A DNA stretch of 64,000 nt from an uncultured Acidobacteriota bacterium. GTDB taxonomy: Bacteria > Acidobacteriota > UBA6911. How positions within the stretch are numbered: position 1 is the first letter of the stretch; each line of letters opens with the position of its first letter. Location of the stretch: NCBI GenBank assembly GCA_963809485.1, contig CAWEJX010000012.1:160001-224000 (forward strand), in the 5' to 3' direction. The notes beneath the pieces are model-generated. The model saw nothing but the letters and a program-made list of their open reading frames with translations, was not told the origin of the DNA and made no database searches. Positions 1 through 64,000 of this stretch are shown here, piece by piece. The position numbers and the translations under genes are program-made.

Positions 1-1007
1 CGTATTTTAAGAGAACGGGCTTCTGTAACCCAGGTTTCGTAGGCTTGTAGTTTTACGGCGGTGATGGTTCCATCCCATTTGAATCCTACTTTAAAATAGT
101 ACCGTGACCGGGCGTCCTCGCAACAACCATCGGCGAAATGGCTTTCATCATCCAGAAACTTCACCGGACAGTCTGTCTGTTTGGCGGCTATCACAGCGAC
201 CTGACTCGCATACCTATCCACGCCTAAATAGGTGGTACCTCCAAACTGAGCCCCGTTATAGGGCAGATACAGATGGATCTTGTGCACGGGCGCATAGGCG
301 CGCAGAGCATTCATCATGCCGGATGCATTCTGGCCGTGTTGCCAAACCTCCAGGTACTCTCCTTTCCATTCGGCCACACCGCACATTGCCTCTACGCCGG
401 CCCACACGTCCTGCTCTGTCGTCGCTTTCCACTCGATTATTTTGTCGGCTTGAGCAAAACCCGCCTCAACGTCCCCATGCTTGAGGACGGTCTCAAAACG
501 GGTCCTGCGGTTTGTTTTAGAGTTCTGGTCCGGGCGCATTATTGGGGCCTCGGGCTTCAGCGCATCCTCCACGTCCATAATGACGGGGAGTTCTTCCATA
601 TCGATTTCTATTAATTTTAGCGCCTCGTCGACCGCCGCCTCACTTTCGCCAACGACCACAGCGCCCACGACTCCGGGATGCCAGTGATTTGTGCCGGAAA
701 CGAGCGGCTGGCCCTGAAATTCGGGCCAGACTATATTCGGATCATCATATCGAAGCACTGCTCTTATTCGGGGAAGAGCCTCAGCTTTGCTGGTATCCAG
801 GCGTTTGATCTTGGCGTGTGCGTATCGGGAACGGAGATACTTCGCGTACAGCATCCCGGGACGGTATATATCCCTGCAGTAAATTGCCTTCCCGCTCGCT
901 TTTTCGTAACCGTCAAGACGGCGGACACGGCGTTTCCCAATCCCGCCGTTTCCCGGCATTGGCCACATCCATGGATAGTATCCCTCTCCTTCTTTCAGGC
1001 CATACAT
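1..1007 (-). CDS. Xanthine dehydrogenase-family molybdopterin-binding subunit, N-terminal part (runs off window; frameshift near 823)
   Basis: Manual translation MYGLKEGEGYYPWMW...RLDGYEKASGKAIYCRDIYRPGMLYAKYLRSP/YAHAKIKRLDTSKAEAL...HGDVEAGFAQAD...FKVGFKWDGTITA is collinear with the paralog at 13297. GGAGG lies upstream. Confidence 0.85.
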   Translation of the reverse strand, partial: MYGLKEGEGYYPWMWPMPGNGGIGKRRVRRLDGYEKASGKAIYCRDIYRPGMLYAKYLRSRYAHAKIKRLDTSKAEALPRIRAVLRYDDPNIVWPEFQGQPLVSGTNHWHPGVVGAVVVGESEAAVDEALKLIEIDMEELPVIMDVEDALKPEAPIMRPDQNSKTNRRTRFETVLKHGDVEAGFAQADKIIEWKATTEQDVWAGVEAMCGVAEWKGEYLEVWQHGQNASGMMNALRAYAPVHKIHLYLPYNGAQFGGTTYLGVDRYASQVAVIAAKQTDCPVKFLDDESHFADGCCEDARSRYYFKVGFKWDGTITAVKLQAYETWVTEARSLKI

Positions 1008-1345
1008 CCTTGCTTATCCTCCGCGGCAAATCGGTTTCGTCCTCGTGAAGCGCAAGGACGTAAAAGCGCAGTTTCCATTGGATATTTCGATACGTATTCC
1101 GATCGAGTGTTCCAACGCTGCGCCGATTCTCCAATCGCGAAAGTTCAGGAAGCCTCCCCGGTGTATTTCCAGCCTGGGCAAAGGTGCAAGTACCCAATGA
1201 GGAGCCTTGGCATGACCGCAGCGATCCTGCCGATGCCGTTCATGAAGAACATCCGGAATTCTCACAATCTGCGCAAAGATCCCGTCGTTCATAATTGCAC
1301 GTTTGAAAGCGTGAAGTGGCTTTCTATTACCTGTTCAGCCGTGAC

Positions 1346-1392
1346 ATTGTCAAGATAATTGTTACGTAAGATACAACATTTCGCTTGACAAT
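1346..1392. promoter_or_regulatory. Divergent promoters sharing one 19-bp palindromic operator (TGTTACG-N5-TACAACA, 1360-1378)
   Basis: TTGACA occurs on both strands (1348-1353 minus, 1385-1390 plus), each exactly 6 nt from the palindrome. The same motif recurs at 11248 and 12338. Confidence 0.7.
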
Positions 1393-1534
1393 GCATCGGC
1401 GGAACTGCTAAAAACTTTTCACAACGCTCGATTTTTATTCATGCTCAATTTTTTGTTGCGCTCTATTTTTCTTCACGCAGATTTTCGTATCGCACTTGGA
1501 TTGCGAAAGGCCAACTCTAGGGAGGATATCTCGC

Positions 1535-4500
1535 ATGCGTTCAACAATCATCGCGATTTTTTGTTTGCTCGTGGTTGCCGGAGCAGCGGCGTTTGCCCAA
1601 AGCGATCGGGGCACCATTACGGGAACCGTAACCGATCAGGCAGGCGCAGTCATACCCAATGCCGCGATTGAAGTACAAAACATCAATACCGCTGCCGTGT
1701 ATCAGTCGCAAAGTTCGTCGACGGGCAATTACACGTTCAGCCAATTGCCTGCCGGCAAGTACCAGATGTCGTCCTCGGTGCCCGGCTTCAAGCAGTTCGT
1801 AAGAACGGGCATCACGGTTATGGTGGCGCAAATCTTGCGCATCGACATTTCACTTGAGGTGGGCAACATCAGCGAGACCGTCACCGTCAGCGCCGATGCT
1901 CCCCTATTGAGGATGGATAGCGGCGAGCTGGCGACCAATGTCGGCTCAAAAAGTCTGAATGAACTCCCCATTCTGGGATTTGCAGGATATATTCGGGATC
2001 CCTTTGCCATGACAACGTTGATCCCAGGCGCGCTCTATTCCCAGCAATTCGGGAGCCTCGTGCGCATCAATGGGGCTCCCTCGAACACGCAGAGTGTTCG
2101 AATCGAGGGCCAGGATGCAACCAACGGAATATGGACCTCCTATACGACGTTTACCCAACCCAGCGTGGATTCGGTTGAGGAAGTTGCGGTTCAGACCAGC
2201 AACTTTGCCGCCGAATTCGGGCAGGCGGGGGGCGGACTGTTCAATATGACCATGAAATCCGGCACCAATAAGCTGCACGGAAGCGCGTACGATTATTGGT
2301 ACAACGAGGCACTCAACGCCAGTTCGCCGTACGGAAAAAAAGACCGTCAACGCCGGAACGACTACGGTTTCACCGTAGGGGGACCCGTTTATATTCCCAA
2401 AGTGTACGACGGGCGCGAAAAGACATTTTTCTTCTTCAACTGGGAGCAGTTCCGTGAGAAGAGTACGGACTCCACCACCTCGTACACGGTTCCCACCCTG
2501 AAAATGCGCAAGGGAGATTTCAGCGAGGTGTTGACCCCGGCTACCGTGACTACCGCTGATGGAGTTAAGACTATCCACCAAAACCAGCTCTATCGGCCTG
2601 GAACGGAATATACGTACGTCGGGCTTGACGGAAAGAGTTACCTGATGAGAGATCAGTACGCGGGCAATGTGATCACGGACCCGCTGAACAGCAGTGCGCT
2701 GGCAATCCAAAACAAGTATATTCCCGAACCTGCGGGACCCTATAAGAACGACCTGACCAACAATTATCTGGTTCCGTGGCAGAAATACAACTACAGGACT
2801 ATTCCAAGTGTAAAAATCGATCACAACTTCGGTACGCGCTCAAAGCTTTCAGGCTATTGGTCGAATACGCGTATCACAGCCAACACGATGTGCGACGGTT
2901 TTACCGATATTAGTCCCATTACGGCATGCCAGCTTTCGTACATCCGCACGATGAATGTGCGTTTGAACTACGACTTCTCCATGACCCCGACAAAACTGTT
3001 GCATCTCGGCGCCGGCCTTCAAAAAAGTATTTTTTCGAACCACACCCCATGGCAAGATTTCGATCAGCAAACGGAACTCGGCATGGCGCAACCGGCGGGA
3101 GCGGACACGGACCTTTTCCCCAGCATTCGAGGGCTTTCCTCGACTTTCGGCGGGCTTAATATAGGGTTGTTTGGCATCGGCCCTCCCAACCAGGCCCCGA
3201 TGAAAAACTATAAGCCGACCGCAAATGCAAGCCTGACGTGGGTCAAATCCAACCATACCTACAAATTCGGCGCCGAATTGCGCATCGAGTCATTTCTGAC
3301 GCGACGTGATCAAATCCCTCCTACGGCTTCTTTACCTTTACCGCCAGGCAAAGCGGAATCCCCGATTCTGCGTATGTCAAGACCCTTTCGGTGGGATTCC
3401 CGTACGCGAGTTTCCTGTTGGGACAAATGGATTCCGGCTCCATTGGAGCCCGCGCCTACTCGCACGTGGGGAAGAATGCCTGGGCTTTCTTCGCTCAGGA
3501 CAGCTGGAAGGCAACCCGCAAATTGACGCTGGATTACGGATTGCGCTGGGATATCCAGGGCTATTTGACAGAGACGTACGGCCGGTATCCGAATTTCTCG
3601 CCTACCACTCCCAATCCCCGCGTAGGCAATCTGCCGGGCGCATTGATTTTTGAAAGAGAGGGCGTGGAGTTCGCGAAAGTTTATCCCTATGCGTTCGGTC
3701 CGAGGCTGGGAGCAGCGTATCAGATCACGCCCAAGACGGTGCTTCGCGCCGGATTCGGCATCAGCTACGGGCAAACCGCCACCAATAACGGAATGTCGCA
3801 GGTTTCTTCCGGCAGTAACGGATTCGCGGGTCCCTCTTATGGTGCGGCGTGGAGGACGCTGGACCAGGGGGCGCCGGAATCGCCGGCGGGATCCTGGTAT
3901 TGGCCCAATTTGGATCCCGGTCAATTGAATATGTCCCCCGTACCTTATACATCAGGAAGTCCCGGCGCGTTCGATACAGGCGCGGGCCGGCCCCCGAGGC
4001 AGTTTCAGTGGAGCATCGGCCTCCAGCGGGAGCTTACCAAGGACCTGATGGTGGAAGCCTCATACGTCGGCAACCGCGGCGTCTGGTGGGAAGGCGACGA
4101 ACTCATCAACGTAAATGCGATATCGGCGGAGCGGCTTGCCGCCTTTGGACTTAGCCTTAACAGTTCCGACGATAGAACCCTGTTAGCCGGCACATTGAAT
4201 GCCACGGCGGCAAAAAACCGTATAAATCCGGTCACAAAGCTTCCCTTCAGCACCCCGCCGTACACTGGCTTCCCGACGACCCAAACCGTCGCCCAATCGT
4301 TGCGGCCGTTCCCGCATTTCGGAACCATCAATTATAGATGGGCGCCGCTCGGCAAGACCTGGTATGACTCGCTGCAGGCGAAAGTGACCAAGCGGTTTTC
4401 CCACGGGCTTGACATGACCAGTACCTTTACCTGGCAGCAGGAACTGGTCATGGGGTCGGAGACAACGGGCACAACAAGCGGATCAACCGGCGGAATCATA

Positions 4501-5199
4501 AACAACCCGTTCGACCGCCATGTCAACAAGTACCTCTCGACCTATTCGCGGCCGATTGTATGGACCACTGCGATCAACTACCTGCTGCCGACGCTGGATA
4601 TAAACAAGGCGCTGTCCTGGGCGATTCGCGATTGGAGGTTCGGCTTCGTCTTGAATTACACCAGCGGCAGACCGATTCAAGTTCCGGCGGCATCGTCGAC
4701 CAGCGTGATCAACCTCTATACCTTCACAAACACCTTCGCGAACCGGGTTGAGGATCAACCGTTGTTTCTGCGGACTGTGAAAAACGCTGATGGGACCAAA
4801 ACCACGATGCCCCTCAGCGACCTCAATGAGAGAAGCGCCTTTGACCCGCTCACGGATTTTGTATTGAATCCGGCGGCCTGGAAAGATCCGGTCCCGGGCC
4901 AGTACAGCTACTCGACGGGTTTTATCGGCGACTACCGATACCCGCGTCATCCTGAGGAAAAACTGAGCATAGGGCGGGTTTTCCGACTCAGGGAGGAGAT
5001 GTCCCTAAGCGTTCGGGCAGACTTCGACAATATGTTGAACCGGTACGTTCTGGGTGACACCCTCTTAACGAGCACCAATGCGATAGCCACTCAGACCTGG
5101 AACAAGTCGGGCACTACATTATCCGGCTTTGGACGCTACAACGCGACTGCCGCCAACTCGCAGCGCCGCGGCCTCATAGTCGTCCGTTTTCAATTTTAG
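1535..5199 (+). CDS. TonB-dependent receptor, Oar/carboxypeptidase-regulatory-domain type (frameshift ~3300-3320)
   Basis: Signal peptide, AQSDRGTITGTVTD, plug motif SVDSVEEVAVQTSNFAAEFG, QDSWKATRKLTLDYGLRWD and C-terminal RFQF. The two ORFs join collinearly with the intact paralog at 28616. Confidence 0.9.
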
Positions 5200-5220
5200 C
5201 CGTTAGCCTGACAAATCGCG

Positions 5221-5261
5221 CCTCGCCGCTCCTTTTCGCAGCAGCGAAAGGAGCGGCGAGG
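5221..5261 (+). terminator. Strong GC hairpin after the TonB receptor
   Basis: cctcgccgctcctt(t)tcgc / gcgaaaggagcggcgagg, ~20 nt after the stop; the U-tract is weak. Confidence 0.55.
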
Positions 5262-5514
5262 CCGATCGTTTCTGAGATCCGAGGGCGCCGAAGGCGCGCC
5301 ACGGGATATCATGGGTATCACCAAACAGGCGAGCCTGTAGACCTTCGCTACCCTGGCGCAACAGGCCACTGTTTCCATGAAACCAATAGATTCTGGACTC
5401 CGCTTTGTCCCTAGGTTGTTCCATCCTTCAGCTTTCCTGCCGCATTGCAGGAGGATATATCCATGATAGGGTTTATCCAGACATGGATCGCTTCCTCAGA
5501 AGGGAGTGGACGTC

Positions 5515-6468
5515 ATGGAATTTTCTATCGAGCAGCACAGTCTCATTCCTGTGATCAAACAGATTCAAGAACAGGTTAAGCTTGCTGTCTGGATGGGAAC
5601 GATTCACAGCGGCGACAGCTTGCCCTCCATCCGCGAAGTCGAGAGGAAGACGGGGATCAACCGCGCTCAAGTATATAGAGCCTACAAGGCCCTGGGGCAG
5701 TCCGGGGTGCTGGTCCTGAATCGAGGGCGCGGCAAGGGAGCCGTCGTGTCGACCGCTGCCGCATCCCGGGACTCGATAAACTCAAAATGCAGCACATTGA
5801 CCAGGAATATTGCTGCCCAGGTCCGCCGGCTCGGCATTTCCCCAACCGCATACGCCAGATATCTAAGCCAGCAAATGCAGGAACTCGAGCGCCGGGCTCC
5901 ACTCATTGCATATGTGGATCCCCTGAAGACTTTTGCTGTGAGCCAGGCCGCCAAGCTGTCGCAGCTATGGCAGGTGCCGGTCGTCGGCCTGACGGTTCAG
6001 GAGTTGGAAAGCGCCGTACGAAATAAAACACATCTGCGAAAAGCCATTACAAACCACATCATGCGCGATCTCGTCCAATCCTCTCTTCCCGGCAAAACGA
6101 TCGAGGTAATTCCCGTTGAAGTACGCTACAGCGACCAGATGATTGCAGAGCTGGACCGGATCAAGCCACACTCGTCCGTGCTGCGTGTGATCCCGCCAGC
6201 CTTTTTGCCGTACGCGGATTTCATCGGCGTTCAAATGCGGAAACGGATCAAGGCTCCAGACGTGGAAATCTCCCTGGTCTCAGTGGCCGACAGATCGTTT
6301 GAGATGTTGCTGAAGGGTTCCCAATATGACCTTATTATCGTTGACCCTACTCTTCTAAGCGAAATCCCTCACGAAGTGCAGAAGAGCTGTAAAATTCTAA
6401 GGGTGCAGATGCAGCTCGATCAAAAATCCCTGGAAGCCGTAAGGATCCGCGCCGGCGTAATTGTCTGA
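5515..6468 (+). CDS. GntR-family regulator with long C-terminal domain
   Basis: wHTH motif QIQEQVKLAVWMG...GDSLPSIREVERKTGINRAQVYRAYKAL; paralog of the genes at 11369 and 20386. Confidence 0.9.
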   Translation: MEFSIEQHSLIPVIKQIQEQVKLAVWMGTIHSGDSLPSIREVERKTGINRAQVYRAYKALGQSGVLVLNRGRGKGAVVSTAAASRDSINSKCSTLTRNIAAQVRRLGISPTAYARYLSQQMQELERRAPLIAYVDPLKTFAVSQAAKLSQLWQVPVVGLTVQELESAVRNKTHLRKAITNHIMRDLVQSSLPGKTIEVIPVEVRYSDQMIAELDRIKPHSSVLRVIPPAFLPYADFIGVQMRKRIKAPDVEISLVSVADRSFEMLLKGSQYDLIIVDPTLLSEIPHEVQKSCKILRVQMQLDQKSLEAVRIRAGVIV

Positions 6469-6489
6469 GTGTCCCATCCAAGGAGGAGT

Positions 6490-6713
6490 GTCAGGCACCT
6501 CCGGCAAAACCGGAGGCTTGAAAGATTGGAACCGTTCAAAGCGGTTGGAGGAGTTGCGCTGGTCTTGAACGCTGACTTACGCGGGCAAAAGCCGACCCTC
6601 GCCGAACAAATCGGCGTTTGTCAGCTCTTTTGTCAGCGTATCTCAGCGTTTCAAAATACGGAGCTGTCAAACTCCATGAGTCCGGCAGAGCCGGGGGTTT
6701 ACCAATAGAATTA
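6490..6713. mobile_element. Non-autonomous IS200/IS605-like palindromic element, copy A
   Basis: Subterminal hairpins cctccggcaaaaccggagg and ccggcagagccgg; near-identical copies at 16687, 37871, 49020 and 57840. Confidence 0.75.
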
Positions 6714-6803
6714 GAGTAAAATGCCAGCCATGGACGTGGAAAGTACCGGAATCCAGTCTTGTGGATTGGCAGGCACATTCCCAAAAGACGGCCATGAACC
6801 CGG

Positions 6804-8414
6804 CTAGGACCAGGGCTTTTCAGCGGCAGCGTGCTCGCCCGCAATGCGTCCAAAAGCGAGACACTCCGCAAAGTCTCCGGCTCCCTGGTAGTTCCAGCTC
6901 CATAGGGAACCCAGTTCTCCAGCCGAGTAAAGCCTCGGGATAGGCTTGCCGTATGGATCCAATATTTGAGCATTCTTGTTGCGGCGGGGTCCGCCCTGCG
7001 TGTTTGTGAACGTAGGAACAAGCTCCAAGGCATAGTAGGGCGGGGTTTGAATTGGGGCTATTCGATCGCTTGGCCTGCCGAACTCCGAATCGTTGCCCGC
7101 CGCGCAGGATTTGTTCCAGGTAGCCAGGGTTTTTTCCAGCGTGTCCGGGTTTTTCCCTATTTTCGCCGCCAGCTCCCGTATGGTGTCTGCCTTGATGATC
7201 CAGCCCTTCGCAAGTTCTACGCTGTTGTCATCACTCCACTTGTAGCGCTCAATCATTGCATTCCAACCCATGTTGCCGCCGAGTGTAAAGAGGGGTCCGC
7301 TCTTTCTCCCCGCCTCGTCAAAAATCGAATGTATCGGCAGGGGGGTAGGAAGCTGAATGTATGTGCCATGGTAAGCTATCTTGCCGTGTTTGCTGGGCGT
7401 GTTTTCGTTGATGAAGCGTGTTCCGTCCTTGGCAACCCAGATAAATCCCCGATTACGCGGAGCGCCTCCGCCGCCCAATGCAAAATCAAAATCCGGCGGT
7501 TTGAAGCTGAGAGTGGGGCCTGCTTGACTGTCCATATGCCACAGGTCGGCCCCCACCGCCATCGCCATTCTTATGCCGTCTCCCGTGTTATACGGAGTGC
7601 CAAATGGGTATCCGCACGGCATCGAAAGATAGTCCCGAATCATGCCCTGGTTGTTCTCAAATCCTCCGGTACACAAAACCAAAGCTTTCTTGGCCTTGAC
7701 GTATATCCTTTTACCCTGCCTCTCGGCGACCACTCCGCGGATTTCCCTCGTTTTGCAATCCTGGATCAATTCAATCCCGGGCGTTTCATACATGATTGTG
7801 ACTTGCCTCTTCACAGCGCTGTCCCGGAGCATCGTCCAGAGCCTTTGGAACCCTGACCCCGCCTGTCCTTTCCCGTTGTCGAGAAAGCACACAGCCGCGC
7901 TTTCAGCGCCGGGGAACTCCGGGTACGAGGCCCTGCTTGCGTTACCGCTTGCGGGCTGTATGACTTGGGCGCCAATTTTTCTAAGCCAGTCGGGGTTCTT
8001 TGTCGTGTATTGGTGATAGGCTTCAATCACCTCATCCGGTACCGGAAATCCGTCATTGAGCGCCCTTTGATGGATCACGGCCTGATTATAGTCTGGCGGA
8101 CACCAGAAGCCCTGCATCGAGACTCGGGAGTTGCCGCCGGCGTGAGATTCCTTTGCCTTCTCGAGCATGAGGACATCGGTTCCCAGATCGCGGGCAACTA
8201 TGGCTGTGGCCAGACCCGCCCCGCCTATTCCCAGGACGACGATTCCCGCCTCATAGTCCCATTTCCGAACCTCGCCGAATTGCACGGCTCCCGCTTCGCT
8301 CGCGCCAAATCCGGCCAAAGCGGCCCCTCCTGCACCTGCGGTCGCTGTTTTGAGAAAATCTCTTCTTGCAAGATGCGCATTTTGCTTCCTGGCTTCCACG
8401 AACCTTTCTCTCAT
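6804..8414 (-). CDS. Tat-exported FAD-dependent oxidoreductase (FAD_binding_2; flavocytochrome c/KstD-like)
   Basis: ARRDFLK twin-arginine signal, GIGGAG dinucleotide fold, GGNS, LCTGGFE, NTGDGI, NTQGG and PIPRLYSAGELG. Confidence 0.9.
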   Translation of the reverse strand: MRERFVEARKQNAHLARRDFLKTATAGAGGAALAGFGASEAGAVQFGEVRKWDYEAGIVVLGIGGAGLATAIVARDLGTDVLMLEKAKESHAGGNSRVSMQGFWCPPDYNQAVIHQRALNDGFPVPDEVIEAYHQYTTKNPDWLRKIGAQVIQPASGNASRASYPEFPGAESAAVCFLDNGKGQAGSGFQRLWTMLRDSAVKRQVTIMYETPGIELIQDCKTREIRGVVAERQGKRIYVKAKKALVLCTGGFENNQGMIRDYLSMPCGYPFGTPYNTGDGIRMAMAVGADLWHMDSQAGPTLSFKPPDFDFALGGGGAPRNRGFIWVAKDGTRFINENTPSKHGKIAYHGTYIQLPTPLPIHSIFDEAGRKSGPLFTLGGNMGWNAMIERYKWSDDNSVELAKGWIIKADTIRELAAKIGKNPDTLEKTLATWNKSCAAGNDSEFGRPSDRIAPIQTPPYYALELVPTFTNTQGGPRRNKNAQILDPYGKPIPRLYSAGELGSLWSWNYQGAGDFAECLAFGRIAGEHAAAEKPWS

Positions 8415-8652
8415 TTTGGATCCCCTCCTGCAATGCGATCGTACCCGCGCTGTGCCGACAATCCCAAGCATCTAGGAAATTCAAGCAGAATCGGTAATAG
8501 AGTCCAACGGACCGGCCGATGATATCCGGTGCAAATCGATGTCGGTAACAGTTGTGAGTGCAATGATATTTGGAAGCATTTGTGGCCGCTGACGCAGTTT
8601 GCCAGCGGCCACCTCAAGTTGACAATGCCATCCGGGGCTCAGCCCGAAGCTC

Positions 8653-10659
8653 CTAAGGCCGTGGTCCCCATATTGGCAGGGGCTGCCCAACCTCCAATGC
8701 CCCGAGATCCGGAGCCTTACCATTAAAATCCTCGTTAATGTTGGGAAGCGGGCACCCCGCATCAACGGCGACGGCATTCGGCTTAAGCCGGAAATCCAGT
8801 TCGTCGCGCGTAAAAACCCTTGAAAAGTCTTTTAGATCCGCCTTTTTCACATTCTGAAATATGTCGTAGTCTACCATTATCCCATGGCACTCCTGTCCCA
8901 GTGCCTTGCAGAGTTCCTGGAGGGTTTTGAAGGAATGCATCTCCCTGGGATTTTTGAAGTCGCGGACCGCACCGCCGGCAGGGGAGAGCCACATAAATTG
9001 GGCCTCAAACCCTTCATTGGGACGGAACCCGTTGTAGTCAGAGGTTGTATAGGAAGTGTAGGTATCCATAAAGTAAATACCGCCAAAATCCTTGGTACGG
9101 TAATTCCTCATCGAATCGGGGTTTTCTCCCAGCATGAGGTTGTTGCGGAAATGCAAGTTCGCAGCGCCTTCGCGGCCGTTTAGATTGGCGGAGGGCTGCC
9201 CAATGTACACTTCGCTGCAGAACGTATTCTGATACATAATCACGCCTGCCGGTCTGTCATACATCTTTATAGCTCCCCGGTCCGGGGCATGGTACACGAT
9301 ATTCCGTATAAAGTACGCCGGTCCGCCATAAATAGGCTGTGCGCTCAAGACAGCATGTCCGCTATTGAGGCAAAGGTTGCGCATAAAACGGATGTTGTGC
9401 GTGCCGGTATCGACTTCGGCAGGATTGTCGTAAATATTACAATAGTAGTTATTGTAGAAGTCGATATTGGCATGCGACCCCTCCGGATCGTCAACTCTGC
9501 CTGCTTGATTGACGCATGTCCCATCCCAGAAATTTTCAATACGGTTATAGCAAATAACGTGGCCCTGCCCTGCCACCGTGATCGCATAGTAGGAGCCATT
9601 GGGGCCGTTTATCTTCAGGGGAAAGCCGGGCAGCTTTTTGAACGGAACAACGTCACTGCCAATATTTCCCATCAGCACCTTAGGATCGAATCGGCCGATG
9701 AACACGTTATCGGCAATGTAACAATTTTTTGAGCCTTGATATGTGCCCCAGATGGCCATGCACACGTTCTCAAAGCGGCATTTTCTAACTGTATAACCGC
9801 TGCTGCCGACCACGTCCTTTACGCCCGTTTTAATGGCCACATCAGCGTTACGGAAGGTAAGGCCCTCGAAATGTATGTAATTGGCCCCCATGATATCAAA
9901 TAGGATGGCACAGCCACCGCCGTCGAAAATGGCCTCGCCATCCCCTGCACCCTTGATCACAATGGGTTTCTCGGGGGTGCCGCTTTTGGTAAGAAAGGTC
10001 GTTCCAAACCCGTCTGACCCGACCCCGCTTCGCATACTGGAATTGTATGCGGTACGATCACTCTGATAGACGCCGGCATGCACGAGGATAGTATCGCCAG
10101 GTTCAATAGCCGTCCTGAAGGCCGATACCAGTCCCATAAAGGAATCCTTTTCCTTAGCGCCTTTGTAATTGGCCGGGTACGCGTGCAGGATCCGTCCGCC
10201 CGCGAAAGGTTTCGGTTCCGGACGTGTTCGCACCGTTACCATTTTTTGCTTGATTCCATCCACACCGTCCGGATCGGACATCTGAAATTTGCACTCATAC
10301 TCCGTATCGGGTTCCAAGTCCAGTATGCTTCCCGCAAACATGTTGGGAACCACATAAGCGGGAGTTAAACTCCCGCCGGCTTCCTCATTTTGAAGGCGCA
10401 GAAGCGGCAACCCCTCTTTCCATGCGGTCGTCCCTTTTTTGCGGTACTGGACCGCCACAGCCGCATTACGGTTATCATCGCCCTCAATGCTCCATTCAAA
10501 TCCAAGGCAAATAAGAGTTGGGTCTCCAATTACAAACTTTCCCGCTTTTACCTTATTTCCACTTTTTGCAGGTACGAGGCCAGGCGCAAAGCTCGCCAAG
10601 CATAGGAAAAATAGAAAGACCATTGAAATCATCGGAAAAACACTTCTTCTGCTTTTCAT
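8653..10659 (-). CDS. Secreted right-handed parallel beta-helix protein with FN3-like N-terminus (lyase-like)
   Basis: Signal peptide, LEPDTEYE, PGDTILVHAGVY, SGTPEKPIVIKG, Asn-ladder repeats and C-terminal AVDAG...APDLGALE. Confidence 0.8.
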   Translation of the reverse strand: MKSRRSVFPMISMVFLFFLCLASFAPGLVPAKSGNKVKAGKFVIGDPTLICLGFEWSIEGDDNRNAAVAVQYRKKGTTAWKEGLPLLRLQNEEAGGSLTPAYVVPNMFAGSILDLEPDTEYECKFQMSDPDGVDGIKQKMVTVRTRPEPKPFAGGRILHAYPANYKGAKEKDSFMGLVSAFRTAIEPGDTILVHAGVYQSDRTAYNSSMRSGVGSDGFGTTFLTKSGTPEKPIVIKGAGDGEAIFDGGGCAILFDIMGANYIHFEGLTFRNADVAIKTGVKDVVGSSGYTVRKCRFENVCMAIWGTYQGSKNCYIADNVFIGRFDPKVLMGNIGSDVVPFKKLPGFPLKINGPNGSYYAITVAGQGHVICYNRIENFWDGTCVNQAGRVDDPEGSHANIDFYNNYYCNIYDNPAEVDTGTHNIRFMRNLCLNSGHAVLSAQPIYGGPAYFIRNIVYHAPDRGAIKMYDRPAGVIMYQNTFCSEVYIGQPSANLNGREGAANLHFRNNLMLGENPDSMRNYRTKDFGGIYFMDTYTSYTTSDYNGFRPNEGFEAQFMWLSPAGGAVRDFKNPREMHSFKTLQELCKALGQECHGIMVDYDIFQNVKKADLKDFSRVFTRDELDFRLKPNAVAVDAGCPLPNINEDFNGKAPDLGALEVGQPLPIWGPRP

Positions 10660-10831
10660 ACCGGACCTCCTCAATTTCCATTAACGATCATCGCTCGCTC
10701 GAATGTTGTGCATAAAAACTGACGCCGTAGGAGGCGGCAGTTTTCGCATCCGGAACACTCGGTGCAGCTATCTTCCTGCGCTCTTGGTTGCCTCCCGCGC
10801 GGCCAGGGCCAGGTCTCTCCGCAATTGTCCA

Positions 10832-10879
10832 GTAAGGCCGGGCTTCAACCCAGACCCAGCGGCTGAAGCCCGGGCCCAC
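10832..10879. repeat. REP-like inverted pair
   Basis: gtaaggccgggcttcaacc ... ggctgaagcccgggcccac. Confidence 0.5.
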
Positions 10880-11247
10880 ATGAAAGCGGTCCGCCCGCAT
10901 TACGAGGCAAACTTAGGCCCGCAAGAAGCCAGCCTATTGGCCGCCGGGAATCCCTCGAAGCGTGTTTCCGCGCCGAATAACTGGGTGTGGCTGCTTTTAA
11001 CACAAGCAAGACTGGCGTTGCCAGTGACCTCGGGATTGCGCTCTGTGTACACGCATTGCACACCCACATACTCCATCCCGCCGTAATACATGCTGAGCCC
11101 TGTTAAATGTCGGCCGCCAAAATTGTTAATGCCGGCTAGCTATTTGAAGCATGCGGAATTCTTAAAATCCAATTGGGGATCCCGTCATTTATGATAGCAT
11201 GCGTAAAAATATGCGATGGTAACGTATCCTATCCGCCCCACTGCAAT

Positions 11248-11280
11248 ATTGTCAAGCTATATGTTACATATATTGCAACT
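11248..11280 (-). promoter_or_regulatory. Operator plus -35 box facing the beta-helix gene
   Basis: The minus strand reads AGTTGCA-N5-TGTAACA-N6-TTGACAAT, the same geometry as at 1346 and 12338. Confidence 0.6.
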
Positions 11281-11368
11281 TTAATCCACTCTCATTTCGG
11301 CATGTCTTTCCCTCGCAGGGGGAGGGCACCCATGATAGGATCTATGCACAGCATAAGGGAGGACCTCC

Positions 11369-12322
11369 GTGGAATTTCTTATCGAAAAACACGCTTTTGT
11401 TCCGGTGATCAAACAGATTCAAGAACAGGTTAAGCTTGCTGTGTGGATGGGAACTGTTCGCAGCGGCGACAGTTTGCCATCCATCCGTGAAGTCGAGAGG
11501 AAGACGGGAGTCAACCGCGCTCAAGTCTATAGAGCCTACAAGGCCCTGGCGCAGTCCGGGGTGCTTGTCTTGAAGCGAGGGCGCGGCAAGGGAGCTGTCG
11601 TGTCGCCGGCTGCTGCAGCTCCGGATTCGATAAACTCAAAATGCAGCACATTGACCAGGAATATTGCTGCCAAGGTCCGCCAGCTCGGCATTTCCCCAAC
11701 CGCATACGCCAGATATCTGAGCCAGCACATGCAGGAACTCGAGCGCCGGGTTCCATTCATTGCGTATGTGGATCCTCAAAAGACTTTTGCTTTGAGCAAG
11801 GCGGCGGAGCTGTCGCAATTATGGCAAGTGCCGGTGATCGGCCTGACGGTTCCGGAGTTGAAACGCGCCGCGCGTAAAGGGACACAACTGCGAAAAGCCC
11901 TAACAAACCACCTCATACGCGATATCGTCCGATCCTCGCTTCCCGGAAGAAAGATCGAGGTAATTCCCGTTGAAGTACGCTACAGCGACCAGATGATTCA
12001 GGAGCTGGACCGGATCAAGTCCCACTCGTCCGTGCTGCGCGTTCTCCCGCCGCAATTCCTGCCGTACGCCGGCTTCATTCGTGCTCAAATGCAGAAACGG
12101 ATAAAGGCTCCAGACGTGGAAATCTCCATGGTCTCAGCGGCCGACAGGTCCTTGGGGAAGTTGCTGAAGGGCTCGAATTATGACCACATTATCGTAGATG
12201 CTGCTCTCCTGGGCAGAATCCCTCACGAAGTGCAGAAGAGCCGGCACATTCTGATGGTGCGACTGCAGCTCGATCTGGAATCCCTGGAAAGCGCAAGAAT
12301 CCGCGCCGGAGTAATTATCTGA
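11369..12322 (+). CDS. GntR-family regulator (close paralog of 5515)
   Basis: wHTH motif; long stretches are nucleotide-identical to 5515-6468. Confidence 0.9.
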   Translation: MEFLIEKHAFVPVIKQIQEQVKLAVWMGTVRSGDSLPSIREVERKTGVNRAQVYRAYKALAQSGVLVLKRGRGKGAVVSPAAAAPDSINSKCSTLTRNIAAKVRQLGISPTAYARYLSQHMQELERRVPFIAYVDPQKTFALSKAAELSQLWQVPVIGLTVPELKRAARKGTQLRKALTNHLIRDIVRSSLPGRKIEVIPVEVRYSDQMIQELDRIKSHSSVLRVLPPQFLPYAGFIRAQMQKRIKAPDVEISMVSAADRSLGKLLKGSNYDHIIVDAALLGRIPHEVQKSRHILMVRLQLDLESLESARIRAGVII

Positions 12323-12337
12323 GTGCGGCACTCTTAA

Positions 12338-12370
12338 TGTTGCAAATATTACAACAATTATCTTGACAAT
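12338..12370 (+). promoter_or_regulatory. Operator plus -35 box upstream of the molybdo-enzyme operon
   Basis: TGTTGCA-N5-TACAACA-ATTATC-TTGACAAT. Confidence 0.7.
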
Positions 12371-12620
12371 AAAAAACCAAACGGATACCCTGCTAGCCTA
12401 GAAGCGGTATTTGTATTCACGATGTTACAATTCCGGTGTTTATCTTTGGGTTTCTAAGGGCAGAATTAGCTGCATGGCCTGATTCAAGGCTCTTTTTGCG
12501 GATCTGCGATCGTGTATTCGATGAACTGATGATAGAGCCGATAAAGCGCGAGGATCAACGAATAAGCAGGGCGCATGATCCCGCGTTTTATATCTCCGAT
12601 CAAAGGGTAAGGGGGACAAC

Positions 12621-13283
12621 ATGCCGAATGAAGAGAAGAAATCCGCGGAAGAGAGCGAAAAAGACGGATTAGGGTTCATATCCCGGAGAGTGTTCCTGAA
12701 GGATGCCGGGTTCGTGGTTGGTGCTCCCGGTATTGGATCCCTCGCAACGTCCGCGCTGGCCGCAACCCCAGTCGCCGCGGCGGGAGCTGCTGCTACAAGC
12801 CAGCGGGTGGGAGAATCGGACGCAACGGAGGCCATCGAGCTTACGGTAAATGGGGGCAAATACCGGTTCAATGTCGAACCGGACTGTAGTCTCCGCTCAC
12901 TTCTGCGCGATCAGATGGGCCTTACCTCTCCAAAGGACTGGTGCGGCGGGCAAGGCGCCTGTGGTTCGTGCACCGTCATCGTGAACGGGAGGCCTGTCCT
13001 GTCGTGCCTGACGCTGGCCAGCGAGTGCAATGGAGCCAAGATTGAGACCGCAGAAGGCATTGCCAAGGTCAAACACCCGATTGTCCAGGCTTATATAAAC
13101 AACAATGCTTTCCAGTGCGGTTACTGCACGCCGGGTTTTGTATGCACAGCCAAGGCGCTGCTGGATAGGAATGGCAAACCTACCGAAGCTGAGGCAAGAG
13201 ATGCCCTTGGCGGCAATCTTTGCCGTTGCGGCACCTATCAGCGGCATCCTATTGCGGTATTGGAAGCCGCGAAGAACCTCTAA
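12621..13283 (+). CDS. (2Fe-2S) subunit of a xanthine dehydrogenase-family enzyme, Tat signal (PaoA/CoxS-like)
   Basis: SRRVFLK, C-GGQGA-CGSC...C, QCGYCTPG and NLCRCG. Confidence 0.93.
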   Translation: MPNEEKKSAEESEKDGLGFISRRVFLKDAGFVVGAPGIGSLATSALAATPVAAAGAAATSQRVGESDATEAIELTVNGGKYRFNVEPDCSLRSLLRDQMGLTSPKDWCGGQGACGSCTVIVNGRPVLSCLTLASECNGAKIETAEGIAKVKHPIVQAYINNNAFQCGYCTPGFVCTAKALLDRNGKPTEAEARDALGGNLCRCGTYQRHPIAVLEAAKNL

Positions 13284-13296
13284 AAAAAGGAGGAAT

Positions 13297-15693
13297 ATGG
13301 CAGATAACCAGCCGTGGACTTGGGAGATACCGGAATCGGATGAGAGCATCAAACGCAACATGTTTCCCCGACAGGACGGATATGACAGGGTGAGCGGCAA
13401 GGCCGTGTTCACCAGAGATGTCTACCTTCCGGGAATGGTGTATGCGAAAATTCTCACCTCGCCTTATGCTCATGCAAAAATCGTAAAAATGGATACAAGC
13501 CAGGCAGAGGCGCTCATAGGTGTACGGGATATCGTCAAATATGACGACCCGGACGTTGTGGATGAAAACGATACTCAGGTGCAGCAGTACAATAGTCTCA
13601 CCCTTCCCGGCATCAGCGACTTTTACAATCATCCCATGGGAGTTGTGGTGATTGCCGACAGCGAGGAGATATGCGACCGGGCGCTGCGGCTGATCAAGAT
13701 AGAATGGGAGGAGCGGCCGGTCATCCTGAGTATGGAGGAATCCCTGAAGCCGGATGCTCCAAAGATTTGGACCGAGGCGCTGCGCTTTCAGCCTACGGCC
13801 AAGGAGCCTAACAGGTACATAACGCGTGAGGAGGAAGTTGGTGACGTCCAGAAGGGTTTTGCCGAAGCCGATAAGGTGCTGGAGTACACCATAAAGCGGG
13901 CTCCGAACACAACGGCAGGTGTCGAAGCCATAGTCTGTGTGGCCCATTGGAGGGGAGAGTTTCTTGACATTTGGGTGCACCACCAGGGCATCCTGCAATC
14001 GAATCTCAGTTCTCCCAACAATGCAAGAGGTATCGCCGGCAAGCGAAAAGCAAACCCTCCCTTAACCCATTATTCTAAGATCACGCTTACGATGCCTTAT
14101 CAGGGTTCATGGTTTGGCGGAATAAACCATATCGCTTGTTCCGTTTCGCTTATCCGCCTCGGCGCCATCCTGGCCAGGCGGGTCGGGAAACCATTGAAAC
14201 TGCTGTATGACGAAAGTCAGTTCTATATCAACGGCGAAGAAACCGGCATGTTTAAATGCAAGGTGGGAGCCAAAAAGGATGGCACCATCACCGCCTGTTA
14301 CTGGCACATGATGGGATCGAGGAATCCGGTATTCGAGAGGACGTATGAATGCACCCGTATACCCAATATCCGCGGCACCCAGGAGACGGCATTCACCAAT
14401 ATGGGCCACATCGTTTGTTTCCGGGACGGCACTTCAGGATGCATCCCCCATCAGGTTATGATTGACCGGGTAGCGGCTGAGTTCGGCCTCGATCCGACCG
14501 AAGTGGCACTGAAGAACGATGGCTGTCGCGGACACGACTGGGATTGGGTCACCCAATACCAGAAAGACAATGGTTTCCCCCAAAGGTGGAGCCTCAAAGA
14601 GGTCCTTGAAAAGGGCAAGAAGGCCATTGACTGGGACCGGAAATGGCACGCGCCCGGAACCAAAAGGCTTGCCAATGGGAAGATGCACGGCATGGGATTC
14701 ATGTCCGTTAATCAATGGGCATGCACTTCAAGCGGCAGGCTGGCGGCTTTGATGCTTCGTGACGGCAAAGTCGCTATCGTGGGTTTGCGGTGCGATCCGG
14801 GAGTTGATTCGGTATCCGGTTTCCGCCAGTGCGTGGCCGCCGCAGCGGGACTGAAATACGAAGATACGGTTATACACGAGCATCGATCCGACAACAGCGT
14901 GTTCCGTTTTGCCGTGCCGGGCGGTTCCCTGGGCACCATCACTACCGTTCCTCAATTGGTAATTGCCGCCAAAGAGCTGAAACAGAAGATCCTGCAGGCT
15001 GCCATAACGCCTCGGCCCGGCTTCATGATGCGTCCTGCGCAGCCCGCCATCTTCCCGGGCAAGAAGACCGAGGACCTCGACATCAAAGACAGCATGGTAT
15101 TCGAGAAAGCGAATCCAGCTAATAGGAAGTCGGTGGTCGAGGTGTTGGGCCCTTCGTCCGAAAGCGACAATACGGGCATCGCTCATCCCGTTGCCCCCCC
15201 GGTATCGGGACTGACTGCCAATGGAAAGCCGGATCCGACTTACTACATTATGAGCCGGCAAGCCCACTTCATAGAGGTGGAAGTGGACACCGAAACCGGG
15301 CAGGTTGACATAACCAATACCGTTTGCGTCAACGACGTGGGCCACTGCTTTAATCCTGAAGGCGTCATGGGACAACAGTATGGCGGCGCCGTGATGGCCT
15401 TCGGCCGAAGCGCAACCGAAGAGAAGGTGTTCTGCCCGAATAGCGGAGTGGCGCTCAATTATGATCACATAAACTACCACATTGGAACAATGAATGACTA
15501 TGCACCCGTCCAAAGCATCATTAACGAGAGTCATTTGGGATATTCGGCATATGGCGCTTTAGGCATGGGCGAAAACGTCGGCGCGAGCCTTTCCGGAATC
15601 ACCTCTTCCGCCATATACAACGCAATAGGCAAATGGGTCCTTGACTTTCCCACCACTCCGGACAAAGTCCTCAAAGCTCTGGGAAAGATATAA
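13297..15693 (+). CDS. Molybdopterin-binding large subunit (PaoC/CoxL-like)
   Basis: SPYAHAKI, GDVQKGFAEAD, EVEVDTETG, DVG..NP...GQ and GMGE; RBS AGGAGG. Confidence 0.92.
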   Translation: MADNQPWTWEIPESDESIKRNMFPRQDGYDRVSGKAVFTRDVYLPGMVYAKILTSPYAHAKIVKMDTSQAEALIGVRDIVKYDDPDVVDENDTQVQQYNSLTLPGISDFYNHPMGVVVIADSEEICDRALRLIKIEWEERPVILSMEESLKPDAPKIWTEALRFQPTAKEPNRYITREEEVGDVQKGFAEADKVLEYTIKRAPNTTAGVEAIVCVAHWRGEFLDIWVHHQGILQSNLSSPNNARGIAGKRKANPPLTHYSKITLTMPYQGSWFGGINHIACSVSLIRLGAILARRVGKPLKLLYDESQFYINGEETGMFKCKVGAKKDGTITACYWHMMGSRNPVFERTYECTRIPNIRGTQETAFTNMGHIVCFRDGTSGCIPHQVMIDRVAAEFGLDPTEVALKNDGCRGHDWDWVTQYQKDNGFPQRWSLKEVLEKGKKAIDWDRKWHAPGTKRLANGKMHGMGFMSVNQWACTSSGRLAALMLRDGKVAIVGLRCDPGVDSVSGFRQCVAAAAGLKYEDTVIHEHRSDNSVFRFAVPGGSLGTITTVPQLVIAAKELKQKILQAAITPRPGFMMRPAQPAIFPGKKTEDLDIKDSMVFEKANPANRKSVVEVLGPSSESDNTGIAHPVAPPVSGLTANGKPDPTYYIMSRQAHFIEVEVDTETGQVDITNTVCVNDVGHCFNPEGVMGQQYGGAVMAFGRSATEEKVFCPNSGVALNYDHINYHIGTMNDYAPVQSIINESHLGYSAYGALGMGENVGASLSGITSSAIYNAIGKWVLDFPTTPDKVLKALGKI

Positions 15694-15703
15694 GAGGAGC
15701 ACT

Positions 15704-16666
15704 ATGAAAACATGGAAGAAATTTGCGCATGTAAATGCCAGGACACTCGATGAGGCGGCCGCACTTATGCAGAAAGGAAATGCCGCCATAATTGCAGGCG
15801 GCACCGATCTGCTGGGCACATTAAGGTTTGAGATTCTCCCTGCCCACCCTGAAGTTGTGGTTAACCTCAAAAGCATTCCCGGGCTGGACTACATCAAGGA
15901 AGAAGGAGGTCTGCTGAAAATAGGCGCTCTGACGCGGCTGGAAGATATCGCCAAAAGCCCTGTCATCCGGGCCAAGTACCAGGCGCTGGCAGAGGCGGCT
16001 CACCGGACAGCCTCTCCCCATATCCGGGAAATGGGGACCCTCGGCGGCAATATCTGCCAGCTCAACCGCTGCTGGTACTTCCGCAATCCCGACAATCGCT
16101 TCTACTGCATCCGCAAAGGAGGCAAGACATGCTTTGCCCTGAGTGGCGAGAACCGATACCACTCGATCTTCGGCGCTGTTAAGATGTGTGTAGCGGTAAA
16201 TCCCAGCGACACTGCGCCTGCGCTTGTAGCGCTGAACGCTAAGATAAAGACCAACCGGCGGACTCTCGCTTCCGAACAGTTCTGGGACCTGGCCGTGCCG
16301 GGATCAACCGTCCTGGCAGCCGGTGAGATCGTCACGGAAATTCAGGTGCCCGCGCCGGCCGCAGGGGTCAAGAGCGCCTTTATAAAGTTTGCCATTCGCA
16401 AATCCATAGATTTCCCCGTTGTCAACTGTGCCGCAGCCATAGGTGGAGAAAATGTTCGGGTATGCCTGAACGCCGTTCATAACAAGCCATACCGGGTAAT
16501 AAAAGCCGAGGAAGCCATTAAGGGCAAAAACATCAGTGAGGCAAATGCCGAAGCCGCCGGCGAGGCCGCCCTATCCGGCGCCAAGTCGCTTCCCGGTGAC
16601 AGAAACAAGTGGAAGATTCAGATCGCCAAGGTAATGGTCAAGAGGGCGATCCTGGCGTGCGCGTGA
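15704..16666 (+). CDS. FAD-binding subunit with 4Fe-4S insertion (PaoB-like)
   Basis: AGGTDLL, ASPHIREMGTLGGNICQLNRCWYFR...C.RKGG..C and PSDTAPAL. Confidence 0.92.
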   Translation: MKTWKKFAHVNARTLDEAAALMQKGNAAIIAGGTDLLGTLRFEILPAHPEVVVNLKSIPGLDYIKEEGGLLKIGALTRLEDIAKSPVIRAKYQALAEAAHRTASPHIREMGTLGGNICQLNRCWYFRNPDNRFYCIRKGGKTCFALSGENRYHSIFGAVKMCVAVNPSDTAPALVALNAKIKTNRRTLASEQFWDLAVPGSTVLAAGEIVTEIQVPAPAAGVKSAFIKFAIRKSIDFPVVNCAAAIGGENVRVCLNAVHNKPYRVIKAEEAIKGKNISEANAEAAGEAALSGAKSLPGDRNKWKIQIAKVMVKRAILACA

Positions 16667-16686
16667 CCGATCAAAACCGAATTCGT

Positions 16687-16841
16687 TAATTCTATTGGTA
16701 AACCCACGGCTCTGCCGGGGGACTCATAGAGTTTGACAGCTCCGTATTTTGAAACGCTGAGATACGCTGACAAACGCGCTGACAAACGCCGATTTGTTCG
16801 GCGGGGGTCGGCGAGCAAGACCAGCGTAACTCCTCCAACCG
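16687..16841. mobile_element. IS200/IS605-like element, copy B (inverted, truncated)
   Basis: Reverse complement of copy A, with an internal deletion and one terminal hairpin missing. Confidence 0.7.
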
Positions 16842-16967
16842 GGTTCTTGCTTAGAAGCTACCTACCTCGCGTCTGCGGAACTCTCAGCTCCTTCAGCCCT
16901 CTTCCCGACATGTTGGGTTTAATGGGACCTGCCAGAGGGATCGTAAAAGCCAGCAGTTATTGCGGTC

Positions 16968-17984
16968 TCAACTCTTACCTGGATCCGATTCTGCGGGTTG
17001 ACAGGGAAAGAAGAGGATCCGGCCGCTGCAACTCTCTTTTCTTACCCTTCGCTGGGCTGCGAGGTGTTGAAGATAGGCAAAAGTGTGTCGCGTGTGGATG
17101 AACCTCCTGATGAGTGGCAACCTGTCGAAGGGATCCCGATCGGGGAGCAGCCCATCCAATGCAAGCGTCACTTCATAAGCGTCTTTCCCTTCTTTCCCCA
17201 GAGCGCCGTAGGCGGCCTCCGACCGCTCCTGATGATGGGCCAGCAGCTGGTCGATCCTTTTCCTGTGATTCTTAAACGGGGAACCATGGCCTGGAAGCGA
17301 GAGCTTCACATCCATCTCCCTGAGTCGGGCAAGGCTCTGCAAATGGTCGGCTAACGGGTTAATCCGGTCCAGTAGAAACTGAATGCCTGCGGTGATCTGG
17401 TCCCCCGAGATCAGAACACTATGCTCCGGTTCATAGAGGCAGCTGTGACCGATAGTGTGGCCTGAGGTTATCAGGCAGGTGAAGCCGTGGCCGCCCCGCA
17501 CAATGACCTCACCATCGACAACGCAGTGAAAGGGCCAGGGGCTTCGTCGCCGGTACTCGTCGCTATAAAACTGGGAAACCACATTCCTCGAATTCTTCTC
17601 GGGAAATCCCAGCATTTCGAGGAAGACTCCCGTCTCCGCTTCCACTTCTCCCGAGGCAACCCGCTCGATGAATACGGCTTCAGGCGTGCTTATATAGATG
17701 CGGGATGTCCGGCTGAGGAATCTGGAAACAGAGCTGAAGTGATCGAGATGGTGATGCGTGATGAAGAAATCGGTACATCCCAGGTCCAGGCCAAGTTCCG
17801 TAATCGCGTTCTCCATTATTTCATAGCAGGCAGGATGGGCCATTCCCGGATCGATTATGAGATTCCGGTCATGGTCGACAATCACATAGGAGTTCATGAA
17901 TCCGACCTCGGGGATTGGTATCTGGACCACAACCCTGAAAATCCCCGGAACGACTTCGCTGATCGTTTGGGCTAAACCTGGCAT
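16968..17984 (-). CDS. MBL-fold metallo-hydrolase
   Basis: THHHLDH, GHTIGH, SGD and PGHG. Confidence 0.9.
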   Translation of the reverse strand: MPGLAQTISEVVPGIFRVVVQIPIPEVGFMNSYVIVDHDRNLIIDPGMAHPACYEIMENAITELGLDLGCTDFFITHHHLDHFSSVSRFLSRTSRIYISTPEAVFIERVASGEVEAETGVFLEMLGFPEKNSRNVVSQFYSDEYRRRSPWPFHCVVDGEVIVRGGHGFTCLITSGHTIGHSCLYEPEHSVLISGDQITAGIQFLLDRINPLADHLQSLARLREMDVKLSLPGHGSPFKNHRKRIDQLLAHHQERSEAAYGALGKEGKDAYEVTLALDGLLPDRDPFDRLPLIRRFIHTRHTFAYLQHLAAQRRVRKESCSGRILFFPCQPAESDPGKS

Positions 17985-18019
17985 GGAATTTCTCGATTTC
18001 CCAAATAGCAGACTGGGGA

Positions 18020-18961
18020 CTATCCCCGGGCTTTGACGAGTCCTTGCGCCAGGCTTGAGGGAACCCGTTGAATCAGTTCATCCACCGTCCAGACGCCCTC
18101 TTTGTAAAGGCCTTTGATCTCAGTTGGATTGGAATAGAGCGCGATCCGACCTCCGGAAGCCCCGAACACATGGCCGTTGATATCGGCTGCGTTTTCCGTA
18201 CAGAGATACAGAATGATGGGCGGGATATGTTCGGGATGGGGCGGGTCGGAGGAGTCCTCGCAAATCTCCCGTGTTATGAGACCCGCCTGGTAGAGCTTCT
18301 GCCAGTATTCGGCCGCCTTAGGTCCGGGATTGATGCGGGTGGCGGCAATCGGCGAGATGGCGTTGCAGGTAATTTTGTGGCCCTCAAAAATCATCTGCTG
18401 CGCCATCCCCAGCGTCAGACTGACGACGCCCCCCTTGCCTGCCGTGTAGCCATCCGGCATCATGCCCAGCCAGGCAGGCGAAGTAAAATTTACAATTCGT
18501 CCCCAGTTTTGTTTCACCATGTAACCCAGGGCATGCCGGCAGGTATTAAAGGTACCCTTCAGGTTAAGGGCTATTGAGCCGTCCCAAGCTTCTTCGGACG
18601 ATTCCCAGAAGGGCACCAGTTTTTCGGGTTTGCCTGTCCCGGCGATCCCCGCCCCCCCGGCGCAATTGACCAGAATATCGATTCTGCCGAAGCTGTGGAC
18701 GCAACTTTCTATGATTCTCCGGGCGGCATTGAAATCCGTGACCGTATCGTAGCTGGCTACAGCGTTTCCTCCCAGTCCTCTAAGCTCCTCAACAACCTGG
18801 TCCGCCGGGCCGTGGTCCAGACTGATTGTATCAGCGCCTCCGCCAATATCGTTCACCACCACCTTGGCCCCCTGGCGGACCATGCCCAGGCAAATTTCCC
18901 GGCCGATTCCGCGTCCGCCACCGGTCACGACGGCGCATCTTCCTTCCAGACATTGGGTCAT
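18020..18961 (-). CDS. SDR-family oxidoreductase
   Basis: TGGGRGIG, VVVNDIG, NCAG and YTAGK. Confidence 0.92.
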   Translation of the reverse strand: MTQCLEGRCAVVTGGGRGIGREICLGMVRQGAKVVVNDIGGGADTISLDHGPADQVVEELRGLGGNAVASYDTVTDFNAARRIIESCVHSFGRIDILVNCAGGAGIAGTGKPEKLVPFWESSEEAWDGSIALNLKGTFNTCRHALGYMVKQNWGRIVNFTSPAWLGMMPDGYTAGKGGVVSLTLGMAQQMIFEGHKITCNAISPIAATRINPGPKAAEYWQKLYQAGLITREICEDSSDPPHPEHIPPIILYLCTENAADINGHVFGASGGRIALYSNPTEIKGLYKEGVWTVDELIQRVPSSLAQGLVKARG

Positions 18962-19008
18962 ATCATTGCTCTCCTCGCCAAGTCAGTTCGCGGAGCGGAT
19001 CCGTTTAT

Positions 19009-20241
19009 CTAGAGGATCGCGGCCATCGCCATATCGGAGATCCGCTGGTATTTGGCTGTATCATTTAAATGCTCGAGCAGCCCTGACCGCAGGAACACGA
19101 AGGTAACGTCTCGCTCCGGATCAACCCAGAAACCCGTCCCACCCAGCCCGAACTTACCGTAAGTGCCGGGCGAGGTGAGATTGCCCATGGAATTGGGACC
19201 GACGCCTACGCCGCGAATTTGAAAATCCAGGCCGATATTGGCCGGCGGCAGTTTTATTCCATGTTCCTCCATTACCGGGGCAAAATACTGGTTAGCCAGG
19301 GTCCCGGTCTGAATCGTGGTGGCTTGCTTTACGGATGCCGGGGATAGAATTCGTGCTCCCTCCAGTTCGCCTCCGCGCCGCAGCATTTCGGCAAAGCGGA
19401 ACAGGTCATAGGCCGTAGAAACGCAGCCCATCCAGGGTATTTCGGCATCCTCGGTAATGAACTGATTATGTTCCTCCACATCTTTCGCCGACATATTGCC
19501 GAAAGACGGATCGTGCGCCACAATCGGGACGATGCGCGCGCTCAGGTCTTTGCGCCTGCCCATGGCCGTGTCTTTCATTTTCAGAGGACCGAACAGCTCA
19601 TCCTGGAAAATTTCGCGCAGGGCTCTCTTTCTGCCGTCAAGCCGGCGGATGAGTTCTCCAAGCAACGCATGGCCCCACAATGGGCTGTAGCATACCGATT
19701 TGCCCGGGATAGCGATCAGTTCAAGCGGGCAAATCGCCTTGATAACCGCATCGAGGCTGCCCATCCGTTCCGCTCTCACCGGGAACAAAATCTGGGGAGA
19801 ACCGGCAGTGTGAGTTAAAAGGTTAAAGACCGTTACTGTCTCCCTGGCGCTCGCATTAAGCTCCGGAATAATCTCGCCAATCCGCGTCGTTAATGCCAAT
19901 TCGCCGCGCTCGACTAAAGACAGAATTATCACGTCGGTGAAAGCCTTGGAAACGGACAGAATATGGAACACGTCGTTGATACGCAGGGGACGGTTGGCGG
20001 CTCGATGGGCAAATCCTGCCGCCTCCTGTAAACCAATGACGCCATGACGCGCCACAATTACCGCCGCGCCATCATATAAATCAGCCTCTACGTCCCGGTG
20101 TATGGTTTCGGAAAGCCGATTCAACTGATCCATGTTGAGCCCGGCTTTTTTGAGACCTTCTCTGGTTCGAGACGCATTTCTCGTACGGCCTCCTAATCGT
20201 TGCGAGTTGCTTTGAGGTTTGGACTTCGGCGTCTTTTTCAC
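19009..20241 (-). CDS. Serine hydrolase (beta-lactamase/AmpC-like esterase family)
   Basis: SVSK, LLTHTAG, YS and FWVDPE. Confidence 0.88.
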   Translation of the reverse strand: MKKTPKSKPQSNSQRLGGRTRNASRTREGLKKAGLNMDQLNRLSETIHRDVEADLYDGAAVIVARHGVIGLQEAAGFAHRAANRPLRINDVFHILSVSKAFTDVIILSLVERGELALTTRIGEIIPELNASARETVTVFNLLTHTAGSPQILFPVRAERMGSLDAVIKAICPLELIAIPGKSVCYSPLWGHALLGELIRRLDGRKRALREIFQDELFGPLKMKDTAMGRRKDLSARIVPIVAHDPSFGNMSAKDVEEHNQFITEDAEIPWMGCVSTAYDLFRFAEMLRRGGELEGARILSPASVKQATTIQTGTLANQYFAPVMEEHGIKLPPANIGLDFQIRGVGVGPNSMGNLTSPGTYGKFGLGGTGFWVDPERDVTFVFLRSGLLEHLNDTAKYQRISDMAMAAIL

Positions 20242-20385
20242 GTCAATTCCTCCAATCTCCAGAGCGGATACTCTGCGTTTGTATTATTCGATGTTGCTTC
20301 GCGATGGCAGGGGCAAGTCACCTCGCACGATTATTTCGCGGAATCAACGGCCTCTGTGGAACAGACTTTGTTTTGATCCGGATCT

Positions 20386-21342
20386 TTATACGATCACGCC
20401 CGCGCGAATTCTGGCGATTTCCAGATCCTCCGAATCCAACTCCATCTGCAACAAAAGCATGCGCGGATTGCGATGAAATTTAACGGGCACTTTGCTCCGT
20501 GCGCCCGGCGAAACCAGAATGTGATCATAGCGCGAGTCTTTCAGCAAATGCCCGAAATCTGCCGCTTCATCGACGGACATCCAGGAGACTTTTGCATCTT
20601 TGCATTTCATCCATTTGTGCAACTGCTCCACCATGAAGCGAGCGCTGGATAGGGCATGCTTTGGAAGGAGAACGAGCACAGAAGACGCTCGGATCTTTTC
20701 CAGCGCCTGGATCGTTTGTTCCGTGTAGCATATTTCGATGGGGACAATTTCAATTTTTCTCCCCCGAGGCATGCGTCGAATACTATCGGCAATGAGATGG
20801 TTGACGAGCACCTTTCGGAGCTTGCTGCCGCGATGAAGGGCCAGTTTGAATTCGGCTACCGACAGTCCCGCCACCGATGCGTGCCAGGAGCGGGACACCT
20901 GTTCCGCCCTTCGGATGGCTATTTCTTTATCCGGATCAACATAAGCGATAAACGGATATCGACGCTCGTCTTCCTGTGTAGTCCGGCTGAGATACCTGGA
21001 AAATGCGATTGGGGATACCCCTATTTTCCGGATCCGCTTGATGATGTCCCTGGACAATTCCTGACACTGTTGATTGACAGAGTCCGGCGCCGCAGCGGAT
21101 ACGGCAACTGCGGTTCTCTTGTCAGGAGCTGGAGAAAGCAGGCCGGACTGACGCAACGCCAGGTATGCGCGGTGAATTTGGCCCCGATTGATGCCCGTCT
21201 GCTTTTCCACCTCGCGAATCGGCGGAAGAATATCGCCTCTCTTGAGTACCCCCATTGCAATGGAAAGCTTGATCTGCTCCTGAATCTGTTTGATGGCGGG
21301 GACAGGGCTGTTCTTTTCGATTTGGAATTCCATAATGTTCAT
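20386..21342 (-). CDS. GntR-family regulator (third paralog)
   Basis: MEFQIEKNSPVPAIKQIQEQIKL...GDILPPIREVEKQTGINR; C-terminus RIRAGVIV as in the paralogs. Confidence 0.9.
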   Translation of the reverse strand: MNIMEFQIEKNSPVPAIKQIQEQIKLSIAMGVLKRGDILPPIREVEKQTGINRGQIHRAYLALRQSGLLSPAPDKRTAVAVSAAAPDSVNQQCQELSRDIIKRIRKIGVSPIAFSRYLSRTTQEDERRYPFIAYVDPDKEIAIRRAEQVSRSWHASVAGLSVAEFKLALHRGSKLRKVLVNHLIADSIRRMPRGRKIEIVPIEICYTEQTIQALEKIRASSVLVLLPKHALSSARFMVEQLHKWMKCKDAKVSWMSVDEAADFGHLLKDSRYDHILVSPGARSKVPVKFHRNPRMLLLQMELDSEDLEIARIRAGVIV

Positions 21343-21585
21343 CAAAGTACCAAATGTGGGTGGCCTGCACGACACAAGTCTATTTGCACACATACCTCCG
21401 GCCGGCGGGGCATGCGCACCACGGAGGCAATTTCCCGCCGCAACTACCTTCGGGAATAAGCACGGCGCGCATGCTGGCACAGACGCGATTTGGAAGGTCA
21501 ATCTGAGGCATGCGCAAAAGCCTCGAGACTCCCGCCTGCTTCTCTACCGAGATGAAAGCATTGTTGCCAAAAGCATTCTAGCATA

Positions 21586-21603
21586 TGTCATATATTTGTG
21601 ACA
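21586..21603. promoter_or_regulatory. 18-bp palindromic operator TGTCATA-N4-TGTGACA
   Basis: Lies in the divergent gap upstream of a GntR gene and matches the sites at 27901, 28276 and 61542. Confidence 0.65.
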
Positions 21604-21789
21604 TATTGTCCCGGGAGTCTGACTAAAGTCTGACAGCCTTTTTTATGCATATGCAGCCCCGCCTATAACAATGGGAATACTCTTTATGGAAGAGACATAA
21701 ACTCTGCATCCGCAACTTTGAGAAAGCAGATGGGAGTGGCACGAATCTCGAACCGGATGCGCACACAAAAGAGATCGAGGAGGGACCCA

Positions 21790-22440
21790 ATGAGTTCCAG
21801 CACAGGCAAAAGGACTCAAACCCGCAGGGCATTTTTTAGCGATGTAACAGCCTCCACCGCGCTGGCCGCAGTGGCAATGGCCCAATTAGGCTCGCAGACG
21901 GCGGCAATGGCGCAAGAGAAAAAGGAGCCCCTGGAGGGTTTGAGGATGCCCAAAAACCTTCCGCCCTGGCCCAAAGGAACTACCGGCAACAGATACGACC
22001 ATCTGTTCTGCACCAGGCTGAAGGAGAAGCCGCTAACGGACACCATACTCTCTCCAACGATCAGTTTCCGCGGCAACAGCGACCTTCCGGGCGCCGGCAT
22101 CAATCTTGGCTTCCGCTATTATGTCAAACCGTTCAAGATGGAGCTGCAATCGCATCACCATGATGTCGACGAATATCTCTTCTTCCTGGGCGCCCAACTG
22201 CCGGATCTGACGGCCAACTTCGATGCGGAAATCGAAATTTTCCTGGGGCCGGAATACGAAAGGCACATTATCACCAAGCCCTGTATCCTCTATATTCCCA
22301 GAGGATTCGAGCACAATCCGATGGACATAAAGAGGGTGGGCAAACCGTTGCTTTTCATGCCGCTGCTTCTGGCGCCCTATTTCAACGGGTACTACCAGAC
22401 GGGCTACATGCAAATGCTTGGGCATGAAAAAATCGATTAG
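21790..22440 (+). CDS. Tat-signal cupin-like protein
   Basis: TRRAFFS signal; HHHDVDEY...YIPRGFEHNP cupin motifs. Confidence 0.75.
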   Translation: MSSSTGKRTQTRRAFFSDVTASTALAAVAMAQLGSQTAAMAQEKKEPLEGLRMPKNLPPWPKGTTGNRYDHLFCTRLKEKPLTDTILSPTISFRGNSDLPGAGINLGFRYYVKPFKMELQSHHHDVDEYLFFLGAQLPDLTANFDAEIEIFLGPEYERHIITKPCILYIPRGFEHNPMDIKRVGKPLLFMPLLLAPYFNGYYQTGYMQMLGHEKID

Positions 22441-22458
22441 AGCTATTTGGAGGCAAAC

Positions 22459-24035
22459 ATGAGGAAGAGTCTTATCGCAGGAATCTTTGTAGTGGCCGTG
22501 CTCTCGGTCGCTCCTTTCGCGCTCTCGCAGATACAGAATGTCAAGTCGACCGGCGGCCAATTACAGGGAGTTGTTGCGGACGGCGTGGCTTCGTTTAAGG
22601 GTATTCCATTTGCAGCGCCTCCGGTGGGCGATCTGCGCTGGAAATCCCCACAGCCCGCGAAGGCGTGGACCGGCATCCGGAAAGCCGATGCTTACGCATC
22701 CGGCTGCATGCAGGATCCCGGCATGGTCAAGATGATGGGAGCCTCGGCGAATGTCAGCGAGGACTGTTTATACCTGAACGTATGGACAGCCGCAAAGACC
22801 GCCGGAGAAAAGCGGCCCGTGATGGTGTGGATTCACGGCGGCGCATTCGTTGGCGGGATGACGGGCACCCCGATGTTCGATGGAACGAAATTCGCACAAA
22901 AAGGCGTGGTGCTGGTAAGCATTGCCTATCGACTTGGTGTTTTCGGCTTCATGGCGCACCCGGAACTCAGCCGTGAAAGCGGCAAGGGATCGGGCACCTA
23001 TGGAATTCAGGATATGATCGCCGGCCTCCAATGGGTAAAGAACAACATTGCACAATTCGGGGGCGATCCTTCGTGTGTAACGATTTTCGGCGAGTCTGCA
23101 GGAGGGATCGCAGTCGGCATGCTTTCCGCGGCCCCGGCAGCCAAGGGTCTTTTCCAACGCGCCATTTCCGAAAGCGGCGGCTCGTTTGCGCCGCCACGGA
23201 TTGCGAATGAAGCAGGCCAGAATGTTCCGACACTGAAACTGGCCGAATCAACCGGCGAAAGCTTTTTGAAGAAACTCGGCGCCGCCGATATTAAGGCCGC
23301 GCGGGCGTTGCCTGCCGAACAGATCCAGAAAGCCGTTGGAGGCGGAATGGGAGGCGGCAGCAGTTTTGGCCCGTTGCCGATGGATATGTATTGCCGGGAG
23401 ATCCCTACGAACTTTACGAAAAGGGCCGTTTCAACGACACTCCCATCCTGATCGGGACCAATTCCAATGAAGGCGGATTGTTCATGCGCGGGCCGGTCAC
23501 GGCGGCGGCATTTGAAAAGCAGATTCGATCGGGCTATGGAGAACGGGCAGACGTCATTTTGAGCGCTTATCCGCATTCGACGGATGCAGAAGCATCCCGA
23601 TCGTCCGCGGATGTTGTTTCGCGAATTTGCCTTTGCCTGGCCCACGTGGGCCTGGGCGCGCATGCAATCCCAGAAGGGGAAAGGGAAAGCATTCGTATAC
23701 TACTTCGATCATCGCACGCCTCAATCGCCGAATGGCGCCGAATCATGGAGCCGAAGTCACCTATGTATTCCAAAATTTCGGCGGTCCCGGCGGCGCTCTC
23801 CCAGTCCGGAGGATCTTGGCTCTTTCCGACCTGATCCGCTCCTATTGGATCAATTTCGCCAGCAACCGGAGATCCGAACGGATCCGGCTTACCGCAGTGG
23901 CCTGCGTTTGCGGAGAAAGACCAGAAGGTTATGTTCTTTGACTCCGCCGCAAGCGCCAAGCCGATACCAAATCTGGAAAAGCTGAAGGCATTTGATTCCT
24001 ACTACTCCTGGCGCAGAGAGCAGGCAAAGAGATGA
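22459..24035 (+). CDS. Secreted type-B carboxylesterase (several frameshifts in the 3' third)
   Basis: FKGIPFAAPPVGDLRW, SEDCLYLNVW, HGG and GESAG. Downstream motifs (GTNSNEG, HGAEV, YWINFA) are spread over different frames. Confidence 0.85.
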
Positions 24036-24040
24036 GCTTG

Positions 24041-24116
24041 CGATTGACCTTTGACGATTGAGAAACGAGGAAAGAGAAGAGGTGTTTTTCAATCGTCAAT
24101 CGTCAATCGTCAATCA
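24041..24116. repeat. Heptamer (AATCGTC)n array with inverted upstream arm
   Basis: caatcgtcaatcgtcaatcgtcaatc at ~24090-24116 can pair with gattgacctttgacgattga at ~24041-24061. A degenerate copy lies at ~49515-49547. Confidence 0.6.
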
Positions 24117-24215
24117 TAAATCTATTGCCGCCTGCAGCGATCGAAGAAATGGTGGGTACGGACCCTGCCTACGACTCCCCCAACTGTTCGCTATGGCCTG
24201 CCACTCTGCTGGAGC

Positions 24216-25871
24216 CTACCCCCACACTTTCAGGGCGGCTGCGTGCTCTCCGGCGATGCGGCCGAACGAATGAGCTTCAGGTATGTTTGTTCCGCCGGTG
24301 TAGCATAGGCTGAAGAATGAGCCCAGTTCGCCCACGCTGTACAGCCTTGGTATGGGTTTGCCCTCTTTGTTCAACGTTTGGCCTTTGCTGTTATGCTGCG
24401 GCCCACCCATTGTATTGATGAGGCTCAGAGCCATCTCCATGCCGTAAAAGGGCGGACTTTCGATAGGCAGCAAGGTCGTATTGCCGAACAGCTGGTCCTT
24501 TTTTATCCTGCTGGCCTCATTTACCTGCTCCACAGTGCGTTGCAGCCCCTCAGGGTTTATCTTAAGCATCGCGGCTAATTCCGCGATAGTATTCGCCTGC
24601 TTCACCCAGCCTTTGGATATTTCGGCGCTGTTATCTTTGCTCCAGTCATAAAGTTTCTTAACGTGCGCGAACTTTGTATCCGTGTTAGGCCTTAACGGGG
24701 TTACAAACGGGCCTTTCTTCCGGTATGTTTCATCGCAGACAAGGAAGTAAGGCATATTCGGATAGCCGCCCATGCCATGCCACAAGCCCGGGCGGACATC
24801 TATTCCGCTTTTGAAATCGGTAGGTTCTATGTTCGGCCGCCGATGCGTGAAACTGATGGTTTCATTCACGAACCTATCACCGGCCCGATTCACATAGATA
24901 TGACCTCTTTGAAGGCTGCACTCGATTGCGCATCCAAATTCCCTGCTCGCAGGAGCACAACAGCCGGCTTCCCATTCCTTCAAGAACATGTGCCACAGGG
25001 GAGCTCCCACCTCACTGGACATCAGAATGCCGTCGCCGGTATTGTATGGCGTGCCTCCGGTGAATACTTCCATGCCCGGGTAATTAAAATAGGACCACAT
25101 TTGCAGATTTCCCTCGTAGCCGCCGCAAGCAAGGATCACTCCTCTCTTTGCTTTTACGTAAACCTTCCTTCCCCCTTCTCCATGGAAGCCCTTGGCCCCT
25201 TCATAGGCCACGACGCCCAGGATCTCCTTTGTTATAGGGTCCTGAACCAGTTCTTTGGCCGGGGTCTCGTACATGATCCGGATGTTTCGTTTTTCCACTT
25301 GAGCTTGAATAGCCCGATACAGGTGACTGCCATTAGATCCTCCGGTTTCACTATTGGCAATAAACCAGGTCTTCTTGGTGTTCTGTCCGCCCGCTTTCAT
25401 TTCGATCCCCAACTTCTTAAGCCAGCCCAGGACGTTCTGGCCCCCGCCCATTGCCAACGTGTCCACCATGGTCCGCACCAACTCATCCGGCACATCGCAG
25501 CCGGCGTGCCGAAGGTCCGTGTAGCACTCCTTGGGGTCATCCCAAACAGAATTGCCTCCAACCGCGCAACAGGAGTTGCCACCGGAAAGCTCCTTTGTCG
25601 CCTTCTCCAGCACGATAACTTTTGCTCCGGCGTCATGCGCAGCAATAGCCGCGCTCTGGCCGGCATATCCTATCCCCGCGACCACCACATCCGCTTCATA
25701 ATCCCATCTTTTCGGCAGCCAGGGCTTCTGTTCATTGGTACCCTGGGCTGTTGACGGCGCTGACAGGGCTGAAGAAGCAGAAGCGCCAAGGGCTCCTGTG
25801 GCAAAGGCGGCGCCAGTGCCCAAAAACTCTCTTCTTGGAAACCGCTTTTTCGCTTTCCTATCCTCGATCAT
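24216..25871 (-). CDS. Tat-exported FAD_binding_2 oxidoreductase
   Basis: PRREFLG, GIGYAG, LACGGYE, TPYNTGDG, NTMGG and IPRLYSVGELG. Confidence 0.9.
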   Translation of the reverse strand: MIEDRKAKKRFPRREFLGTGAAFATGALGASASSALSAPSTAQGTNEQKPWLPKRWDYEADVVVAGIGYAGQSAAIAAHDAGAKVIVLEKATKELSGGNSCCAVGGNSVWDDPKECYTDLRHAGCDVPDELVRTMVDTLAMGGGQNVLGWLKKLGIEMKAGGQNTKKTWFIANSETGGSNGSHLYRAIQAQVEKRNIRIMYETPAKELVQDPITKEILGVVAYEGAKGFHGEGGRKVYVKAKRGVILACGGYEGNLQMWSYFNYPGMEVFTGGTPYNTGDGILMSSEVGAPLWHMFLKEWEAGCCAPASREFGCAIECSLQRGHIYVNRAGDRFVNETISFTHRRPNIEPTDFKSGIDVRPGLWHGMGGYPNMPYFLVCDETYRKKGPFVTPLRPNTDTKFAHVKKLYDWSKDNSAEISKGWVKQANTIAELAAMLKINPEGLQRTVEQVNEASRIKKDQLFGNTTLLPIESPPFYGMEMALSLINTMGGPQHNSKGQTLNKEGKPIPRLYSVGELGSFFSLCYTGGTNIPEAHSFGRIAGEHAAALKVWG

Positions 25872-25970
25872 GAAAATACCTCCTTATGGGATTTCTTCAC
25901 TTATCCGCTTTTCGCGCTGCTAATTTCTTCCCGGTCAAAAACCGCTTTGAGTTCTTCGACGGCTAATCGG

Positions 25971-27596
25971 TTACGACCACGGCTTCAGTGAGGCGGCATT
26001 GTCTCCGGCGATGCGGCCAAAAGCAATCGCCTCCGGTATGTTGCTGCCGCCGGGATACAGGAATCCGAAGAATGATCCGAATTCCCCTGGACTATAGAGT
26101 CTGGGAATGGGTTTATCGTCCTGGTCGAGCGTCTGAGCCTTTGTATTGTGCTTGGGCCCGCCCTGGGTATTGATAAGGGTAAGGGCCAGCTCCACGCCGT
26201 AATAGGGTGGAGTCGTTAGTGGGGATAGCGAGTTGTCTCTTCTGCTGAAGTCGGGATCCTTTTTCCCACTGCAAAATTGATTGTACTTGGTGACAGTCTC
26301 CTGCAGCCCCTCCGGCTCGATCCTCATTTTGGCGGCCAGATCTCTGAGGGTATCTGCCCTGGATACCCAGCCCTTCTCGATTTCGGCGCTGCTGCCTTCA
26401 CTCCATTGATACAGACCGTGAACCGCATTCCAGGTCATTCCGCTCTGCCGTCCGAGCCGCTGTTTGGAACGCACACTCTCATCGAAGATGGCGTAAAATG
26501 GCTGATTGGGGTACTCCACACGGTCGTGATGAAAATACGTCAGCTCCAGGGATTCCTTGGTGTGAACCATGGATTTCAGTTCGTTCATGAATCGCTTGCC
26601 ATATTTGTTTACATAGATATAACTGCCGGTAAGAGTTACCTGAACCGAAACACCGGCTTGTTCACTCGCCGTCTTTACGGAATGCCCCGCCCACTCAAGG
26701 CTGAACGTATGCCATAGAGGCGCCCCCACCTCCGACACCATTTTTAGGCCATCGCCGGTATTGTAGGGTGACCCCCAGGGGTAGATTCGTATCCCCGGAT
26801 AATTAAAGTAGGACATCATCTCGGGATTGTTCTCGTACCCTCCGCACGCCAGAACCACTCCCCTTTTGGCTTTTATGTAAATCTTCCTCCCCTGTTTTTC
26901 CGCTATTACGCCGACAATCTCCTTGGTCGCCGGATCCTGCATCAGGTGTTTTGCCCGGGTCTCGTATTGAATGGGAATCCCTCTGCTTTTCACGCACTGG
27001 TCGAGCGCCATGTACAACTGTTTGCCAGCCCCGTAGTTCGGCGGCGCATCTTTTACGGGCTTGATGGAAAAAATCTTGCCATTATTCGCTCCCGGAAGGG
27101 TGCGCAGCCCTATCATGGCTTCCGGGGCCGTCTTCGCATAGTCGCGTGTGACTATGGTTTCAATCCCAAGTTTCCTAAGCTGCTCCGGAACTTGGGCTAA
27201 AGCCTCGGCCATAAAGTCGCACAATTCCTTCGGCGATGTCCCAAAGGAGAGTGCATGATAATAGGGAGCTCCTTCCTTTGCGCCGTTGGGCACTGTCATG
27301 CCGCCGCCGGAACAGGAGGAGTTCCCCCCTGCATATTTTTCCGGCGCTTTTTCGATAATCAGCGTTTTTGCCCGGGCGTCATGACTGGCGATAGCGGCAT
27401 TCTGGCCCGCATAGCCCATTCCTACCACCACTACGTCCGCTTCGTAATCCCATTTATCGGGCAACCAGCCTTTGGACGCACCCAATAGCGTTTCGCCCCC
27501 TGGCCCGAGCAACAATCCGGCGGCTCCTGCGGTTGCCGATCCCTTGAAAAACTGTCTGCGTGTGATTTCCTTTTTCTTCACGTCATCCGAACGCAT
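25971..27596 (-). CDS. Tat-exported FAD_binding_2 oxidoreductase
   Basis: TRRQFFK, GMGYAG, LACGGYE, NTQGG and YPGGSN. Confidence 0.9.
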   Translation of the reverse strand: MRSDDVKKKEITRRQFFKGSATAGAAGLLLGPGGETLLGASKGWLPDKWDYEADVVVVGMGYAGQNAAIASHDARAKTLIIEKAPEKYAGGNSSCSGGGMTVPNGAKEGAPYYHALSFGTSPKELCDFMAEALAQVPEQLRKLGIETIVTRDYAKTAPEAMIGLRTLPGANNGKIFSIKPVKDAPPNYGAGKQLYMALDQCVKSRGIPIQYETRAKHLMQDPATKEIVGVIAEKQGRKIYIKAKRGVVLACGGYENNPEMMSYFNYPGIRIYPWGSPYNTGDGLKMVSEVGAPLWHTFSLEWAGHSVKTASEQAGVSVQVTLTGSYIYVNKYGKRFMNELKSMVHTKESLELTYFHHDRVEYPNQPFYAIFDESVRSKQRLGRQSGMTWNAVHGLYQWSEGSSAEIEKGWVSRADTLRDLAAKMRIEPEGLQETVTKYNQFCSGKKDPDFSRRDNSLSPLTTPPYYGVELALTLINTQGGPKHNTKAQTLDQDDKPIPRLYSPGEFGSFFGFLYPGGSNIPEAIAFGRIAGDNAASLKPWS

Positions 27597-27900
27597 ATGC
27601 GTCTCCTTTCAATACCGCGATTACGAACCTTCTGGATTTCAATTTGCAGATCGGAGGCAGAATGTCGCCTCCTCGATGTACTTCGGCTGCAATGGAAATA
27701 TCGATCTGCCGCTCAAATTGACTGAGATCCGAATGGGGTCGCGTTTTCCGATATGAAATTCCACAGTGTCCCCACCTCCGTCAAGGCAGGAAGGCATTGG
27801 CGAAATATAAAGGCTGCATGACGGCCACAACCCCGGTCCGCGGCCGAGTTCGACCGACGGACATCACATTGTTCCCCGCTTTAGAGGCTGTTTCAGAGGT

Positions 27901-27918
27901 TGTCACAACAATGTGACA
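27901..27918. promoter_or_regulatory. Palindromic operator TGTCACA-N4-TGTGACA
   Basis: Perfect half-sites in a divergent intergenic region. Confidence 0.65.
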
Positions 27919-28275
27919 CGCATCTTGGCACACACGTCCGCACAAAGTCAATCGCTGATTGCTGCAGGATGGCTGTCTGGATGGGTGTTTATTTCTACAG
28001 ATTCCAAGCAAAAATATCTTTATGGTGCCGACATCCGCACCATGCCGGACGCGGTCACCCTTCTTCAAGGACCGTGTGGGGAAGCCGGAGAGGGCGTTTC
28101 GAGCTGCAAACCGGCCGGAACAGCGCCAGACAGATTTTGCATTGGATGGGAAGGTTTGTCAGGATGGTCCGCAAGCGGCGATCCTGTCTTATGGCTCAGG
28201 CGGATAGTATGAGCCAATCTAGGAAATTGCATATATGGATGCATCGAGAGTATCGCAGCCGCCCACAAATATTTG

Positions 28276-28329
28276 TGTCACATATCTGTGACAAAATGCT
28301 TGACACCGCCTCAACAAATTGGGTAGTTT
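28276..28329 (+). promoter_or_regulatory. Operator TGTCACA-N4-TGTGACA plus sigma70-like promoter of the TonB receptor/selenoprotein cluster
   Basis: Palindrome at 28276-28293, TTGACA at 28300-28305 (6-nt gap) and TAGTTT at 28324-28329. Confidence 0.7.
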
Positions 28330-28615
28330 AATAATCGCCAAGATGCGACACATTTCTTCATCCTGATTCTCACCGGCAAAGACGCGGTCGCAGTTGGGAA
28401 CGATATATTCAGACAACCAGAGAATCTCCGGAGAAGCATGACAGCTTCATTGCGGTTCCGGAGCATAAGTGCCAGGAGGGCGCCAGGGTGATCGCACCCT
28501 GGGAAGCGTGCCCCGCCGAGCGGCGGCGATCATGGGACGGATTTGGCGCCAGCGCCAAAACTCCGGGGTGTCGCTGTGCGTTTGTAATATTACAGGCGAT
28601 AGGAGGGTGCATCCA

Positions 28616-31600
28616 ATGCGTTCCAATGCATGCTTGGTTGTAATTGCTTGTCTGATCCTTTCGGTAACGCCAGCTTCGGCTCAAAGCGACCGAGGTGCCA
28701 TAACCGGCACCGTTTCCGATCCTGCGGGAGCCGTAATTTCCTCAGGTTCCATCGAAGCAAAGAATGTGAACACCGGAGCGGTGTATAAGGCCGCAACTAC
28801 ATCAACCGGCAATTACACTCTAACGCAACTGCCGGCGGGCTCATACCAGTTGTCGGCCTCAGTCCAAGGCTTCAAACAGTACGTCCGGACCGGTATTACG
28901 GTCCTGGTGGCTCAAACGTTGCGCATCGACATAATGCTCGAAGTGGGCAGCATTACCGAAACCATCACGGTGAATGCCGATGCTCCCCTTCTGAAGACGG
29001 AAAGCGGAGAGCTGAGCCATAATGTCAGTTCCGAAACTCTCGGCAGCCTGCCAATACTTGGATTCTCGTCCTCTATCCGCGATCCCTATGCCACGACTCA
29101 GCTAATTCCAGGCGCTCTCTTCCAGGAAAGAACTTATGTACGAATCAACGGCGCCCCCGCCAACACGCAGGGCTTCCGGGTCGAGGGCCAGGATGCCAGC
29201 AATTCCATGCGCATGACTCAGACGGCGCAGAACCAGCCCAGCGTAGATGCGGTGGAAGAGTTTGCAGTTCAGACCAGCAACTATGCCGCCGAGTACGGCC
29301 AGGCTGGAGGCGGTTTCTTCAATATCACGATGAAATCAGGCAGCAACCGCTTCCATGGAAGTGCGTACGACTATTGGATTAATGAAGCACTGAACGCGAG
29401 CACGCCTTTCCTGAACACCAAGAACAGGCAGCGTCGGAACAACTACGGATTTACTCTGGGCGGACCCGTATGGATTCCCAAGGTGTACGACGGTCACGAA
29501 AAGACCTTTTTCTTTTTCAACTTCGAGCAGTTTCGTGAAAACGTCACATACAGTAATAGCCCCTATACGATTCCAACGCTCGCCTATCGCGCGGGGGATT
29601 TCCGCCAGGCCCTGACCGGAAGAAAACTCGGAACCGATCCTCTCGGCCGCGATATCATGGAAGGCACAATATACGATCCGGCGACCGACCGTCTTGCGCC
29701 CAACGGGCAGCGTGTCCGGGATCCGTTTCAATACCAGGGAATTCCGAATACCATTGATCCTGCCCGGTTTGATCCGGTTGCGGTCAAGATCCAGGACCTG
29801 ATTCCCAAACCCACCAACTCAAACCTCACCAACAACTATCTTGTCCCTTGGCCCAGCTCCAATATCCGGACTATCCCGTCCATAAAGGTCGATCACAATT
29901 TTGGCCCGCGCTCCAAGCTGTCCGTCTATTGGTCCATGACGAGGCTGACTGCGTTGGACCAGACCCCCTTCTGCGACGGAATCCAGAGTCCTGTTACGGG
30001 TTGCAGAAACTCCTATGGCAACTCGCATACATTCCGTCTGAACTTCGACCAGACGCTGACGCCCACCACCGTCCTGCATTTCGGAGCTGGTCTGCACACG
30101 CTGGGATGGAAGGATGACACGAATTTTACCGATTTCGATCAGCTCAAGGAACTGGGTCTGCCAGGCGCTAGCGTCACTCTTTTCCCATACATTACTTTCC
30201 CGACCAGTCAGCCCCGAGGCGGCATGAAAAACATGGGCCCGCTTATGCAGAGCCATGAAGACATGGAAAAGCCGACTGCAAATGCCAGCTTGACATGGGC
30301 CAAATCCAGCCACACCTATAAATTCGGGGCTGAAATGCGCCTGGAAGGATATCCGACGCAGGTCTTTAATCCTGCCTATGGCACTTACAACTTTGCTCTC
30401 AGCCAAACCGGACTTGCCATTTCCGGTCTGAACCTCTCCGGCGGAACCATAGGATTCGCCTATGCAAATCTTCTCCTGGGGTTTGTTGACAACGGCAATA
30501 TAGGGGTCGTCAGCAGTCCCCGCATGGGCAAATCCGCGTGGGCTTTGTATGCTCAGGACAGCTGGAAGGTAACCCGCCGGTTCACTCTGGACTATGGATT
30601 GCGATGGGACTACCAGGGCTACTTAAGGGATACCTATGGCCGGATTGCGAATTTCTCCCCTACCACGCCGAACCCCTCCACCGGGGGTCTCCCCGGTGCG
30701 GTGATCTTTGAAGGCTCGGGGCCGGGTCGCTGCAATTGCGATTTCGCGCAGGTCTATCCCTATTCTTTCGGACCGCGGTTGGGAGCGGCCTATCAGATCT
30801 CGGCCAAGACAGTGCTGCGCGCCGGATTGGGTGTCATGTACGGGCAAACCGCAACCGAGAACAGGATTTCCACGAGCATTGCATCGAATAATCTGTTCTC
30901 CACCTCATCCTATGGAGATCCGAGTATATTGCTGAAAGACGGCCCACCAACCCCTGGTCCGTGGCCCAACCTGGACCCCGGCCAGTATCCGCGTCCAGGG
31001 CAGACCACTGCGCCTCCGACCGCATTTGACAATAATGCGGGGCGGCCACCGAGGATGATTCAGTGGAGCTTGAGCATTCAAAGGGAAATTTTTAAGAACC
31101 TGGTGGTTGAGATTTCCTATATCGGCAACCGGGGCGCCTGGTGGGAAGGGAACGAGCTCATCAACGTAAACGCATTGACACCGGAGCGGCTCAACACATT
31201 CGGGCTCAATATAAACAGCCCTGCCGACCAGGCGCTGCTGAAGGCCCGAATGGATTCTTCCACGGCAAAGCTGCGCGGATTCGACACACCGCCCTACTCA
31301 GGTTTTCCCATGTCATCCACCGTTGCCCAATCTTTGCGGCCCTTCCCGCAGTTCGGCACGATCAACTACCTCTGGGCTCCGCTCGGCAGAACCTGGTACG
31401 ACTCGATGCAGATTAAGGTGACAAAGCGGTTTTCCCGCGGGCTGGATTTTACCAGTTCGTTCAGCTGGCAGAAGGAACTCATGATGGGTGCAGAGGTGTC
31501 CAACGCACTGCTGACCGTTCCTGCGGCCGTTAACGATGTATTTAATCGTCCAACGAATAAGTACATCTCGAGGCTGTCACGGCCGTTCGTTTCCGTTACG

Positions 31601-32185
31601 GCAGTGAACTACACGTTCCCCAAGCTGGATGTGAATAAGGTCCTGTCGTGGGCGATCCGCGACTGGACATTTGGCGCCGTCCTGCAGTATGCCAGCGGTA
31701 TGCCCATCAAGGTTCCGACCGCAAACAGCCAGCTCATGTCATTGCTCTTCCGGGACACCTTTGCCAACCGAATCGAGGGCCAGCCGCTTTGGAAGCAAGG
31801 GGTGGACATCAACGACAGGAGCACTTACGATCCATACACGGATTTCGTTCTGAATCCGAAAGCATGGACGGATCCGCCTGCCGGTCAGTTCAGTTACTCA
31901 CCAGGCTATTACAGCGACTATCGTTATATGCGCCGCCCTTCTGAAGCCATGAGCATCGGGCGGATTTTCCGTGTCAAAGAAGGGGTTTCCCTGAATATCC
32001 GGGCCGATTTCCAGAACATATTCAACCGGCTGGTCATTCCGGATCCAACGGCAACCAATGCCGCAGCGACCCAGAACGTTAATCCCGCCACGGGCCAGAC
32101 CCAGTCCGGATTCGGATATATTGCAACAAACGGGACCGGAACAGCGCCTCGTAGCGGTATAATAGTTGCCCGAATTCAGTTCTAG
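28616..32185 (+). CDS. TonB-dependent receptor, Oar type
   Basis: Signal peptide, AQSDRGAITGTV, plug motif SVDAVEEFAVQTSNYAAEYG, QDSWKVTRRFTLDYGLRWD and terminal RIQF. Confidence 0.95.
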   Translation: MRSNACLVVIACLILSVTPASAQSDRGAITGTVSDPAGAVISSGSIEAKNVNTGAVYKAATTSTGNYTLTQLPAGSYQLSASVQGFKQYVRTGITVLVAQTLRIDIMLEVGSITETITVNADAPLLKTESGELSHNVSSETLGSLPILGFSSSIRDPYATTQLIPGALFQERTYVRINGAPANTQGFRVEGQDASNSMRMTQTAQNQPSVDAVEEFAVQTSNYAAEYGQAGGGFFNITMKSGSNRFHGSAYDYWINEALNASTPFLNTKNRQRRNNYGFTLGGPVWIPKVYDGHEKTFFFFNFEQFRENVTYSNSPYTIPTLAYRAGDFRQALTGRKLGTDPLGRDIMEGTIYDPATDRLAPNGQRVRDPFQYQGIPNTIDPARFDPVAVKIQDLIPKPTNSNLTNNYLVPWPSSNIRTIPSIKVDHNFGPRSKLSVYWSMTRLTALDQTPFCDGIQSPVTGCRNSYGNSHTFRLNFDQTLTPTTVLHFGAGLHTLGWKDDTNFTDFDQLKELGLPGASVTLFPYITFPTSQPRGGMKNMGPLMQSHEDMEKPTANASLTWAKSSHTYKFGAEMRLEGYPTQVFNPAYGTYNFALSQTGLAISGLNLSGGTIGFAYANLLLGFVDNGNIGVVSSPRMGKSAWALYAQDSWKVTRRFTLDYGLRWDYQGYLRDTYGRIANFSPTTPNPSTGGLPGAVIFEGSGPGRCNCDFAQVYPYSFGPRLGAAYQISAKTVLRAGLGVMYGQTATENRISTSIASNNLFSTSSYGDPSILLKDGPPTPGPWPNLDPGQYPRPGQTTAPPTAFDNNAGRPPRMIQWSLSIQREIFKNLVVEISYIGNRGAWWEGNELINVNALTPERLNTFGLNINSPADQALLKARMDSSTAKLRGFDTPPYSGFPMSSTVAQSLRPFPQFGTINYLWAPLGRTWYDSMQIKVTKRFSRGLDFTSSFSWQKELMMGAEVSNALLTVPAAVNDVFNRPTNKYISRLSRPFVSVTAVNYTFPKLDVNKVLSWAIRDWTFGAVLQYASGMPIKVPTANSQLMSLLFRDTFANRIEGQPLWKQGVDINDRSTYDPYTDFVLNPKAWTDPPAGQFSYSPGYYSDYRYMRRPSEAMSIGRIFRVKEGVSLNIRADFQNIFNRLVIPDPTATNAAATQNVNPATGQTQSGFGYIATNGTGTAPRSGIIVARIQF

Positions 32186-32266
32186 GCCGCGCTGCAAAAA
32201 TTATCTCTCGCTGTGGCGGCCGAGGAACGTTTCTCGAGGGAGAGCAAGTTCACTGAATGGATCGTC

Positions 32267-32437
32267 TTATTGGGACCGGCCAATAAAGTTACACGGCCAA
32301 TACCCAAGCCCCGGAGGGGCGTAACATGACAGCGCCCCGGGCGCAAGCCCGGGGTTAAGTGGATGGGAGAACGAAGCCCGGCAGGGGCGTCACATGGTTT
32401 TTGGGTAGTGTCCCCTGTGATTTGCGGGACCCAATAA
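32267..32437. repeat. REP-like palindrome cluster bounded by imperfect inverted repeats
   Basis: agccccggaggggcg / ccccgggcgcaagcccgggg / agcccggcaggggcg, flanked by ttattgggacc...ggacccaataa. Confidence 0.5.
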
Positions 32438-32548
32438 TTAGCGCCTCAATCCTTCCGAAATGGTGTGCGTATTCACTCCGAATCAGAAAGAACAAAGGAC
32501 ATGGACGATAACCGGGAAGGGATCTACGGGCCTGCCAAGGAGAAAAAA

Positions 32549-34275
32549 ATGAAGGGAATGGGTCGAAGTGCGAGAGGTGTTTTGTGGATAGCCGCCTTTA
32601 TTTTCAGTTCCACGCTGCTGGCGCAAGAGGCAAAATTTGCGGTACTGAACCCGAGGGGCACACAACCGCCGATACGACTTGTCCCGATGGCGCCACGGTT
32701 GGATACACTGGACGGCAAGACGATATACATCGTCAATGTGGGCTTTGGGGATACATTCCTGCCCGAAACACTGAAGGTGCTCGCGCAGCGATACCCCAAA
32801 ACCAATTGGGTTCTCAAAAGGAAAATCGGAAGCTATTTTGACGATGATCCGAAACTATGGGCCGAAATCAAGGAAAAAGGGCATGGAATGATAATGGGAG
32901 TCGGGCATTGAAGCACCTGTTCGCCGGCGGTCGTCGGCCATTGCCTGACAGTGGAAAGACTCGGTCTACCTACGGCTCCCGTGATCACGCAACGGTTCGA
33001 AGAACTGGTCAAGACCATTGCCTACAAAAAGGGGATGCCAAACCAACGATTTGTTTTTGTCCCCCATCCTGTCGCCGGCAGATCTCCCGAATTATGCCAT
33101 CGGTATATGGAAGGCAATGATCCGGTGACGAAAAAGCCTATCGTGGAGGAGTTTTTGGCGGCTCTGACAAAACCGCTGAATCCTGAGGAGAAAAAGACGG
33201 GATTTTTGCAGAGACCTCCTCGACCGAGGCTCATCGAACCGGATACAGCCGAAAACCTGCAGCGTCTCTTTGCAAAGAATGGGTGGACCGACGGTATTCC
33301 CATAGTCCTTCCGACCGAAGAAAGAGTGGCTTTGATGCTGAAGAACACGAGCCGCAAACCGGACGAGGTTGTCGGTACCATGCGCCCGTCGCCTCCCCAT
33401 GAGGCCTGGGAGTTCACCGTCGAAATGGTTGCCACGAATGCCGTAATGGCCGGTGCTAAACCGGAATATATTCCGGTGATTCTAGCCCTGGCTTCGACCG
33501 GAGTGACTTCACTTTTCAGTTCAACCACGTCTTTTGCGCGCATGGTTGTCGTCAATGGCCCTATCCGAGAACAGATCAGTATGAATTCGGGACTTGGCGC
33601 TATGGGGCCTTTCAATGAGGCCAATGCCACGATTGGACGAGCTTGGACCCTGATATCCAAAAATCTCGGTGGCGGAGGTACGCCGGGAGAAACCTACCTC
33701 GGCAGTCAAGGGAACAATCTTAATTACAACAATATTTGCTTTGCCGAAAGGGAGGACGCGCTTCCCGCCGGCTGGAATCCCGTTCACGTTCAAAAGGGCC
33801 ATAAGGCTGGAGAGAGCTACGTCAGCACCTTCACCGGCTGGAGCCTCATCAACTATGGCGGTTTTGCACTCCCGCACCATCAGTTTATCAAACGAATGCT
33901 GACCGGTTTGCTGGCCAGCGGGACCGGCTCCGGCAGCCAGGCCACTCTGTTGCTTGATCCGATTACGGCACGGGACCTCAGGAATGATGAGGGCTTCGAC
34001 ACAAAGGAAAAGCTAAGTGACTGGCTGATGAAGAATGGAACATCGCCCGCGCAGCAGTACTGGGCACGCCACTCCGATGAGCTGAAGAAAGGCAAAGAGG
34101 GGATCGAGCCCTTTGCGTCATGGCTGAAGTACCCAGAGGACGCCTTCATACCCGTTTCAAACTTCAGGCCGGAGACGCCGATCGAGATTATCGTTGTGGG
34201 GGGGAAACGAATGCTTTTCTGATGGCGGGGGATTTTCGTTATGTCTCGGGCGCCTCTGTGGATAAGTGGAGGTAA
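32549..34275 (+). CDS. Exported UGSC-like selenoprotein 1 (Sec at TGA 32909-32911; 1-nt indel in G-run ~34200)
   Basis: ORFs 32465-32911 and 32951-34222 are in the same frame and read GVGH-U-STCSPAV across the TGA. SECIS hairpin, signal peptide and GWTDG.PI.LPT.ERV are present. The C-terminus SVDKWR is restored by adding one G. Confidence 0.9.
32912..32938 (+). promoter_or_regulatory. Bacterial SECIS element
   Basis: TGA-N11-GCCGGC-GGTC-GTCGGC. Confidence 0.85.
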
Positions 34276-34505
34276 GGCTCGATTCGTTTGCGAACCAAAT
34301 TGTAATTGCGATCACGACTTCTCGGTGCAGATTTCATGGGGTCGCCTGCTTTTGACCGGGTAACGAGGTAGGAAACTGTTTATCAGCAAAGCAGCTGGAT
34401 ACGGAAGACACGGAGCAAGCGCGATCCACGGATAAAAACCCTGGCTTTTATCCGCGTTCTTCTGTGTCCTTCCGTATCCCTGCTTTTTCGCGATGGAGGC
34501 TTTCG

Positions 34506-35078
34506 TTGAATAATAAACAACTCTACTGCTTTTGGGCAGCTTCGATAATAGTTGCAGCCAGTCTAAGCCCGTTAGGCGCTCAAACCCCCGGTTCCTCACC
34601 GGCGGCCCCCGCGTCGACAGGCGTTACGATTACGGGAATCGTCGAATGCGGGCAGGGCTACACTTCCCACGAACTGTATGACATGAAAATTACCGTGACG
34701 GATGTGGTGCGCGGTGAAGCAGCATGGATGCGGATCAAGGAAGCGAGTCCATCAAACAAAGCTGCGGAGGCGGGATTCGAGTATGTCCTGGCCCGCGTGA
34801 AATTTGAATATTATGCGAGAGGAACACCCGGCCTGTGTATCCATCAACTCAATCCACAGCAATTCAGCGCTGTTTCTTTGGAAGGCCAGGATTATCAGAT
34901 TGCCCAGGTAGTGCTTCCGAAACCGGACTTGCGCAAAGCCATGAAGTCGGGTGAGACAGTCGAAGGTTGGATTGCGTTTTCTGTGTCTCAGCAGGACAAA
35001 GGTCCTCTCATGACATATTCTGCCGATCAGGGTGGGGCGATCGAGCACGGCGGAGCGAAGTGGTTTTTGCTTCGTTGA
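34506..35078 (+). CDS. Small secreted partner protein 1 (DUF4352-like Ig fold)
   Basis: GGAGG plus TTG start, signal peptide, ECG...YD.KI....V.RG, EYVLARVKFE and GETVEGWIAF; four paralogs in the cluster. Confidence 0.75.
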   Translation: MNNKQLYCFWAASIIVAASLSPLGAQTPGSSPAAPASTGVTITGIVECGQGYTSHELYDMKITVTDVVRGEAAWMRIKEASPSNKAAEAGFEYVLARVKFEYYARGTPGLCIHQLNPQQFSAVSLEGQDYQIAQVVLPKPDLRKAMKSGETVEGWIAFSVSQQDKGPLMTYSADQGGAIEHGGAKWFLLR

Positions 35079-35294
35079 GTTTGGGCCTGTGATAAGGCAT
35101 GCTGGGCAGGATGACAGCTTGGAAGTCTCAAGGCAGCCGAAGGCGTCGACCTGAGGTGAATGGAATGCGGCCATTTTGGGGAGAGCGGATTTGTCCTGCT
35201 CCTATCCATGCGAGAGCGAGACCAATGGCGTAGCTAACAAAATCCTGAAGCACTCAACAATTCGTTATATGCTGATTTAAGGAGGACTAGAGCA

Positions 35295-37023
35295 ATGAAA
35301 AGCCGAATTTGTTGTTTTTTGGCCGGAATGTTTTTAGCAGCCATTTTTCTGGTCGGGAATGCCATTGGCTGCGGAGAAGCCAAGGTCACGGTAGTAAATC
35401 CCTCGAGGCACACCTCCCCCGATACGCCTGGTGCCGATGGCGCCTCGTTTGGATACCCTGGACGGCAAAACGATCTATGTCATTAACATCGGGTTCGGGG
35501 ATACATTCCTGCCTGAAGTGCAGAAGGTGATGGCCGAGAAATATCCCAAGACGACCTGGATATTCAGGAGAAAGGCGGGAAGGGACTATTTCGACGACGA
35601 TCCGAAGCTTTGGGCCGAAATAAAGGAAAAAGGCCACGGAATGATTATGGGCGTGGGCCATTGAAGCACGTGCTCGCCGGCGGTCGTCGGCCACTGTGTA
35701 ACGGTAGAAAGATTGGGTGTGCCTACTGCGCCAGTTGTTACTCAGAGATTTCAAGAACTGGTGAAGAACTATTTCCTGGAAAAAGGGAATGCCGAAGCAG
35801 CGGTTTACCTTTATTCCGCATCCTGTCGCCGGCAGGCCCCCTGAGTTGTGTAATCAATATGTAAGGGGCAAGGATCCGTTGACTGGAAAACCGATCGTTG
35901 AGGAGTTTGTCGCTGCGCTGACAAACCCGCTGACTGCGGAGGAAAAGAAAACCGGATTCCTGATGAGGGATCCGCAACCACGGCTGTTAGAGCCAAACAC
36001 TCCAACGGCCCTGACAGATCTCTTTGAGAAAAACGGCTGGACCGACGGGCTTCCTATAATACTTCCCACCGAAGAGAGAGTCGCCAATATGCTTAAAGGC
36101 ACCAGCCATAGGCCGGATGAGATTGTGGGCACCATGCGTCCCTCTCCGCCCCATGAGGCCTGGGAATTCAACGTGGAGATGGTTGCCGCCAATGCCGTGA
36201 TGGCTGGAGCAAAACCGGAGTATCTTCCCGTTATCCTTGCATTGTCATCGACAGGCGTAACCTCGCTTTTCAGTTCTACAACATCTTTCGCGAGGATGGC
36301 GGTTGTCAATGGGCCTATCATTACGGAAATCGATATGAATGGCGGGATAGGAGCCATGAGTCCCCTGAACAAGGCCAATGCCACGATCGGAAGAGCGTGG
36401 ACATTGTTATCGAGAAATCTTGGGGGAGGAGCCATTCCCGGGCAGACTTACCTGGGGAGCCAGGGAAACAATCTCAACTACAACAATGTTTGTTTCCCTG
36501 AAAAAGAAGACAAATTGCCTGCGGGATGGAAACCCTTATCCGAGCAGAAAGGGTTCAAGCACGGGGAAAGTGCTGTCAGCACGTTTACCGGATGGGAAAT
36601 CGTTCATGGGGCCCTCGGGATGGGGGGTAACAAAGAAGGGCTTGCCCGGGCAGTAGCCCGATATTCCACGGGTGCGTATCGGCAGGTTACCTTGTTGCTG
36701 GATCCAATCGTGGCCAGTGATTATAAAGAGCTTCGACGGATTCCAAACCAAGGAAGCGCTCAGCGAATGGCTCCTGAAAAACACTCCTTCACCCGCTCAG
36801 GGGTACTTGCAGAGATCACCCCGATGAGGTGAAACAGGCCAAATCGGGTGTTGAGCCCTTTGCGACATGGTTGAAATATCCGGAAGGAGCACTCATCCCG
36901 GTATCAAGCCTTCGGCCTGAGGTTCCTGTCGAGATAATCGTGGTGGGAGGTGAGACAAATGCCTTCATGCAGATGGGGGATTTCAGGCACGTATCGACCG
37001 CCTCAGTGGACAAGTGGAGATAG
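35295..37023 (+). CDS. Exported UGSC-like selenoprotein 2 (Sec at TGA 35662-35664; at least 4 frameshifts, assembly error or pseudogene)
   Basis: GVGH-U-STCSPAV with SECIS. Fragments 35295, 35431, 35789 and 36829 tile paralog 1 through to SVDKWR. Confidence 0.8.
35665..35691 (+). promoter_or_regulatory. Bacterial SECIS element
   Basis: TGA-N11-GCCGGC-GGTC-GTCGGC. Confidence 0.85.
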
Positions 37024-37095
37024 AGGCAAATAGTCATGACCGGGAAAGAGGCAGACAATGCCTCTTTCCCATTTCATACAAAAGGAGAGGTTAAT

Positions 37096-37666
37096 ATGAA
37101 ACACAGGATTTCTGCTCTATTAGCTTGTTTGATTTTGGCGGCCTTTGCTCGGGTTGGATACCGCAGCAGCACAAGGTCTGTCTCCCTCCAATGCGGCGCC
37201 GATCGGCACGTCGATAAAAACTCAGGTGGAATGCGGGGAGCGAGCAGGTTCCATGGAGCCCTACGATGCAAAGATTGCTGTTCTCCAGGTTTTGCGCGGC
37301 AAGGAGGCATTGGATCGCATAAAGGCGGCAAACCCCTCCAGTCAGCCTCCGAAGGCCGGCTTTGATTATGTTGCTGCGCGCGTGGCGTTTCAGATGAATG
37401 CGATTCTGGCGCCGGGAAACAAGACTTTTGAATTGGCAAGAAAGATGCAGTTTGTTGCGCTCACGGCAGATGGGAACGAGCAGGAGCCTCCTTCGGTGAG
37501 TCCACCTTCGCCGGAGCTTCATCGGACAGTGCGCTCAGGTGAGTCTGCGGAAGGCTGGATTGTTCTGTTGGTGGAACAGTCGAATAAGAAACCCGTGATG
37601 TTCTTTGATCCTGCGGCTGGCGGTGCCATGGGAGGCGGTAAAGTCCTGTTCTTCCAGCTTTACTGA
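37096..37666 (+). CDS. Small secreted partner protein 2 (frameshift in signal region ~37150)
   Basis: RBS plus MKHRISALLACL, then SPSNAAPIG...ECG...YDAKI..LQVLRG...GESAEGWI. Confidence 0.72.
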
Positions 37667-37870
37667 GTACCGGGGTTCGGTCTGCAAATCCATCGAGGCT
37701 CTTAGGAGAGATCCGGTCCAATCCGACAGGATGTCCTCCAACGCAATGCTCCTCTGTTTCTGGATATTTTCCAGCGAAATGACATTCGTTTCCGGCATGA
37801 CCGTCCATACCTACACTCGCTGTCCGATCATGGCGGCGGTTTTATGTCTCAGAGATGTTGCATTTCCTGA

Positions 37871-38159
37871 GTCAGGCACCTCCGGTAAAGCCGGAGGCTT
37901 GAAAGATTGGAACCGCTCAAAGCGGTTGGAGGAGTTCCGCCGGTCTTGAACGCTGACTTACGCGGGCAAAAGCCGATGAGGCGCTCCGCGCTGGCCCCTG
38001 CGGGGATCGGAAGCGCCTCATCGGCTTTTGCTCGCCGACCCTCGCCGAACAAATCGGCGTGTGTCAGCGCTTTTATCAGCGTTTCTCAGCGTTTCAAAAT
38101 ACCGAGCTGTCAAACTCTTTGAGTCTCCCGGCAGAGCCGGGGGGTTACCAATGTAATTA
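37871..38159. mobile_element. IS200/IS605-like element, copy C, with internal inverted-repeat insert
   Basis: Same ends as copy A; perfect 20-bp IR at 37966-37985/38012-38031. Confidence 0.75.
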
Positions 38160-38288
38160 TTTCGGAAAAATGCCGCTGCCTGAATTTTTTTGGCAGAAAA
38201 GCAAAGAAGTCCTGGATATAGGATTTATCCACGAAATAGGATATCAGTTGTCCGCTCATGGCAGAACAGGCTGGTCAGGGAGGATGCG

Positions 38289-39908
38289 ATGAAAGCAAGA
38301 AAAGGTATTTTATTGTTTCTTTCGGGTGTGAGCACATTGGTATTCATCCTGCTTGCCTCTAAAGCAGCACAGGCAGAAAACATCCGGGCGCTCGATCCTC
38401 GCGGCATCCCGCCGACTGTGGAGAGGATTCCGCTGAGTCCGCGTCTGGCCGGCATCAAGGGCGCCAGGATCTACATTGTGATGTCCTGGCCGACCAATTC
38501 CGCTTTCGATAGTGTCGTCAAAGATCTGGTGCTGCTCCTGAAGGAGCGTGGCGCCAAAGAAGTAACCATCAAGCAGCGCAATGCCCGCTATTCCGAGGAC
38601 GATCCGAAACTATGGGATGAGATGAAGCAGATGTGCGATGCATTTATGTATGTCGCGGCACCGTCCTCTTCGACTACGTCCTATGCTTTTCAATGGAGCG
38701 CCAAACTTGAAAAGATGGGCCTGCCTGGCACCGTTGTGAATTTCGACGATCTGAACAGCGTCGGCGACACTACAAGCAGCCGATGGGGAGCGATGCTGCG
38801 CCGTTCGTCCTTCGTTTATCCACCCGAAACCATGAATAAGCAGGCTTATCCTGAGGCATTATCCCGTGCGATCGATAATCTGACCAGGCCCTTGACTCCG
38901 GAGGAAAAGGCCACCGGCGTAATGCAACCCAAGCCGCGGCCGGAAATTTACGTCTCCGGTGATTTTGATCAAATTCAAAAATCGTATTACGACGCCGGGA
39001 TGACGGATGGGTTGCCGATCATTCCGCCAACAGCCGAACGCGTGGCTGCGATGCTGAAAGGCACAGGCCATAAGCCCGACGAAGTTGTTGCCCAGGCATT
39101 GATGCCTGAAGGGCTGGGCGTTACCGTTAAACACGTGGCGATCAATGGCGTAATGGCCGGATGCCTGCCGGAGCAAATGCCGGTTTTGCTTGCGACTATT
39201 GAAGCGTATCAAAAGAACAATTTGAATTCGGTTTTGCGGTCAACAAACCCTTTTTCCTTCATGCAGGTCGTGAACGGACCGATCGCCCAGCAGCTGAAGA
39301 TGAATAGCGGCACTGGCGCGCTCAGCCCCGGCAATCAGGCAAACGCCTCAATGGGGCGCGCTCTGCGGCTGTTCATCCTCAATCTCGGGGGCGGCGTGCC
39401 CGGAGTCAACCTGATGGCCGTAATAGGCAATGTCTCGAGTTATTCCTTTATGTTTGCGGAGAACGAAAAGGAAAGCCCATGGGAACCGCTCAGCGTCAGT
39501 CTCGGGTACCAGAAGAACGATAGCACTCTCACATTTTTTTTGGGAGGCTGGGCGCACTCCGGTAATTACGGACCTGGCTTTGCCGGTGAGGTTGCGCTTG
39601 ATAGCGTTGCGCAGGACATGTCACCGTATCAAATGACCTCCGGCGCGACTGTGATTATTTCTCCCAAGTTCGCGCAAGATCTCCAGAGACGTGGAATGAC
39701 CAAAGCTGACGTTGAAAGCTATTTACAGAAGCATTCCACACGCGCGCCGCGCAAAGGCCGGCCAGCCGAAGCCGCTCAAAGCGGGCCGGTGCCGGTGTTT
39801 CCGGAAGGCACCGTCAAGATCATTGTGGCCGGCGGAGATGCCAGTTCTATGATGCAGGCGTGGAGCATGTATCGCCCGATAATCGTATCGATCGACAAAT
39901 GGCGGTAG
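38289..39908 (+). CDS. Exported UGSC-like paralog lacking Sec/Cys (UxxC replaced by SxxT)
   Basis: Uninterrupted ORF homologous to both halves of the selenoproteins (PRG.PP, DDPKLW, TDGLPIIPPT.ERV, SIDKWR). Confidence 0.88.
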   Translation: MKARKGILLFLSGVSTLVFILLASKAAQAENIRALDPRGIPPTVERIPLSPRLAGIKGARIYIVMSWPTNSAFDSVVKDLVLLLKERGAKEVTIKQRNARYSEDDPKLWDEMKQMCDAFMYVAAPSSSTTSYAFQWSAKLEKMGLPGTVVNFDDLNSVGDTTSSRWGAMLRRSSFVYPPETMNKQAYPEALSRAIDNLTRPLTPEEKATGVMQPKPRPEIYVSGDFDQIQKSYYDAGMTDGLPIIPPTAERVAAMLKGTGHKPDEVVAQALMPEGLGVTVKHVAINGVMAGCLPEQMPVLLATIEAYQKNNLNSVLRSTNPFSFMQVVNGPIAQQLKMNSGTGALSPGNQANASMGRALRLFILNLGGGVPGVNLMAVIGNVSSYSFMFAENEKESPWEPLSVSLGYQKNDSTLTFFLGGWAHSGNYGPGFAGEVALDSVAQDMSPYQMTSGATVIISPKFAQDLQRRGMTKADVESYLQKHSTRAPRKGRPAEAAQSGPVPVFPEGTVKIIVAGGDASSMMQAWSMYRPIIVSIDKWR

Positions 39909-40141
39909 CGGCAAGAATATCTTGAATGTTGTCAGCCCGGAAGCAGAGAAGGCTTGCAAAATCAGGGCAGACGGCACAATGTATGCCCTCCAAGGGTAGG
40001 CCGCACAAAGCGCGGCCAACCCTTTGCTGTGGCGCCCCGTTGGGGCCCTGCCCCCACCCTGGGGGACTTATCCGCCCTTAACCGCTCGAAGCCAACCTCG
40101 CCGCAAAGGCGCAAGCAGGCTTACGCACTCCAAAGACAGCT

Positions 40142-41872
40142 TCACCGCCATTTATCGATAGAGGCGCTGGCAACATGGCTGAAATCCATGGCCATCCAGT
40201 AGGGATTGGTTCCCCCTCCGACCACAATCACATTGATGGGCGGATTCCCTCCCTTCCGCCTGACAAAGGGAGATACGGGCAAAGCAGCGCTCTGCGGTAG
40301 CTTCAGCCACGATGCAAACGGTTCAACACCGGCTTGAGCCTTTTTAAGATCGTCAGGACGGCTGGCCCAATAGTGCCACGCGGGCCAGGTTGCGTTTTTC
40401 TCGAGCCACTCGGCCAGCTTCTCTTTGGTATCGAAGCCTTCGACTTCCTTCATATCTCTCGCGGTCACTGGGTCGATCAGCACGGTCGCCGTACTTCCCC
40501 ACCCGCCTCCGCTCATGAAGAAACTCATCAGCGCATTCTTCATGATCTCATGATGCTGTACCGGAAGGTATGCGCCGTAATCGAGAACGCTCCAGCCGCT
40601 GAATGCGCTGACGACGCTCTCTTGCGGCTTGAAGCCTTTCTGAACATGCAAGGGCTGCCAGCCTGCGGGCAGATCCTCTTCCGTTTCCGGGAAACAGATA
40701 TTATTGTAATTCATGCTGTTGCCCTGGCTTCCGAGATACGTCTCGCCAGGAATGCCGCCTCCTCCGAGATTCTTTGAAATCAGCGTCCACGCTCTGCCTA
40801 TGGTTGAGTTTGCTTCATTAAACGGGCCCATGGCCCCGATCCCCGAGTTCATCTTTATCTGCTGCGCGACAGGCCCGTTTACAACGACCATCCTCGCGAA
40901 AGAGGTGGTCGAGGTGAACAGGGAGGTGACTCCCGTCGAGGAAAGAGCCAGGATAACGGGAAAGTACTCGGGTTTTGCACCTGCCATGACCGCATTTGCG
41001 GCGACCATCTCAACTGTGAATTCCCACGCTTCGTGTGGAGGGGACGGCCTCATCGTGCCGACTGTTTCATCGGGCTTATGACTCGTTCCCTTCATCATCT
41101 CAGCGACCCTTTCCTCGGTGGGCAGCTCTATGGGCAGTCCGTCTGTCCACCCGTTGTCGTTGAAAAGCTTCTTCAGGTTGTCCGGAGTGTCGGGCGAAAG
41201 CAATCGCGAACGAGCACCGCGCGACACAAACCCGGTTTTCTTGTCGTCGCCGGACAAAGGCTGGGTAAGGCCTGCAATGAACTCCTGAATCAGCGGCTTG
41301 CCCGTTACCGGATCGTTACCTTCGAGATATTTACGGCAGACCTCGGCAGGTCTTGCGGAGATGGGGTGTGGGACGAAAGCGAATCGCATCCCGGGCATCC
41401 CTTTTTTGAATGCGATGGTTCTTACCAGATCGGTGAATCGCTGAGTGATGATAGGCACGGTGGGGATTCCGAGCCTCTCTACCGACAGGCAATGGCCGGC
41501 GACCGCCGGCGAGCATGTGCTTCAATGACCTATGGCCATGATCATGCCGTGCCCCTTTTCTTTTATCTCTTGCCAGAGTTTGGGGTCGTCGTCGAAATAA
41601 CTGCCGATCTTTTTCTTATAAACCCAGTTTGTTTTCGGGTAATGCGCAGCCATGACCTTCTGGATTTCCTGGACAAAGGGTTCCGTCAAAGGATAATTCG
41701 TGTCAACGATGTAGATTGTTTTTCCATCCAGGCTGTCCAGGCGCGGGGCCATGGGGATCAGGCGAATCGGAGGCTGTATGCCTCGCGGATTCAGCACTGA
41801 AATTTTTTGAGCATCTGCTGCAAATGAAGCGCAGGCGATGAGAATCGCCAGAAAAGGCATGTGCATTTTCAT
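40142..41872 (-). CDS. Exported UGSC-like selenoprotein 3 (Sec at 41522-41524; 576 aa)
   Basis: ORFs 41522-41929 and 40142-41458 are in frame and read AIGH-U-STCSPAVAG. SECIS, GGAGG RBS and signal peptide are present. Confidence 0.92.
41495..41521 (-). promoter_or_regulatory. Bacterial SECIS element
   Basis: TGA-N11-GCCGGC-GGTC-GCCGGC (perfect stem). Confidence 0.85.
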
Positions 41873-42149
41873 AGGAACCTCCGAACCCCATTTTCGCACA
41901 AAACAGTAAAGCAGCCATGCAGATTTCACAGATTTTACGAAAGACCCCGGAAAACAAGGCCCGCTTGCTTCATAGGGGCAATCTGTGAATTCTGCGGTTG
42001 TCTTTAGCTTTTGGAAAAATCAGGGGATTTGGGCCGGCCCGGCACTAGTATGTGGGTAGGCTGCAAATTTCTATATCGATAGTGCATTTTCATAGTAAAA
42101 TGGGGCTCGCGCAAAATGCAGCGACACCCGCAGGGCATTATTGTGTCCT

Positions 42150-42393
42150 TTGCGAAAATCACCTGAAACAGACCCAGTCGGGAATTGAACCTTTCGTGTC
42201 CTACTTGAAAGCCGGGAACATGGCATCACAGCCGGTATCGTGTTTCATTCGCAGACCTCCATCAGGCGCCCCCGCGTCAGCGCGGCATATGGCCGCCGGT
42301 ATGGAATGGCGGAGCAGGATTCGGGCTTGTGTAATAGGAAATCTGATTTACGGATCAGTGTCTGATCTGCACGAATGGTCGAAAGGGACGTAA
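42150..42393 (+). pseudogene. Remnant of a UGSC-like gene C-terminus
   Basis: LKQTQSGIEPFVSYLK...QPVS resembles KQAKSGVEPFATWLK...IPVS, and GNLIYGSVSDLHEW resembles GDFRYVSGASVDKW. Confidence 0.55.
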
Positions 42394-42420
42394 ACAATTC
42401 ATCATGAAAGGAGAACCGGC

Positions 42421-44229
42421 ATGGACCCTGCCGAGAATGAAAAGAAGAGCACGAGTAGAAGAGCATTTTTCAAGGGCATAGCCGCCGGCGCCGCAGGTGC
42501 AAGTTTGTTGAGTCCGTTTGCCCGGGAAGCCGCGCCCAGTTCCAGTCCGCAGAAAGCAAAGGAGGAGTTGATTACGGTTTTTAACCCTCTCGGACAACCT
42601 CCTCCCCTGGCTTTACTGCCTTTGGCGCCTCGCCTCGATACCCTAAAAGGCAAAACAATCTATGTCGTGGATACTAAATTCCCGGCCAGCAAGACCTTTT
42701 ATGAAGAATTCGTCAGAATTCTCAAGGAGAAATATCCCGATACGACCTGGATTCCGAGAGATAAGATAGGAAGTTATTTTGACGATGATCCAAAACTGTG
42801 GGCCGAAATCAAGGAAAAGGGCCACGGAATGATCATAATGGTAGGTCACTGAAGCACCTGTGCGCCGGCGGTCGCCGGTCATGCGCTAACCGTGGAAAAG
42901 CTGAAAGTGCCCGCAGTGCCCATAATCACCCAGACTTTTAACCGATCTGTCAAGAATGCTGTTTACGTCAAGGGAATGCCCCTCATCCGATTTGCCTTTG
43001 TCCGCCACCCCGTCGCATATACGCCGCTCGCTGACTGCAGGGCGGCCATATTGGGCAAGGATCCTGTGACCGGCAAACAGGTTCTTGATGAAGTTGTTGC
43101 GGGGCTGACCAGTCCTTTGACTGCGGAGGAAAAGAAGACGGGTTTCATAGAAAGGCCGCGGGACAGGTTTGTAAAGCCCGACACGGCCGACAACCTGCAG
43201 AACCTGTTTCGCGACAGCGGATGGACGGACTACCTGCCGATCATTCTTCCGACGGAACAGAAAGTGGCCGAGATGCTCAAAGGCACCAGCCACATGCCCG
43301 ATGAACCGGTAGGCGAGATGCGCCCATCTTCTCCTCACGAAGCGTGGTCCTTCGACGTACGGAAAGTTGCAATCAATGCGGTGATGGCGGGCGCAAAACC
43401 GGAATTTCTCCCGGTAATTCTGGCGATTGCATCCTCGGGGGTCACCTCGCTCTTCACTTCTACAAATTCCTTCACCTCCATGGTGGCCGTAAATGGACCC
43501 ATACGCAAAGAGATAAACATGAACATGGAGATAGGCGCGTTGGGTCCCTTTAATCACGCTAATGCAACCATTGGAAGAGCCTGGACACTGATGTCGAAGA
43601 ATCTGGGCAATGGAGGTGTTCCCGGGCAGAACTACATGGGCAGTCAAGGGCAAGGCCATAGCTACACCAATCTCTGCCTTGGAGAAAAAGAAGAGCGTTT
43701 GCCGCCAGGGTGGAAACCCTTTCATGTACAGAAGGGATTCAAGCCGGAAGAGAGTGTTGTAAGCATGTTCGACGGCTGGAACTGGTCCAACGTTGGGGGA
43801 TTTGAGAGTACTAAGGATCGATCCATCAAACGGTTTTTCGAAAATAATACGCAATGTTGCGGCGCCACCCTGGTTTTAGACCCACTCGTGGCCGACATGC
43901 TCTACAAGGAACTCGGGTACAAAACCAAGGAGCAGTTTCAGGACTGGCTGAACAAGAGCGTTGGAACGGTCAAAGATGATTATTGGGGGGCGATCTCCGG
44001 CCAGGGCGGAGCTGAAGGACCCGGCGGCCGTCGAGCGAAAGAGTATGAACAGGCCAAAGCAGGGGTTGAGCCCTTCGCAACATGGCTGAAATATCCTGAA
44101 GGAGCCGTACTCCCGGTGTCCAGAAATGTGCAGGTCAATATACTCGTGACTGGAGGAGAGACGAATCCCTATTGGCAGGGTGGGAGTCTCAGATACATCG
44201 CAAGTGCATCCGTCGACAAATGGAGGTAG
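42421..44229 (+). CDS. Tat-signal UGSC-like selenoprotein 4 (Sec at TGA 42850-42852; 602 aa)
   Basis: SRRAFFKG signal; in-frame MVGH-U-STCAPAVAG; SECIS; ends ASVDKWR. Confidence 0.92.
42853..42879 (+). promoter_or_regulatory. Bacterial SECIS element
   Basis: TGA-N11-GCCGGC-GGTC-GCCGGT. Confidence 0.85.
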
Positions 44230-44283
44230 GCGGGATGTGCAGGGGGGGCACGGCTCCCCCTGGTTTCCTGAGGGGGAGATCCC

Positions 44284-44853
44284 ATGAGAACAAAGATGAT
44301 TTTGGGTATGCTGGCAGCGCTGGCTGCCTCGATGCCCGCTATGCGGGCACAGTCACGAGAACCCGGTTTCTCTCCATTGAATCCCGCGCAGGTTGGAACC
44401 CGCCTGGGAACTGTTATCGAATGCGGCTTCGGCTATAGTCCCCATGAAAAATATGACGTCAAATTGACTCTTCTGGAAGTTCTGCGCGGAGATAAGGCAT
44501 CGGAGCGGATTAAAGCAGCAAGCGCATCCAATCAACCTCCGAAGGCTGGGCTCGAGTATATTCTTGCCCGCGTCAAGTTTGAGTTTTTTGCCAAAGGGGC
44601 GCCGGGGAATTGTGTTCATGAACTGAGACGGGAAGAATTTGCGGCCTTCTCCGCCGATGGGCAAGAATACGAGGCCGCCATGATTGCACCTCCCCAGCCG
44701 GGGCTCAGCGCGAAGCTCAATTCAGGCGATTCCTTCGAGGGCTGGCTTGCCTTCCAGGCGCCGCAAGGCGGGAACAAGGCATTGCTGAGGTTTGTCGCCA
44801 GCGTCGGAAGCGCCGTCGAACAGGGAGGGCAAGTGTGGTTTCAGCTTTATTGA
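44284..44853 (+). CDS. Small secreted partner protein 3 (DUF4352-like)
   Basis: Signal peptide; SPLNPA, ECG, YDVKLTLLEVLRG, EYILARVKFE and GDSFEGWL. Confidence 0.78.
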   Translation: MRTKMILGMLAALAASMPAMRAQSREPGFSPLNPAQVGTRLGTVIECGFGYSPHEKYDVKLTLLEVLRGDKASERIKAASASNQPPKAGLEYILARVKFEFFAKGAPGNCVHELRREEFAAFSADGQEYEAAMIAPPQPGLSAKLNSGDSFEGWLAFQAPQGGNKALLRFVASVGSAVEQGGQVWFQLY

Positions 44854-44861
44854 ATGGGCCC

Positions 44862-45171
44862 TAGCTAGTTTCTGTCGCGAAACTCGGTTCTTGCGAGGAA
44901 ACCGGATTTTTCAACAGTCGATAGGATATTTGATATTATGTAGAAGCCGGGAATTGGAGCCAGGCCGCGTAGCGGTCAGCTGAGTTTAGCCAGGCCTTTT
45001 AAGGCTTGGATCTAAAGGAGTTAGGTTTTCCGTCGCCTAGCAACGGTTGAATCTCAGGCGGCGCTACGCGACGCGCTATTCTCAATACCATGATTCCCGG
45101 CCTTGAAAGGCCGGGCTAAAATCATAGTGCCGCTATGCGGCGCAAACCAGTTTCGCGACAGAAACTAGCTA
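44862..45171. mobile_element. MITE with perfect 23-bp terminal inverted repeats carrying a REP-like doublet
   Basis: tagctagtttctgtcgcgaaact (44862-44884) / agtttcgcgacagaaactagcta (45149-45171). Confidence 0.75.
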
Positions 45172-45204
45172 TGGAAACCCAATCCAAAGCAAGGAGAAAC
45201 AACC

Positions 45205-45765
45205 GTGAAGCTCAGAAGAACACTCGCATGGCTTGTTCTGGCATACCTGGTTACAGCTCCTGCCTTACTGCAGTCGCAAATACCAGGCTACTCCCCGCTC
45301 AGCCCGGCAGCCGTCGGCGCCCGGGTGGAGACCGTGATCCAATGCGGCGGAGAGCCTTGTGATGTGAGAATCTTCCTTCTCGAGGTTGTGCGCGGCGAGA
45401 AGGCCTGGCAACGTATCCAAGCGACAAATTCGTCCAATACTCCGCCGGAAGGCGACCTAGAATATGTCCTTGCGCGTATGAGGTTCGAGATGTCTTCGAG
45501 GACTCCGGGAAGCAAGAGCTACCCGATAAGATCGGGACAGACAGGGCAGTTTTTCGCTTTCTCGGCAGAGGGCCAACCCTATGAGACGCCTGCTCTGGTG
45601 TTGCCCAAACCGGAACTGGAGGGCTTGCTCCGTTCCGGCGAATCGATTGAGGGCTGGATTGCTTTCCGTGTACTCAAGAGCGAAGCCAAGCCGCTGATGA
45701 GCTTTGATCCGGCATCCGGGGCGGCTAAAAGCCAAGGCAAGCTCATATGGTTCCGGCTCCAATAA
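45205..45765 (+). CDS. Small secreted partner protein 4 (DUF4352-like)
   Basis: Signal peptide; SPLSPA, QCGGEPC, LLEVVRG, EYVLARMRFE and GESIEGWIAF. Confidence 0.78.
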   Translation: MKLRRTLAWLVLAYLVTAPALLQSQIPGYSPLSPAAVGARVETVIQCGGEPCDVRIFLLEVVRGEKAWQRIQATNSSNTPPEGDLEYVLARMRFEMSSRTPGSKSYPIRSGQTGQFFAFSAEGQPYETPALVLPKPELEGLLRSGESIEGWIAFRVLKSEAKPLMSFDPASGAAKSQGKLIWFRLQ

Positions 45766-46150
45766 ATAGCGGTTCCGGCAAGTCAACGAAAGATGAAATG
45801 ATTCGGCGGCCGGTGAGGACTTTCAATTCGCATCAAGAGGAAAAACACTGAAAAGGCGAAGTGGAAGAAAAGCCTGCACGGCGAGAAAGGCAATCGAATG
45901 GGATGTCCGCTCGTTGCGGGGCGCGGATGCACATCCTCTGCGCGATAAATCCTCCCTGGCGCCATTCGGAAAATTTTGAATTGCCTGGGATTGCCTTCCA
46001 AACCGCCGCCTGTTTTCCGGGTTCTGACATCACCTTAATGCCGGCTGTGTCGCCCGGCTGAAGCGAAGCAGATGAAAAGAGACCTATGGATGAGTGCATG
46101 GAATTTATCGGATTCACCAACAGATTTCGCAATGGAAAGGAGAAATAACG

Positions 46151-47836
46151 ATGAGTTCCGCTGCGAATGAGGAAAGGAAACTAACACGAAGGGAGTTCTT
46201 CAAAGGATCGGCTGCGGGAGGAGCGGCTGGATTGATTGTGGGCGCCGGAGGCGCTGCACTGATGAGTGGCAGCTCAAAGCCATGGCTGCCCAAGACGTGG
46301 GACTATGAGGCAGATGTGGTCGTCGTGGGAACGGGATATGCGGGTCAGAATGCAGCCATTGCCAGCCACGATGCCGGAGCGAGTGTGCTTGTATTGGAAA
46401 AGGCGCCGGAACGTTTTGCAGGTGGGAATTCCAGCGTTTCAGGAGGCGGCATGACGGTTCCGTTAAACGTGTCCGAGGCGATAAAATATTACCGCGCGTT
46501 ATGCTTCGGAACGGTCCCCGATGACCTGTGTGTTGTAATGGCCGAGGTCATGGCTAAGGTTCCGGAACAGCTTAAGAAGATAGATATTGAAACTTCTACC
46601 AGGCAATTCGCTACTGGCGCAGCGCCGGCGGCTCCATCGGGCCGCGCTCCGGCGGCTCGTCCACGGACCGGGCTATCCCTTCTTCCTGGTACCGGAAACT
46701 TTAAAATCTACTATATTGTTCCTTCGGGCGATGCCGATCGGCGCACGGGGGCCGGCACGCTACTATACCTTGCGCTCAAGAAGTGCTCGGTAGACAGGGG
46801 GGTCAAATTTTTATACGAGACTCCGGCGAAAAGTCTGATCCAGGACCCTGAAACAAAGGCAATTCTGGGCGTCGTTGCATACGCACAGGGCAAAAACGTC
46901 TATGTTAAGGCAAAAAGAGGCGTGGTCCTGGCCTGCGGCGGATATCAGACAAACCGTGAAATGCTGGGATATTTCAATTATCCGGGATTGAGGATTTACC
47001 AGTGGGGTACACCCTACAATAGCGGGGACGGCATAAAAATGGCGGCGGAAACAGGTGCGGCCCTATGGCATATGTTCAGCATTGAGTGGATCACTCCCAG
47101 TATAAAAGCGCCAAGTGAGCAATATGGTGTTTCTGTTCAAGTAAGCACCGGATATGGGGCAGCCAGCGGTTTTATTTTTGCAAACAAATACGGCAAGAGA
47201 TTCATGAATGAATTGAAGAATCTGGGTCACAACAAGGAGAGTTTGGAACTGACCTACTTTAGTCAAGATCGAGTGGAGTATCCCAATAATCCTTTTTATC
47301 TAATCTTTGATGAGAATCTCAAGACCAAGCAGCCGCTTTCAAGCACCGGAATGGGTATGGGTGGGCGTATGACTTGGAATGTCGTTCATGGCGTTTACAA
47401 ATGGAGTACCGATAACAATGCAGAAATAGAGAAGGGGTGGATCATCAAGGCAGATACCCTCAAAGAATTGGCTGCCAAAATCTCAATGGATGCTGCAGGA
47501 TTGGAAAGTACCATTGCCAAATACAATGAATACTGCAGAAACAGAAAGGATGCCGAATTTGACCGGCGGAAGGAATCTCTTCAGCCTATTAAAACTCCGC
47601 CGTACTATGCAACGGAGCTGGCACTTACCTGCATCAACACGCAGGGCGGTCCGAAACATAATGGCAAATCCCAAACACTCGATAAAGAGGATAAGCCAAT
47701 CCCGCGACTTTATTCTGCAGGCGAGCTTGGTTCGTTCTTTGGTTTCCTATATCCGGGCGGAAGCAACATACCTGAGGCCATAGCCTTTGGCCGCATCGCG
47801 GGCGAGAATGCGGCCGCTGAGAAGGCGTGGTCGTGA
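46151..47836 (+). CDS. Tat-exported FAD_binding_2 oxidoreductase (close paralog of 25971)
   Basis: TRREFFK, GTGYAG, NTQGGP and YPGGSNIPEA. Confidence 0.9.
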   Translation: MSSAANEERKLTRREFFKGSAAGGAAGLIVGAGGAALMSGSSKPWLPKTWDYEADVVVVGTGYAGQNAAIASHDAGASVLVLEKAPERFAGGNSSVSGGGMTVPLNVSEAIKYYRALCFGTVPDDLCVVMAEVMAKVPEQLKKIDIETSTRQFATGAAPAAPSGRAPAARPRTGLSLLPGTGNFKIYYIVPSGDADRRTGAGTLLYLALKKCSVDRGVKFLYETPAKSLIQDPETKAILGVVAYAQGKNVYVKAKRGVVLACGGYQTNREMLGYFNYPGLRIYQWGTPYNSGDGIKMAAETGAALWHMFSIEWITPSIKAPSEQYGVSVQVSTGYGAASGFIFANKYGKRFMNELKNLGHNKESLELTYFSQDRVEYPNNPFYLIFDENLKTKQPLSSTGMGMGGRMTWNVVHGVYKWSTDNNAEIEKGWIIKADTLKELAAKISMDAAGLESTIAKYNEYCRNRKDAEFDRRKESLQPIKTPPYYATELALTCINTQGGPKHNGKSQTLDKEDKPIPRLYSAGELGSFFGFLYPGGSNIPEAIAFGRIAGENAAAEKAWS

Positions 47837-48100
47837 AGCGAATTCTCGGGCAGATAAGTCCGCTAGGCCAGCCTTAGGCGAAAGACCGATGTGGCAATGA
47901 TCCGGCTGGCGCAAGCAAAACAGGTCCCGTCCAGCAGGCGGGACCTCGGAGCCTGTCCGAGAATTGGGAGGGGCCACGTTCCTGGCTTGGCGGGGGCAGA
48001 TGTAGGGCGGCGCAGCGGCCCAGCCCCATACGCGCGATCCCTCCTCATTCTCGGGCAGGTTCCCGGTGCCGGATATAATCCTGATGATGGGAGAATACCG

Positions 48101-48985
48101 ATGCGCATGCGAAAAACCAAACTCTGGATTATCACGTCACTTTTCCTGGGCGCGTTCACCGCTGCGCTTGGCACAGCTCGCGCAGCGGATACGAATTGCA
48201 GTCGCGAGTGTCTGCAGAGTTTCATCGCGAAATACCTGGATGCCATGCGGGCCCATGATCCCGGCTTGCTGCCCTGTTCCGCGGGGCTGAAGTTTACCGA
48301 GGATTCCGAGCCGATGAAACTGGGCGACGGGCTGTGGAAGAGCGTGTCCGGCATTCGGCCATACCGCCGTGACGTTCTGGATGTCGCTCGGGGAATCGCC
48401 GCGTCCAAAGTTGTTGTTGAGGAAGCGGGCTCTCCGGTTCTTCTGCAGCTTAGACTGAAAGTCGTCAATCAAAAAATCACCGAAGTCGAAACAATGACGG
48501 TTCGCAACCAGAAAGAGGGAGGGCTCTTCAATCCGGCCGCGCTGCAGACTTCGAGCCAGGGGATGTCATTCGTTCCCGGGCGGGCGCAAATCGCCTCCCG
48601 TGAGGAAATGGTCAAGATAGCCGAAATCTACCCCGCCGGTCTGAAGATCGGGAGCTTCGTGACAGTGGACGCACCCTTCGGTCCGGAGGCATACCGCATC
48701 GAGAACGGAGTAATTACGGCCGGCTCCGGCTGCACGCGGCCGGGATGCGAGAACATCAAGACGCAGGTCAATATCAAACACCCCGGGATCACCTACCATG
48801 TAGCGGCCGTGGATGAGGATCTCGGCATTGTTTTGATGCGTCTGGATTTCGGCGAAACAAGCGCGTATGGACCCGGCATATCGCGGGTCTTGTGGGAGGA
48901 GTTCAAAATATACGGCGGCATGATCCACGCAGTCGAAGCATTTATGCGCTATATACCTGCCAGCAAGGGCTCCGGCTGGGACTGA
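48101..48985 (+). CDS. Secreted hypothetical protein
   Basis: Signal peptide, CSRECL...YLDAM, KFTED...GDGLW, RLKV...ITEVE and FKI.GG.I..VEA. Confidence 0.7.
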   Translation: MRMRKTKLWIITSLFLGAFTAALGTARAADTNCSRECLQSFIAKYLDAMRAHDPGLLPCSAGLKFTEDSEPMKLGDGLWKSVSGIRPYRRDVLDVARGIAASKVVVEEAGSPVLLQLRLKVVNQKITEVETMTVRNQKEGGLFNPAALQTSSQGMSFVPGRAQIASREEMVKIAEIYPAGLKIGSFVTVDAPFGPEAYRIENGVITAGSGCTRPGCENIKTQVNIKHPGITYHVAAVDEDLGIVLMRLDFGETSAYGPGISRVLWEEFKIYGGMIHAVEAFMRYIPASKGSGWD

Positions 48986-49019
48986 GAGTCCCGGGGGCTA
49001 TTGCCAGATGCAGCTTTGT

Positions 49020-49420
49020 GTCAGGCACCTCCGGCAAACCGGAGGCTTGAAAGATTTAAACCGCTCAAAGCGGTTGAAGGAGTTACGCTGGTCTTGAACG
49101 CTGACTTACGCGGGCAAAAGCCGATGAGGCGCTTCCGATCCCCGCAGGGGCCAGCGCTCCGCGCTGGACAGTTTTCTGCGGCGGCACTGTGGCAAACGCC
49201 CTGATTCTCATAACCTCCATCTCCTTGCCGCACGGCCTTTGCCACAGTGCCGCCGCAGAAAACTCCATCGGAAGCGCCTCATCGGCTTTTGCTCGCCGAC
49301 CCTCGCCGAACAAATCGGCGTTAGTCAGCGCTTTTGTCAGCGTATCTCAGCATTTCAAAATACGGAGCTGTCAAACTCTACGAGTCCTCCGGCAAAGCCG
49401 TGGGTTTACCAATAGAATTT
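49020..49420. mobile_element. IS200/IS605-like element, copy D, with nested inverted repeats
   Basis: A 26-bp IR (49114-49139/49267-49292) encloses a 27-bp IR (49170-49196/49238-49264). Confidence 0.75.
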
Positions 49421-49547
49421 AGATGCCGCTTCTGATGTTTCGCGAGAACTCGTCCAACTCTATGCGGTTTGGGCATTTGTCGCTGTCGGATTACCCTAAC
49501 TCAGGCGGTGTTTTTCAATCGTCAACCCTTTATCGTAAATCGTCAAT

Positions 49548-50483
49548 CTATTTGGCCCTGCATCGATCGAAGAATTTAAATACACTCGGCAATACCAGCG
49601 GGATCATGCCGCCGTGATCGGCATTCACCTCCATGTACTCTATTTTAAAGCCGCGCTCCTTCATCCAGGCATACATTGCTTTGCTTCCGACAAGAGACGG
49701 GGTTGCCCCTGTTCCCTCCGTCATGAAGACAGGCATTTTTCGTATGCTGTCCCACGGATAATTAGATTCGTCAACAAACGGCCCCGACATGGGAGCTATT
49801 GCGGCCCAGTAACGGGAATATTTTGCGCCCAAATACCATGTGCCGCCGCTTCCCATCGAATGCCCCATCAGAAACACGGAGGAGCGGTCCACCGGATACT
49901 CGTTGAGCACGATTTCGAGCACATTGATGACATCTTTCTCGCTGAGTTCGAGCGTTCGTTCCTTTTCCGCGCTCACCGCTGCTCGCTGTTGTGCGGCTAT
50001 TTGCGGATTTCCAAAGACGGCCGGAAGACGCAGGGGTGTTCCGTAAGCGCCCATGCGAGTGTACCCTAACGGCGATACCAGGATGTAGCCGTGCTGCTCG
50101 GCCAAACGAATAAGCTGTTTGTCATTCGCATCGACATACCAATTCTCATCCGATCCCGCGCCGTGCAGCATCACGACCAATGGCAACTGGGATTTTCCGT
50201 CCCAGGAAGTGGGGACGTAAAGACGGTAGGGCATGTCGGCATTTGCTGCAGCAAAATGATATTTCCGATGAAGATCCCCTTTGGCGCGCCATTGCGGATC
50301 GTTGGGAGAAGCGATGCTTTGGGCCAGTGCCTGAGATTCGCGGACCTGTTCCCGGGCATCGACGGCACTGCCGAATGTTATCGTCAGGGACGTCTGTGCC
50401 CACAGCAGGGCGGCAGCAAAGCCGGCAAGAAAAAACACACATACCGGCAATGCCCTTTGCCGTGAAAAAGATTTGCTCGACAT
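49548..50483 (-). CDS. Secreted alpha/beta hydrolase (PHB depolymerase/esterase-like)
   Basis: PYRLYVP, LHGAG and GHSMG. Confidence 0.85.
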   Translation of the reverse strand: MSSKSFSRQRALPVCVFFLAGFAAALLWAQTSLTITFGSAVDAREQVRESQALAQSIASPNDPQWRAKGDLHRKYHFAAANADMPYRLYVPTSWDGKSQLPLVVMLHGAGSDENWYVDANDKQLIRLAEQHGYILVSPLGYTRMGAYGTPLRLPAVFGNPQIAAQQRAAVSAEKERTLELSEKDVINVLEIVLNEYPVDRSSVFLMGHSMGSGGTWYLGAKYSRYWAAIAPMSGPFVDESNYPWDSIRKMPVFMTEGTGATPSLVGSKAMYAWMKERGFKIEYMEVNADHGGMIPLVLPSVFKFFDRCRAK

Positions 50484-50606
50484 CGATCGTCTTTCCTTTC
50501 AATTTCCGGACTTGATTCGCCGACGCCGCCTTCCGCGCCACAGGATCTGCAAATTGGGCTGGGATCCGGTGTCCACTCCCGGCGATCCGCAAGCCGTTCC
50601 CATCGA

Positions 50607-51848
50607 TTAGGCCTCCGCCGCCTTCTTTGCCTGGGCTTTTTCAGTGTGGTGTTTCAGGAGCAACAGCTCGATCAGGGTCAGCACGGCGATTCCCGCCATC
50701 ATGTACCAGCCCGCGCTGAATCCCTTTGTCCAATCGCGCAGCACCCCCAGCATTTGAGGGCCCAGGTAGCCCGAGATTCCAGCTCCCAGTCCCAGCATAC
50801 CCATCACATTTCCCGTCTCGCGCCCGGTCAGCACGCTTCCGGCGAGCCCATACACTTGATTGGTTGCGGTAAATCCTGCGGCAAGCACCACGGCTGTGGC
50901 AATTCGAAATACCAGTTCATTCCCGCTGGTCATGGCAAGCGACGCCGGTATCAAAAATACAACGAGCGAGCTCAGGACGATCCATTTGTTGTAGTGATCC
51001 ATCAGGTAACCGAAAAGGAGGTTCAGGAAAATCGCGCAAATGTAGCCTGTACTGATCACAAACGATGCTTCCACAGCATCCATTTTGAAAACGGTGGTTG
51101 CTGCGGCGGGAACAAAAAAGGTCACGCTGAAGGCAGCCGCCCCCACCATTGCCACCAATACAACAAGCGCCCAGACAATCGGGGTACGGAATGCGCTCTG
51201 CCCGCCGTGCCGGGAACTGCCCCCGTGGTGCGCCTGTGCCGGTCCCCGCTCGCCCGTTTGCCGGCGATAGAATACCCAGACTGCAATGGCCCCCAGGACC
51301 GCTGCGAATGCGAAAGCCGTCATCCCTGTGCGCCATCCGAAATTTTCGCCGATTTTGCTCCCGAAGGGCGCTCCAATCACCGAAGCCAGCGAAGAAACCG
51401 ATCCGAGGAAGCCCATGGATGAACCCTTCAAGGAAGGGGGCGCGGTGAGCGCGATAGCCGTCAGCACACAGACGAAGGCGAACCGGTAAGCACCGAGCCA
51501 CAAAGCGCGGGAAGCGAAGGCGGAATAAAAACCCGGCGCCTTGCCCAGTATGAACAGCCCGAATCCCACCATAAACAGTGCCAGGACCAGCACGCGCTTC
51601 TCACCGTAACGCTTGGCCACAAGGCCCGCGGGCACACTTAAGGCCAGCGCAAGCAAGCCATACATCCCCGTGAACAGCCCCACCTGGGTGTAGCTCATGG
51701 AGAATTCCTTCTGGATGTCGGGCAAGAGTGGAGCAAACCCCAGGCTGGACATTTGAAGGGTCATCATCCCAAAGAGCGCCGCAACGAAGGGAACAATCCA
51801 GGATCGATCCGTGTTCGGTATTTTCTCTGACATCATGAATGCCTCCAT
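50607..51848 (-). CDS. MFS transporter
   Basis: About 12 hydrophobic segments, GLVAKRYGEK motif A and FGWR. Confidence 0.9.
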   Translation of the reverse strand: MEAFMMSEKIPNTDRSWIVPFVAALFGMMTLQMSSLGFAPLLPDIQKEFSMSYTQVGLFTGMYGLLALALSVPAGLVAKRYGEKRVLVLALFMVGFGLFILGKAPGFYSAFASRALWLGAYRFAFVCVLTAIALTAPPSLKGSSMGFLGSVSSLASVIGAPFGSKIGENFGWRTGMTAFAFAAVLGAIAVWVFYRRQTGERGPAQAHHGGSSRHGGQSAFRTPIVWALVVLVAMVGAAAFSVTFFVPAAATTVFKMDAVEASFVISTGYICAIFLNLLFGYLMDHYNKWIVLSSLVVFLIPASLAMTSGNELVFRIATAVVLAAGFTATNQVYGLAGSVLTGRETGNVMGMLGLGAGISGYLGPQMLGVLRDWTKGFSAGWYMMAGIAVLTLIELLLLKHHTEKAQAKKAAEA

Positions 51849-51862
51849 TTTGCCCGACGGCG

Positions 51863-53143
51863 CTATATTGATTGCGGACGAGACAGGACCTGAGCTGCCA
51901 GGAATTCAGAAACCTTCCGGCGCATGGCTTCCGGATCCCAACCTCGGGCGTCAACCATGTCGGCAACCACTGGAAACACCGGAATCCCGGCCCCCTCGAG
52001 GGCACGTTCAATAAAACGATTGCCTGTGGCTGCCGGCCTTGTTCCCAGAGGGGTCAGCACAAGAGCAGCATCGATTCTATGTTGCTTCGCCTGATGGATA
52101 ATCCATTCGTTGGCCCATGGCGGATTGTGCAGCTGCTCGTTCATGCTGACGGTGCGGCTGGCGAGCGCCAGCAGGGGGTCGTCGAGGCCATAGCGGATAT
52201 ATCCGTCGGGTCCAAAGGCCAGGTACATGGACCATACAAAGACAGCTCCGAACTCCTCTTCGAAAGCCGTATAAAAATCCGTGTCGTGCCAAAGCCCGGC
52301 GCCTACCCACATCAGGCGCAGGCGTTCGCCGCTGCAGGCCGCTACTCCCTGCCTTACGCGGTCGCGGATCTGGTCGCGGAAGGTACGGGCATGTTCAACC
52401 GCCCAGTCGCTTCCCCGTTCCCATTGTGCCGCCATAACATTGGTCACCTGTTCGTGCATGCGGACCGGCGTTTTGGCTGCGGAGCAAATCATCTGACAGG
52501 CCTCTTCGAAGTACTCTTCCTGGCGGTTGACTCTTTCCATCAGGTCGCGAAGACGATCAAGTTGAAAGGACCTTCCCGTGATTCTTTCCAATGCCTTGAT
52601 AAGGTTTTGAAGCTGTATCACCGTAAGCTTTAGCCGGTGTTCTTCAAAAAGCTCGCGCCAGCGATAACGGCTGAGTTCCCACCAGCGCTGCGGCAACTCG
52701 GTGGCTCCCGGATTATCGAGGAAAAAGCATTCAGAGCCAAACGCATCGGCCCAGATCCCAAAAACCCTCTGCAGGCAGTCGCACGTGAGTCGCGCGCACA
52801 GCAATGCCGGCTTGGGCAGTCCGCCCCACGGAGCACGATCCGGATCATTTGCCAGCGTGGATGCGGCCGCCAGACTGCAGTACCGGCATAGCCCTTCATG
52901 AAATCCCAGAGAATTCAGGATATCGAGGTAATAGGCCGAAAGCCGTTTGGCTGAAATTATTGCGGCCCACCACTGGTTGCTCACAGCCGGCACGTCCATC
53001 ACATGAAACAGTTCAAATGGCATATCCGCCTGGACAATGGCGTAAGGCCGCTGTTTTTCAAATACATCTTTCCGAAGCCGGGCAAACCAGGACTTTTGGT
53101 GTTCGGCGGCTGCAAGGGTGCAATCGAGTTGTTTCTCTGCCAT
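51863..53143 (-). CDS. 2-hydroxyacyl-CoA dehydratase-family subunit (HGD-D)
   Basis: LCRYC, GGLPKP...TCDC, ERLRLMW.G and C-terminal ADMVDAR.W. Confidence 0.8.
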   Translation of the reverse strand: MAEKQLDCTLAAAEHQKSWFARLRKDVFEKQRPYAIVQADMPFELFHVMDVPAVSNQWWAAIISAKRLSAYYLDILNSLGFHEGLCRYCSLAAASTLANDPDRAPWGGLPKPALLCARLTCDCLQRVFGIWADAFGSECFFLDNPGATELPQRWWELSRYRWRELFEEHRLKLTVIQLQNLIKALERITGRSFQLDRLRDLMERVNRQEEYFEEACQMICSAAKTPVRMHEQVTNVMAAQWERGSDWAVEHARTFRDQIRDRVRQGVAACSGERLRLMWVGAGLWHDTDFYTAFEEEFGAVFVWSMYLAFGPDGYIRYGLDDPLLALASRTVSMNEQLHNPPWANEWIIHQAKQHRIDAALVLTPLGTRPAATGNRFIERALEGAGIPVFPVVADMVDARGWDPEAMRRKVSEFLAAQVLSRPQSI

Positions 53144-53149
53144 AGTTAC

Positions 53150-54331
53150 CTATTGTCCGACACCGAGGCTGCGAACAAACCGCTCGATCCGGTCGTGGCA
53201 TTCCTCCGAGATCGACATCGCGTCTTCGCGGACGAGGAGATGAGGAATTCTCCGGTCATCCAGGTAGCGCCGGCGTCTGGGGTAATCCCATCCGGCCACG
53301 CAATCTTCCGGCGGCAAATAGAAAATGACGCCATCGACTCCATCGGCGGATGCCTGTTGAAACCATGCGTCCGCGAACTTGAAAGGAAACAGGCGCGGGC
53401 TCGGCGTATCGAGATAATACTTCTCGAAGATGGCCTTCAATAGGTCCTCCGATTCGCTGTCGGTATCTCCGCCCGCACATTGTGAACCCCACCAGTTCTC
53501 CTCTGCGACCACAACAGCGCCGTGCATTTCCACCGCCTGGTGAAGGCCTCGATGGCTTATCGATGCGCCCGTGATCAGCACTCTCTTGCCGGAAAGCCTA
53601 TTTCGTTGCGCAATCCGGTTCACGGCCTGTTCCGCCAGTCGTGCGTATTTAGCCCTATCTATAAAAAAGAAAGATCCTGTCACCGACAACGCCTCTGCTC
53701 CGGAAACCTTTGGCTCCGGCTGCCGCAGGCGCAGCAGCCTGCGGATTGCCCCGCGCGCTGCGTTGGATTCCTCGATCGCCTGCTCAAGCGCATCGTTGTT
53801 TATCGATTTGCCCGTCACGTCTTCGAGCCGTTGCTTCAGACGCAGCGTGCGTTCCAGTCCATAGGAGTAGGATTCCGCAGAGCGCGTGTGAAGCAAATCG
53901 TACAGGTAAACGGGCGGAATGCGTCTCTCGGGCTCCTGGCGTGCAACTTCCCGGAGATAGAGGTACAGTTTGTATTCCTGTTCCGATGTCCGGGGTATCA
54001 GAAGAAGGCGGAGGTGCTGCAGGTTGCCGGAGATTGCGGCGCCAAATATGGCCCGGATGCGCTTCTCGAAAACATCCTCTTCCATGAAATTGCCGACGTC
54101 CGGGTGATCCGCATTTCCGCAGTGGATCACGACGGGGAATGCTCCGGCGGCCCGGACCAGTTCCCAAGGCACGGTATTTGACGTGATCCCGACGACCGGG
54201 ATGCCGTTTGCAGCGGATACCACGGCCTCTGCTGCCGGATTTTCGTAATGCCACGTCAGCCGCTCGATCGGATCTGCCCCATCCGGGAGCTTTGCCGTAA
54301 AATCAGCATTCGTCATATACAGCGTCCGCAT
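53150..54331 (-). CDS. 2-hydroxyacyl-CoA dehydratase-family second subunit
   Basis: VG....VPWELVRAAG, LEDVTG..I....L..AI..SN, VVVAEE and VDGVIF. Confidence 0.75.
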   Translation of the reverse strand: MRTLYMTNADFTAKLPDGADPIERLTWHYENPAAEAVVSAANGIPVVGITSNTVPWELVRAAGAFPVVIHCGNADHPDVGNFMEEDVFEKRIRAIFGAAISGNLQHLRLLLIPRTSEQEYKLYLYLREVARQEPERRIPPVYLYDLLHTRSAESYSYGLERTLRLKQRLEDVTGKSINNDALEQAIEESNAARGAIRRLLRLRQPEPKVSGAEALSVTGSFFFIDRAKYARLAEQAVNRIAQRNRLSGKRVLITGASISHRGLHQAVEMHGAVVVAEENWWGSQCAGGDTDSESEDLLKAIFEKYYLDTPSPRLFPFKFADAWFQQASADGVDGVIFYLPPEDCVAGWDYPRRRRYLDDRRIPHLLVREDAMSISEECHDRIERFVRSLGVGQ

Positions 54332-54394
54332 CTGAAAACACTATTCCGCGATCAGGCATCCCCTCCAGCACTCCCATCGGCGCCCAAAGAATAA

Positions 54395-54436
54395 CGCATA
54401 TAATATTCGATATGCATGCACAATGCATTTATATTT
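54395..54436. promoter_or_regulatory. Conserved 42-bp promoter/operator (TGCATGCA core)
   Basis: Aligns without gaps to 61456-61497. Confidence 0.65.
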
Positions 54437-54599
54437 TTGTTTTATCCGGGGATCCGATGCGATAAAGTAAATTCCGGCGGTAGAGTTACGGCAATAATTG
54501 CCAACCGCGGAATATCGTATGTCCAAGTGCTGAGTGTGCTTCTGCGGTTCAGCCTTCGTTATTCGTTATTCGATATTTAGGTAGTTAAGAGGCAGGCTT

Positions 54600-55856
54600 A
54601 TGGCTACAAAAGCAGTAACTCCACTCCCAAAACCCCTGGATGACATCACCGTCCTTGATATGACCGTTGCATTGGCCGGACCCTTCGCAACATTCCTGCT
54701 CGCCGGGCTCGGCGCCCGCGTGATCAAGGTGGAGAATCCGGCCAGCGGAGATCAATGCCGCGAGAATGCTCCCTACCTGGGAGCGGATGGCGCAAGCCTG
54801 GTCCGCAGAACCGCTGACGACGTATCCGTCTCCGCGATCAACCGCCTGCGCAACAAGCTCGCCATTACCCTCAACCTCAAGCATCCGGAAGCGCGCGCGG
54901 TCTTTGCAGACCTGGTGAAAAAAAGCGATGTATTGGTGGAGAATTACAGCCGCGGGACGCTTGATCGCCTTGGAGTAGGCTACAGCTGGCTGCAGGAAGT
55001 GAACCCGAGGCTTGTTTATTGCTCCATTACCGGCTTCGGAAGTGACGATGATTCGAGCCCCGCCAAAGCCATGGATACGATCATCCAGGCCCAAAGCGGA
55101 ATGATGTACACATCCGGCGAAGCCCAGGACCCGCCCGTTCGGGTTGGCATTCCCATGGCGGACCTTTGCGCCCCCATGTTCGGGGTTATCGGTGTCATGG
55201 CGGCCATACACCAGGCCCGGCGCACCGGCGTTGGCCAGCACATTGACGTTTCCATGCTCGGCGTATTGACAATGATGGTGTCGGTGGAACCTTTCGATCT
55301 TCTGGAGCGATGCGGCATACCGCAGCGGACCGGTCAGACGCTTCCGCGCCTGGCCCCATTCGGCGTTTATCCAACCCAGGACGGCTACATTGCCATCTGC
55401 GCGCCGACCGAGGCGATGGCGCGCGGTTTCTTTGAAGCGACAGGCCATCCGGAACTGGCGGATGATGAGAAGTTTGCCACGCGCAACGCCCGGGTTAAGA
55501 ATTTTAAGGAGCTCGACACCTTCATTGAGCAGTTTACCCGGTCGCTGACTTCATCGGAGGCGGTTGCCCGGCTGGAGCGCGCCGGGACGCCGGCGGCGGA
55601 GGTGCGTGCCCCCTATGCGGCAACGCGCGATCCCAGAGTCATACAACGCGGCGAAACGGTGCCTCTTCAGCATCCAAGACATGGCGCTGTGGAGGATGTT
55701 TACGGCATGGGTATGCCCATGAAATTCTCAGGCTCCAATGTCGGCTTTGACCAGCCGCCTCCGGAGTTGGGCGAGCACAATGATATGGTCTACGGCCAGG
55801 TTTTGGGCTACTCGTCGGAGAGAATCGCGGGACTGAAAGCTCACAAGGTGATCTGA
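54600..55856 (+). CDS. CaiB/BaiF family III CoA-transferase
   Basis: VLD....AGP....LA.LGARVIKVE, NR..NK, DVLVENY, SITGFG and PPELGEH. Confidence 0.93.
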   Translation: MATKAVTPLPKPLDDITVLDMTVALAGPFATFLLAGLGARVIKVENPASGDQCRENAPYLGADGASLVRRTADDVSVSAINRLRNKLAITLNLKHPEARAVFADLVKKSDVLVENYSRGTLDRLGVGYSWLQEVNPRLVYCSITGFGSDDDSSPAKAMDTIIQAQSGMMYTSGEAQDPPVRVGIPMADLCAPMFGVIGVMAAIHQARRTGVGQHIDVSMLGVLTMMVSVEPFDLLERCGIPQRTGQTLPRLAPFGVYPTQDGYIAICAPTEAMARGFFEATGHPELADDEKFATRNARVKNFKELDTFIEQFTRSLTSSEAVARLERAGTPAAEVRAPYAATRDPRVIQRGETVPLQHPRHGAVEDVYGMGMPMKFSGSNVGFDQPPPELGEHNDMVYGQVLGYSSERIAGLKAHKVI

Positions 55857-55860
55857 TACC

Positions 55861-56991
55861 ATGGCCAACGCCGCCTCTCTGAAACTGATGATGGTCGGGG
55901 ATCTGATTCTTGACGAGCCTGATCCCGACTCATTTTTCGAACCTGCGCGCACCATCCTGCAGCAGGCGGATTTACTCATTGGGCACGTGGAAGTCCCGCA
56001 CACACGGCGTGGACGCGAAAACACCTCCGACGTCCCGGCTCCGCCCAGCGACCCGGACAACCTGGCGGCTTTGAAGCGCGCCGGGTTTCAGGTAGCCACG
56101 TTGGCCGGCAATCACATCTCCGATGCGGGCCCCGATGGAATCGAGGATACCATCTCCGCGCTTCGAAAATTGGGCATTGCGGCAACAGGCGCGGGAATGA
56201 ATCTGGCGGAAGCGCGCCAACCGGCGATCGTGGCGCGTCAGGGATTGAGAGTGGGAACACTCAGCTACAACTGTGTCGGCCCCAAGGATTCGTGGGCGGG
56301 AGAGAAAAAGCCGGGTTGCGCCTACGTTCAGGTGATCACCCATTACGAACTGGACCACGCTTCCCCGGGAGGACCCCCACGGATATATACATTCGCCGAG
56401 CCGGAGAGCACCGATGCCATGTTGGCGGACGTGGTGAAGCTGCGCCCCGAGGTCGAGGTGCTCATCGTGGCGCTGCACAAAGGAATCGGGCATACGCCGG
56501 CTGCCCTGGCCATGTACGAACGTCCTTTGGCAAAAGCCGCAATCGATGCGGGCGCGGACGTTGTGCTGGGGCATCATGCCCACATTTTACGCGGCATTGA
56601 AATGTATAAGGGCCGGCCGATCTATCACGGCCTGGGCAACTTCGTCACCGTGACCCGGGCGCTGAATGTCGAGGAAAACCCAAGTCCCAAGCGCCTCGAA
56701 TGGGCGCGGCGTCGAAAAGAACTGTTCGGCTTCGAACCCGATCCGGCATACCCGACATACCCCTTTCATCCGGAAGCACGAAATGCAATGATCGCAGTCT
56801 GCGAGGTTGGCGCTGAGGGTGTGCGCAAAACGGGATTTATCCCCTGCTGGGTGAATCCAAAAGGGCAGCCCGAAATGTGCAGTCATGATGAACGGGGCCG
56901 GGCGGTTGCCTCCTATGTTGAGCACATCACCAGGAAAGCAGGGCTCAGCCCCAATTTCGAGTGGGATGGAGATTGGGTCCGCTGCAGCTGA
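55861..56991 (+). CDS. CapA/PGA_cap-family metallophosphoesterase-like protein
   Basis: VGD, LAGNH..D.G, GAGMNL.EA, LH.G, GHHAH and GLGNF. Confidence 0.9.
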   Translation: MANAASLKLMMVGDLILDEPDPDSFFEPARTILQQADLLIGHVEVPHTRRGRENTSDVPAPPSDPDNLAALKRAGFQVATLAGNHISDAGPDGIEDTISALRKLGIAATGAGMNLAEARQPAIVARQGLRVGTLSYNCVGPKDSWAGEKKPGCAYVQVITHYELDHASPGGPPRIYTFAEPESTDAMLADVVKLRPEVEVLIVALHKGIGHTPAALAMYERPLAKAAIDAGADVVLGHHAHILRGIEMYKGRPIYHGLGNFVTVTRALNVEENPSPKRLEWARRRKELFGFEPDPAYPTYPFHPEARNAMIAVCEVGAEGVRKTGFIPCWVNPKGQPEMCSHDERGRAVASYVEHITRKAGLSPNFEWDGDWVRCS

Positions 56992-57008
56992 CTGATTCGG
57001 GGCGTGAT

Positions 57009-57800
57009 ATGCCAGGACTGCTGAAAACAAAGTCTCGAAAGGGTAACTCCAGATCAGCCCGCGAAAGAGCCTATCTTTGCATTCAGCAAAAAATAGCGGA
57101 CCGCGAGATTTCGGCCGGAAATGCAATCTCCGAAGTTGCCCTGGCAGCCGAGCTCGGTCTCAGCCGCACTCCGGTGCACGAAGCCATCCGACAGTTGTTT
57201 GGCGAGGGCCTGTTGGAAGAGGACTCCAACGGAAGTATTGTCGTGGTCCGGCTATCACGGCAGGACTTCGTGGAACTATACGAATTGCGCGAGATGCTTG
57301 AATCCCATGCCGTTTCAAAAATAGCCAGACGCCGATTGGAGGGAAAAGACCTCGAGAGGCTTCAGGCGCTTGCGGGAGAAATAAAGGTTTTACGGAATCA
57401 GCTTGTCAAATCCGGGAAAAAGACGCTGGAGGACGCGCAGATGCGGCAATTCGAGATGGCCGACATCAGCTTCCATACTTTCCTGATGAGCATTGCTGAG
57501 AATGCAGTCGCACTGAAATTTTTCGGCAAAGTAAGATATTTGATCCGTGTCTTTGCCGCGCGACATGCCGGCCATGATGCCGAAGCCCTGGCTAGAATCC
57601 ATAAAGAGCATTTGGATATGATTCATGCCCTGGTTGAAGGGGATGTCGACAAATCCGTACAGGCCGTCTCTCAACACGTCCAGGCAAGCCAACAAGAACG
57701 TCTGAAGGAGTACTTTTACTGGGAGCGCGAGGCTCTCCTCAGAAATCAAATCCAGGACTTCTTCCGTGATACGCATGGTGAAGAGGTCATCGGCGATTGA
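57009..57800 (+). CDS. GntR regulator, FadR/FCD subfamily
   Basis: SEVALAAELGLSRTPVHEA, ELYELREMLE, D..FH and EH. Confidence 0.92.
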   Translation: MPGLLKTKSRKGNSRSARERAYLCIQQKIADREISAGNAISEVALAAELGLSRTPVHEAIRQLFGEGLLEEDSNGSIVVVRLSRQDFVELYELREMLESHAVSKIARRRLEGKDLERLQALAGEIKVLRNQLVKSGKKTLEDAQMRQFEMADISFHTFLMSIAENAVALKFFGKVRYLIRVFAARHAGHDAEALARIHKEHLDMIHALVEGDVDKSVQAVSQHVQASQQERLKEYFYWEREALLRNQIQDFFRDTHGEEVIGD

Positions 57801-57839
57801 CTAATGACGAAGGGGGCGCCTCTCCATCGTCATTCGCAA

Positions 57840-58066
57840 GTCAGGTACCTCCGGCAAAGCCGGAGGCTTGATAGATTTGAACCGCTCAAAGCGGTTGGAG
57901 GAGTTACGCCGGTCTTGAACGCTGACTTACGCGGGCAAGAGCCGACCCTCGCCGAACAAATCGGCGTTTGTCAGCGCTTTTATCAGCGTTTCTCAGCGTT
58001 TCAAAATACGGAGCTGTCAAACTCTTTGAGTCCCCCGGCAGAGCCGGGGGTTTACCAATGGTATCA
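57840..58066. mobile_element. IS200/IS605-like element, copy E
   Basis: Near-identical to copy A. Confidence 0.75.
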
Positions 58067-58353
58067 TCCATGCCGCAGGTCGGGGGGGAGGGATCGACGG
58101 CACTGCGTATCAAGACTATGCCGTCGGCGGAAGAAGTGCGGACTTCCTGATGGGTTCAATTCCCCGATCCAGGGGCCTTCCCTTCCCACAGGCGGATTTC
58201 TTCCTGTCTCTATCCAGGCCAACAAGTCCAAATGAATAAAGCCCCGGCAACGATGTATCTTGAAAGCCTATTTGTCCTCATGCAGTAAGGACGCGGAGCA
58301 CACGGACACGATCGATGCAGTCCGCGTGCCCCGGCCTTTCTCAGATCCGATAT

Positions 58354-59385
58354 TTAGTCCATCTTCTTCTTTTCAAATTTCCAGTTAGTGTCATTGCAAA
58401 GTCCGCAAGATGGACCCCTGAACATCTTTCCTGCAGTTTCATCCTTTTTTAAGTTCCATTGCAGCCATGCTACAGCGATTCTACCGAATTCGCCTCCATT
58501 CGGCTGGCTATAGGTCCCTCCGTGACCGACATCGAGGTTGGCCATAGCAACAGGAACTTTCTCAATCTTCGCGAAGTCGTCCATACCGTTCGCGTATGCA
58601 ATATCCTTCTCTCCGCCATTGATATAGATAACAGGCGAGTGCAATTTATTAAGGATATCTTTCCCGACTGTCATCGCTCCTCCCATTGCTCCCGGTTTGG
58701 GTGCTGCTCCCGGCGGCATTCCTTCTCGAGGGGCTTTCCCTTCAGGAACTCCAGCTTTCGCCGCCGCTTCCGGCGGCATTCCTGCCTTCGGCATGGCTCC
58801 TGGCGTCACAACCCCGCTGTCCATGACAAGGGTCGTCGTTACGCGCGGATCGGTAGATACTTCCAATGCCTGCAATCCGCCGCAGCTATGGCCGAACACG
58901 GCAAACTTTGACGGATTCAGTTTCTGGTAATACTTGCTGCCGGGGCGCTTATTCTCGGCTGTCGCCCAATCTAGGGCTTCCAGCAATTGAGCCGATTTCG
59001 TGCCCATCCCCATGCCGCCGCCCGTACCGGCAGGTTTGGGCGTGCCTCCCGGCGTGAACGGGCCGATGGCCACAACCAGGAAGCCGCGGGATGCGATTTC
59101 GGCTAAGAATGGGGCATAAAACTGATTGGAGTTGGAACAACCCCCGTTGCCCCAGGCCACAATCGGCAGGGCATTCTTTTGACTGAAAGCGCTCAAGTTT
59201 TCGGGACGATAGATTGTATGACCCGGCACTCCGGGATCTCCTTCAATGACCGCCGCGTAAGGGCCGGAACCAGTGGGCGGCGGGCCCTGGGCCGGCGGCG
59301 GACCCTGAGCGGGCGCCGGTTGGGCGATCGCAATTGCCGCGATTAAACTAAATGCACCTATCAGCATGCAAATCCGTTGAAGCAT
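58354..59385 (-). CDS. Secreted alpha/beta hydrolase (cutinase/chlorophyllase-like)
   Basis: WGNGGC, IASRGFLV, GHSCGG, DIA and GHGGT. Confidence 0.82.
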   Translation of the reverse strand: MLQRICMLIGAFSLIAAIAIAQPAPAQGPPPAQGPPPTGSGPYAAVIEGDPGVPGHTIYRPENLSAFSQKNALPIVAWGNGGCSNSNQFYAPFLAEIASRGFLVVAIGPFTPGGTPKPAGTGGGMGMGTKSAQLLEALDWATAENKRPGSKYYQKLNPSKFAVFGHSCGGLQALEVSTDPRVTTTLVMDSGVVTPGAMPKAGMPPEAAAKAGVPEGKAPREGMPPGAAPKPGAMGGAMTVGKDILNKLHSPVIYINGGEKDIAYANGMDDFAKIEKVPVAMANLDVGHGGTYSQPNGGEFGRIAVAWLQWNLKKDETAGKMFRGPSCGLCNDTNWKFEKKKMD

Positions 59386-59536
59386 TTTAATACCCTCCTA
59401 TCGGAACTATTATGTAACCCATTATTGCCATCGTGATATCGCGAAGCTGTTACCGCATAAACGCCTTCCTATCCGCTTAATACGGGCCTCCAGTGTTTCA
59501 GAAAAGCAACATTGCAGTATTCCGGATTATGCTAAT

Positions 59537-61360
59537 TCACTTCGTTCTCTCCTTCTTTTTGCGATCATACGCGTCCTCAGGATGGATCATGGGCAAACTG
59601 ATGTAAGAGGGGTTGGACGGCGTAGTGTAGATGGTCACAACCGGAGCGGGGGACACTGGCGCGCGATCGCGTTCGCGGTAGTCCGATCCCGCCACCGAAA
59701 TCCGGATTCGGTGGCCAGCTTTGAAGATGTACGACTGCGGCAAAAATGCGAAAACGATCTGTACCGGTTCCCCGGGTTTCAATGGTTGAGCGTCTTCCCT
59801 ATGGCTGCGGTGATAAGGCAGTCCATTGTTCTCATATTTGGGCTTGCTCATCCTGCGGAGCGAAGCTTTCAGCCGTGCGTCGGTGACTTGAATTACATTG
59901 CCATCCGGCGCCACGTCTTCCAGGTAGACGAAAATATTTCCGTCATTGGCGCTTGAAGACATCCAGAGATTGACGATAGCGTCGCCGGTGACCTCTGTGT
60001 CCGATTCGAGCGGAGCCGTCACGAACCGCGGACCGCCGTGCTCCACGGGACATGGGGGCGCTCCGGTGAGCAAACCGCCGGGCTGTCTGGCCAAGGCAGG
60101 ACAATCGAGGTCATACCGAACCGTGAACGTTGTTTGCAAGCCGGCTCCTGTCGGTGCCTGGGACTGGAGTTCGCCTCCCGAAGACGAGCTGCCGGCCAGA
60201 AAAAATTTCATCGGCTGCGTTCCGGCGACCGGCCAGGTTTTCGATGAACGCCACTCAGTTCCGGCCGGCGCATGGACGGTAAAGTAGTGGATCGGGTCCT
60301 GCGCAGCTATGCCGGTATGGATCCCCTTCAGGTGCTGATCAAAGAACCGTTGCATCTCGGCCAGCATATTGAAGTCGCCATTCTGGCAGTGGCCCCAGGG
60401 GCCAATAATCACATATCTGTCATTCTTCAAGTTGGCGTAAGCCAGCAATCCCTGGCCTCGAAGATCGTCGCGCCAGCCTCCCTGGATATAAATGGCCGTG
60501 CCGGATGCATGGATCTGCGGCAGGTAGCTGGCGACGCTCCCTTCGTACCAGAACCGGCTGCCAACGCCCGGCGCATAATCATCGCGGAACGGCATTGCAG
60601 CCCACATCTGAGTGAGCACGGTTCCGCCTTGATGCTCTTCTGCCGCCTGGCGCAGCAACACCTTTGCCTCATCACCCTGGACCGGTGTATTCGCCATGTC
60701 CTGTTCAACTGTGCGCTCGGGCCCGGTCCCCCAATTGGCGTAGATGCCGCCGCGCCAGAAACCATCGTATTTTTCCCAAGAGAAGCATCCCGCCCAGGCG
60801 GCTTTCAGGTGCGTATTCGCTGCGGTGACCGCATGCATGGCCGCATCGCCGGTATTGGAACAACCGTAGATGCCTACCGCACCTGTGGACCAGGGTTGCG
60901 CGGCCAGCCAGTCAATCAACTCATACGCATCATAGGCTTCAGACCGGTCGTTATATCCGCGACGTTTCCCGAACGAGGGGCCCTGACCGCGTCTCGCCAC
61001 CTGGACGACAACATAGCCGTAGTAGGCCAAACCCGGCACACCATTGTAACCGCCCGGTATCGCGCCCGACGAATTGGGTGCCAGAACACCAGGCGGCATA
61101 ATTGCCAGCGTATGCTGCCAGAGAACAGGGAAGCGCCCTTCAACGGCATTGCCATTTTGAGAAGGACGCGTAATGCTGATTGCCAGGCGCACGCCATCGC
61201 GCATGGTCAGGTACTGCGACGTCGTTACAGCTTCGGAGTAAAGCGGGGTTGGCTGATATCGCCCGAATGACGGCACCTGAGGCTCCGGCGGCGCCGTTTC
61301 AGCAAAGCCCGCGCAATACAAGAGCACGAATACGGCAATCCCGCAGACGAATTTCTTCAT
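59537..61360 (-). CDS. Secreted CocE/NonD-family hydrolase
   Basis: MRDGVRLA, RG.G.S.G, IDWLAAQPWSTG.VG, GCSNTG, IGPWGH and FKAGHRIRI. Confidence 0.9.
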   Translation of the reverse strand: MKKFVCGIAVFVLLYCAGFAETAPPEPQVPSFGRYQPTPLYSEAVTTSQYLTMRDGVRLAISITRPSQNGNAVEGRFPVLWQHTLAIMPPGVLAPNSSGAIPGGYNGVPGLAYYGYVVVQVARRGQGPSFGKRRGYNDRSEAYDAYELIDWLAAQPWSTGAVGIYGCSNTGDAAMHAVTAANTHLKAAWAGCFSWEKYDGFWRGGIYANWGTGPERTVEQDMANTPVQGDEAKVLLRQAAEEHQGGTVLTQMWAAMPFRDDYAPGVGSRFWYEGSVASYLPQIHASGTAIYIQGGWRDDLRGQGLLAYANLKNDRYVIIGPWGHCQNGDFNMLAEMQRFFDQHLKGIHTGIAAQDPIHYFTVHAPAGTEWRSSKTWPVAGTQPMKFFLAGSSSSGGELQSQAPTGAGLQTTFTVRYDLDCPALARQPGGLLTGAPPCPVEHGGPRFVTAPLESDTEVTGDAIVNLWMSSSANDGNIFVYLEDVAPDGNVIQVTDARLKASLRRMSKPKYENNGLPYHRSHREDAQPLKPGEPVQIVFAFLPQSYIFKAGHRIRISVAGSDYRERDRAPVSPAPVVTIYTTPSNPSYISLPMIHPEDAYDRKKKERTK

Positions 61361-61455
61361 AGGGATCTCTTCGTTGGACGATGAGGCATGTTCCACAGAT
61401 ATGCACCGGTCCGTCCCACTCCAGCTGACGCCCTTCCGATAAATTAGGAATATGG

Positions 61456-61497
61456 CGCATATAATATGCTTTCTGCATGCATTATGCATTTTTATTT
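61456..61497. promoter_or_regulatory. Conserved 42-bp promoter/operator (TGCATGCA core), second copy
   Basis: CGCATATAATAT-N6-TGCATGCAnnATGCATTTnTATTT, as at 54395. Confidence 0.65.
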
Positions 61498-61541
61498 ATC
61501 AGAAATCCGGTTCCAGGGAATACAATCATGGCGAGGCTCGT

Positions 61542-61559
61542 TGTCACAAATTTGTGATA
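61542..61559. promoter_or_regulatory. Operator TGTCACA-N4-TGTGATA
   Basis: Matches the 27901/28276 motif and lies upstream of a Tat flavoprotein. Confidence 0.62.
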
Positions 61560-61674
61560 AGTTTTGATGGATGCGGATTCAAAGCTCATATTATTTTAAA
61601 GCGTAACCGATAGCTCAGGCGCGGCAAGCCTGAGCCAATCCTTCAATATCGGTATCGCGCAAAGGAGATTTTCC

Positions 61675-63351
61675 ATGCCCGACAAGAAGAGTTTATCGCG
61701 CCGCAAATTCATCCAATCCGCTGCAGCCGATGCGGCGGCAGTGGCTGGTGCGGGTGCCCTGGCCGCTCTGGGGACCTCGGCTGCAACAGCAAAAACGGAT
61801 TGCTCCTCCAATATTCCAGCCAAGTGGGACCATGCGGCGGACCTGGTGATCGTGGGGACCGGGATGGCCGGACTCTCGACAGCTGTCACAGCCGCAGATG
61901 CCGGTGCCAAGGTGCTGATCCTGGAAAAGCTGTCCCAGCAGTACGAAGGCGGAAACAGCAAGGTGTGCATGCAGTTCATTTGGGCGCCCAAGGACATAGC
62001 GAAAGGAATTGCCTATATCAGAGCCATGGACTGCGGAATGACGGGAGACGAGGAAATTTATAGGGTCATGTCCGAAGGATTGGCAGAAAACCTTAAGGTC
62101 CTTAAAGACCTGGGCGCAACTCTGGCACCCTTGCCGCTCGCCATGGCGAATGTCGCATTTCCGGAACTGCCGGGCAGCGACTGCTATCAGGCTTATGCCT
62201 GGTCGGTGAATGGAGCCGGCCAGGGGAAAACGGGCGATGGGCTACTGTGGCAATTCATGCGCGACCAGGTGCAAAAGCGCAGCATCCAGGTTTTGTACGA
62301 GACTCCCGCAAAAGAACTGATTCAGGACGCCGGAAACAACGAGATCCTCGGTGTGATAGCTGAAAGAAAAGGCGTTAAAGTCGCCATCAAGGCAAAAAAA
62401 GCGGTTGTGCTTGCCTGCGGCGGTCTTGAATTCGACTATGCCATGCAGAAGCAGTACTTTTGGGGTTCGCCGGTCATGGGCGTCGGAACGCCGGGGAATA
62501 CCGGAGATGGAATCCGAATGGCCCAGAAGGCGGGCGCGGATCTTTGGCACATGAACGAGATCAACGGCGGTCACCCGGGCTGCTTCGCAGTCCCGGGGAC
62601 AGACCCGAATGTTGTAGGACTGGCGCCCGCCGGCCCCAGAGGCAATAGTTCCATCCTGGTCAACAAACTAGGCAGGCGTTATATGAACGACAGAGGCGGC
62701 ACCCGTTCCCACAGCCTGGGAACCCGAAATCTGGACTTCAACGCCGCGGCCATGGATTGGTCCAGCATCCCCTGCTGGGCAATCTTCGATGAGGCGTCAC
62801 GAAAAGCGGGTTGCATGCTTTCGTCGCGCGCCATCGGCGGGGGAGGAAAATGGACCTGGTTCGTGTGGCACTCCGGAATAACCTGGAGCGCCGACAACAG
62901 CGAGGAGGTTGCCAAGGGCTGGATACTAAAAGCCGCCTCCCTTGCTGAACTGGCGGAAAAAATCAGAACGGACCCGGACAATCGCAAATTGATGGATGTC
63001 AAAAACCTGGAATCGACTGTAGCCCAATACAACCAATACTGCGCAGACAAAAAGGACCCAGAATTCGGCAGGTTTCCGGGCTCGCTGGCGCCGCTCAGCG
63101 GACCTCCCTTCTATGCAATGAAGCAGTGGCCCAACACCGCAAACACGATGGGCGGCCCCAGACGTAATAAACTGTGTCAGATTGTGGATCCGGACAAGAA
63201 GCCGATTGCAAGGTTGTATGGAACCGGCGAACTCGGCTCCTTCTGGGGATGGGGATACAACTCGGGCGGTAACATTGGCGAATGCCTGTTCTCCGGCCGC
63301 ATTGCCGCAAAACATGCGGTAGCGCTCAAACCGTGGGATGCCGGCGCATGA
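61675..63351 (+). CDS. Tat-exported FAD_binding_2 oxidoreductase
   Basis: SRRKFIQ, GTGMAG, LACGGLE, NTGDGI, NTMGG and YNSGGN. Confidence 0.9.
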   Translation: MPDKKSLSRRKFIQSAAADAAAVAGAGALAALGTSAATAKTDCSSNIPAKWDHAADLVIVGTGMAGLSTAVTAADAGAKVLILEKLSQQYEGGNSKVCMQFIWAPKDIAKGIAYIRAMDCGMTGDEEIYRVMSEGLAENLKVLKDLGATLAPLPLAMANVAFPELPGSDCYQAYAWSVNGAGQGKTGDGLLWQFMRDQVQKRSIQVLYETPAKELIQDAGNNEILGVIAERKGVKVAIKAKKAVVLACGGLEFDYAMQKQYFWGSPVMGVGTPGNTGDGIRMAQKAGADLWHMNEINGGHPGCFAVPGTDPNVVGLAPAGPRGNSSILVNKLGRRYMNDRGGTRSHSLGTRNLDFNAAAMDWSSIPCWAIFDEASRKAGCMLSSRAIGGGGKWTWFVWHSGITWSADNSEEVAKGWILKAASLAELAEKIRTDPDNRKLMDVKNLESTVAQYNQYCADKKDPEFGRFPGSLAPLSGPPFYAMKQWPNTANTMGGPRRNKLCQIVDPDKKPIARLYGTGELGSFWGWGYNSGGNIGECLFSGRIAAKHAVALKPWDAGA

Positions 63352-63629
63352 ACGTGGCCCCGGATCCACCTGAGATCTACAATGGCTGCAACACATGTGT
63401 CAATATTTGTCAGATAGACGTATACATACCAAATCCCGAAAAGGGCAAGCCCCCTATTACTCTGCATCCCGATGAATGCTGGTACTGCGGTTGTTGTGTG
63501 AATGAGTGTCCTCGTCGAACTCTGGGCGCCATTAAATTTAACTGGCCGCTTCAGCAGAGAGGATTCTATAAGCGCAAGGCGACCGGCAGAGATTTTCCGC
63601 GTCTGATCGAATGGCGAGCATACGAATGA
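63348..63629 (+). CDS. 4Fe-4S dicluster ferredoxin (AprB-like)
   Basis: (Y)NGCNTCVNIC and PDECWYCGCCVNECP; ATGA overlap with the upstream gene. Confidence 0.8.
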   Translation: MNVAPDPPEIYNGCNTCVNICQIDVYIPNPEKGKPPITLHPDECWYCGCCVNECPRRTLGAIKFNWPLQQRGFYKRKATGRDFPRLIEWRAYE

Positions 63630-63761
63630 GGCCGAGGGCGACTGCCGACTCTATAAATGAGCGCCGGGACGGGATTGCAGGACGCAGCAGACGCCGGAGC
63701 TATAAACCAAACACCTGGCGATCAAAATAACGGAATGGGATTCCGGAGGGAGGCTGAATCG

Positions 63762-64000
63762 ATGACTTCTTCATGGCATGAGTTGATGGAAAATGACGGC
63801 CGCGTACCGGAGTGGCCTTATCCAATACGGTATGAACAAGAGCAGGAAATTGAGACGGATGTTCTCGTGATCGGCGGCGGTATTGCCGGATGCTGGGCAG
63901 CTTTAAGCGCGGCCAGGACGAAGGGCGTTCGGGTTGCTCTTGTCGAAAAAGCAGCCACACTAAGAAGCGGGGCCGGAGGACCGGGAGGCGATCACTGGGA
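63762..64000 (+). CDS. FAD-dependent oxidoreductase, AprA/SdhA-like, N-terminus (runs off window)
   Basis: Manual translation: PEWPYPIRYEQEQEIETDVLVIGGGIAGCWAALSAA...VALVEKAATLRSGAGGPGGDHW; GGAGG RBS. Confidence 0.82.
   Translation, partial: MTSSWHELMENDGRVPEWPYPIRYEQEQEIETDVLVIGGGIAGCWAALSAARTKGVRVALVEKAATLRSGAGGPGGDHW

Follow-up and report, generated by a model that had tools for sequence, protein, structure and literature searches.

UGSC is a published selenoprotein family, represented in the accessible part of its description by 255 Sec-containing and 21 Cys-containing sequences in the GOS data; a thioredoxin fold was suggested there, and a 'UGSC/Unknown_1' fusion is mentioned in Figure S1A (Zhang & Gladyshev 2008, PMC2398784). 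Bacteria rich in selenoproteins have so far come mainly from the anaerobic Thermodesulfobacteriota, Synergistota and Clostridia, according to the available portion of a review (PMC13188914). The excerpted sources give 39 predicted selenoprotein genes for Syntrophobacter fumaroxidans, 43-46 for Desulfosediminicola, 57 for the Olavius delta-1 symbiont and 63 for a Methylomirabilota MAG, and the sole acidobacterium of the deep-Sep test set has three known selenoprotein genes (PMC12013277, PMC13188914).

We analysed a 64,000-nucleotide stretch of DNA from an uncultured Acidobacteriota bacterium (the window), in which four genes of one family carry an in-frame TGA. These TGAs are almost certainly selenocysteine codons of genes for secreted members of UGSC, a known selenoprotein family. 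As in that family (PF24696; NF041046; available text of PMC2398784), the N-terminal ~150 residues match PF24696, the Sec lies in a UxxC motif, and Sec forms dominate over few Cys forms. The proteins of the window differ from it in their length (~580 aa, not ~150 aa), in an extra C-terminal domain of ~370 aa, in the motif U-S-T-C, in being mostly predicted to be exported and in occurring in tens of copies per genome. The genome resembles the selenoprotein-rich bacteria in holding dozens of predicted selenoprotein genes; here, however, at least 36 intact genes come from one family, in Acidobacteriota, whereas the published records, in the excerpts available, are spread over many families.

Four in-frame TGA codons and the genes that carry them

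TGA was confirmed at 32909-32911, 35662-35664 and 42850-42852 on the plus strand and at 41524-41522 on the minus strand, and all four triplets are one aligned codon in the motif GH-*-STC[SA]PAV[VA]GH, as the original prediction had placed them. Two of the genes are intact. Copy 3 (40142..41872, minus strand, ATG at 41872) encodes a 576-aa protein with a signal-peptide leader and U117, and copy 4 (42421..44229, plus strand) a 602-aa protein with U144 and the twin-arginine-like leader SRRAFFKG. Copy 1 (32549..34275, plus strand), which also has a signal-peptide leader, places its Sec at U121 with the ATG at 32549 as start; in the assembly its last ~26 codons are out of frame because of a 1-base deletion near 34197. 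Copy 2 (35295..37023, plus strand) has four 1-base insertions in the assembly, at ~35399, 35767, 36735 and 36809, relative to a 96%-identical sister genome, and its frame runs for 59 codons past the TGA. Read-through products of ~575-600 aa, with Sec at these three positions, had been predicted and were recovered. The further claim that the frame continues past each TGA held for copies 3 and 4 and, up to its frameshift, for copy 1; for copy 2 as assembled it held over those 59 codons only.

Contigs of public runs carry the frame-restoring indel in four of four cases at 34197 (a G inserted behind 34197), in two of four at 35399 and in three of four at each of 35767, 36735 and 36809. Public runs with close relatives have no more than 0.30 of the sampled words in common, and habitats are named here solely from the labels of such runs. 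The frameshifts of copies 1 and 2 are probably consensus errors private to this assembly. Copy 2 was considered as a pseudogene; this was not adopted, as the four insertions are missing from the sister genome and the frame-restoring indels occur in two or three of the four runs. A soil metatranscriptome library yields contigs that run through the TGAs of copies 1 and 2 and include the two halves of each gene, a hint of expression.

The window also holds a paralogue without Sec (38289..39908, plus strand; frame 38190/38289-39908, 572 aa; PF24696, 32.2 bits), which proved, as predicted, to be a single uninterrupted frame over both halves. In this protein SSST replaces USTC, so that the redox motif is absent, and the motifs of the C-terminal domain are kept. 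A relic fragment of a further copy (42106..42300, plus strand) is 40% identical to residues 509-573 of copy 3. Copy 1 is preceded by a gene for a TonB-dependent-receptor-like outer-membrane protein (28469..32185, plus strand; OMP_b-brl_4, 490.7 bits) and followed by a small secreted DUF4352-like gene (34464..35078, plus strand; PF11611 below its cut-off), paralogues of which lie at 37145-37666, 44284-44853 and 45205-45765.

UGSC family membership and the extent of the reading frame

The UGSC profile PF24696 matched copies 3, 1 and 4 with 94.7, 85.1 and 67.3 bits (gathering cut-off 25), in matches that span the TGA, and it was the sole domain matched in 52 of 55 aligned family members; none of 14 control genomes gave a match. 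The equivalog model NF041046 has a cut-off of 125 bits, which the proteins (557-602 aa, versus a single-domain protein of ~147 aa) missed with 46.8, 70.6, 66.5 and 13 bits. Judged by that cut-off, they are not equivalogs of the stand-alone UGSC protein, a gene for which lies elsewhere in the genome (C12:92896-93303; Pfam, 129.5 bits). Their architecture is a fusion of ~580 aa, a flavodoxin-like UGSC domain followed by a C-terminal domain of ~370 aa without a Pfam family; the 'UGSC/Unknown_1' fusion may have the same architecture, as far as the available text of PMC2398784 describes it. At the aligned codon the window copies read U-S-T-C and other paralogues of the genome U-G-S-C and U-G-T-C, with the literal GD-U-GSC-T in more distant ones. 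Cys occupies the +3 position in 33 of the 36 intact Sec paralogues, as read by eye from the alignment rows.

The TGAs could instead be real stops, each locus then comprising two genes, one for an N-terminal protein of ~13-16 kDa and one for a separately translated protein of ~440 aa. Public gene calls agree with this division, and table-11 ORFs with GTG starts lie shortly past the TGA. The closest database proteins (65-93% identity) are likewise fragments of 415-483 aa that start right behind it, which is the output expected of standard gene callers. Yet at 42 loci the two halves share a frame that is interrupted by a single TGA, always at the same aligned codon. Both the Pfam domain and the fold predicted by AF2 cross the TGA; profile positions 2-157 align across it, with no gene boundary at the site, and the N-terminal domain has a helix where the downstream 'starts' are located. 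Moreover, there are uninterrupted homologues with Cys, Ser or Leu at the site. We regard two separate genes as highly improbable.

In the 37 database sequences of alignment A2 with a residue at the site, this is Leu in 10, Ser in 9, Cys in 8, Met in 4, Thr and Ala in 2 each, and Gly and His in 1 each. The Cys homologues that the original prediction had proposed looking for are thus at hand (P0132, for one, reads GH-C-STC), and Trp, which it had named as an adverse outcome, was found in none of the 37. Since many full-length homologues have Leu, Ser or Met there, the redox residue is dispensable for the role of the C-terminal domain.

Selenocysteine machinery and hairpins

The genome encodes a tRNA-Sec (70.6 bits; SeC with anticodon tca by ARAGORN), together with selB (391 bits), selA (565 bits) and selD (345 bits), all four above curated cut-offs; selD itself has one in-frame TGA. 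This is the only tRNA with a tca anticodon and the single tRNA that reads UGA, and TGA is the commonest stop, closing 1132 of 2711 long frames. Genome-wide recoding of TGA to Trp or Gly was rejected on these grounds, in agreement with what had been claimed.

The SECIS element of E. coli fdhF has the loop GGUC, at a spacing like that of the hairpins found here. A SECIS-like hairpin stands behind each of the four UGAs, where the original prediction had suggested a search. It is GC-rich, occupies +15..+30, starting 11 nt past the UGA, and has a GGUC loop in every copy: 32923..32938 in copy 1 and 35676..35691 in copy 2 (both plus strand, GCCGGC-GGUC-GUCGGC), 41495..41510 in copy 3 (minus strand, GCCGGC-GGUC-GCCGGC; rank 0.011 among windows of its own gene) and 42864..42879 in copy 4 (plus strand, GCCGGC-GGUC-GCCGGU; rank 0.007). 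At the corresponding place the paralogue without Sec (38289..39908) does not form a stable hairpin (-5.0 kcal/mol, rank 0.69). As with the SelB-SECIS pair of fdhF, a stem-loop whose apical loop contains G-U comes shortly after the in-frame UGA, at a constant distance, and tRNA-Sec, SelA, SelB and SelD are present. Unlike in fdhF, the hairpins are short (stems of 5-8 bp), differ by subfamily, with one subfamily lacking a clear hairpin, and have no Rfam match.

The +6..+42 segment of the 36 intact Sec sites folded with a mean MFE of -12.0 kcal/mol, compared to -7.0 kcal/mol for other windows of the same genes, and the folding signal is seen only in this comparison of a fixed segment with its own gene. 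The site ranked in the top 10% for folding within its gene at 20 of the 36 (binomial p 1.5e-11) and below it at the other 16; among the paralogues without Sec it did so in 1 of 12 (Mann-Whitney p 4e-4 versus the Sec sites). Whole 60-nt folds did not differ significantly from dinucleotide shuffles (z +0.9 to -1.2). A search of 31000-46000 against Rfam at a permissive E-value returned no SECIS family, the output being two sub-threshold Acido-Lenti-1 matches and noise. Between subfamilies the stem sequence is wholly different and its position constant, and the loops all contain GU (GGUC, CGUGA, GUU, GUC). No clear hairpin was seen at the usual offset in five GD-U-GxC-TK loci, of which four are intact-like, and that of the three SW-U-GAA genes is weak and A/U-rich. 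Within subfamilies the stems vary mainly by one-sided changes of G-C to G-U, with few double compensatory changes, and the hairpin coincides with the conserved peptide PAVAGH; support from covariation therefore comes chiefly from the comparison between subfamilies.

Read-through of the UGA might also proceed without Sec, by near-cognate insertion of Trp or Cys, or decoding might be conditional, with truncated and full-length forms set by selenium supply. Sec insertion in bacteria is generally incomplete, so that some truncated product is plausible, and the five GD-U-GxC-TK loci would be in keeping with such decoding. Against this stand the complete Sec machinery and hairpins that are conserved in position at the Sec paralogues and absent from the others. 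Cys and Trp are both missing from the site in all 56 aligned loci of this genome, which argues that UGA was selected as such, and the family is dominated by Sec in the accessible published data (PMC2398784). The chance that either variant accounts for these genes appears very small.

The selenocysteine reading thus draws on homologues, profile, hairpins, Sec machinery and the absence of recoding. In its full form, SelB carrying Sec-tRNA(Sec) would be recruited by the short GC-rich hairpin with G-U in its apical loop, 11 nt past the UGA, yielding single exported UGSC-fusion polypeptides of ~576-602 aa from an expansion specific to the genus. We assign this explanation as a whole a probability of roughly 0.93.

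Paralogue expansion, predicted fold and export

The original prediction named neither the UGSC family nor the expansion of ~42 loci to which the four copies belong. Among 56 genome-wide tblastn alignments that cover the codon, 42 have a stop there, and all 42 stops are TGA, far more than chance would give. Thirty-six of these 42 loci are intact-like, meaning that a single frame contains an N part of 85 aa or more and a C part of 380 aa or more. The family has 10-44 copies in each of the 18 sampled genomes of the same genus, versus 0-2 UGSC genes in other sampled Acidobacteriota, and the site is TGA in nearly all matches listed from those 18 genomes, one of which is a single-contig genome. TGA and hairpin also occur together in 22 of 22 alignments (19 loci) from MAGs outside this genome, whose sources are labelled Acidobacteriota, Acidobacteriaceae, Desulfatiglandales/Desulfatiglans, delta proteobacterium, and Burkholderiales or betaproteobacteria; four of the records bear the label Bordetella parapertussis. 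Nonsense mutation in decaying pseudogenes or assembly error, which the frameshifts of copies 1 and 2 and the relic at 42106-42300 might suggest, is effectively refuted by this conservation, the TGA recurring at one codon in the 42 loci, in nearly all matches listed from the genus genomes and in four other MAG groups. The frameshifts, unlike the TGAs, are missing from other assemblies.

The surroundings of the family genes are varied. The DUF4352-like small gene lies downstream of only 5 of 48 intact family genes and did not emerge as an operon partner. Within 6 kb, a TonB-dependent receptor occurs at 8 of 56 loci and a FAD_binding_2 gene at 10 of 56, and a Pfam scan of 100 of the 200 listed flanking ORFs found heterogeneous contexts with no common partner.

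The AF2 model of copy 3 (pLDDT 92, pTM 0.91) places U117 between a strand (109-115) and a helix (120-133). For residues 47-210 the best structural alignments were with flavodoxin-like, receiver-like and Rossmann-like chains (Z 8.3-11.0), with no thioredoxin-fold entry among the 50 matches listed. A sequence search of the PDB with the family profile gave nothing but noise at E>0.1, neither the full model nor the C-terminal domain had a Foldseek match in the PDB at E<=1e-3, and in VIA-align wide the best Z of that domain, 5.8, lay under the level expected by chance. The protein Atlas gave nothing beyond clusters of ~400-430 aa that are unnamed or carry automatic names and have no Pfam family; these are probably fragments of the same family. 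Most Sec paralogues carry predicted export leaders: a hydrophobic-leader threshold of 1.8, a crude heuristic and not a trained predictor, was passed by 33 of 36, and copy 4 fell narrowly under it (1.77) while possessing the twin-arginine-like motif.

In the proposed order of domains, an export leader (Sec-type or TAT-like) would be followed by the flavodoxin-like UGSC domain and the conserved C-terminal domain. The U and the Cys three residues on, at the turn from strand to helix, would occupy the classic site of a selenol/thiol redox pair. We infer that the proteins may be periplasmic redox enzymes whose UxxC cycles between selenol/thiol and selenenylsulfide; the C-terminal domain might bind diversified substrates, each paralogue serving a different catabolic or respiratory gene cluster. 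Tentatively, and at slightly less than even odds, an uncultured soil or wetland genus of Acidobacteriota would have built a large family of exported selenoenzymes (at least 36 intact here, 10-44 per genome), in which the UxxC module of UGSC is joined to a domain that is catalytic or binds substrate and has no solved-structure match, with a redox site that in this genome is always Sec and never Cys.

Standard gene callers split or truncate these genes, and the closest database entries are 'hypothetical protein' fragments of ~440-460 aa, so that annotations of MAGs from Acidobacteriota, Desulfatiglandales and Burkholderiales miss an entire class of exported selenoproteins. Dozens of natural SECIS variants are available in the family, along with natural Sec/Cys/Ser/Leu replacements at one site and a confidently modelled domain without a solved relative. 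Some 40 Sec genes of one family in one genome is an unusually large number, and their presence in one lineage changes the picture of selenoprotein-rich bacteria. If the reading is true, the expansion would exceed every other described for a single selenoprotein family in prokaryotes, and the genome would be among the most selenoprotein-rich of bacteria. It would also point to uncharacterised selenium-dependent redox chemistry in the periplasm. The number of Sec genes suggests, too, that carbon turnover by wetland and soil Acidobacteriota could be sensitive to the supply of selenium.

Probable selenocysteine decoding at the in-frame TGA codons

Four in-frame TGA codons, at 32909, 35662, 41524 (minus strand) and 42850, all lie in the motif GH-*-STC[SA]PAV[VA]GH, and in each case coding goes on in frame. 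They belong to four genes for fusion proteins with an N-terminal domain of the UGSC selenoprotein family (Pfam PF24696): copy 1 at 32549–34275 (+), copy 2 at 35295–37023 (+), copy 3 at 40142–41872 (−) and copy 4 at 42421–44229 (+). Read-through places selenocysteine (Sec, U) at residue 121 of copy 1, counted from the ATG at 32549, at residue 117 of a 576-residue product of copy 3 (ATG at 41872), and at residue 144 of a 602-residue product of copy 4 from 42421. The paralogue at 38190/38289–39908 (+) is a single unbroken frame, in which SSST stands for USTC. The original prediction described these codons and frames accurately. It held the four TGAs to be Sec codons, and we regard this as very probable (roughly 93%) on the combined evidence of the Sec machinery, the hairpins, the standard code and the Cys homologues.

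The genome (6.04 Mb, 21 contigs, abbreviated C1, C4 and so on; the window lies at C12:160001–224000) encodes tRNA-Sec (70.6 bits; called SeC, anticodon tca, by ARAGORN), selB (391 bits), selA (565 bits) and selD (345 bits). As selD (C8:80982–81905 (+), locus L018) contains one in-frame TGA, the selenophosphate synthetase of the organism is probably likewise a selenoprotein. A second Rfam tRNA-Sec match, C20:1138408–1138497 (+) (locus L002), scores 50.9 bits at a cut-off of 47; ARAGORN calls a single tRNA-SeC in the genome, so this match may be another long-arm tRNA. UGA is read by tRNA-SeC alone among 48 tRNAs, and TGA ends 1132 of 2711 long frames. The code is thus standard, in agreement with the prediction that recoding is not genome-wide.

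The hairpin GCCGGC-GGUC-G[C/U]CGG[C/U] begins 11 nt past the UGA in all four window copies. We folded the +6 to +42 window at the 36 intact Sec paralogues of the genome, where the mean energy was −12.0 kcal/mol, compared to −7.0 kcal/mol for other windows of the same genes. The Sec site fell within its own gene's top 10% in 20/36 cases (binomial p 1.5e-11), compared to only 1/12 for the non-Sec paralogues (Mann-Whitney p 4e-4). Between subfamilies the stem sequence is wholly unlike and its position is held (UCGGC-CGUGA-GCCGA, GUGGUGGG-GUU-CCCACCAC and GUGUUCA-GUC-UGAAUAC), with GU in every one of these loops; inside subfamilies the stems vary chiefly from G-C to G-U. At the five GD-U-G[GS]C-TK loci (TGA at C20:516694, C1:76226, C12:47701, C12:124738 and C12:73234) no clear hairpin was found at the usual offset, 11–16 nt past the UGA. 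Their best consensus fold pairs the UGA itself (positions 1–5 with 21–25), and these loci may have a different SECIS geometry. Two intergenic matches to the Rfam Acido-Lenti-1 RNA, one on either side of the selenoprotein cluster (32307–32354 (−), 34.4 bits; 45096–45142 (+), 28.5 bits), stay under the gathering score of 37.

Expansion of the family and condition of its copies

A search of the genome with copy 3 gave 72 matches, and 56 tblastn alignments covered the U codon. TGA was found in 42 of these, 36 of them at intact-like loci; the other 14 showed Ser (four), Ala (three), Leu, Gly, Arg, Thr, Met and Asn (one each) and a gap (one), with Cys in none of the 56. The Sec subfamilies carry the motifs GH-U-S[ST]C, G-U-D[SG]C, GH-U-SxC, GD-U-G[ST]C-T (the literal UGSC) and SW-U-GAA. 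PF24696 matched 58 places in the genome, 40 of them with exactly one TGA by row count, and none in 14 control genomes. The top Pfam score of the genome, 129.5 bits, belongs to a UGSC gene that stands alone and contains one TGA (C12:92787–93303 (−)); its last ~40 profile positions lie in a different frame, perhaps because of one more indel. Three tandem SW-U-GAA-T paralogues (TGA at C4:342223, 344594 and 346598) have Sec with no Cys at +3, a 7-bp A/U-rich hairpin with a GUC loop, and no PF24696 match.

Each of the 18 genomes sampled from this genus gave 10–44 matches at E<=1e-20, with one TGA in nearly all those listed; one of the genus members, a single-contig 6.9-Mb genome, gave 35. In contrast, other genera of the class gave one weak match each in 2/12 genomes, and the wider phylum gave a UGSC match in 15/200 other genomes, with 1–2 each, mostly in open frames of ~190–270 residues. 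Among the genomes searched, the expansion is therefore genus-specific.

Within the window, tblastn with copy 3 showed copies 3 and 4 to be intact, a frame switch near 34197 affecting the last ~26 residues of copy 1, three frame switches in copy 2 past position 35401, and a relic fragment of the family at 42106–42300. Four single bases are inserted in copy 2 when it is compared with a sister MAG of 96% identity. Contigs with close relatives from four public runs, aligned to the window, carried a frame-restoring indel at 34197 in 4/4 runs, at 35767, 36735 and 36809 in 3/4 each, and at 35399 in 2/4. By these comparisons, this assembly alone carries the frameshifts of copies 1 and 2; the simplest reading is that they are consensus errors, although they may reflect strain-specific decay. 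Unlike the frameshifts, the TGAs are conserved everywhere: in this genome, in the genus and in the other MAG groups. In copies 1 and 2, soil metatranscriptome contigs extend to either side of the TGA, a weak hint that these copies are expressed. Elsewhere in the window, a TonB-dependent-receptor-like gene (1496–5199 (+)) is split into two overlapping ORFs, 1496–3526 and 3391–5199, which jointly span OMP_b-brl_4 profile positions 1–312 and 340–833, and it probably contains a further single-base assembly indel.

Homologues, domain architecture and gene context

The Sec site is occupied by a residue in 37 database sequences of a 55-row alignment: Leu in 10, Ser in 9, Cys in 8, Met in 4, Thr and Ala in 2 each, and Gly and His in 1 each. 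The Cys homologues sought by the original prediction are thus present (P0132 of this group reads GH-C-STC), and Trp occurs in 0/37. The best full-length matches, ~590 residues (P0010–P0124), mostly read GQ-L-DTC, with Leu for Sec and the +3 Cys kept; four are labelled Dehalococcoidales or Chloroflexi, and most of the Leu-type proteins lack a leader and open directly with the mature domain. A Leu-type paralogue of this genome (C12:100479–102215) reads GQ-L-DTN. The closest relatives (65–93% identity) are filed as 415–483-residue fragments starting right behind the TGA, which is the signature of gene callers halting at Sec codons. Among named records, those nearest are MAGs of uncultured Acidobacteriota. 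Hairpin-bearing Sec forms were seen as well in MAGs with the labels Acidobacteriaceae, Desulfatiglandales/Desulfatiglans, delta proteobacterium, and Burkholderiales or betaproteobacteria, and four of the records bear a Bordetella parapertussis label; the alignments over the site in these MAG loci show TGA in 22/22.

In copies 1, 3 and 4, PF24696 matches an N-terminal stretch of ~150 residues at 67–95 bits (cut-off 25), and the match crosses the TGA instead of meeting a gene boundary there. For the Ser paralogue the score is 32 bits. The NCBIfam equivalog for the stand-alone ~147-residue protein (threshold 125) was missed by the window proteins, at 13–71 bits. For the other ~370 residues (the C-domain), neither Pfam nor NCBIfam gave a family, whether among the window proteins or among the 55 aligned relatives. 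An AlphaFold2 model of copy 3, with U entered as C and the 55-sequence alignment as input, reached pLDDT 92 and pTM 0.91. In this model residues 47–210 fold into an alpha/beta domain of flavodoxin-like or receiver-like type, with generic VIA matches (Z 8.3–11.0). U117 sits between strand 109–115 and helix 120–133, with C120 in the first turn of the helix; the UxxC pair is thereby modelled at a strand-to-helix turn. Modelled by itself, the C-domain (pLDDT 91.7) had no Foldseek match in the PDB at E<=1e-3 and a top VIA Z of 5.8, under the typical chance level, so that no solved relative was found. Invariant residues of the C-domain include T243, D244, P251, T252, N332, N355, R360 and E396. The Ser, Leu and Met variants retain the C-domain motifs, and its function is therefore not strictly dependent on the redox pair.

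By a crude hydrophobicity test, 33/36 Sec paralogues and 6/12 non-Sec paralogues have leaders; copy 4 falls narrowly under the threshold and has a twin-arginine-like motif. The neighbours of the copies in the window are TonB-dependent-receptor-like genes, FAD_binding_2 flavoprotein genes, GntR regulators and hydrolases. The five FAD_binding_2 genes (6804–8471 (−), 24216–25871 (−), 25971–27596 (−), 46094–47836 (+) and 61675–63351 (+)), two with a TAT-signal match, suggest an exported flavin reductase/dehydrogenase repertoire beside the selenoproteins. Two neighbouring HGD-D genes (2-hydroxyglutaryl-CoA dehydratase D-component family; 51863–54331 (−)) adjoin an MFS transporter gene. A DUF4352-like small gene lies downstream of only 5/48 intact family genes. 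A Pfam scan of 100 of 200 flanking ORFs at 28 loci gave a mixture of flavoproteins, aldehyde:ferredoxin oxidoreductases, MFS transporters, amidohydrolases and C_GCAxxG_C_C proteins.

Proposed mechanism and relation to known selenoproteins

To the recoding context, domain architecture, modelled UxxC position and leaders observed here we add a tentative scheme. Sec would be inserted at the UGA in a SelB-dependent manner and the proteins exported to the periplasm. The UxxC motif would cycle between selenol/thiol and selenenylsulfide, serving a substrate bound by the C-domain, and the paralogues would have diversified for different substrates.

That a UGSC domain can carry Sec is not new. The UGSC-containing protein, with its UxxC motif, has been described as a selenoprotein family, represented by 255 Sec and 21 Cys forms in GOS data (PMC2398784), and a 2026 review includes it as well (PMC13188914). 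The literature searched, on UGSC, selenoproteomes and acidobacterial selenoproteins, yielded no ~580-residue exported UGSC fusion, no C-domain devoid of a solved-structure match, no absence of Cys at the site across a genome's aligned loci, and no precedent for the size of the expansion, the 63-selenoprotein study lying outside this scope. The fusion may correspond to the one named 'UGSC/Unknown_1' in the 2008 paper (PMC2398784). The sole acidobacterium of the deep-Sep test set has 3 selenoprotein genes. Published record selenoproteomes of 39, 43–46, 57 and 63 genes draw on many families (PMC12013277, PMC13188914), whereas here one family supplies at least 36 intact-like Sec genes. Taken alone, the finding adds a new member to an established selenoprotein family; it is the genomic context that gives it real interest.

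Follow-up and report, generated by a model that had tools for sequence, protein, structure and literature searches.

Results

Organization of the UGSC genes in the window

The window, that is, the whole 64-kb stretch of DNA analyzed here, belongs to a MAG with an estimated contamination of 7.3%. It carries four copies of a long-form UGSC gene in which an in-frame TGA is followed by a short hairpin, and one paralog lacking selenocysteine (Sec-less). The features are listed below as predicted. Each TGA, spacer, and hairpin was located by pattern scan, reading frame, and fold prediction, complemented by indel comparison for gene 2.

32465..34222, + strand: gene 1, long-form UGSC selenoprotein with signal peptide; a 1-nt gap at 34200 gives a C-terminal end unlike that of its relatives
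32909..32938, + strand: gene 1 Sec codon TGA (32909-32911), 11-nt spacer, and hairpin GCCGGC-GGTC-GTCGGC (32923-32938)
35276..37022, + strand: gene 2, long-form UGSC paralog with several single-base indels (pseudogene or assembly errors)
35662..35691, + strand: TGA, spacer, and hairpin GCCGGC-GGTC-GTCGGC (35676-35691) of gene 2, the frameshifted copy
38190..39908, + strand: Sec-less paralog with P-S-S-S-T-T-S at the Sec site and without hairpin
40142..41929, - strand: gene 3, long-form UGSC selenoprotein (U-S-T-C) with signal peptide, ending in ...DKWR followed by a genuine TGA stop
41495..41524, - strand: gene 3 Sec codon TGA (41524-41522), spacer, and hairpin GCCGGC-GGTC-GCCGGC (41510-41495)
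42421..44229, + strand: gene 4, long-form UGSC selenoprotein with a twin-arginine-like leader (SRRAFFKG)
42850..42879, + strand: gene 4 TGA, spacer, and hairpin GCCGGC-GGTC-GCCGGT (42864-42879)

The indels of gene 2 and the altered end of gene 1, which lacks the conserved ...DKWR, indicate that the four copies are not all intact genes. The ortholog of gene 2 is intact in G006, a genome of 94-95% identity. Since the hairpin of gene 2 is perfect although the gene is frameshifted, its conservation is uninformative on function. The UGSC domain (PF24696) matched across the TGA with 67.3, 94.7, and 84.8 bits, and in the Sec-less paralog with 32.2 bits (cut-off 25). The AlphaFold2 model of gene 3 showed a continuous chain that is confident through the Sec site (mean pLDDT 90.5).

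Anatomy of the hairpin at the four window sites

The sequence-only reading of this DNA had claimed that a hairpin follows each of the four TGAs after exactly 11 nt. A pattern scan bore this out: TGA-N11-GCCGGCGGTCGYCGGY matched exactly four times in the 64-kb window, with a chance expectation of 0 and no match in 100 dinucleotide-preserving shuffles. The consensus of the four hairpins, 11 nt past the TGA, is GCCGGC-GGTC-GYCGGY, and the in-frame peptide is H-U-S-T-C-(S/A)-P-A-V-(V/A)-G. Frame reading likewise confirmed that synonymous sites of the spacer vary (Thr ACC/ACG/ACA; Cys TGT/TGC) whereas the hairpin codons CCG GCG GTC are invariant. The stems differ only by GTC/GCC (Val/Ala, opposite G) and GGC/GGT (synonymous, opposite G). 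Both differences exchange G-C for G-U, so that the claim of only such swaps, one of them costing Val/Ala, holds among the four window copies.

RNAfold predicted a 6-bp stem with a 4-nt GGUC loop at nt 21-24 in all four copies, the 16-mer by itself folding at -9.0 to -11.7 kcal/mol; the lower helix was weak or variable. The structure-preserving variation named in the earlier reading comes down to two C/U differences in four sequences.

Comparison with known bacterial SECIS elements

The E. coli K-12 record (NC_000913.3) has TGA at codon 140 of fdhF, the upper stem starting at nt 15, and the GGUC loop at nt 22-25, which agrees with the earlier statement that this stem lies 11 nt from the UGA and bears a GGUC-containing loop. 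The window hairpins resemble the fdhF SECIS in lying inside the coding sequence, in the helix start at nt 15, 11 nt after the UGA, and in the GGUC loop with its G-U. They differ in a loop one nucleotide nearer the UGA (nt 21-24), in a perfect stem of 6 bp (7 counting G21:C24), and in the host gene, which encodes a UGSC-domain protein and not a formate dehydrogenase. A bulged U in the upper helix has a role in SECIS elements of the fdhF type; fold prediction placed no such bulge in the four window hairpins. In some orthologs, pair 19:26 is a U·U mismatch.

Similar short hairpins also occur in two selenoprotein genes of the same genome that are unrelated to the UGSC family, selD and a Trx-like W-U-P-H-C gene. 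The hairpins are GUCCGGC-GGC-GCUGGAC after a 13-nt spacer in selD and GACC-CGUGA-GGUC after a 17-nt spacer in the Trx-like gene. Both share with the window a short GC-rich hairpin soon after an in-frame UGA and a loop that starts with G or is CGUGA; spacer lengths, stem sequences, and the GGC loop of selD are different. The CGUGA loop is common to the Trx-like gene and the SAVSR subfamily of UGSC genes. As a SECIS, the window element is an ordinary signal of the fdhF type that confirms the textbook rules and changes none.

Probable read-through of the TGA

The genome encodes SelA (564.7 bits), a full-length SelB (391.3 bits; cut-off 242), SelD (345.5 bits; selD has one in-frame TGA), and tRNA-Sec (70.6 bits; anticodon tca). 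It is very improbable that the TGAs are real stops, dividing two genes or marking a pseudogene, or that they are read through independently of SelB with the hairpin as a generic stimulator, pause site, or mRNA-stability element. Public gene callers do end these genes at the TGA, leaving most database entries as fragments of 430-460 aa, and gene 2 in the window is broken. Against this stand the full Sec machinery and a hairpin geometry matching that of the fdhF SECIS, together with the single Pfam domain and the single confident predicted fold that span the TGA. The U of UxxC, in a family previously catalogued as selenoprotein, also aligns with the TGA, and 36 of the 44 TGA-containing UGSC loci of this genome look full length, with an open frame on either side of a single TGA. 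A genuine TGA stop ends 7 of these 36 genes, gene 3 included, and the codon is therefore not reassigned genome-wide.

Selection on the RNA in the H-U-x-x-C subfamily

The predicted role of the hairpin as a SECIS was further examined in relatives from 30 species, with codon counts based on 113 distinct H-U-x-x-C sequences and pair counts on 104 distinct 45-mers; as the paralogs and orthologs are akin, p-values overstate the evidence. Codon-choice entropy within the hairpin was 0.12 (Ser+4), 0.21 (Pro+5), 0.52 (Ala+6), 0.45 (Val+7), 0.22 (Val+8), and 0.60 bits (Gly+9), whereas flanking four-fold codons varied freely at 1.59-1.87 bits (n = 113). Paired stem cells amounted to 92.9%, as compared with 12-77% for slid structures. 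The loop-closing pair 21:24 was G:C in 92 and A:U in 10 of the 104 45-mers, and single-change intermediates were absent. The loop ends thereby covary from GGUC to AGUU through two synonymous changes (GCG/GTC to GCA/GTT) that are linked in 10 of 10 cases and occur in three different peptide contexts. True double changes made up 12 of 728 cells, 10 of them at this one pair; they are few because the helix is mostly invariant within the subfamily. G·U was present in 70 stem cells and A·C in 6, which fits a structure on the sense RNA.

The stem pair highlighted by the sequence-only reading, 19:26, alternates between G-C and G-U in the window as described, but 22 of 104 distinct relatives have U·U or U·C there, so the pair is not obligatory. 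The real covariation lies elsewhere, at pair 21:24 and in the replacement of whole stems between subfamilies. The genome scan with a covariance model, which had been proposed as a search for further selenoproteins, was run and recovered the same subfamily only. A palindrome away from an in-frame TGA was not found among the 12 genome hits of covariance model R1.

Loss of the hairpin in Sec-less homologues

Selenocysteine is replaced by Leu in eight and by Met in one of nine close Sec-less homologues (Q-L-D-T / H-M-D-T). These retain a similar A-P-S/A-V peptide without the hairpin, and the four-fold codons (Ala, Pro, Val) of that stretch show 1.15-1.75 bits, i.e., no freeze. The Sec-less paralog in the window was confirmed to have no hairpin. 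Equal conservation of the hairpin in Cys homologues, named beforehand as an argument against a SECIS, was not what we found: the close Sec-less homologues have lost it, and the close homologues examined included no Cys form.

These comparisons bear on the explanation that only the protein is constrained, at P-A-V-A/V-G, and that GC-rich codons produce the palindrome incidentally, with no function of the RNA. The peptide itself is conserved, most stem columns are invariant within the subfamily, and synonymously recoded Sec-site peptides fold somewhat better than Sec-less sites (mean MFE -8.0 and -6.4, respectively). A protein-level constraint alone is nonetheless hardly credible, given third positions that are frozen in the hairpin and free in the flanks, Sec-less homologues that encode the similar peptide with varied codons, the fully linked and doubly synonymous change at 21:24, and hairpins at the same place in subfamilies with unrelated peptides. 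Least probable of all is a feature of the DNA, either a protein-binding palindrome or a gene-conversion tract among paralogs: GCCGGC is a DNA palindrome and many paralogs of one genome share the identical 16-mer, but where symmetry is broken the pair is G·U and seldom A·C, hence pairing only in sense-strand RNA, synonymous sites vary directly on either side of the 16-mer, which does not fit conversion tracts, and the hairpin always stands at the same distance from an in-frame TGA and is missing in Sec-less paralogs.

Test against the bSECIS model

The reading as a SECIS was compared with the bSECISearch criteria in the summary given by PMC13188914. These call for 3-9 nt in the apical loop, 4-16 bp in the upper stem, a G at loop position 1 or 2 with G/U after it, a UGA-to-loop distance of 16-37 nt, and an MFE <= -7.5 kcal/mol. 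All four window hairpins lie within the coding region with the in-frame UGA just upstream, combine a 6-bp stem with a GGUC loop, and show a distance of 17 nt, at the short end of the allowed range, with sufficient energy of the hairpin alone. In the automatic test, three of the four sites passed through the hairpin described here (distance 17), and for gene 3 the pass came from a more stable structure located further downstream (distance 34). The 16-nt hairpin of gene 3 also fits the criteria by inspection. An evolutionary signature of RNA structure was also seen, in covariation, frozen synonymous sites, and loss together with Sec, with few double changes and one mismatch-tolerant pair.

Across the genome, the model was satisfied at 33/44 Sec sites, 1/12 Sec-less paralogs, and 42/220 in-frame control positions. 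A compliant hairpin with its loop 16-20 nt from the UGA was present at 29/44 Sec sites versus 4/220 controls. The mean MFE was -11.0 after the TGA and -6.95 in other windows of the same genes. The remaining 11/44 Sec sites fail the model; three of them have AU-rich stems at -5.6 kcal/mol, and four KYLAYN sites fail despite a long extended hairpin.

Membership and expansion of the UGSC family

The N-terminal domain scores above the PF24696 gathering cut-off and contains the UxxC motif, as U-S-T-C in the window and as U-G-[ST]-C, U-D-G-C, and other variants in other paralogs; U-G-A-A, without Cys, also occurs. Whole proteins reached 46.8-70.6 bits against the NCBIfam equivalog NF041046 (cut-off 125); the long fused form is related to this equivalog but does not belong to it. 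The family carries UxxC with mostly Sec and rarely Cys, and the GOS selenoproteome paper (PMC2398784) already notes a 'UGSC/Unknown_1' fusion. NCBI gives one relative the name 'UGSC family (seleno)protein'. The proteins studied here depart from the described family in the motif U-S-T-C, in their export signals, in a fused C-terminal domain of ~385-450 aa without a Pfam family, and in their expansion in the genus.

The family was found in 30/30 species of the genus searched, with 9-58 UGSC domain matches per genome. Other subfamilies of the same genome, with other peptides (SAVSR, WWGSRR, ASVAA, SVQSEY, and KYLAYN), have stems that differ in sequence and occupy the same place; their hairpins begin about 11 nt after the UGA and their loops contain G-U.

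Discussion

We conclude, with a probability of roughly 0.9, that the four hairpins are bacterial SECIS elements lying within the coding sequences of long-form UGSC selenoprotein genes; the sequence-only reading had likewise proposed a SECIS. At the level of sequence, this is supported by the codon freeze, the loss in Sec-less homologues, the machinery, and the independent examples. With the UGA in the ribosomal A site, the hairpin beginning 11 nt downstream would be at the mRNA entrance, where SelB, charged with Sec-tRNA(Sec), could bind it through its C-terminal domain. SelB would then hand selenocysteine to the UGA and termination would be avoided, probably placing a U-S-T-C redox motif at a helix start in the N-terminal UGSC domain. 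The recognized feature is most likely the short GC-rich helix capped by an exposed G-U dinucleotide, beneath which G21 and C24, at the two ends of the loop, probably pair. The variation map reads as follows: 19:26 is dispensable, 21:24 covaries, the G-U is nearly invariant, and the position of the helix start is fixed.

The expansion of the family is a bigger result than the SECIS element itself. We lean, with reservations, toward a broader reading in which a single SelB handles about 40 UGA sites in each genome by way of at least 8 hairpin classes of unrelated sequence, sharing only their position (helix start 10-13 nt after the UGA) and a short helix that exposes a G-U. If so, these classes form a natural library that defines the minimal SECIS grammar. 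The host genes would represent a massive multiplication, specific to the genus, of exported long-form UGSC selenoproteins, with 36 Sec genes here that look full length and the family in 30/30 species. One genome offers 44 natural UGA-plus-hairpin sites, and relatives from 30 species add more than 100 in one subfamily, a collection of use in predicting SECIS elements and in designing recombinant selenoproteins. The element is also of practical value where public gene calls are cut at the TGA.

Published counts for Acidobacteria are low, with four selenoproteins in the phylum (PMC1794560) and three in one genome (PMC12013277). On the broader reading, a phylum regarded as selenoprotein-poor would rank with the bacteria richest in selenoproteins, one family alone accounting for the excess, and the expansion of this exported family raises the question of which selenium-dependent chemistry takes place outside the cytoplasm.

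Hairpins downstream of four in-frame TGA codons

The pattern TGA-N11-GCCGGCGGTCGYCGGY occurred four times in the window and gave no match in 100 shuffles, in agreement with the sequence-only reading, which had claimed a hairpin 11 nt after each of four TGA codons. The pattern search placed the copies as follows, one in each long-form UGSC gene.

32909 (+), TGA and hairpin in gene 1 (32465..34222, +)
35662 (+), TGA and hairpin in gene 2 (35276..37022, +)
41524 (-, first base of TGA), TGA and hairpin in gene 3 (40142..41929, -)
42850 (+), TGA and hairpin in gene 4 (42421..44229, +)

Read in frame with TGA as selenocysteine (U), the four sites encode G-H-U-S-T-C-(S/A)-P-A-V-(V/A)-G-H. A 6-bp stem with a GGUC loop was predicted for every copy by RNAfold (16-mer: -9.0 to -11.7 kcal/mol). 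The stems were said to vary only by exchange of G-C for G-U, and the copies indeed differ there only by GTC/GCC and GGC/GGT, with U or C facing G each time; the Thr and Cys codons of the spacer vary while CCG GCG GTC is constant across the four sites, also as claimed. The Sec-less paralog (38190-39908, +) encodes P-S-S-S-T-T-S where it aligns with the Sec site; it lacks the hairpin, as had been noticed.

The hairpins matched no family in an Rfam search. Based on their anatomy, the selection on the RNA, the loss of the hairpin together with Sec and the presence of the selenocysteine machinery, the element is most likely an fdhF-type bacterial SECIS. In structural studies, SelB contacts the extruded G-U of a SECIS. 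Here, with the UGA occupying the A site, SelB would bind the helix and its exposed G-U where the mRNA enters the ribosome, and the bound SelB would deliver Sec-tRNA(Sec) to the UGA. The proposed likeness to E. coli was confirmed on the K-12 record, in which fdhF codon 140 is TGA and the first base of the upper helix (GGU(U)GCA/UGCACC) is nt 15 counted from UGA, 11 nt after it, with a GGUC loop at nt 22-25. In the window the helix has the same starting point, nt 15, and likewise carries GGUC, but its loop lies at nt 21-24.

Selection on the RNA among relatives

Sites were collected from the own genome and from relatives, the latter supplying 112 loci (L077-L079 and L093-L201), for a total of 139 sites (130 distinct), of which 113 distinct sites read H-U-x-x-C and nine were close Sec-less forms (eight Q-L-D-T, one H-M-D-T). 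Codon choice within the hairpin was strongly restricted in the Sec set, with entropies of 0.12 bits for Ser+4 (TCG in 62/63), 0.21 for Pro (CCG in 104/107), and 0.52, 0.45, 0.22 and 0.60 bits for Ala, Val, Val and Gly, respectively; flanking four-fold codons on both sides gave 1.59-1.87 bits. Equal conservation in Cys homologs, the outcome named beforehand as contrary to the claim, was not what was found: in the Sec-less homologues, which include no clear Cys form, the four-fold Ala, Pro and Val codons of this stretch gave 1.15-1.75 bits and the stem positions were unpaired.

Base pairing was counted on 104 distinct 45-mers. Standard pairs filled 92.9% of stem cells, compared with 12-77% when the partner was slid, and G·U outnumbered A·C cells by 70 to 6, the expectation for sense-strand RNA. 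Positions 21:24, the outer loop bases, were G:C in 92, A:U in 10 and non-standard in 2, with neither single-change intermediate (AGUC or GGUU) among the 104. The AGUU loop appeared in three peptide contexts, one of which has same-peptide sisters with GGUC, which points to at least three GGUC/AGUU events. This linked change suggests that the outer loop bases pair beneath a two-base G-U, and G22:C25 of fdhF could likewise do so. Pair 15:30 was C:G once; at pair 19:26, 60 sequences had G:U, 22 had G:C, and the other 22 had U:U or U:C. The claim of structure-preserving stem change holds for the G-C/G-U exchanges of the four window copies, but pair 19:26, which it stressed, is dispensable, as those 22 of 104 sequences show.

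Tests against chance and protein constraint

Minimum free energy (MFE) was calculated in the own genome for 36-nt windows beginning 7 nt past the TGA. The mean of 44 Sec sites was -11.0 kcal/mol, compared with -8.0 for synonymous recodings that followed the codon usage of the genome (mean z -1.15; 27/44 sites below -1), -6.4 for eleven Sec-less sites (z +0.1) and -6.95 for 264 other windows of the same genes. The bSECIS criteria given in the available text of a review (PMC13188914) were passed by 33/44 Sec sites, 1/12 Sec-less sites and 42/220 in-frame control positions; when the loop was required 16-20 nt from the UGA, 29/44 Sec sites and 4/220 controls passed. Because the copies are related, p-values overstate the case and the effect sizes of these comparisons are what counts.

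Hairpin classes across the 44 sites

The 44 Sec sites form subfamilies with differing peptides and differing stems. The helix starts about 11 nt past the UGA in most classes (13 in SVQSEY), and the loop contains G-U.

Hairpin classes (stem-loop-stem).
PAVAG: GCCGGC-GGUC-GYCGGY
SAVSR: AUCGGC-CGUGA-GCCGAU
WWGSRR: GUGGUGGG-GUU/GUG-CCCRCCRC
ASVAA: GGCGA-GUG-UCGCC
SVQSEY: GUGUUCA-GUC-UGAAUAC
Further class: GCCCGCG-GUUG-CGCGGGC
Further class: GCCCGG-GGUCA-CCGGGC
Further class: CGUGGCU-GGUU-AGCCGCG

Five KYLAYN genes were considered as hairpin-less, which was ruled out by a 40-nt extended hairpin starting 10-11 nt past the UGA; the KYLAYN copies show a compensatory A:U to G:C pair in it. Three tandem paralogs (G000:C4:342223, 344594 and 346598 of the own genome) read W-U-G-A-A, without the second Cys of UxxC. 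Their hairpin, GUGUUCA-GUC-UGAAUAC, is AU-rich, and its -5.6 kcal/mol falls short of the energy that the published criteria demand.

What the host genes encode

With TGA read as U, the four loci encode proteins of about 600 aa. The UGSC family PF24696 matches the N-terminal part across the TGA (67-95 bits; cut-off 25). The NCBIfam equivalog NF041046 scores 47-71 bits, under its cut-off of 125, so the window proteins are relatives of the short UGSC protein and stand outside the equivalog. A further stretch of ~385-450 residues matched no Pfam family in a Pfam search. This stretch is common in metagenomes (at least 7,458 clusters at E <= 1e-5, among 8,000 candidates scored), where most clusters are recorded as fragments of 430-460 aa beginning past the TGA; one of them carries the NCBI name 'UGSC family (seleno)protein'.

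An AlphaFold2 model of gene 3, built with 58 aligned relatives, had a mean pLDDT of 90.5 and a pTM of 0.87 and was unbroken across the Sec site, which is modelled between strand 128-134 and helix 139-151. Foldseek with the full-length model returned no convincing match (best TM about 0.16-0.19). VIA-align on that model covered residues 65-229 only, with generic three-layer alpha/beta folds (Z <= 10.8), and the ESM Atlas returned the protein's own family alone. Sec-type signal peptides are predicted in genes 1 and 3 and a twin-arginine-like leader in gene 4, as read from the sequence.

Genes 1 and 2 are flawed copies. In gene 1 a G run is interrupted by a 1-nt gap at 34200, and the usual ...DKWR terminus is absent. 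Seven single-base indels separate gene 2 (35276-37022) from its ortholog in G006 (94-95% identity over this region), where the frame is open (580 aa, one TGA); the neighbouring genes 3 and 4 have no such indels. Gene 2 is either a pseudogene or locally misassembled. The Sec-less gene 38190-39908 is mostly missing from G006, with alignment limited to 38577-38920.

Family expansion and selenocysteine machinery in the genome

The own genome (6.04 Mb in 21 contigs; completeness 95.7%, contamination 7.3%) gave 73 matches with gene 4 as the query and 58 with PF24696. A paralog-built profile aligned 56 loci at the Sec position, of which 44 carried an in-frame TGA and 12 did not; C4:341902-347503 and C12:154960-158117 are examples of UGSC-domain loci. 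Full length was apparent for 36 of the 44, with at least 90 open codons before and at least 380 after a single TGA. TGA also serves as an ordinary stop, ending 7 of these 36 genes, gene 3 included. Ser, Thr, Leu, Ala, Gly or Asn occupies the site in Sec-less forms.

Sec-less relatives.
Window 38190-39908 (+)
G000:C12:100767, own genome
Proteins P0085-P0116

No clear Cys form was found among the Sec-less copies of the own genome, where one listed Cys looks misaligned. The Q-L-D-T-C class, abundant among Sec-less relatives, has no signal peptide, in contrast to the Sec forms.

The machinery was present, with full-length SelB (391 bits), SelA (565 bits), a tRNA-Sec with anticodon tca, and SelD (346 bits). 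Homology searches beyond UGSC added two genes with an in-frame TGA followed by a short hairpin.

G000:C8:81012, selD itself: A-A-G-U-A-S-K, hairpin GUCCGGC-GGC-GCUGGAC 13 nt past the TGA
G000:C1:58056, secreted Trx-like gene found by PF00085 homology: W-U-P-H-C, GACC-CGUGA-GGUC 17 nt past the TGA

Four other families gave no convincing in-frame TGA: matches to PF00578, PF02627 and PF10262 in the own genome had none, and one PF00384 match was rejected, a TGA near its end being taken as a stop.

The covariance-model scan proposed by the sequence-only reading was run over the whole genome with model R1 (14 sequences, 6-bp structure) and returned 12 matches, all UGSC paralogs of the same subfamily and none beyond. 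On 45 short loci, R1 scored above 50 bits for the H-U-S-T-C subfamily alone, at most 15 for other SECIS classes and 0.5 for selD; it is too sequence-specific, and hence unfit, to find other selenoproteins. Three descriptor scans combined coding potential with a hairpin, the third adding a redox motif. In the first, the thresholds were set too tightly (4 candidates, 1 known site). The second and third yielded 24 and 45 candidates, which resemble noise from other reading frames, and missed selD. The scans were rejected as unreliable.

Neighbourhood of the window cluster

The window paralogs are followed by small secreted proteins that match DUF4352 weakly (24.4 bits, slightly below the cut-off; 9 homologs in the genome). 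A general pairing was rejected, as DUF4352-like genes lie just downstream at 6/44 Sec loci only.

Features around the cluster.
34464-35078, 37145-37666, 44284-44853 and 45205-45765, small secreted proteins
32307-32354 (-), Acido-Lenti-1 RNA motif (RF01687), sub-threshold, 34.4 bits (gathering score 37)
45096-45142 (+), the same motif, sub-threshold, 28.5 bits
28469-32185, 1,238-aa protein resembling a TonB-dependent receptor in translation, just upstream
45914-47857, putative flavoprotein-like oxidoreductase with twin-arginine-type leader, judged by its translation, just downstream

Both RF01687 matches are intergenic and flank the selenoprotein gene cluster.

Distribution and scale of the family

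The family was present in 30/30 species examined of the genus, with 9-45 PF24696 matches per genome in the 24 first-drawn relatives and 9-58 over 25 genomes including the own. Of 301 evenly drawn Acidobacteriota genomes, 30 had a match; matching genomes outside the genus had 1-3 copies, mostly of a short form of ~185-270 aa, among at most 11 candidates scored per genome.

Since UGSC is already a catalogued selenoprotein family, the SECIS itself belongs to a known kind. The consulted portion of the GOS study records 255 Sec and 21 Cys forms and a UGSC/Unknown_1 fusion (PMC2398784), and UGSC is listed in the available text of the 2026 review (PMC13188914). That text puts the largest bacterial selenoproteomes at 57 and 63 selenoprotein genes; excerpts of other surveys give 46 selenoproteins for a Desulfosediminicola and 3 for an acidobacterium (deep-Sep, PMC12013277), and 4 for Acidobacteria (PMC1794560). 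A limited full-text literature search on UGSC and acidobacterial selenoproteins found no description of such an expansion, the scale of which appears to be unreported. The paralog count and the homology searches together set a lower bound for this genome of 36 full-length UGSC-type genes and two others.
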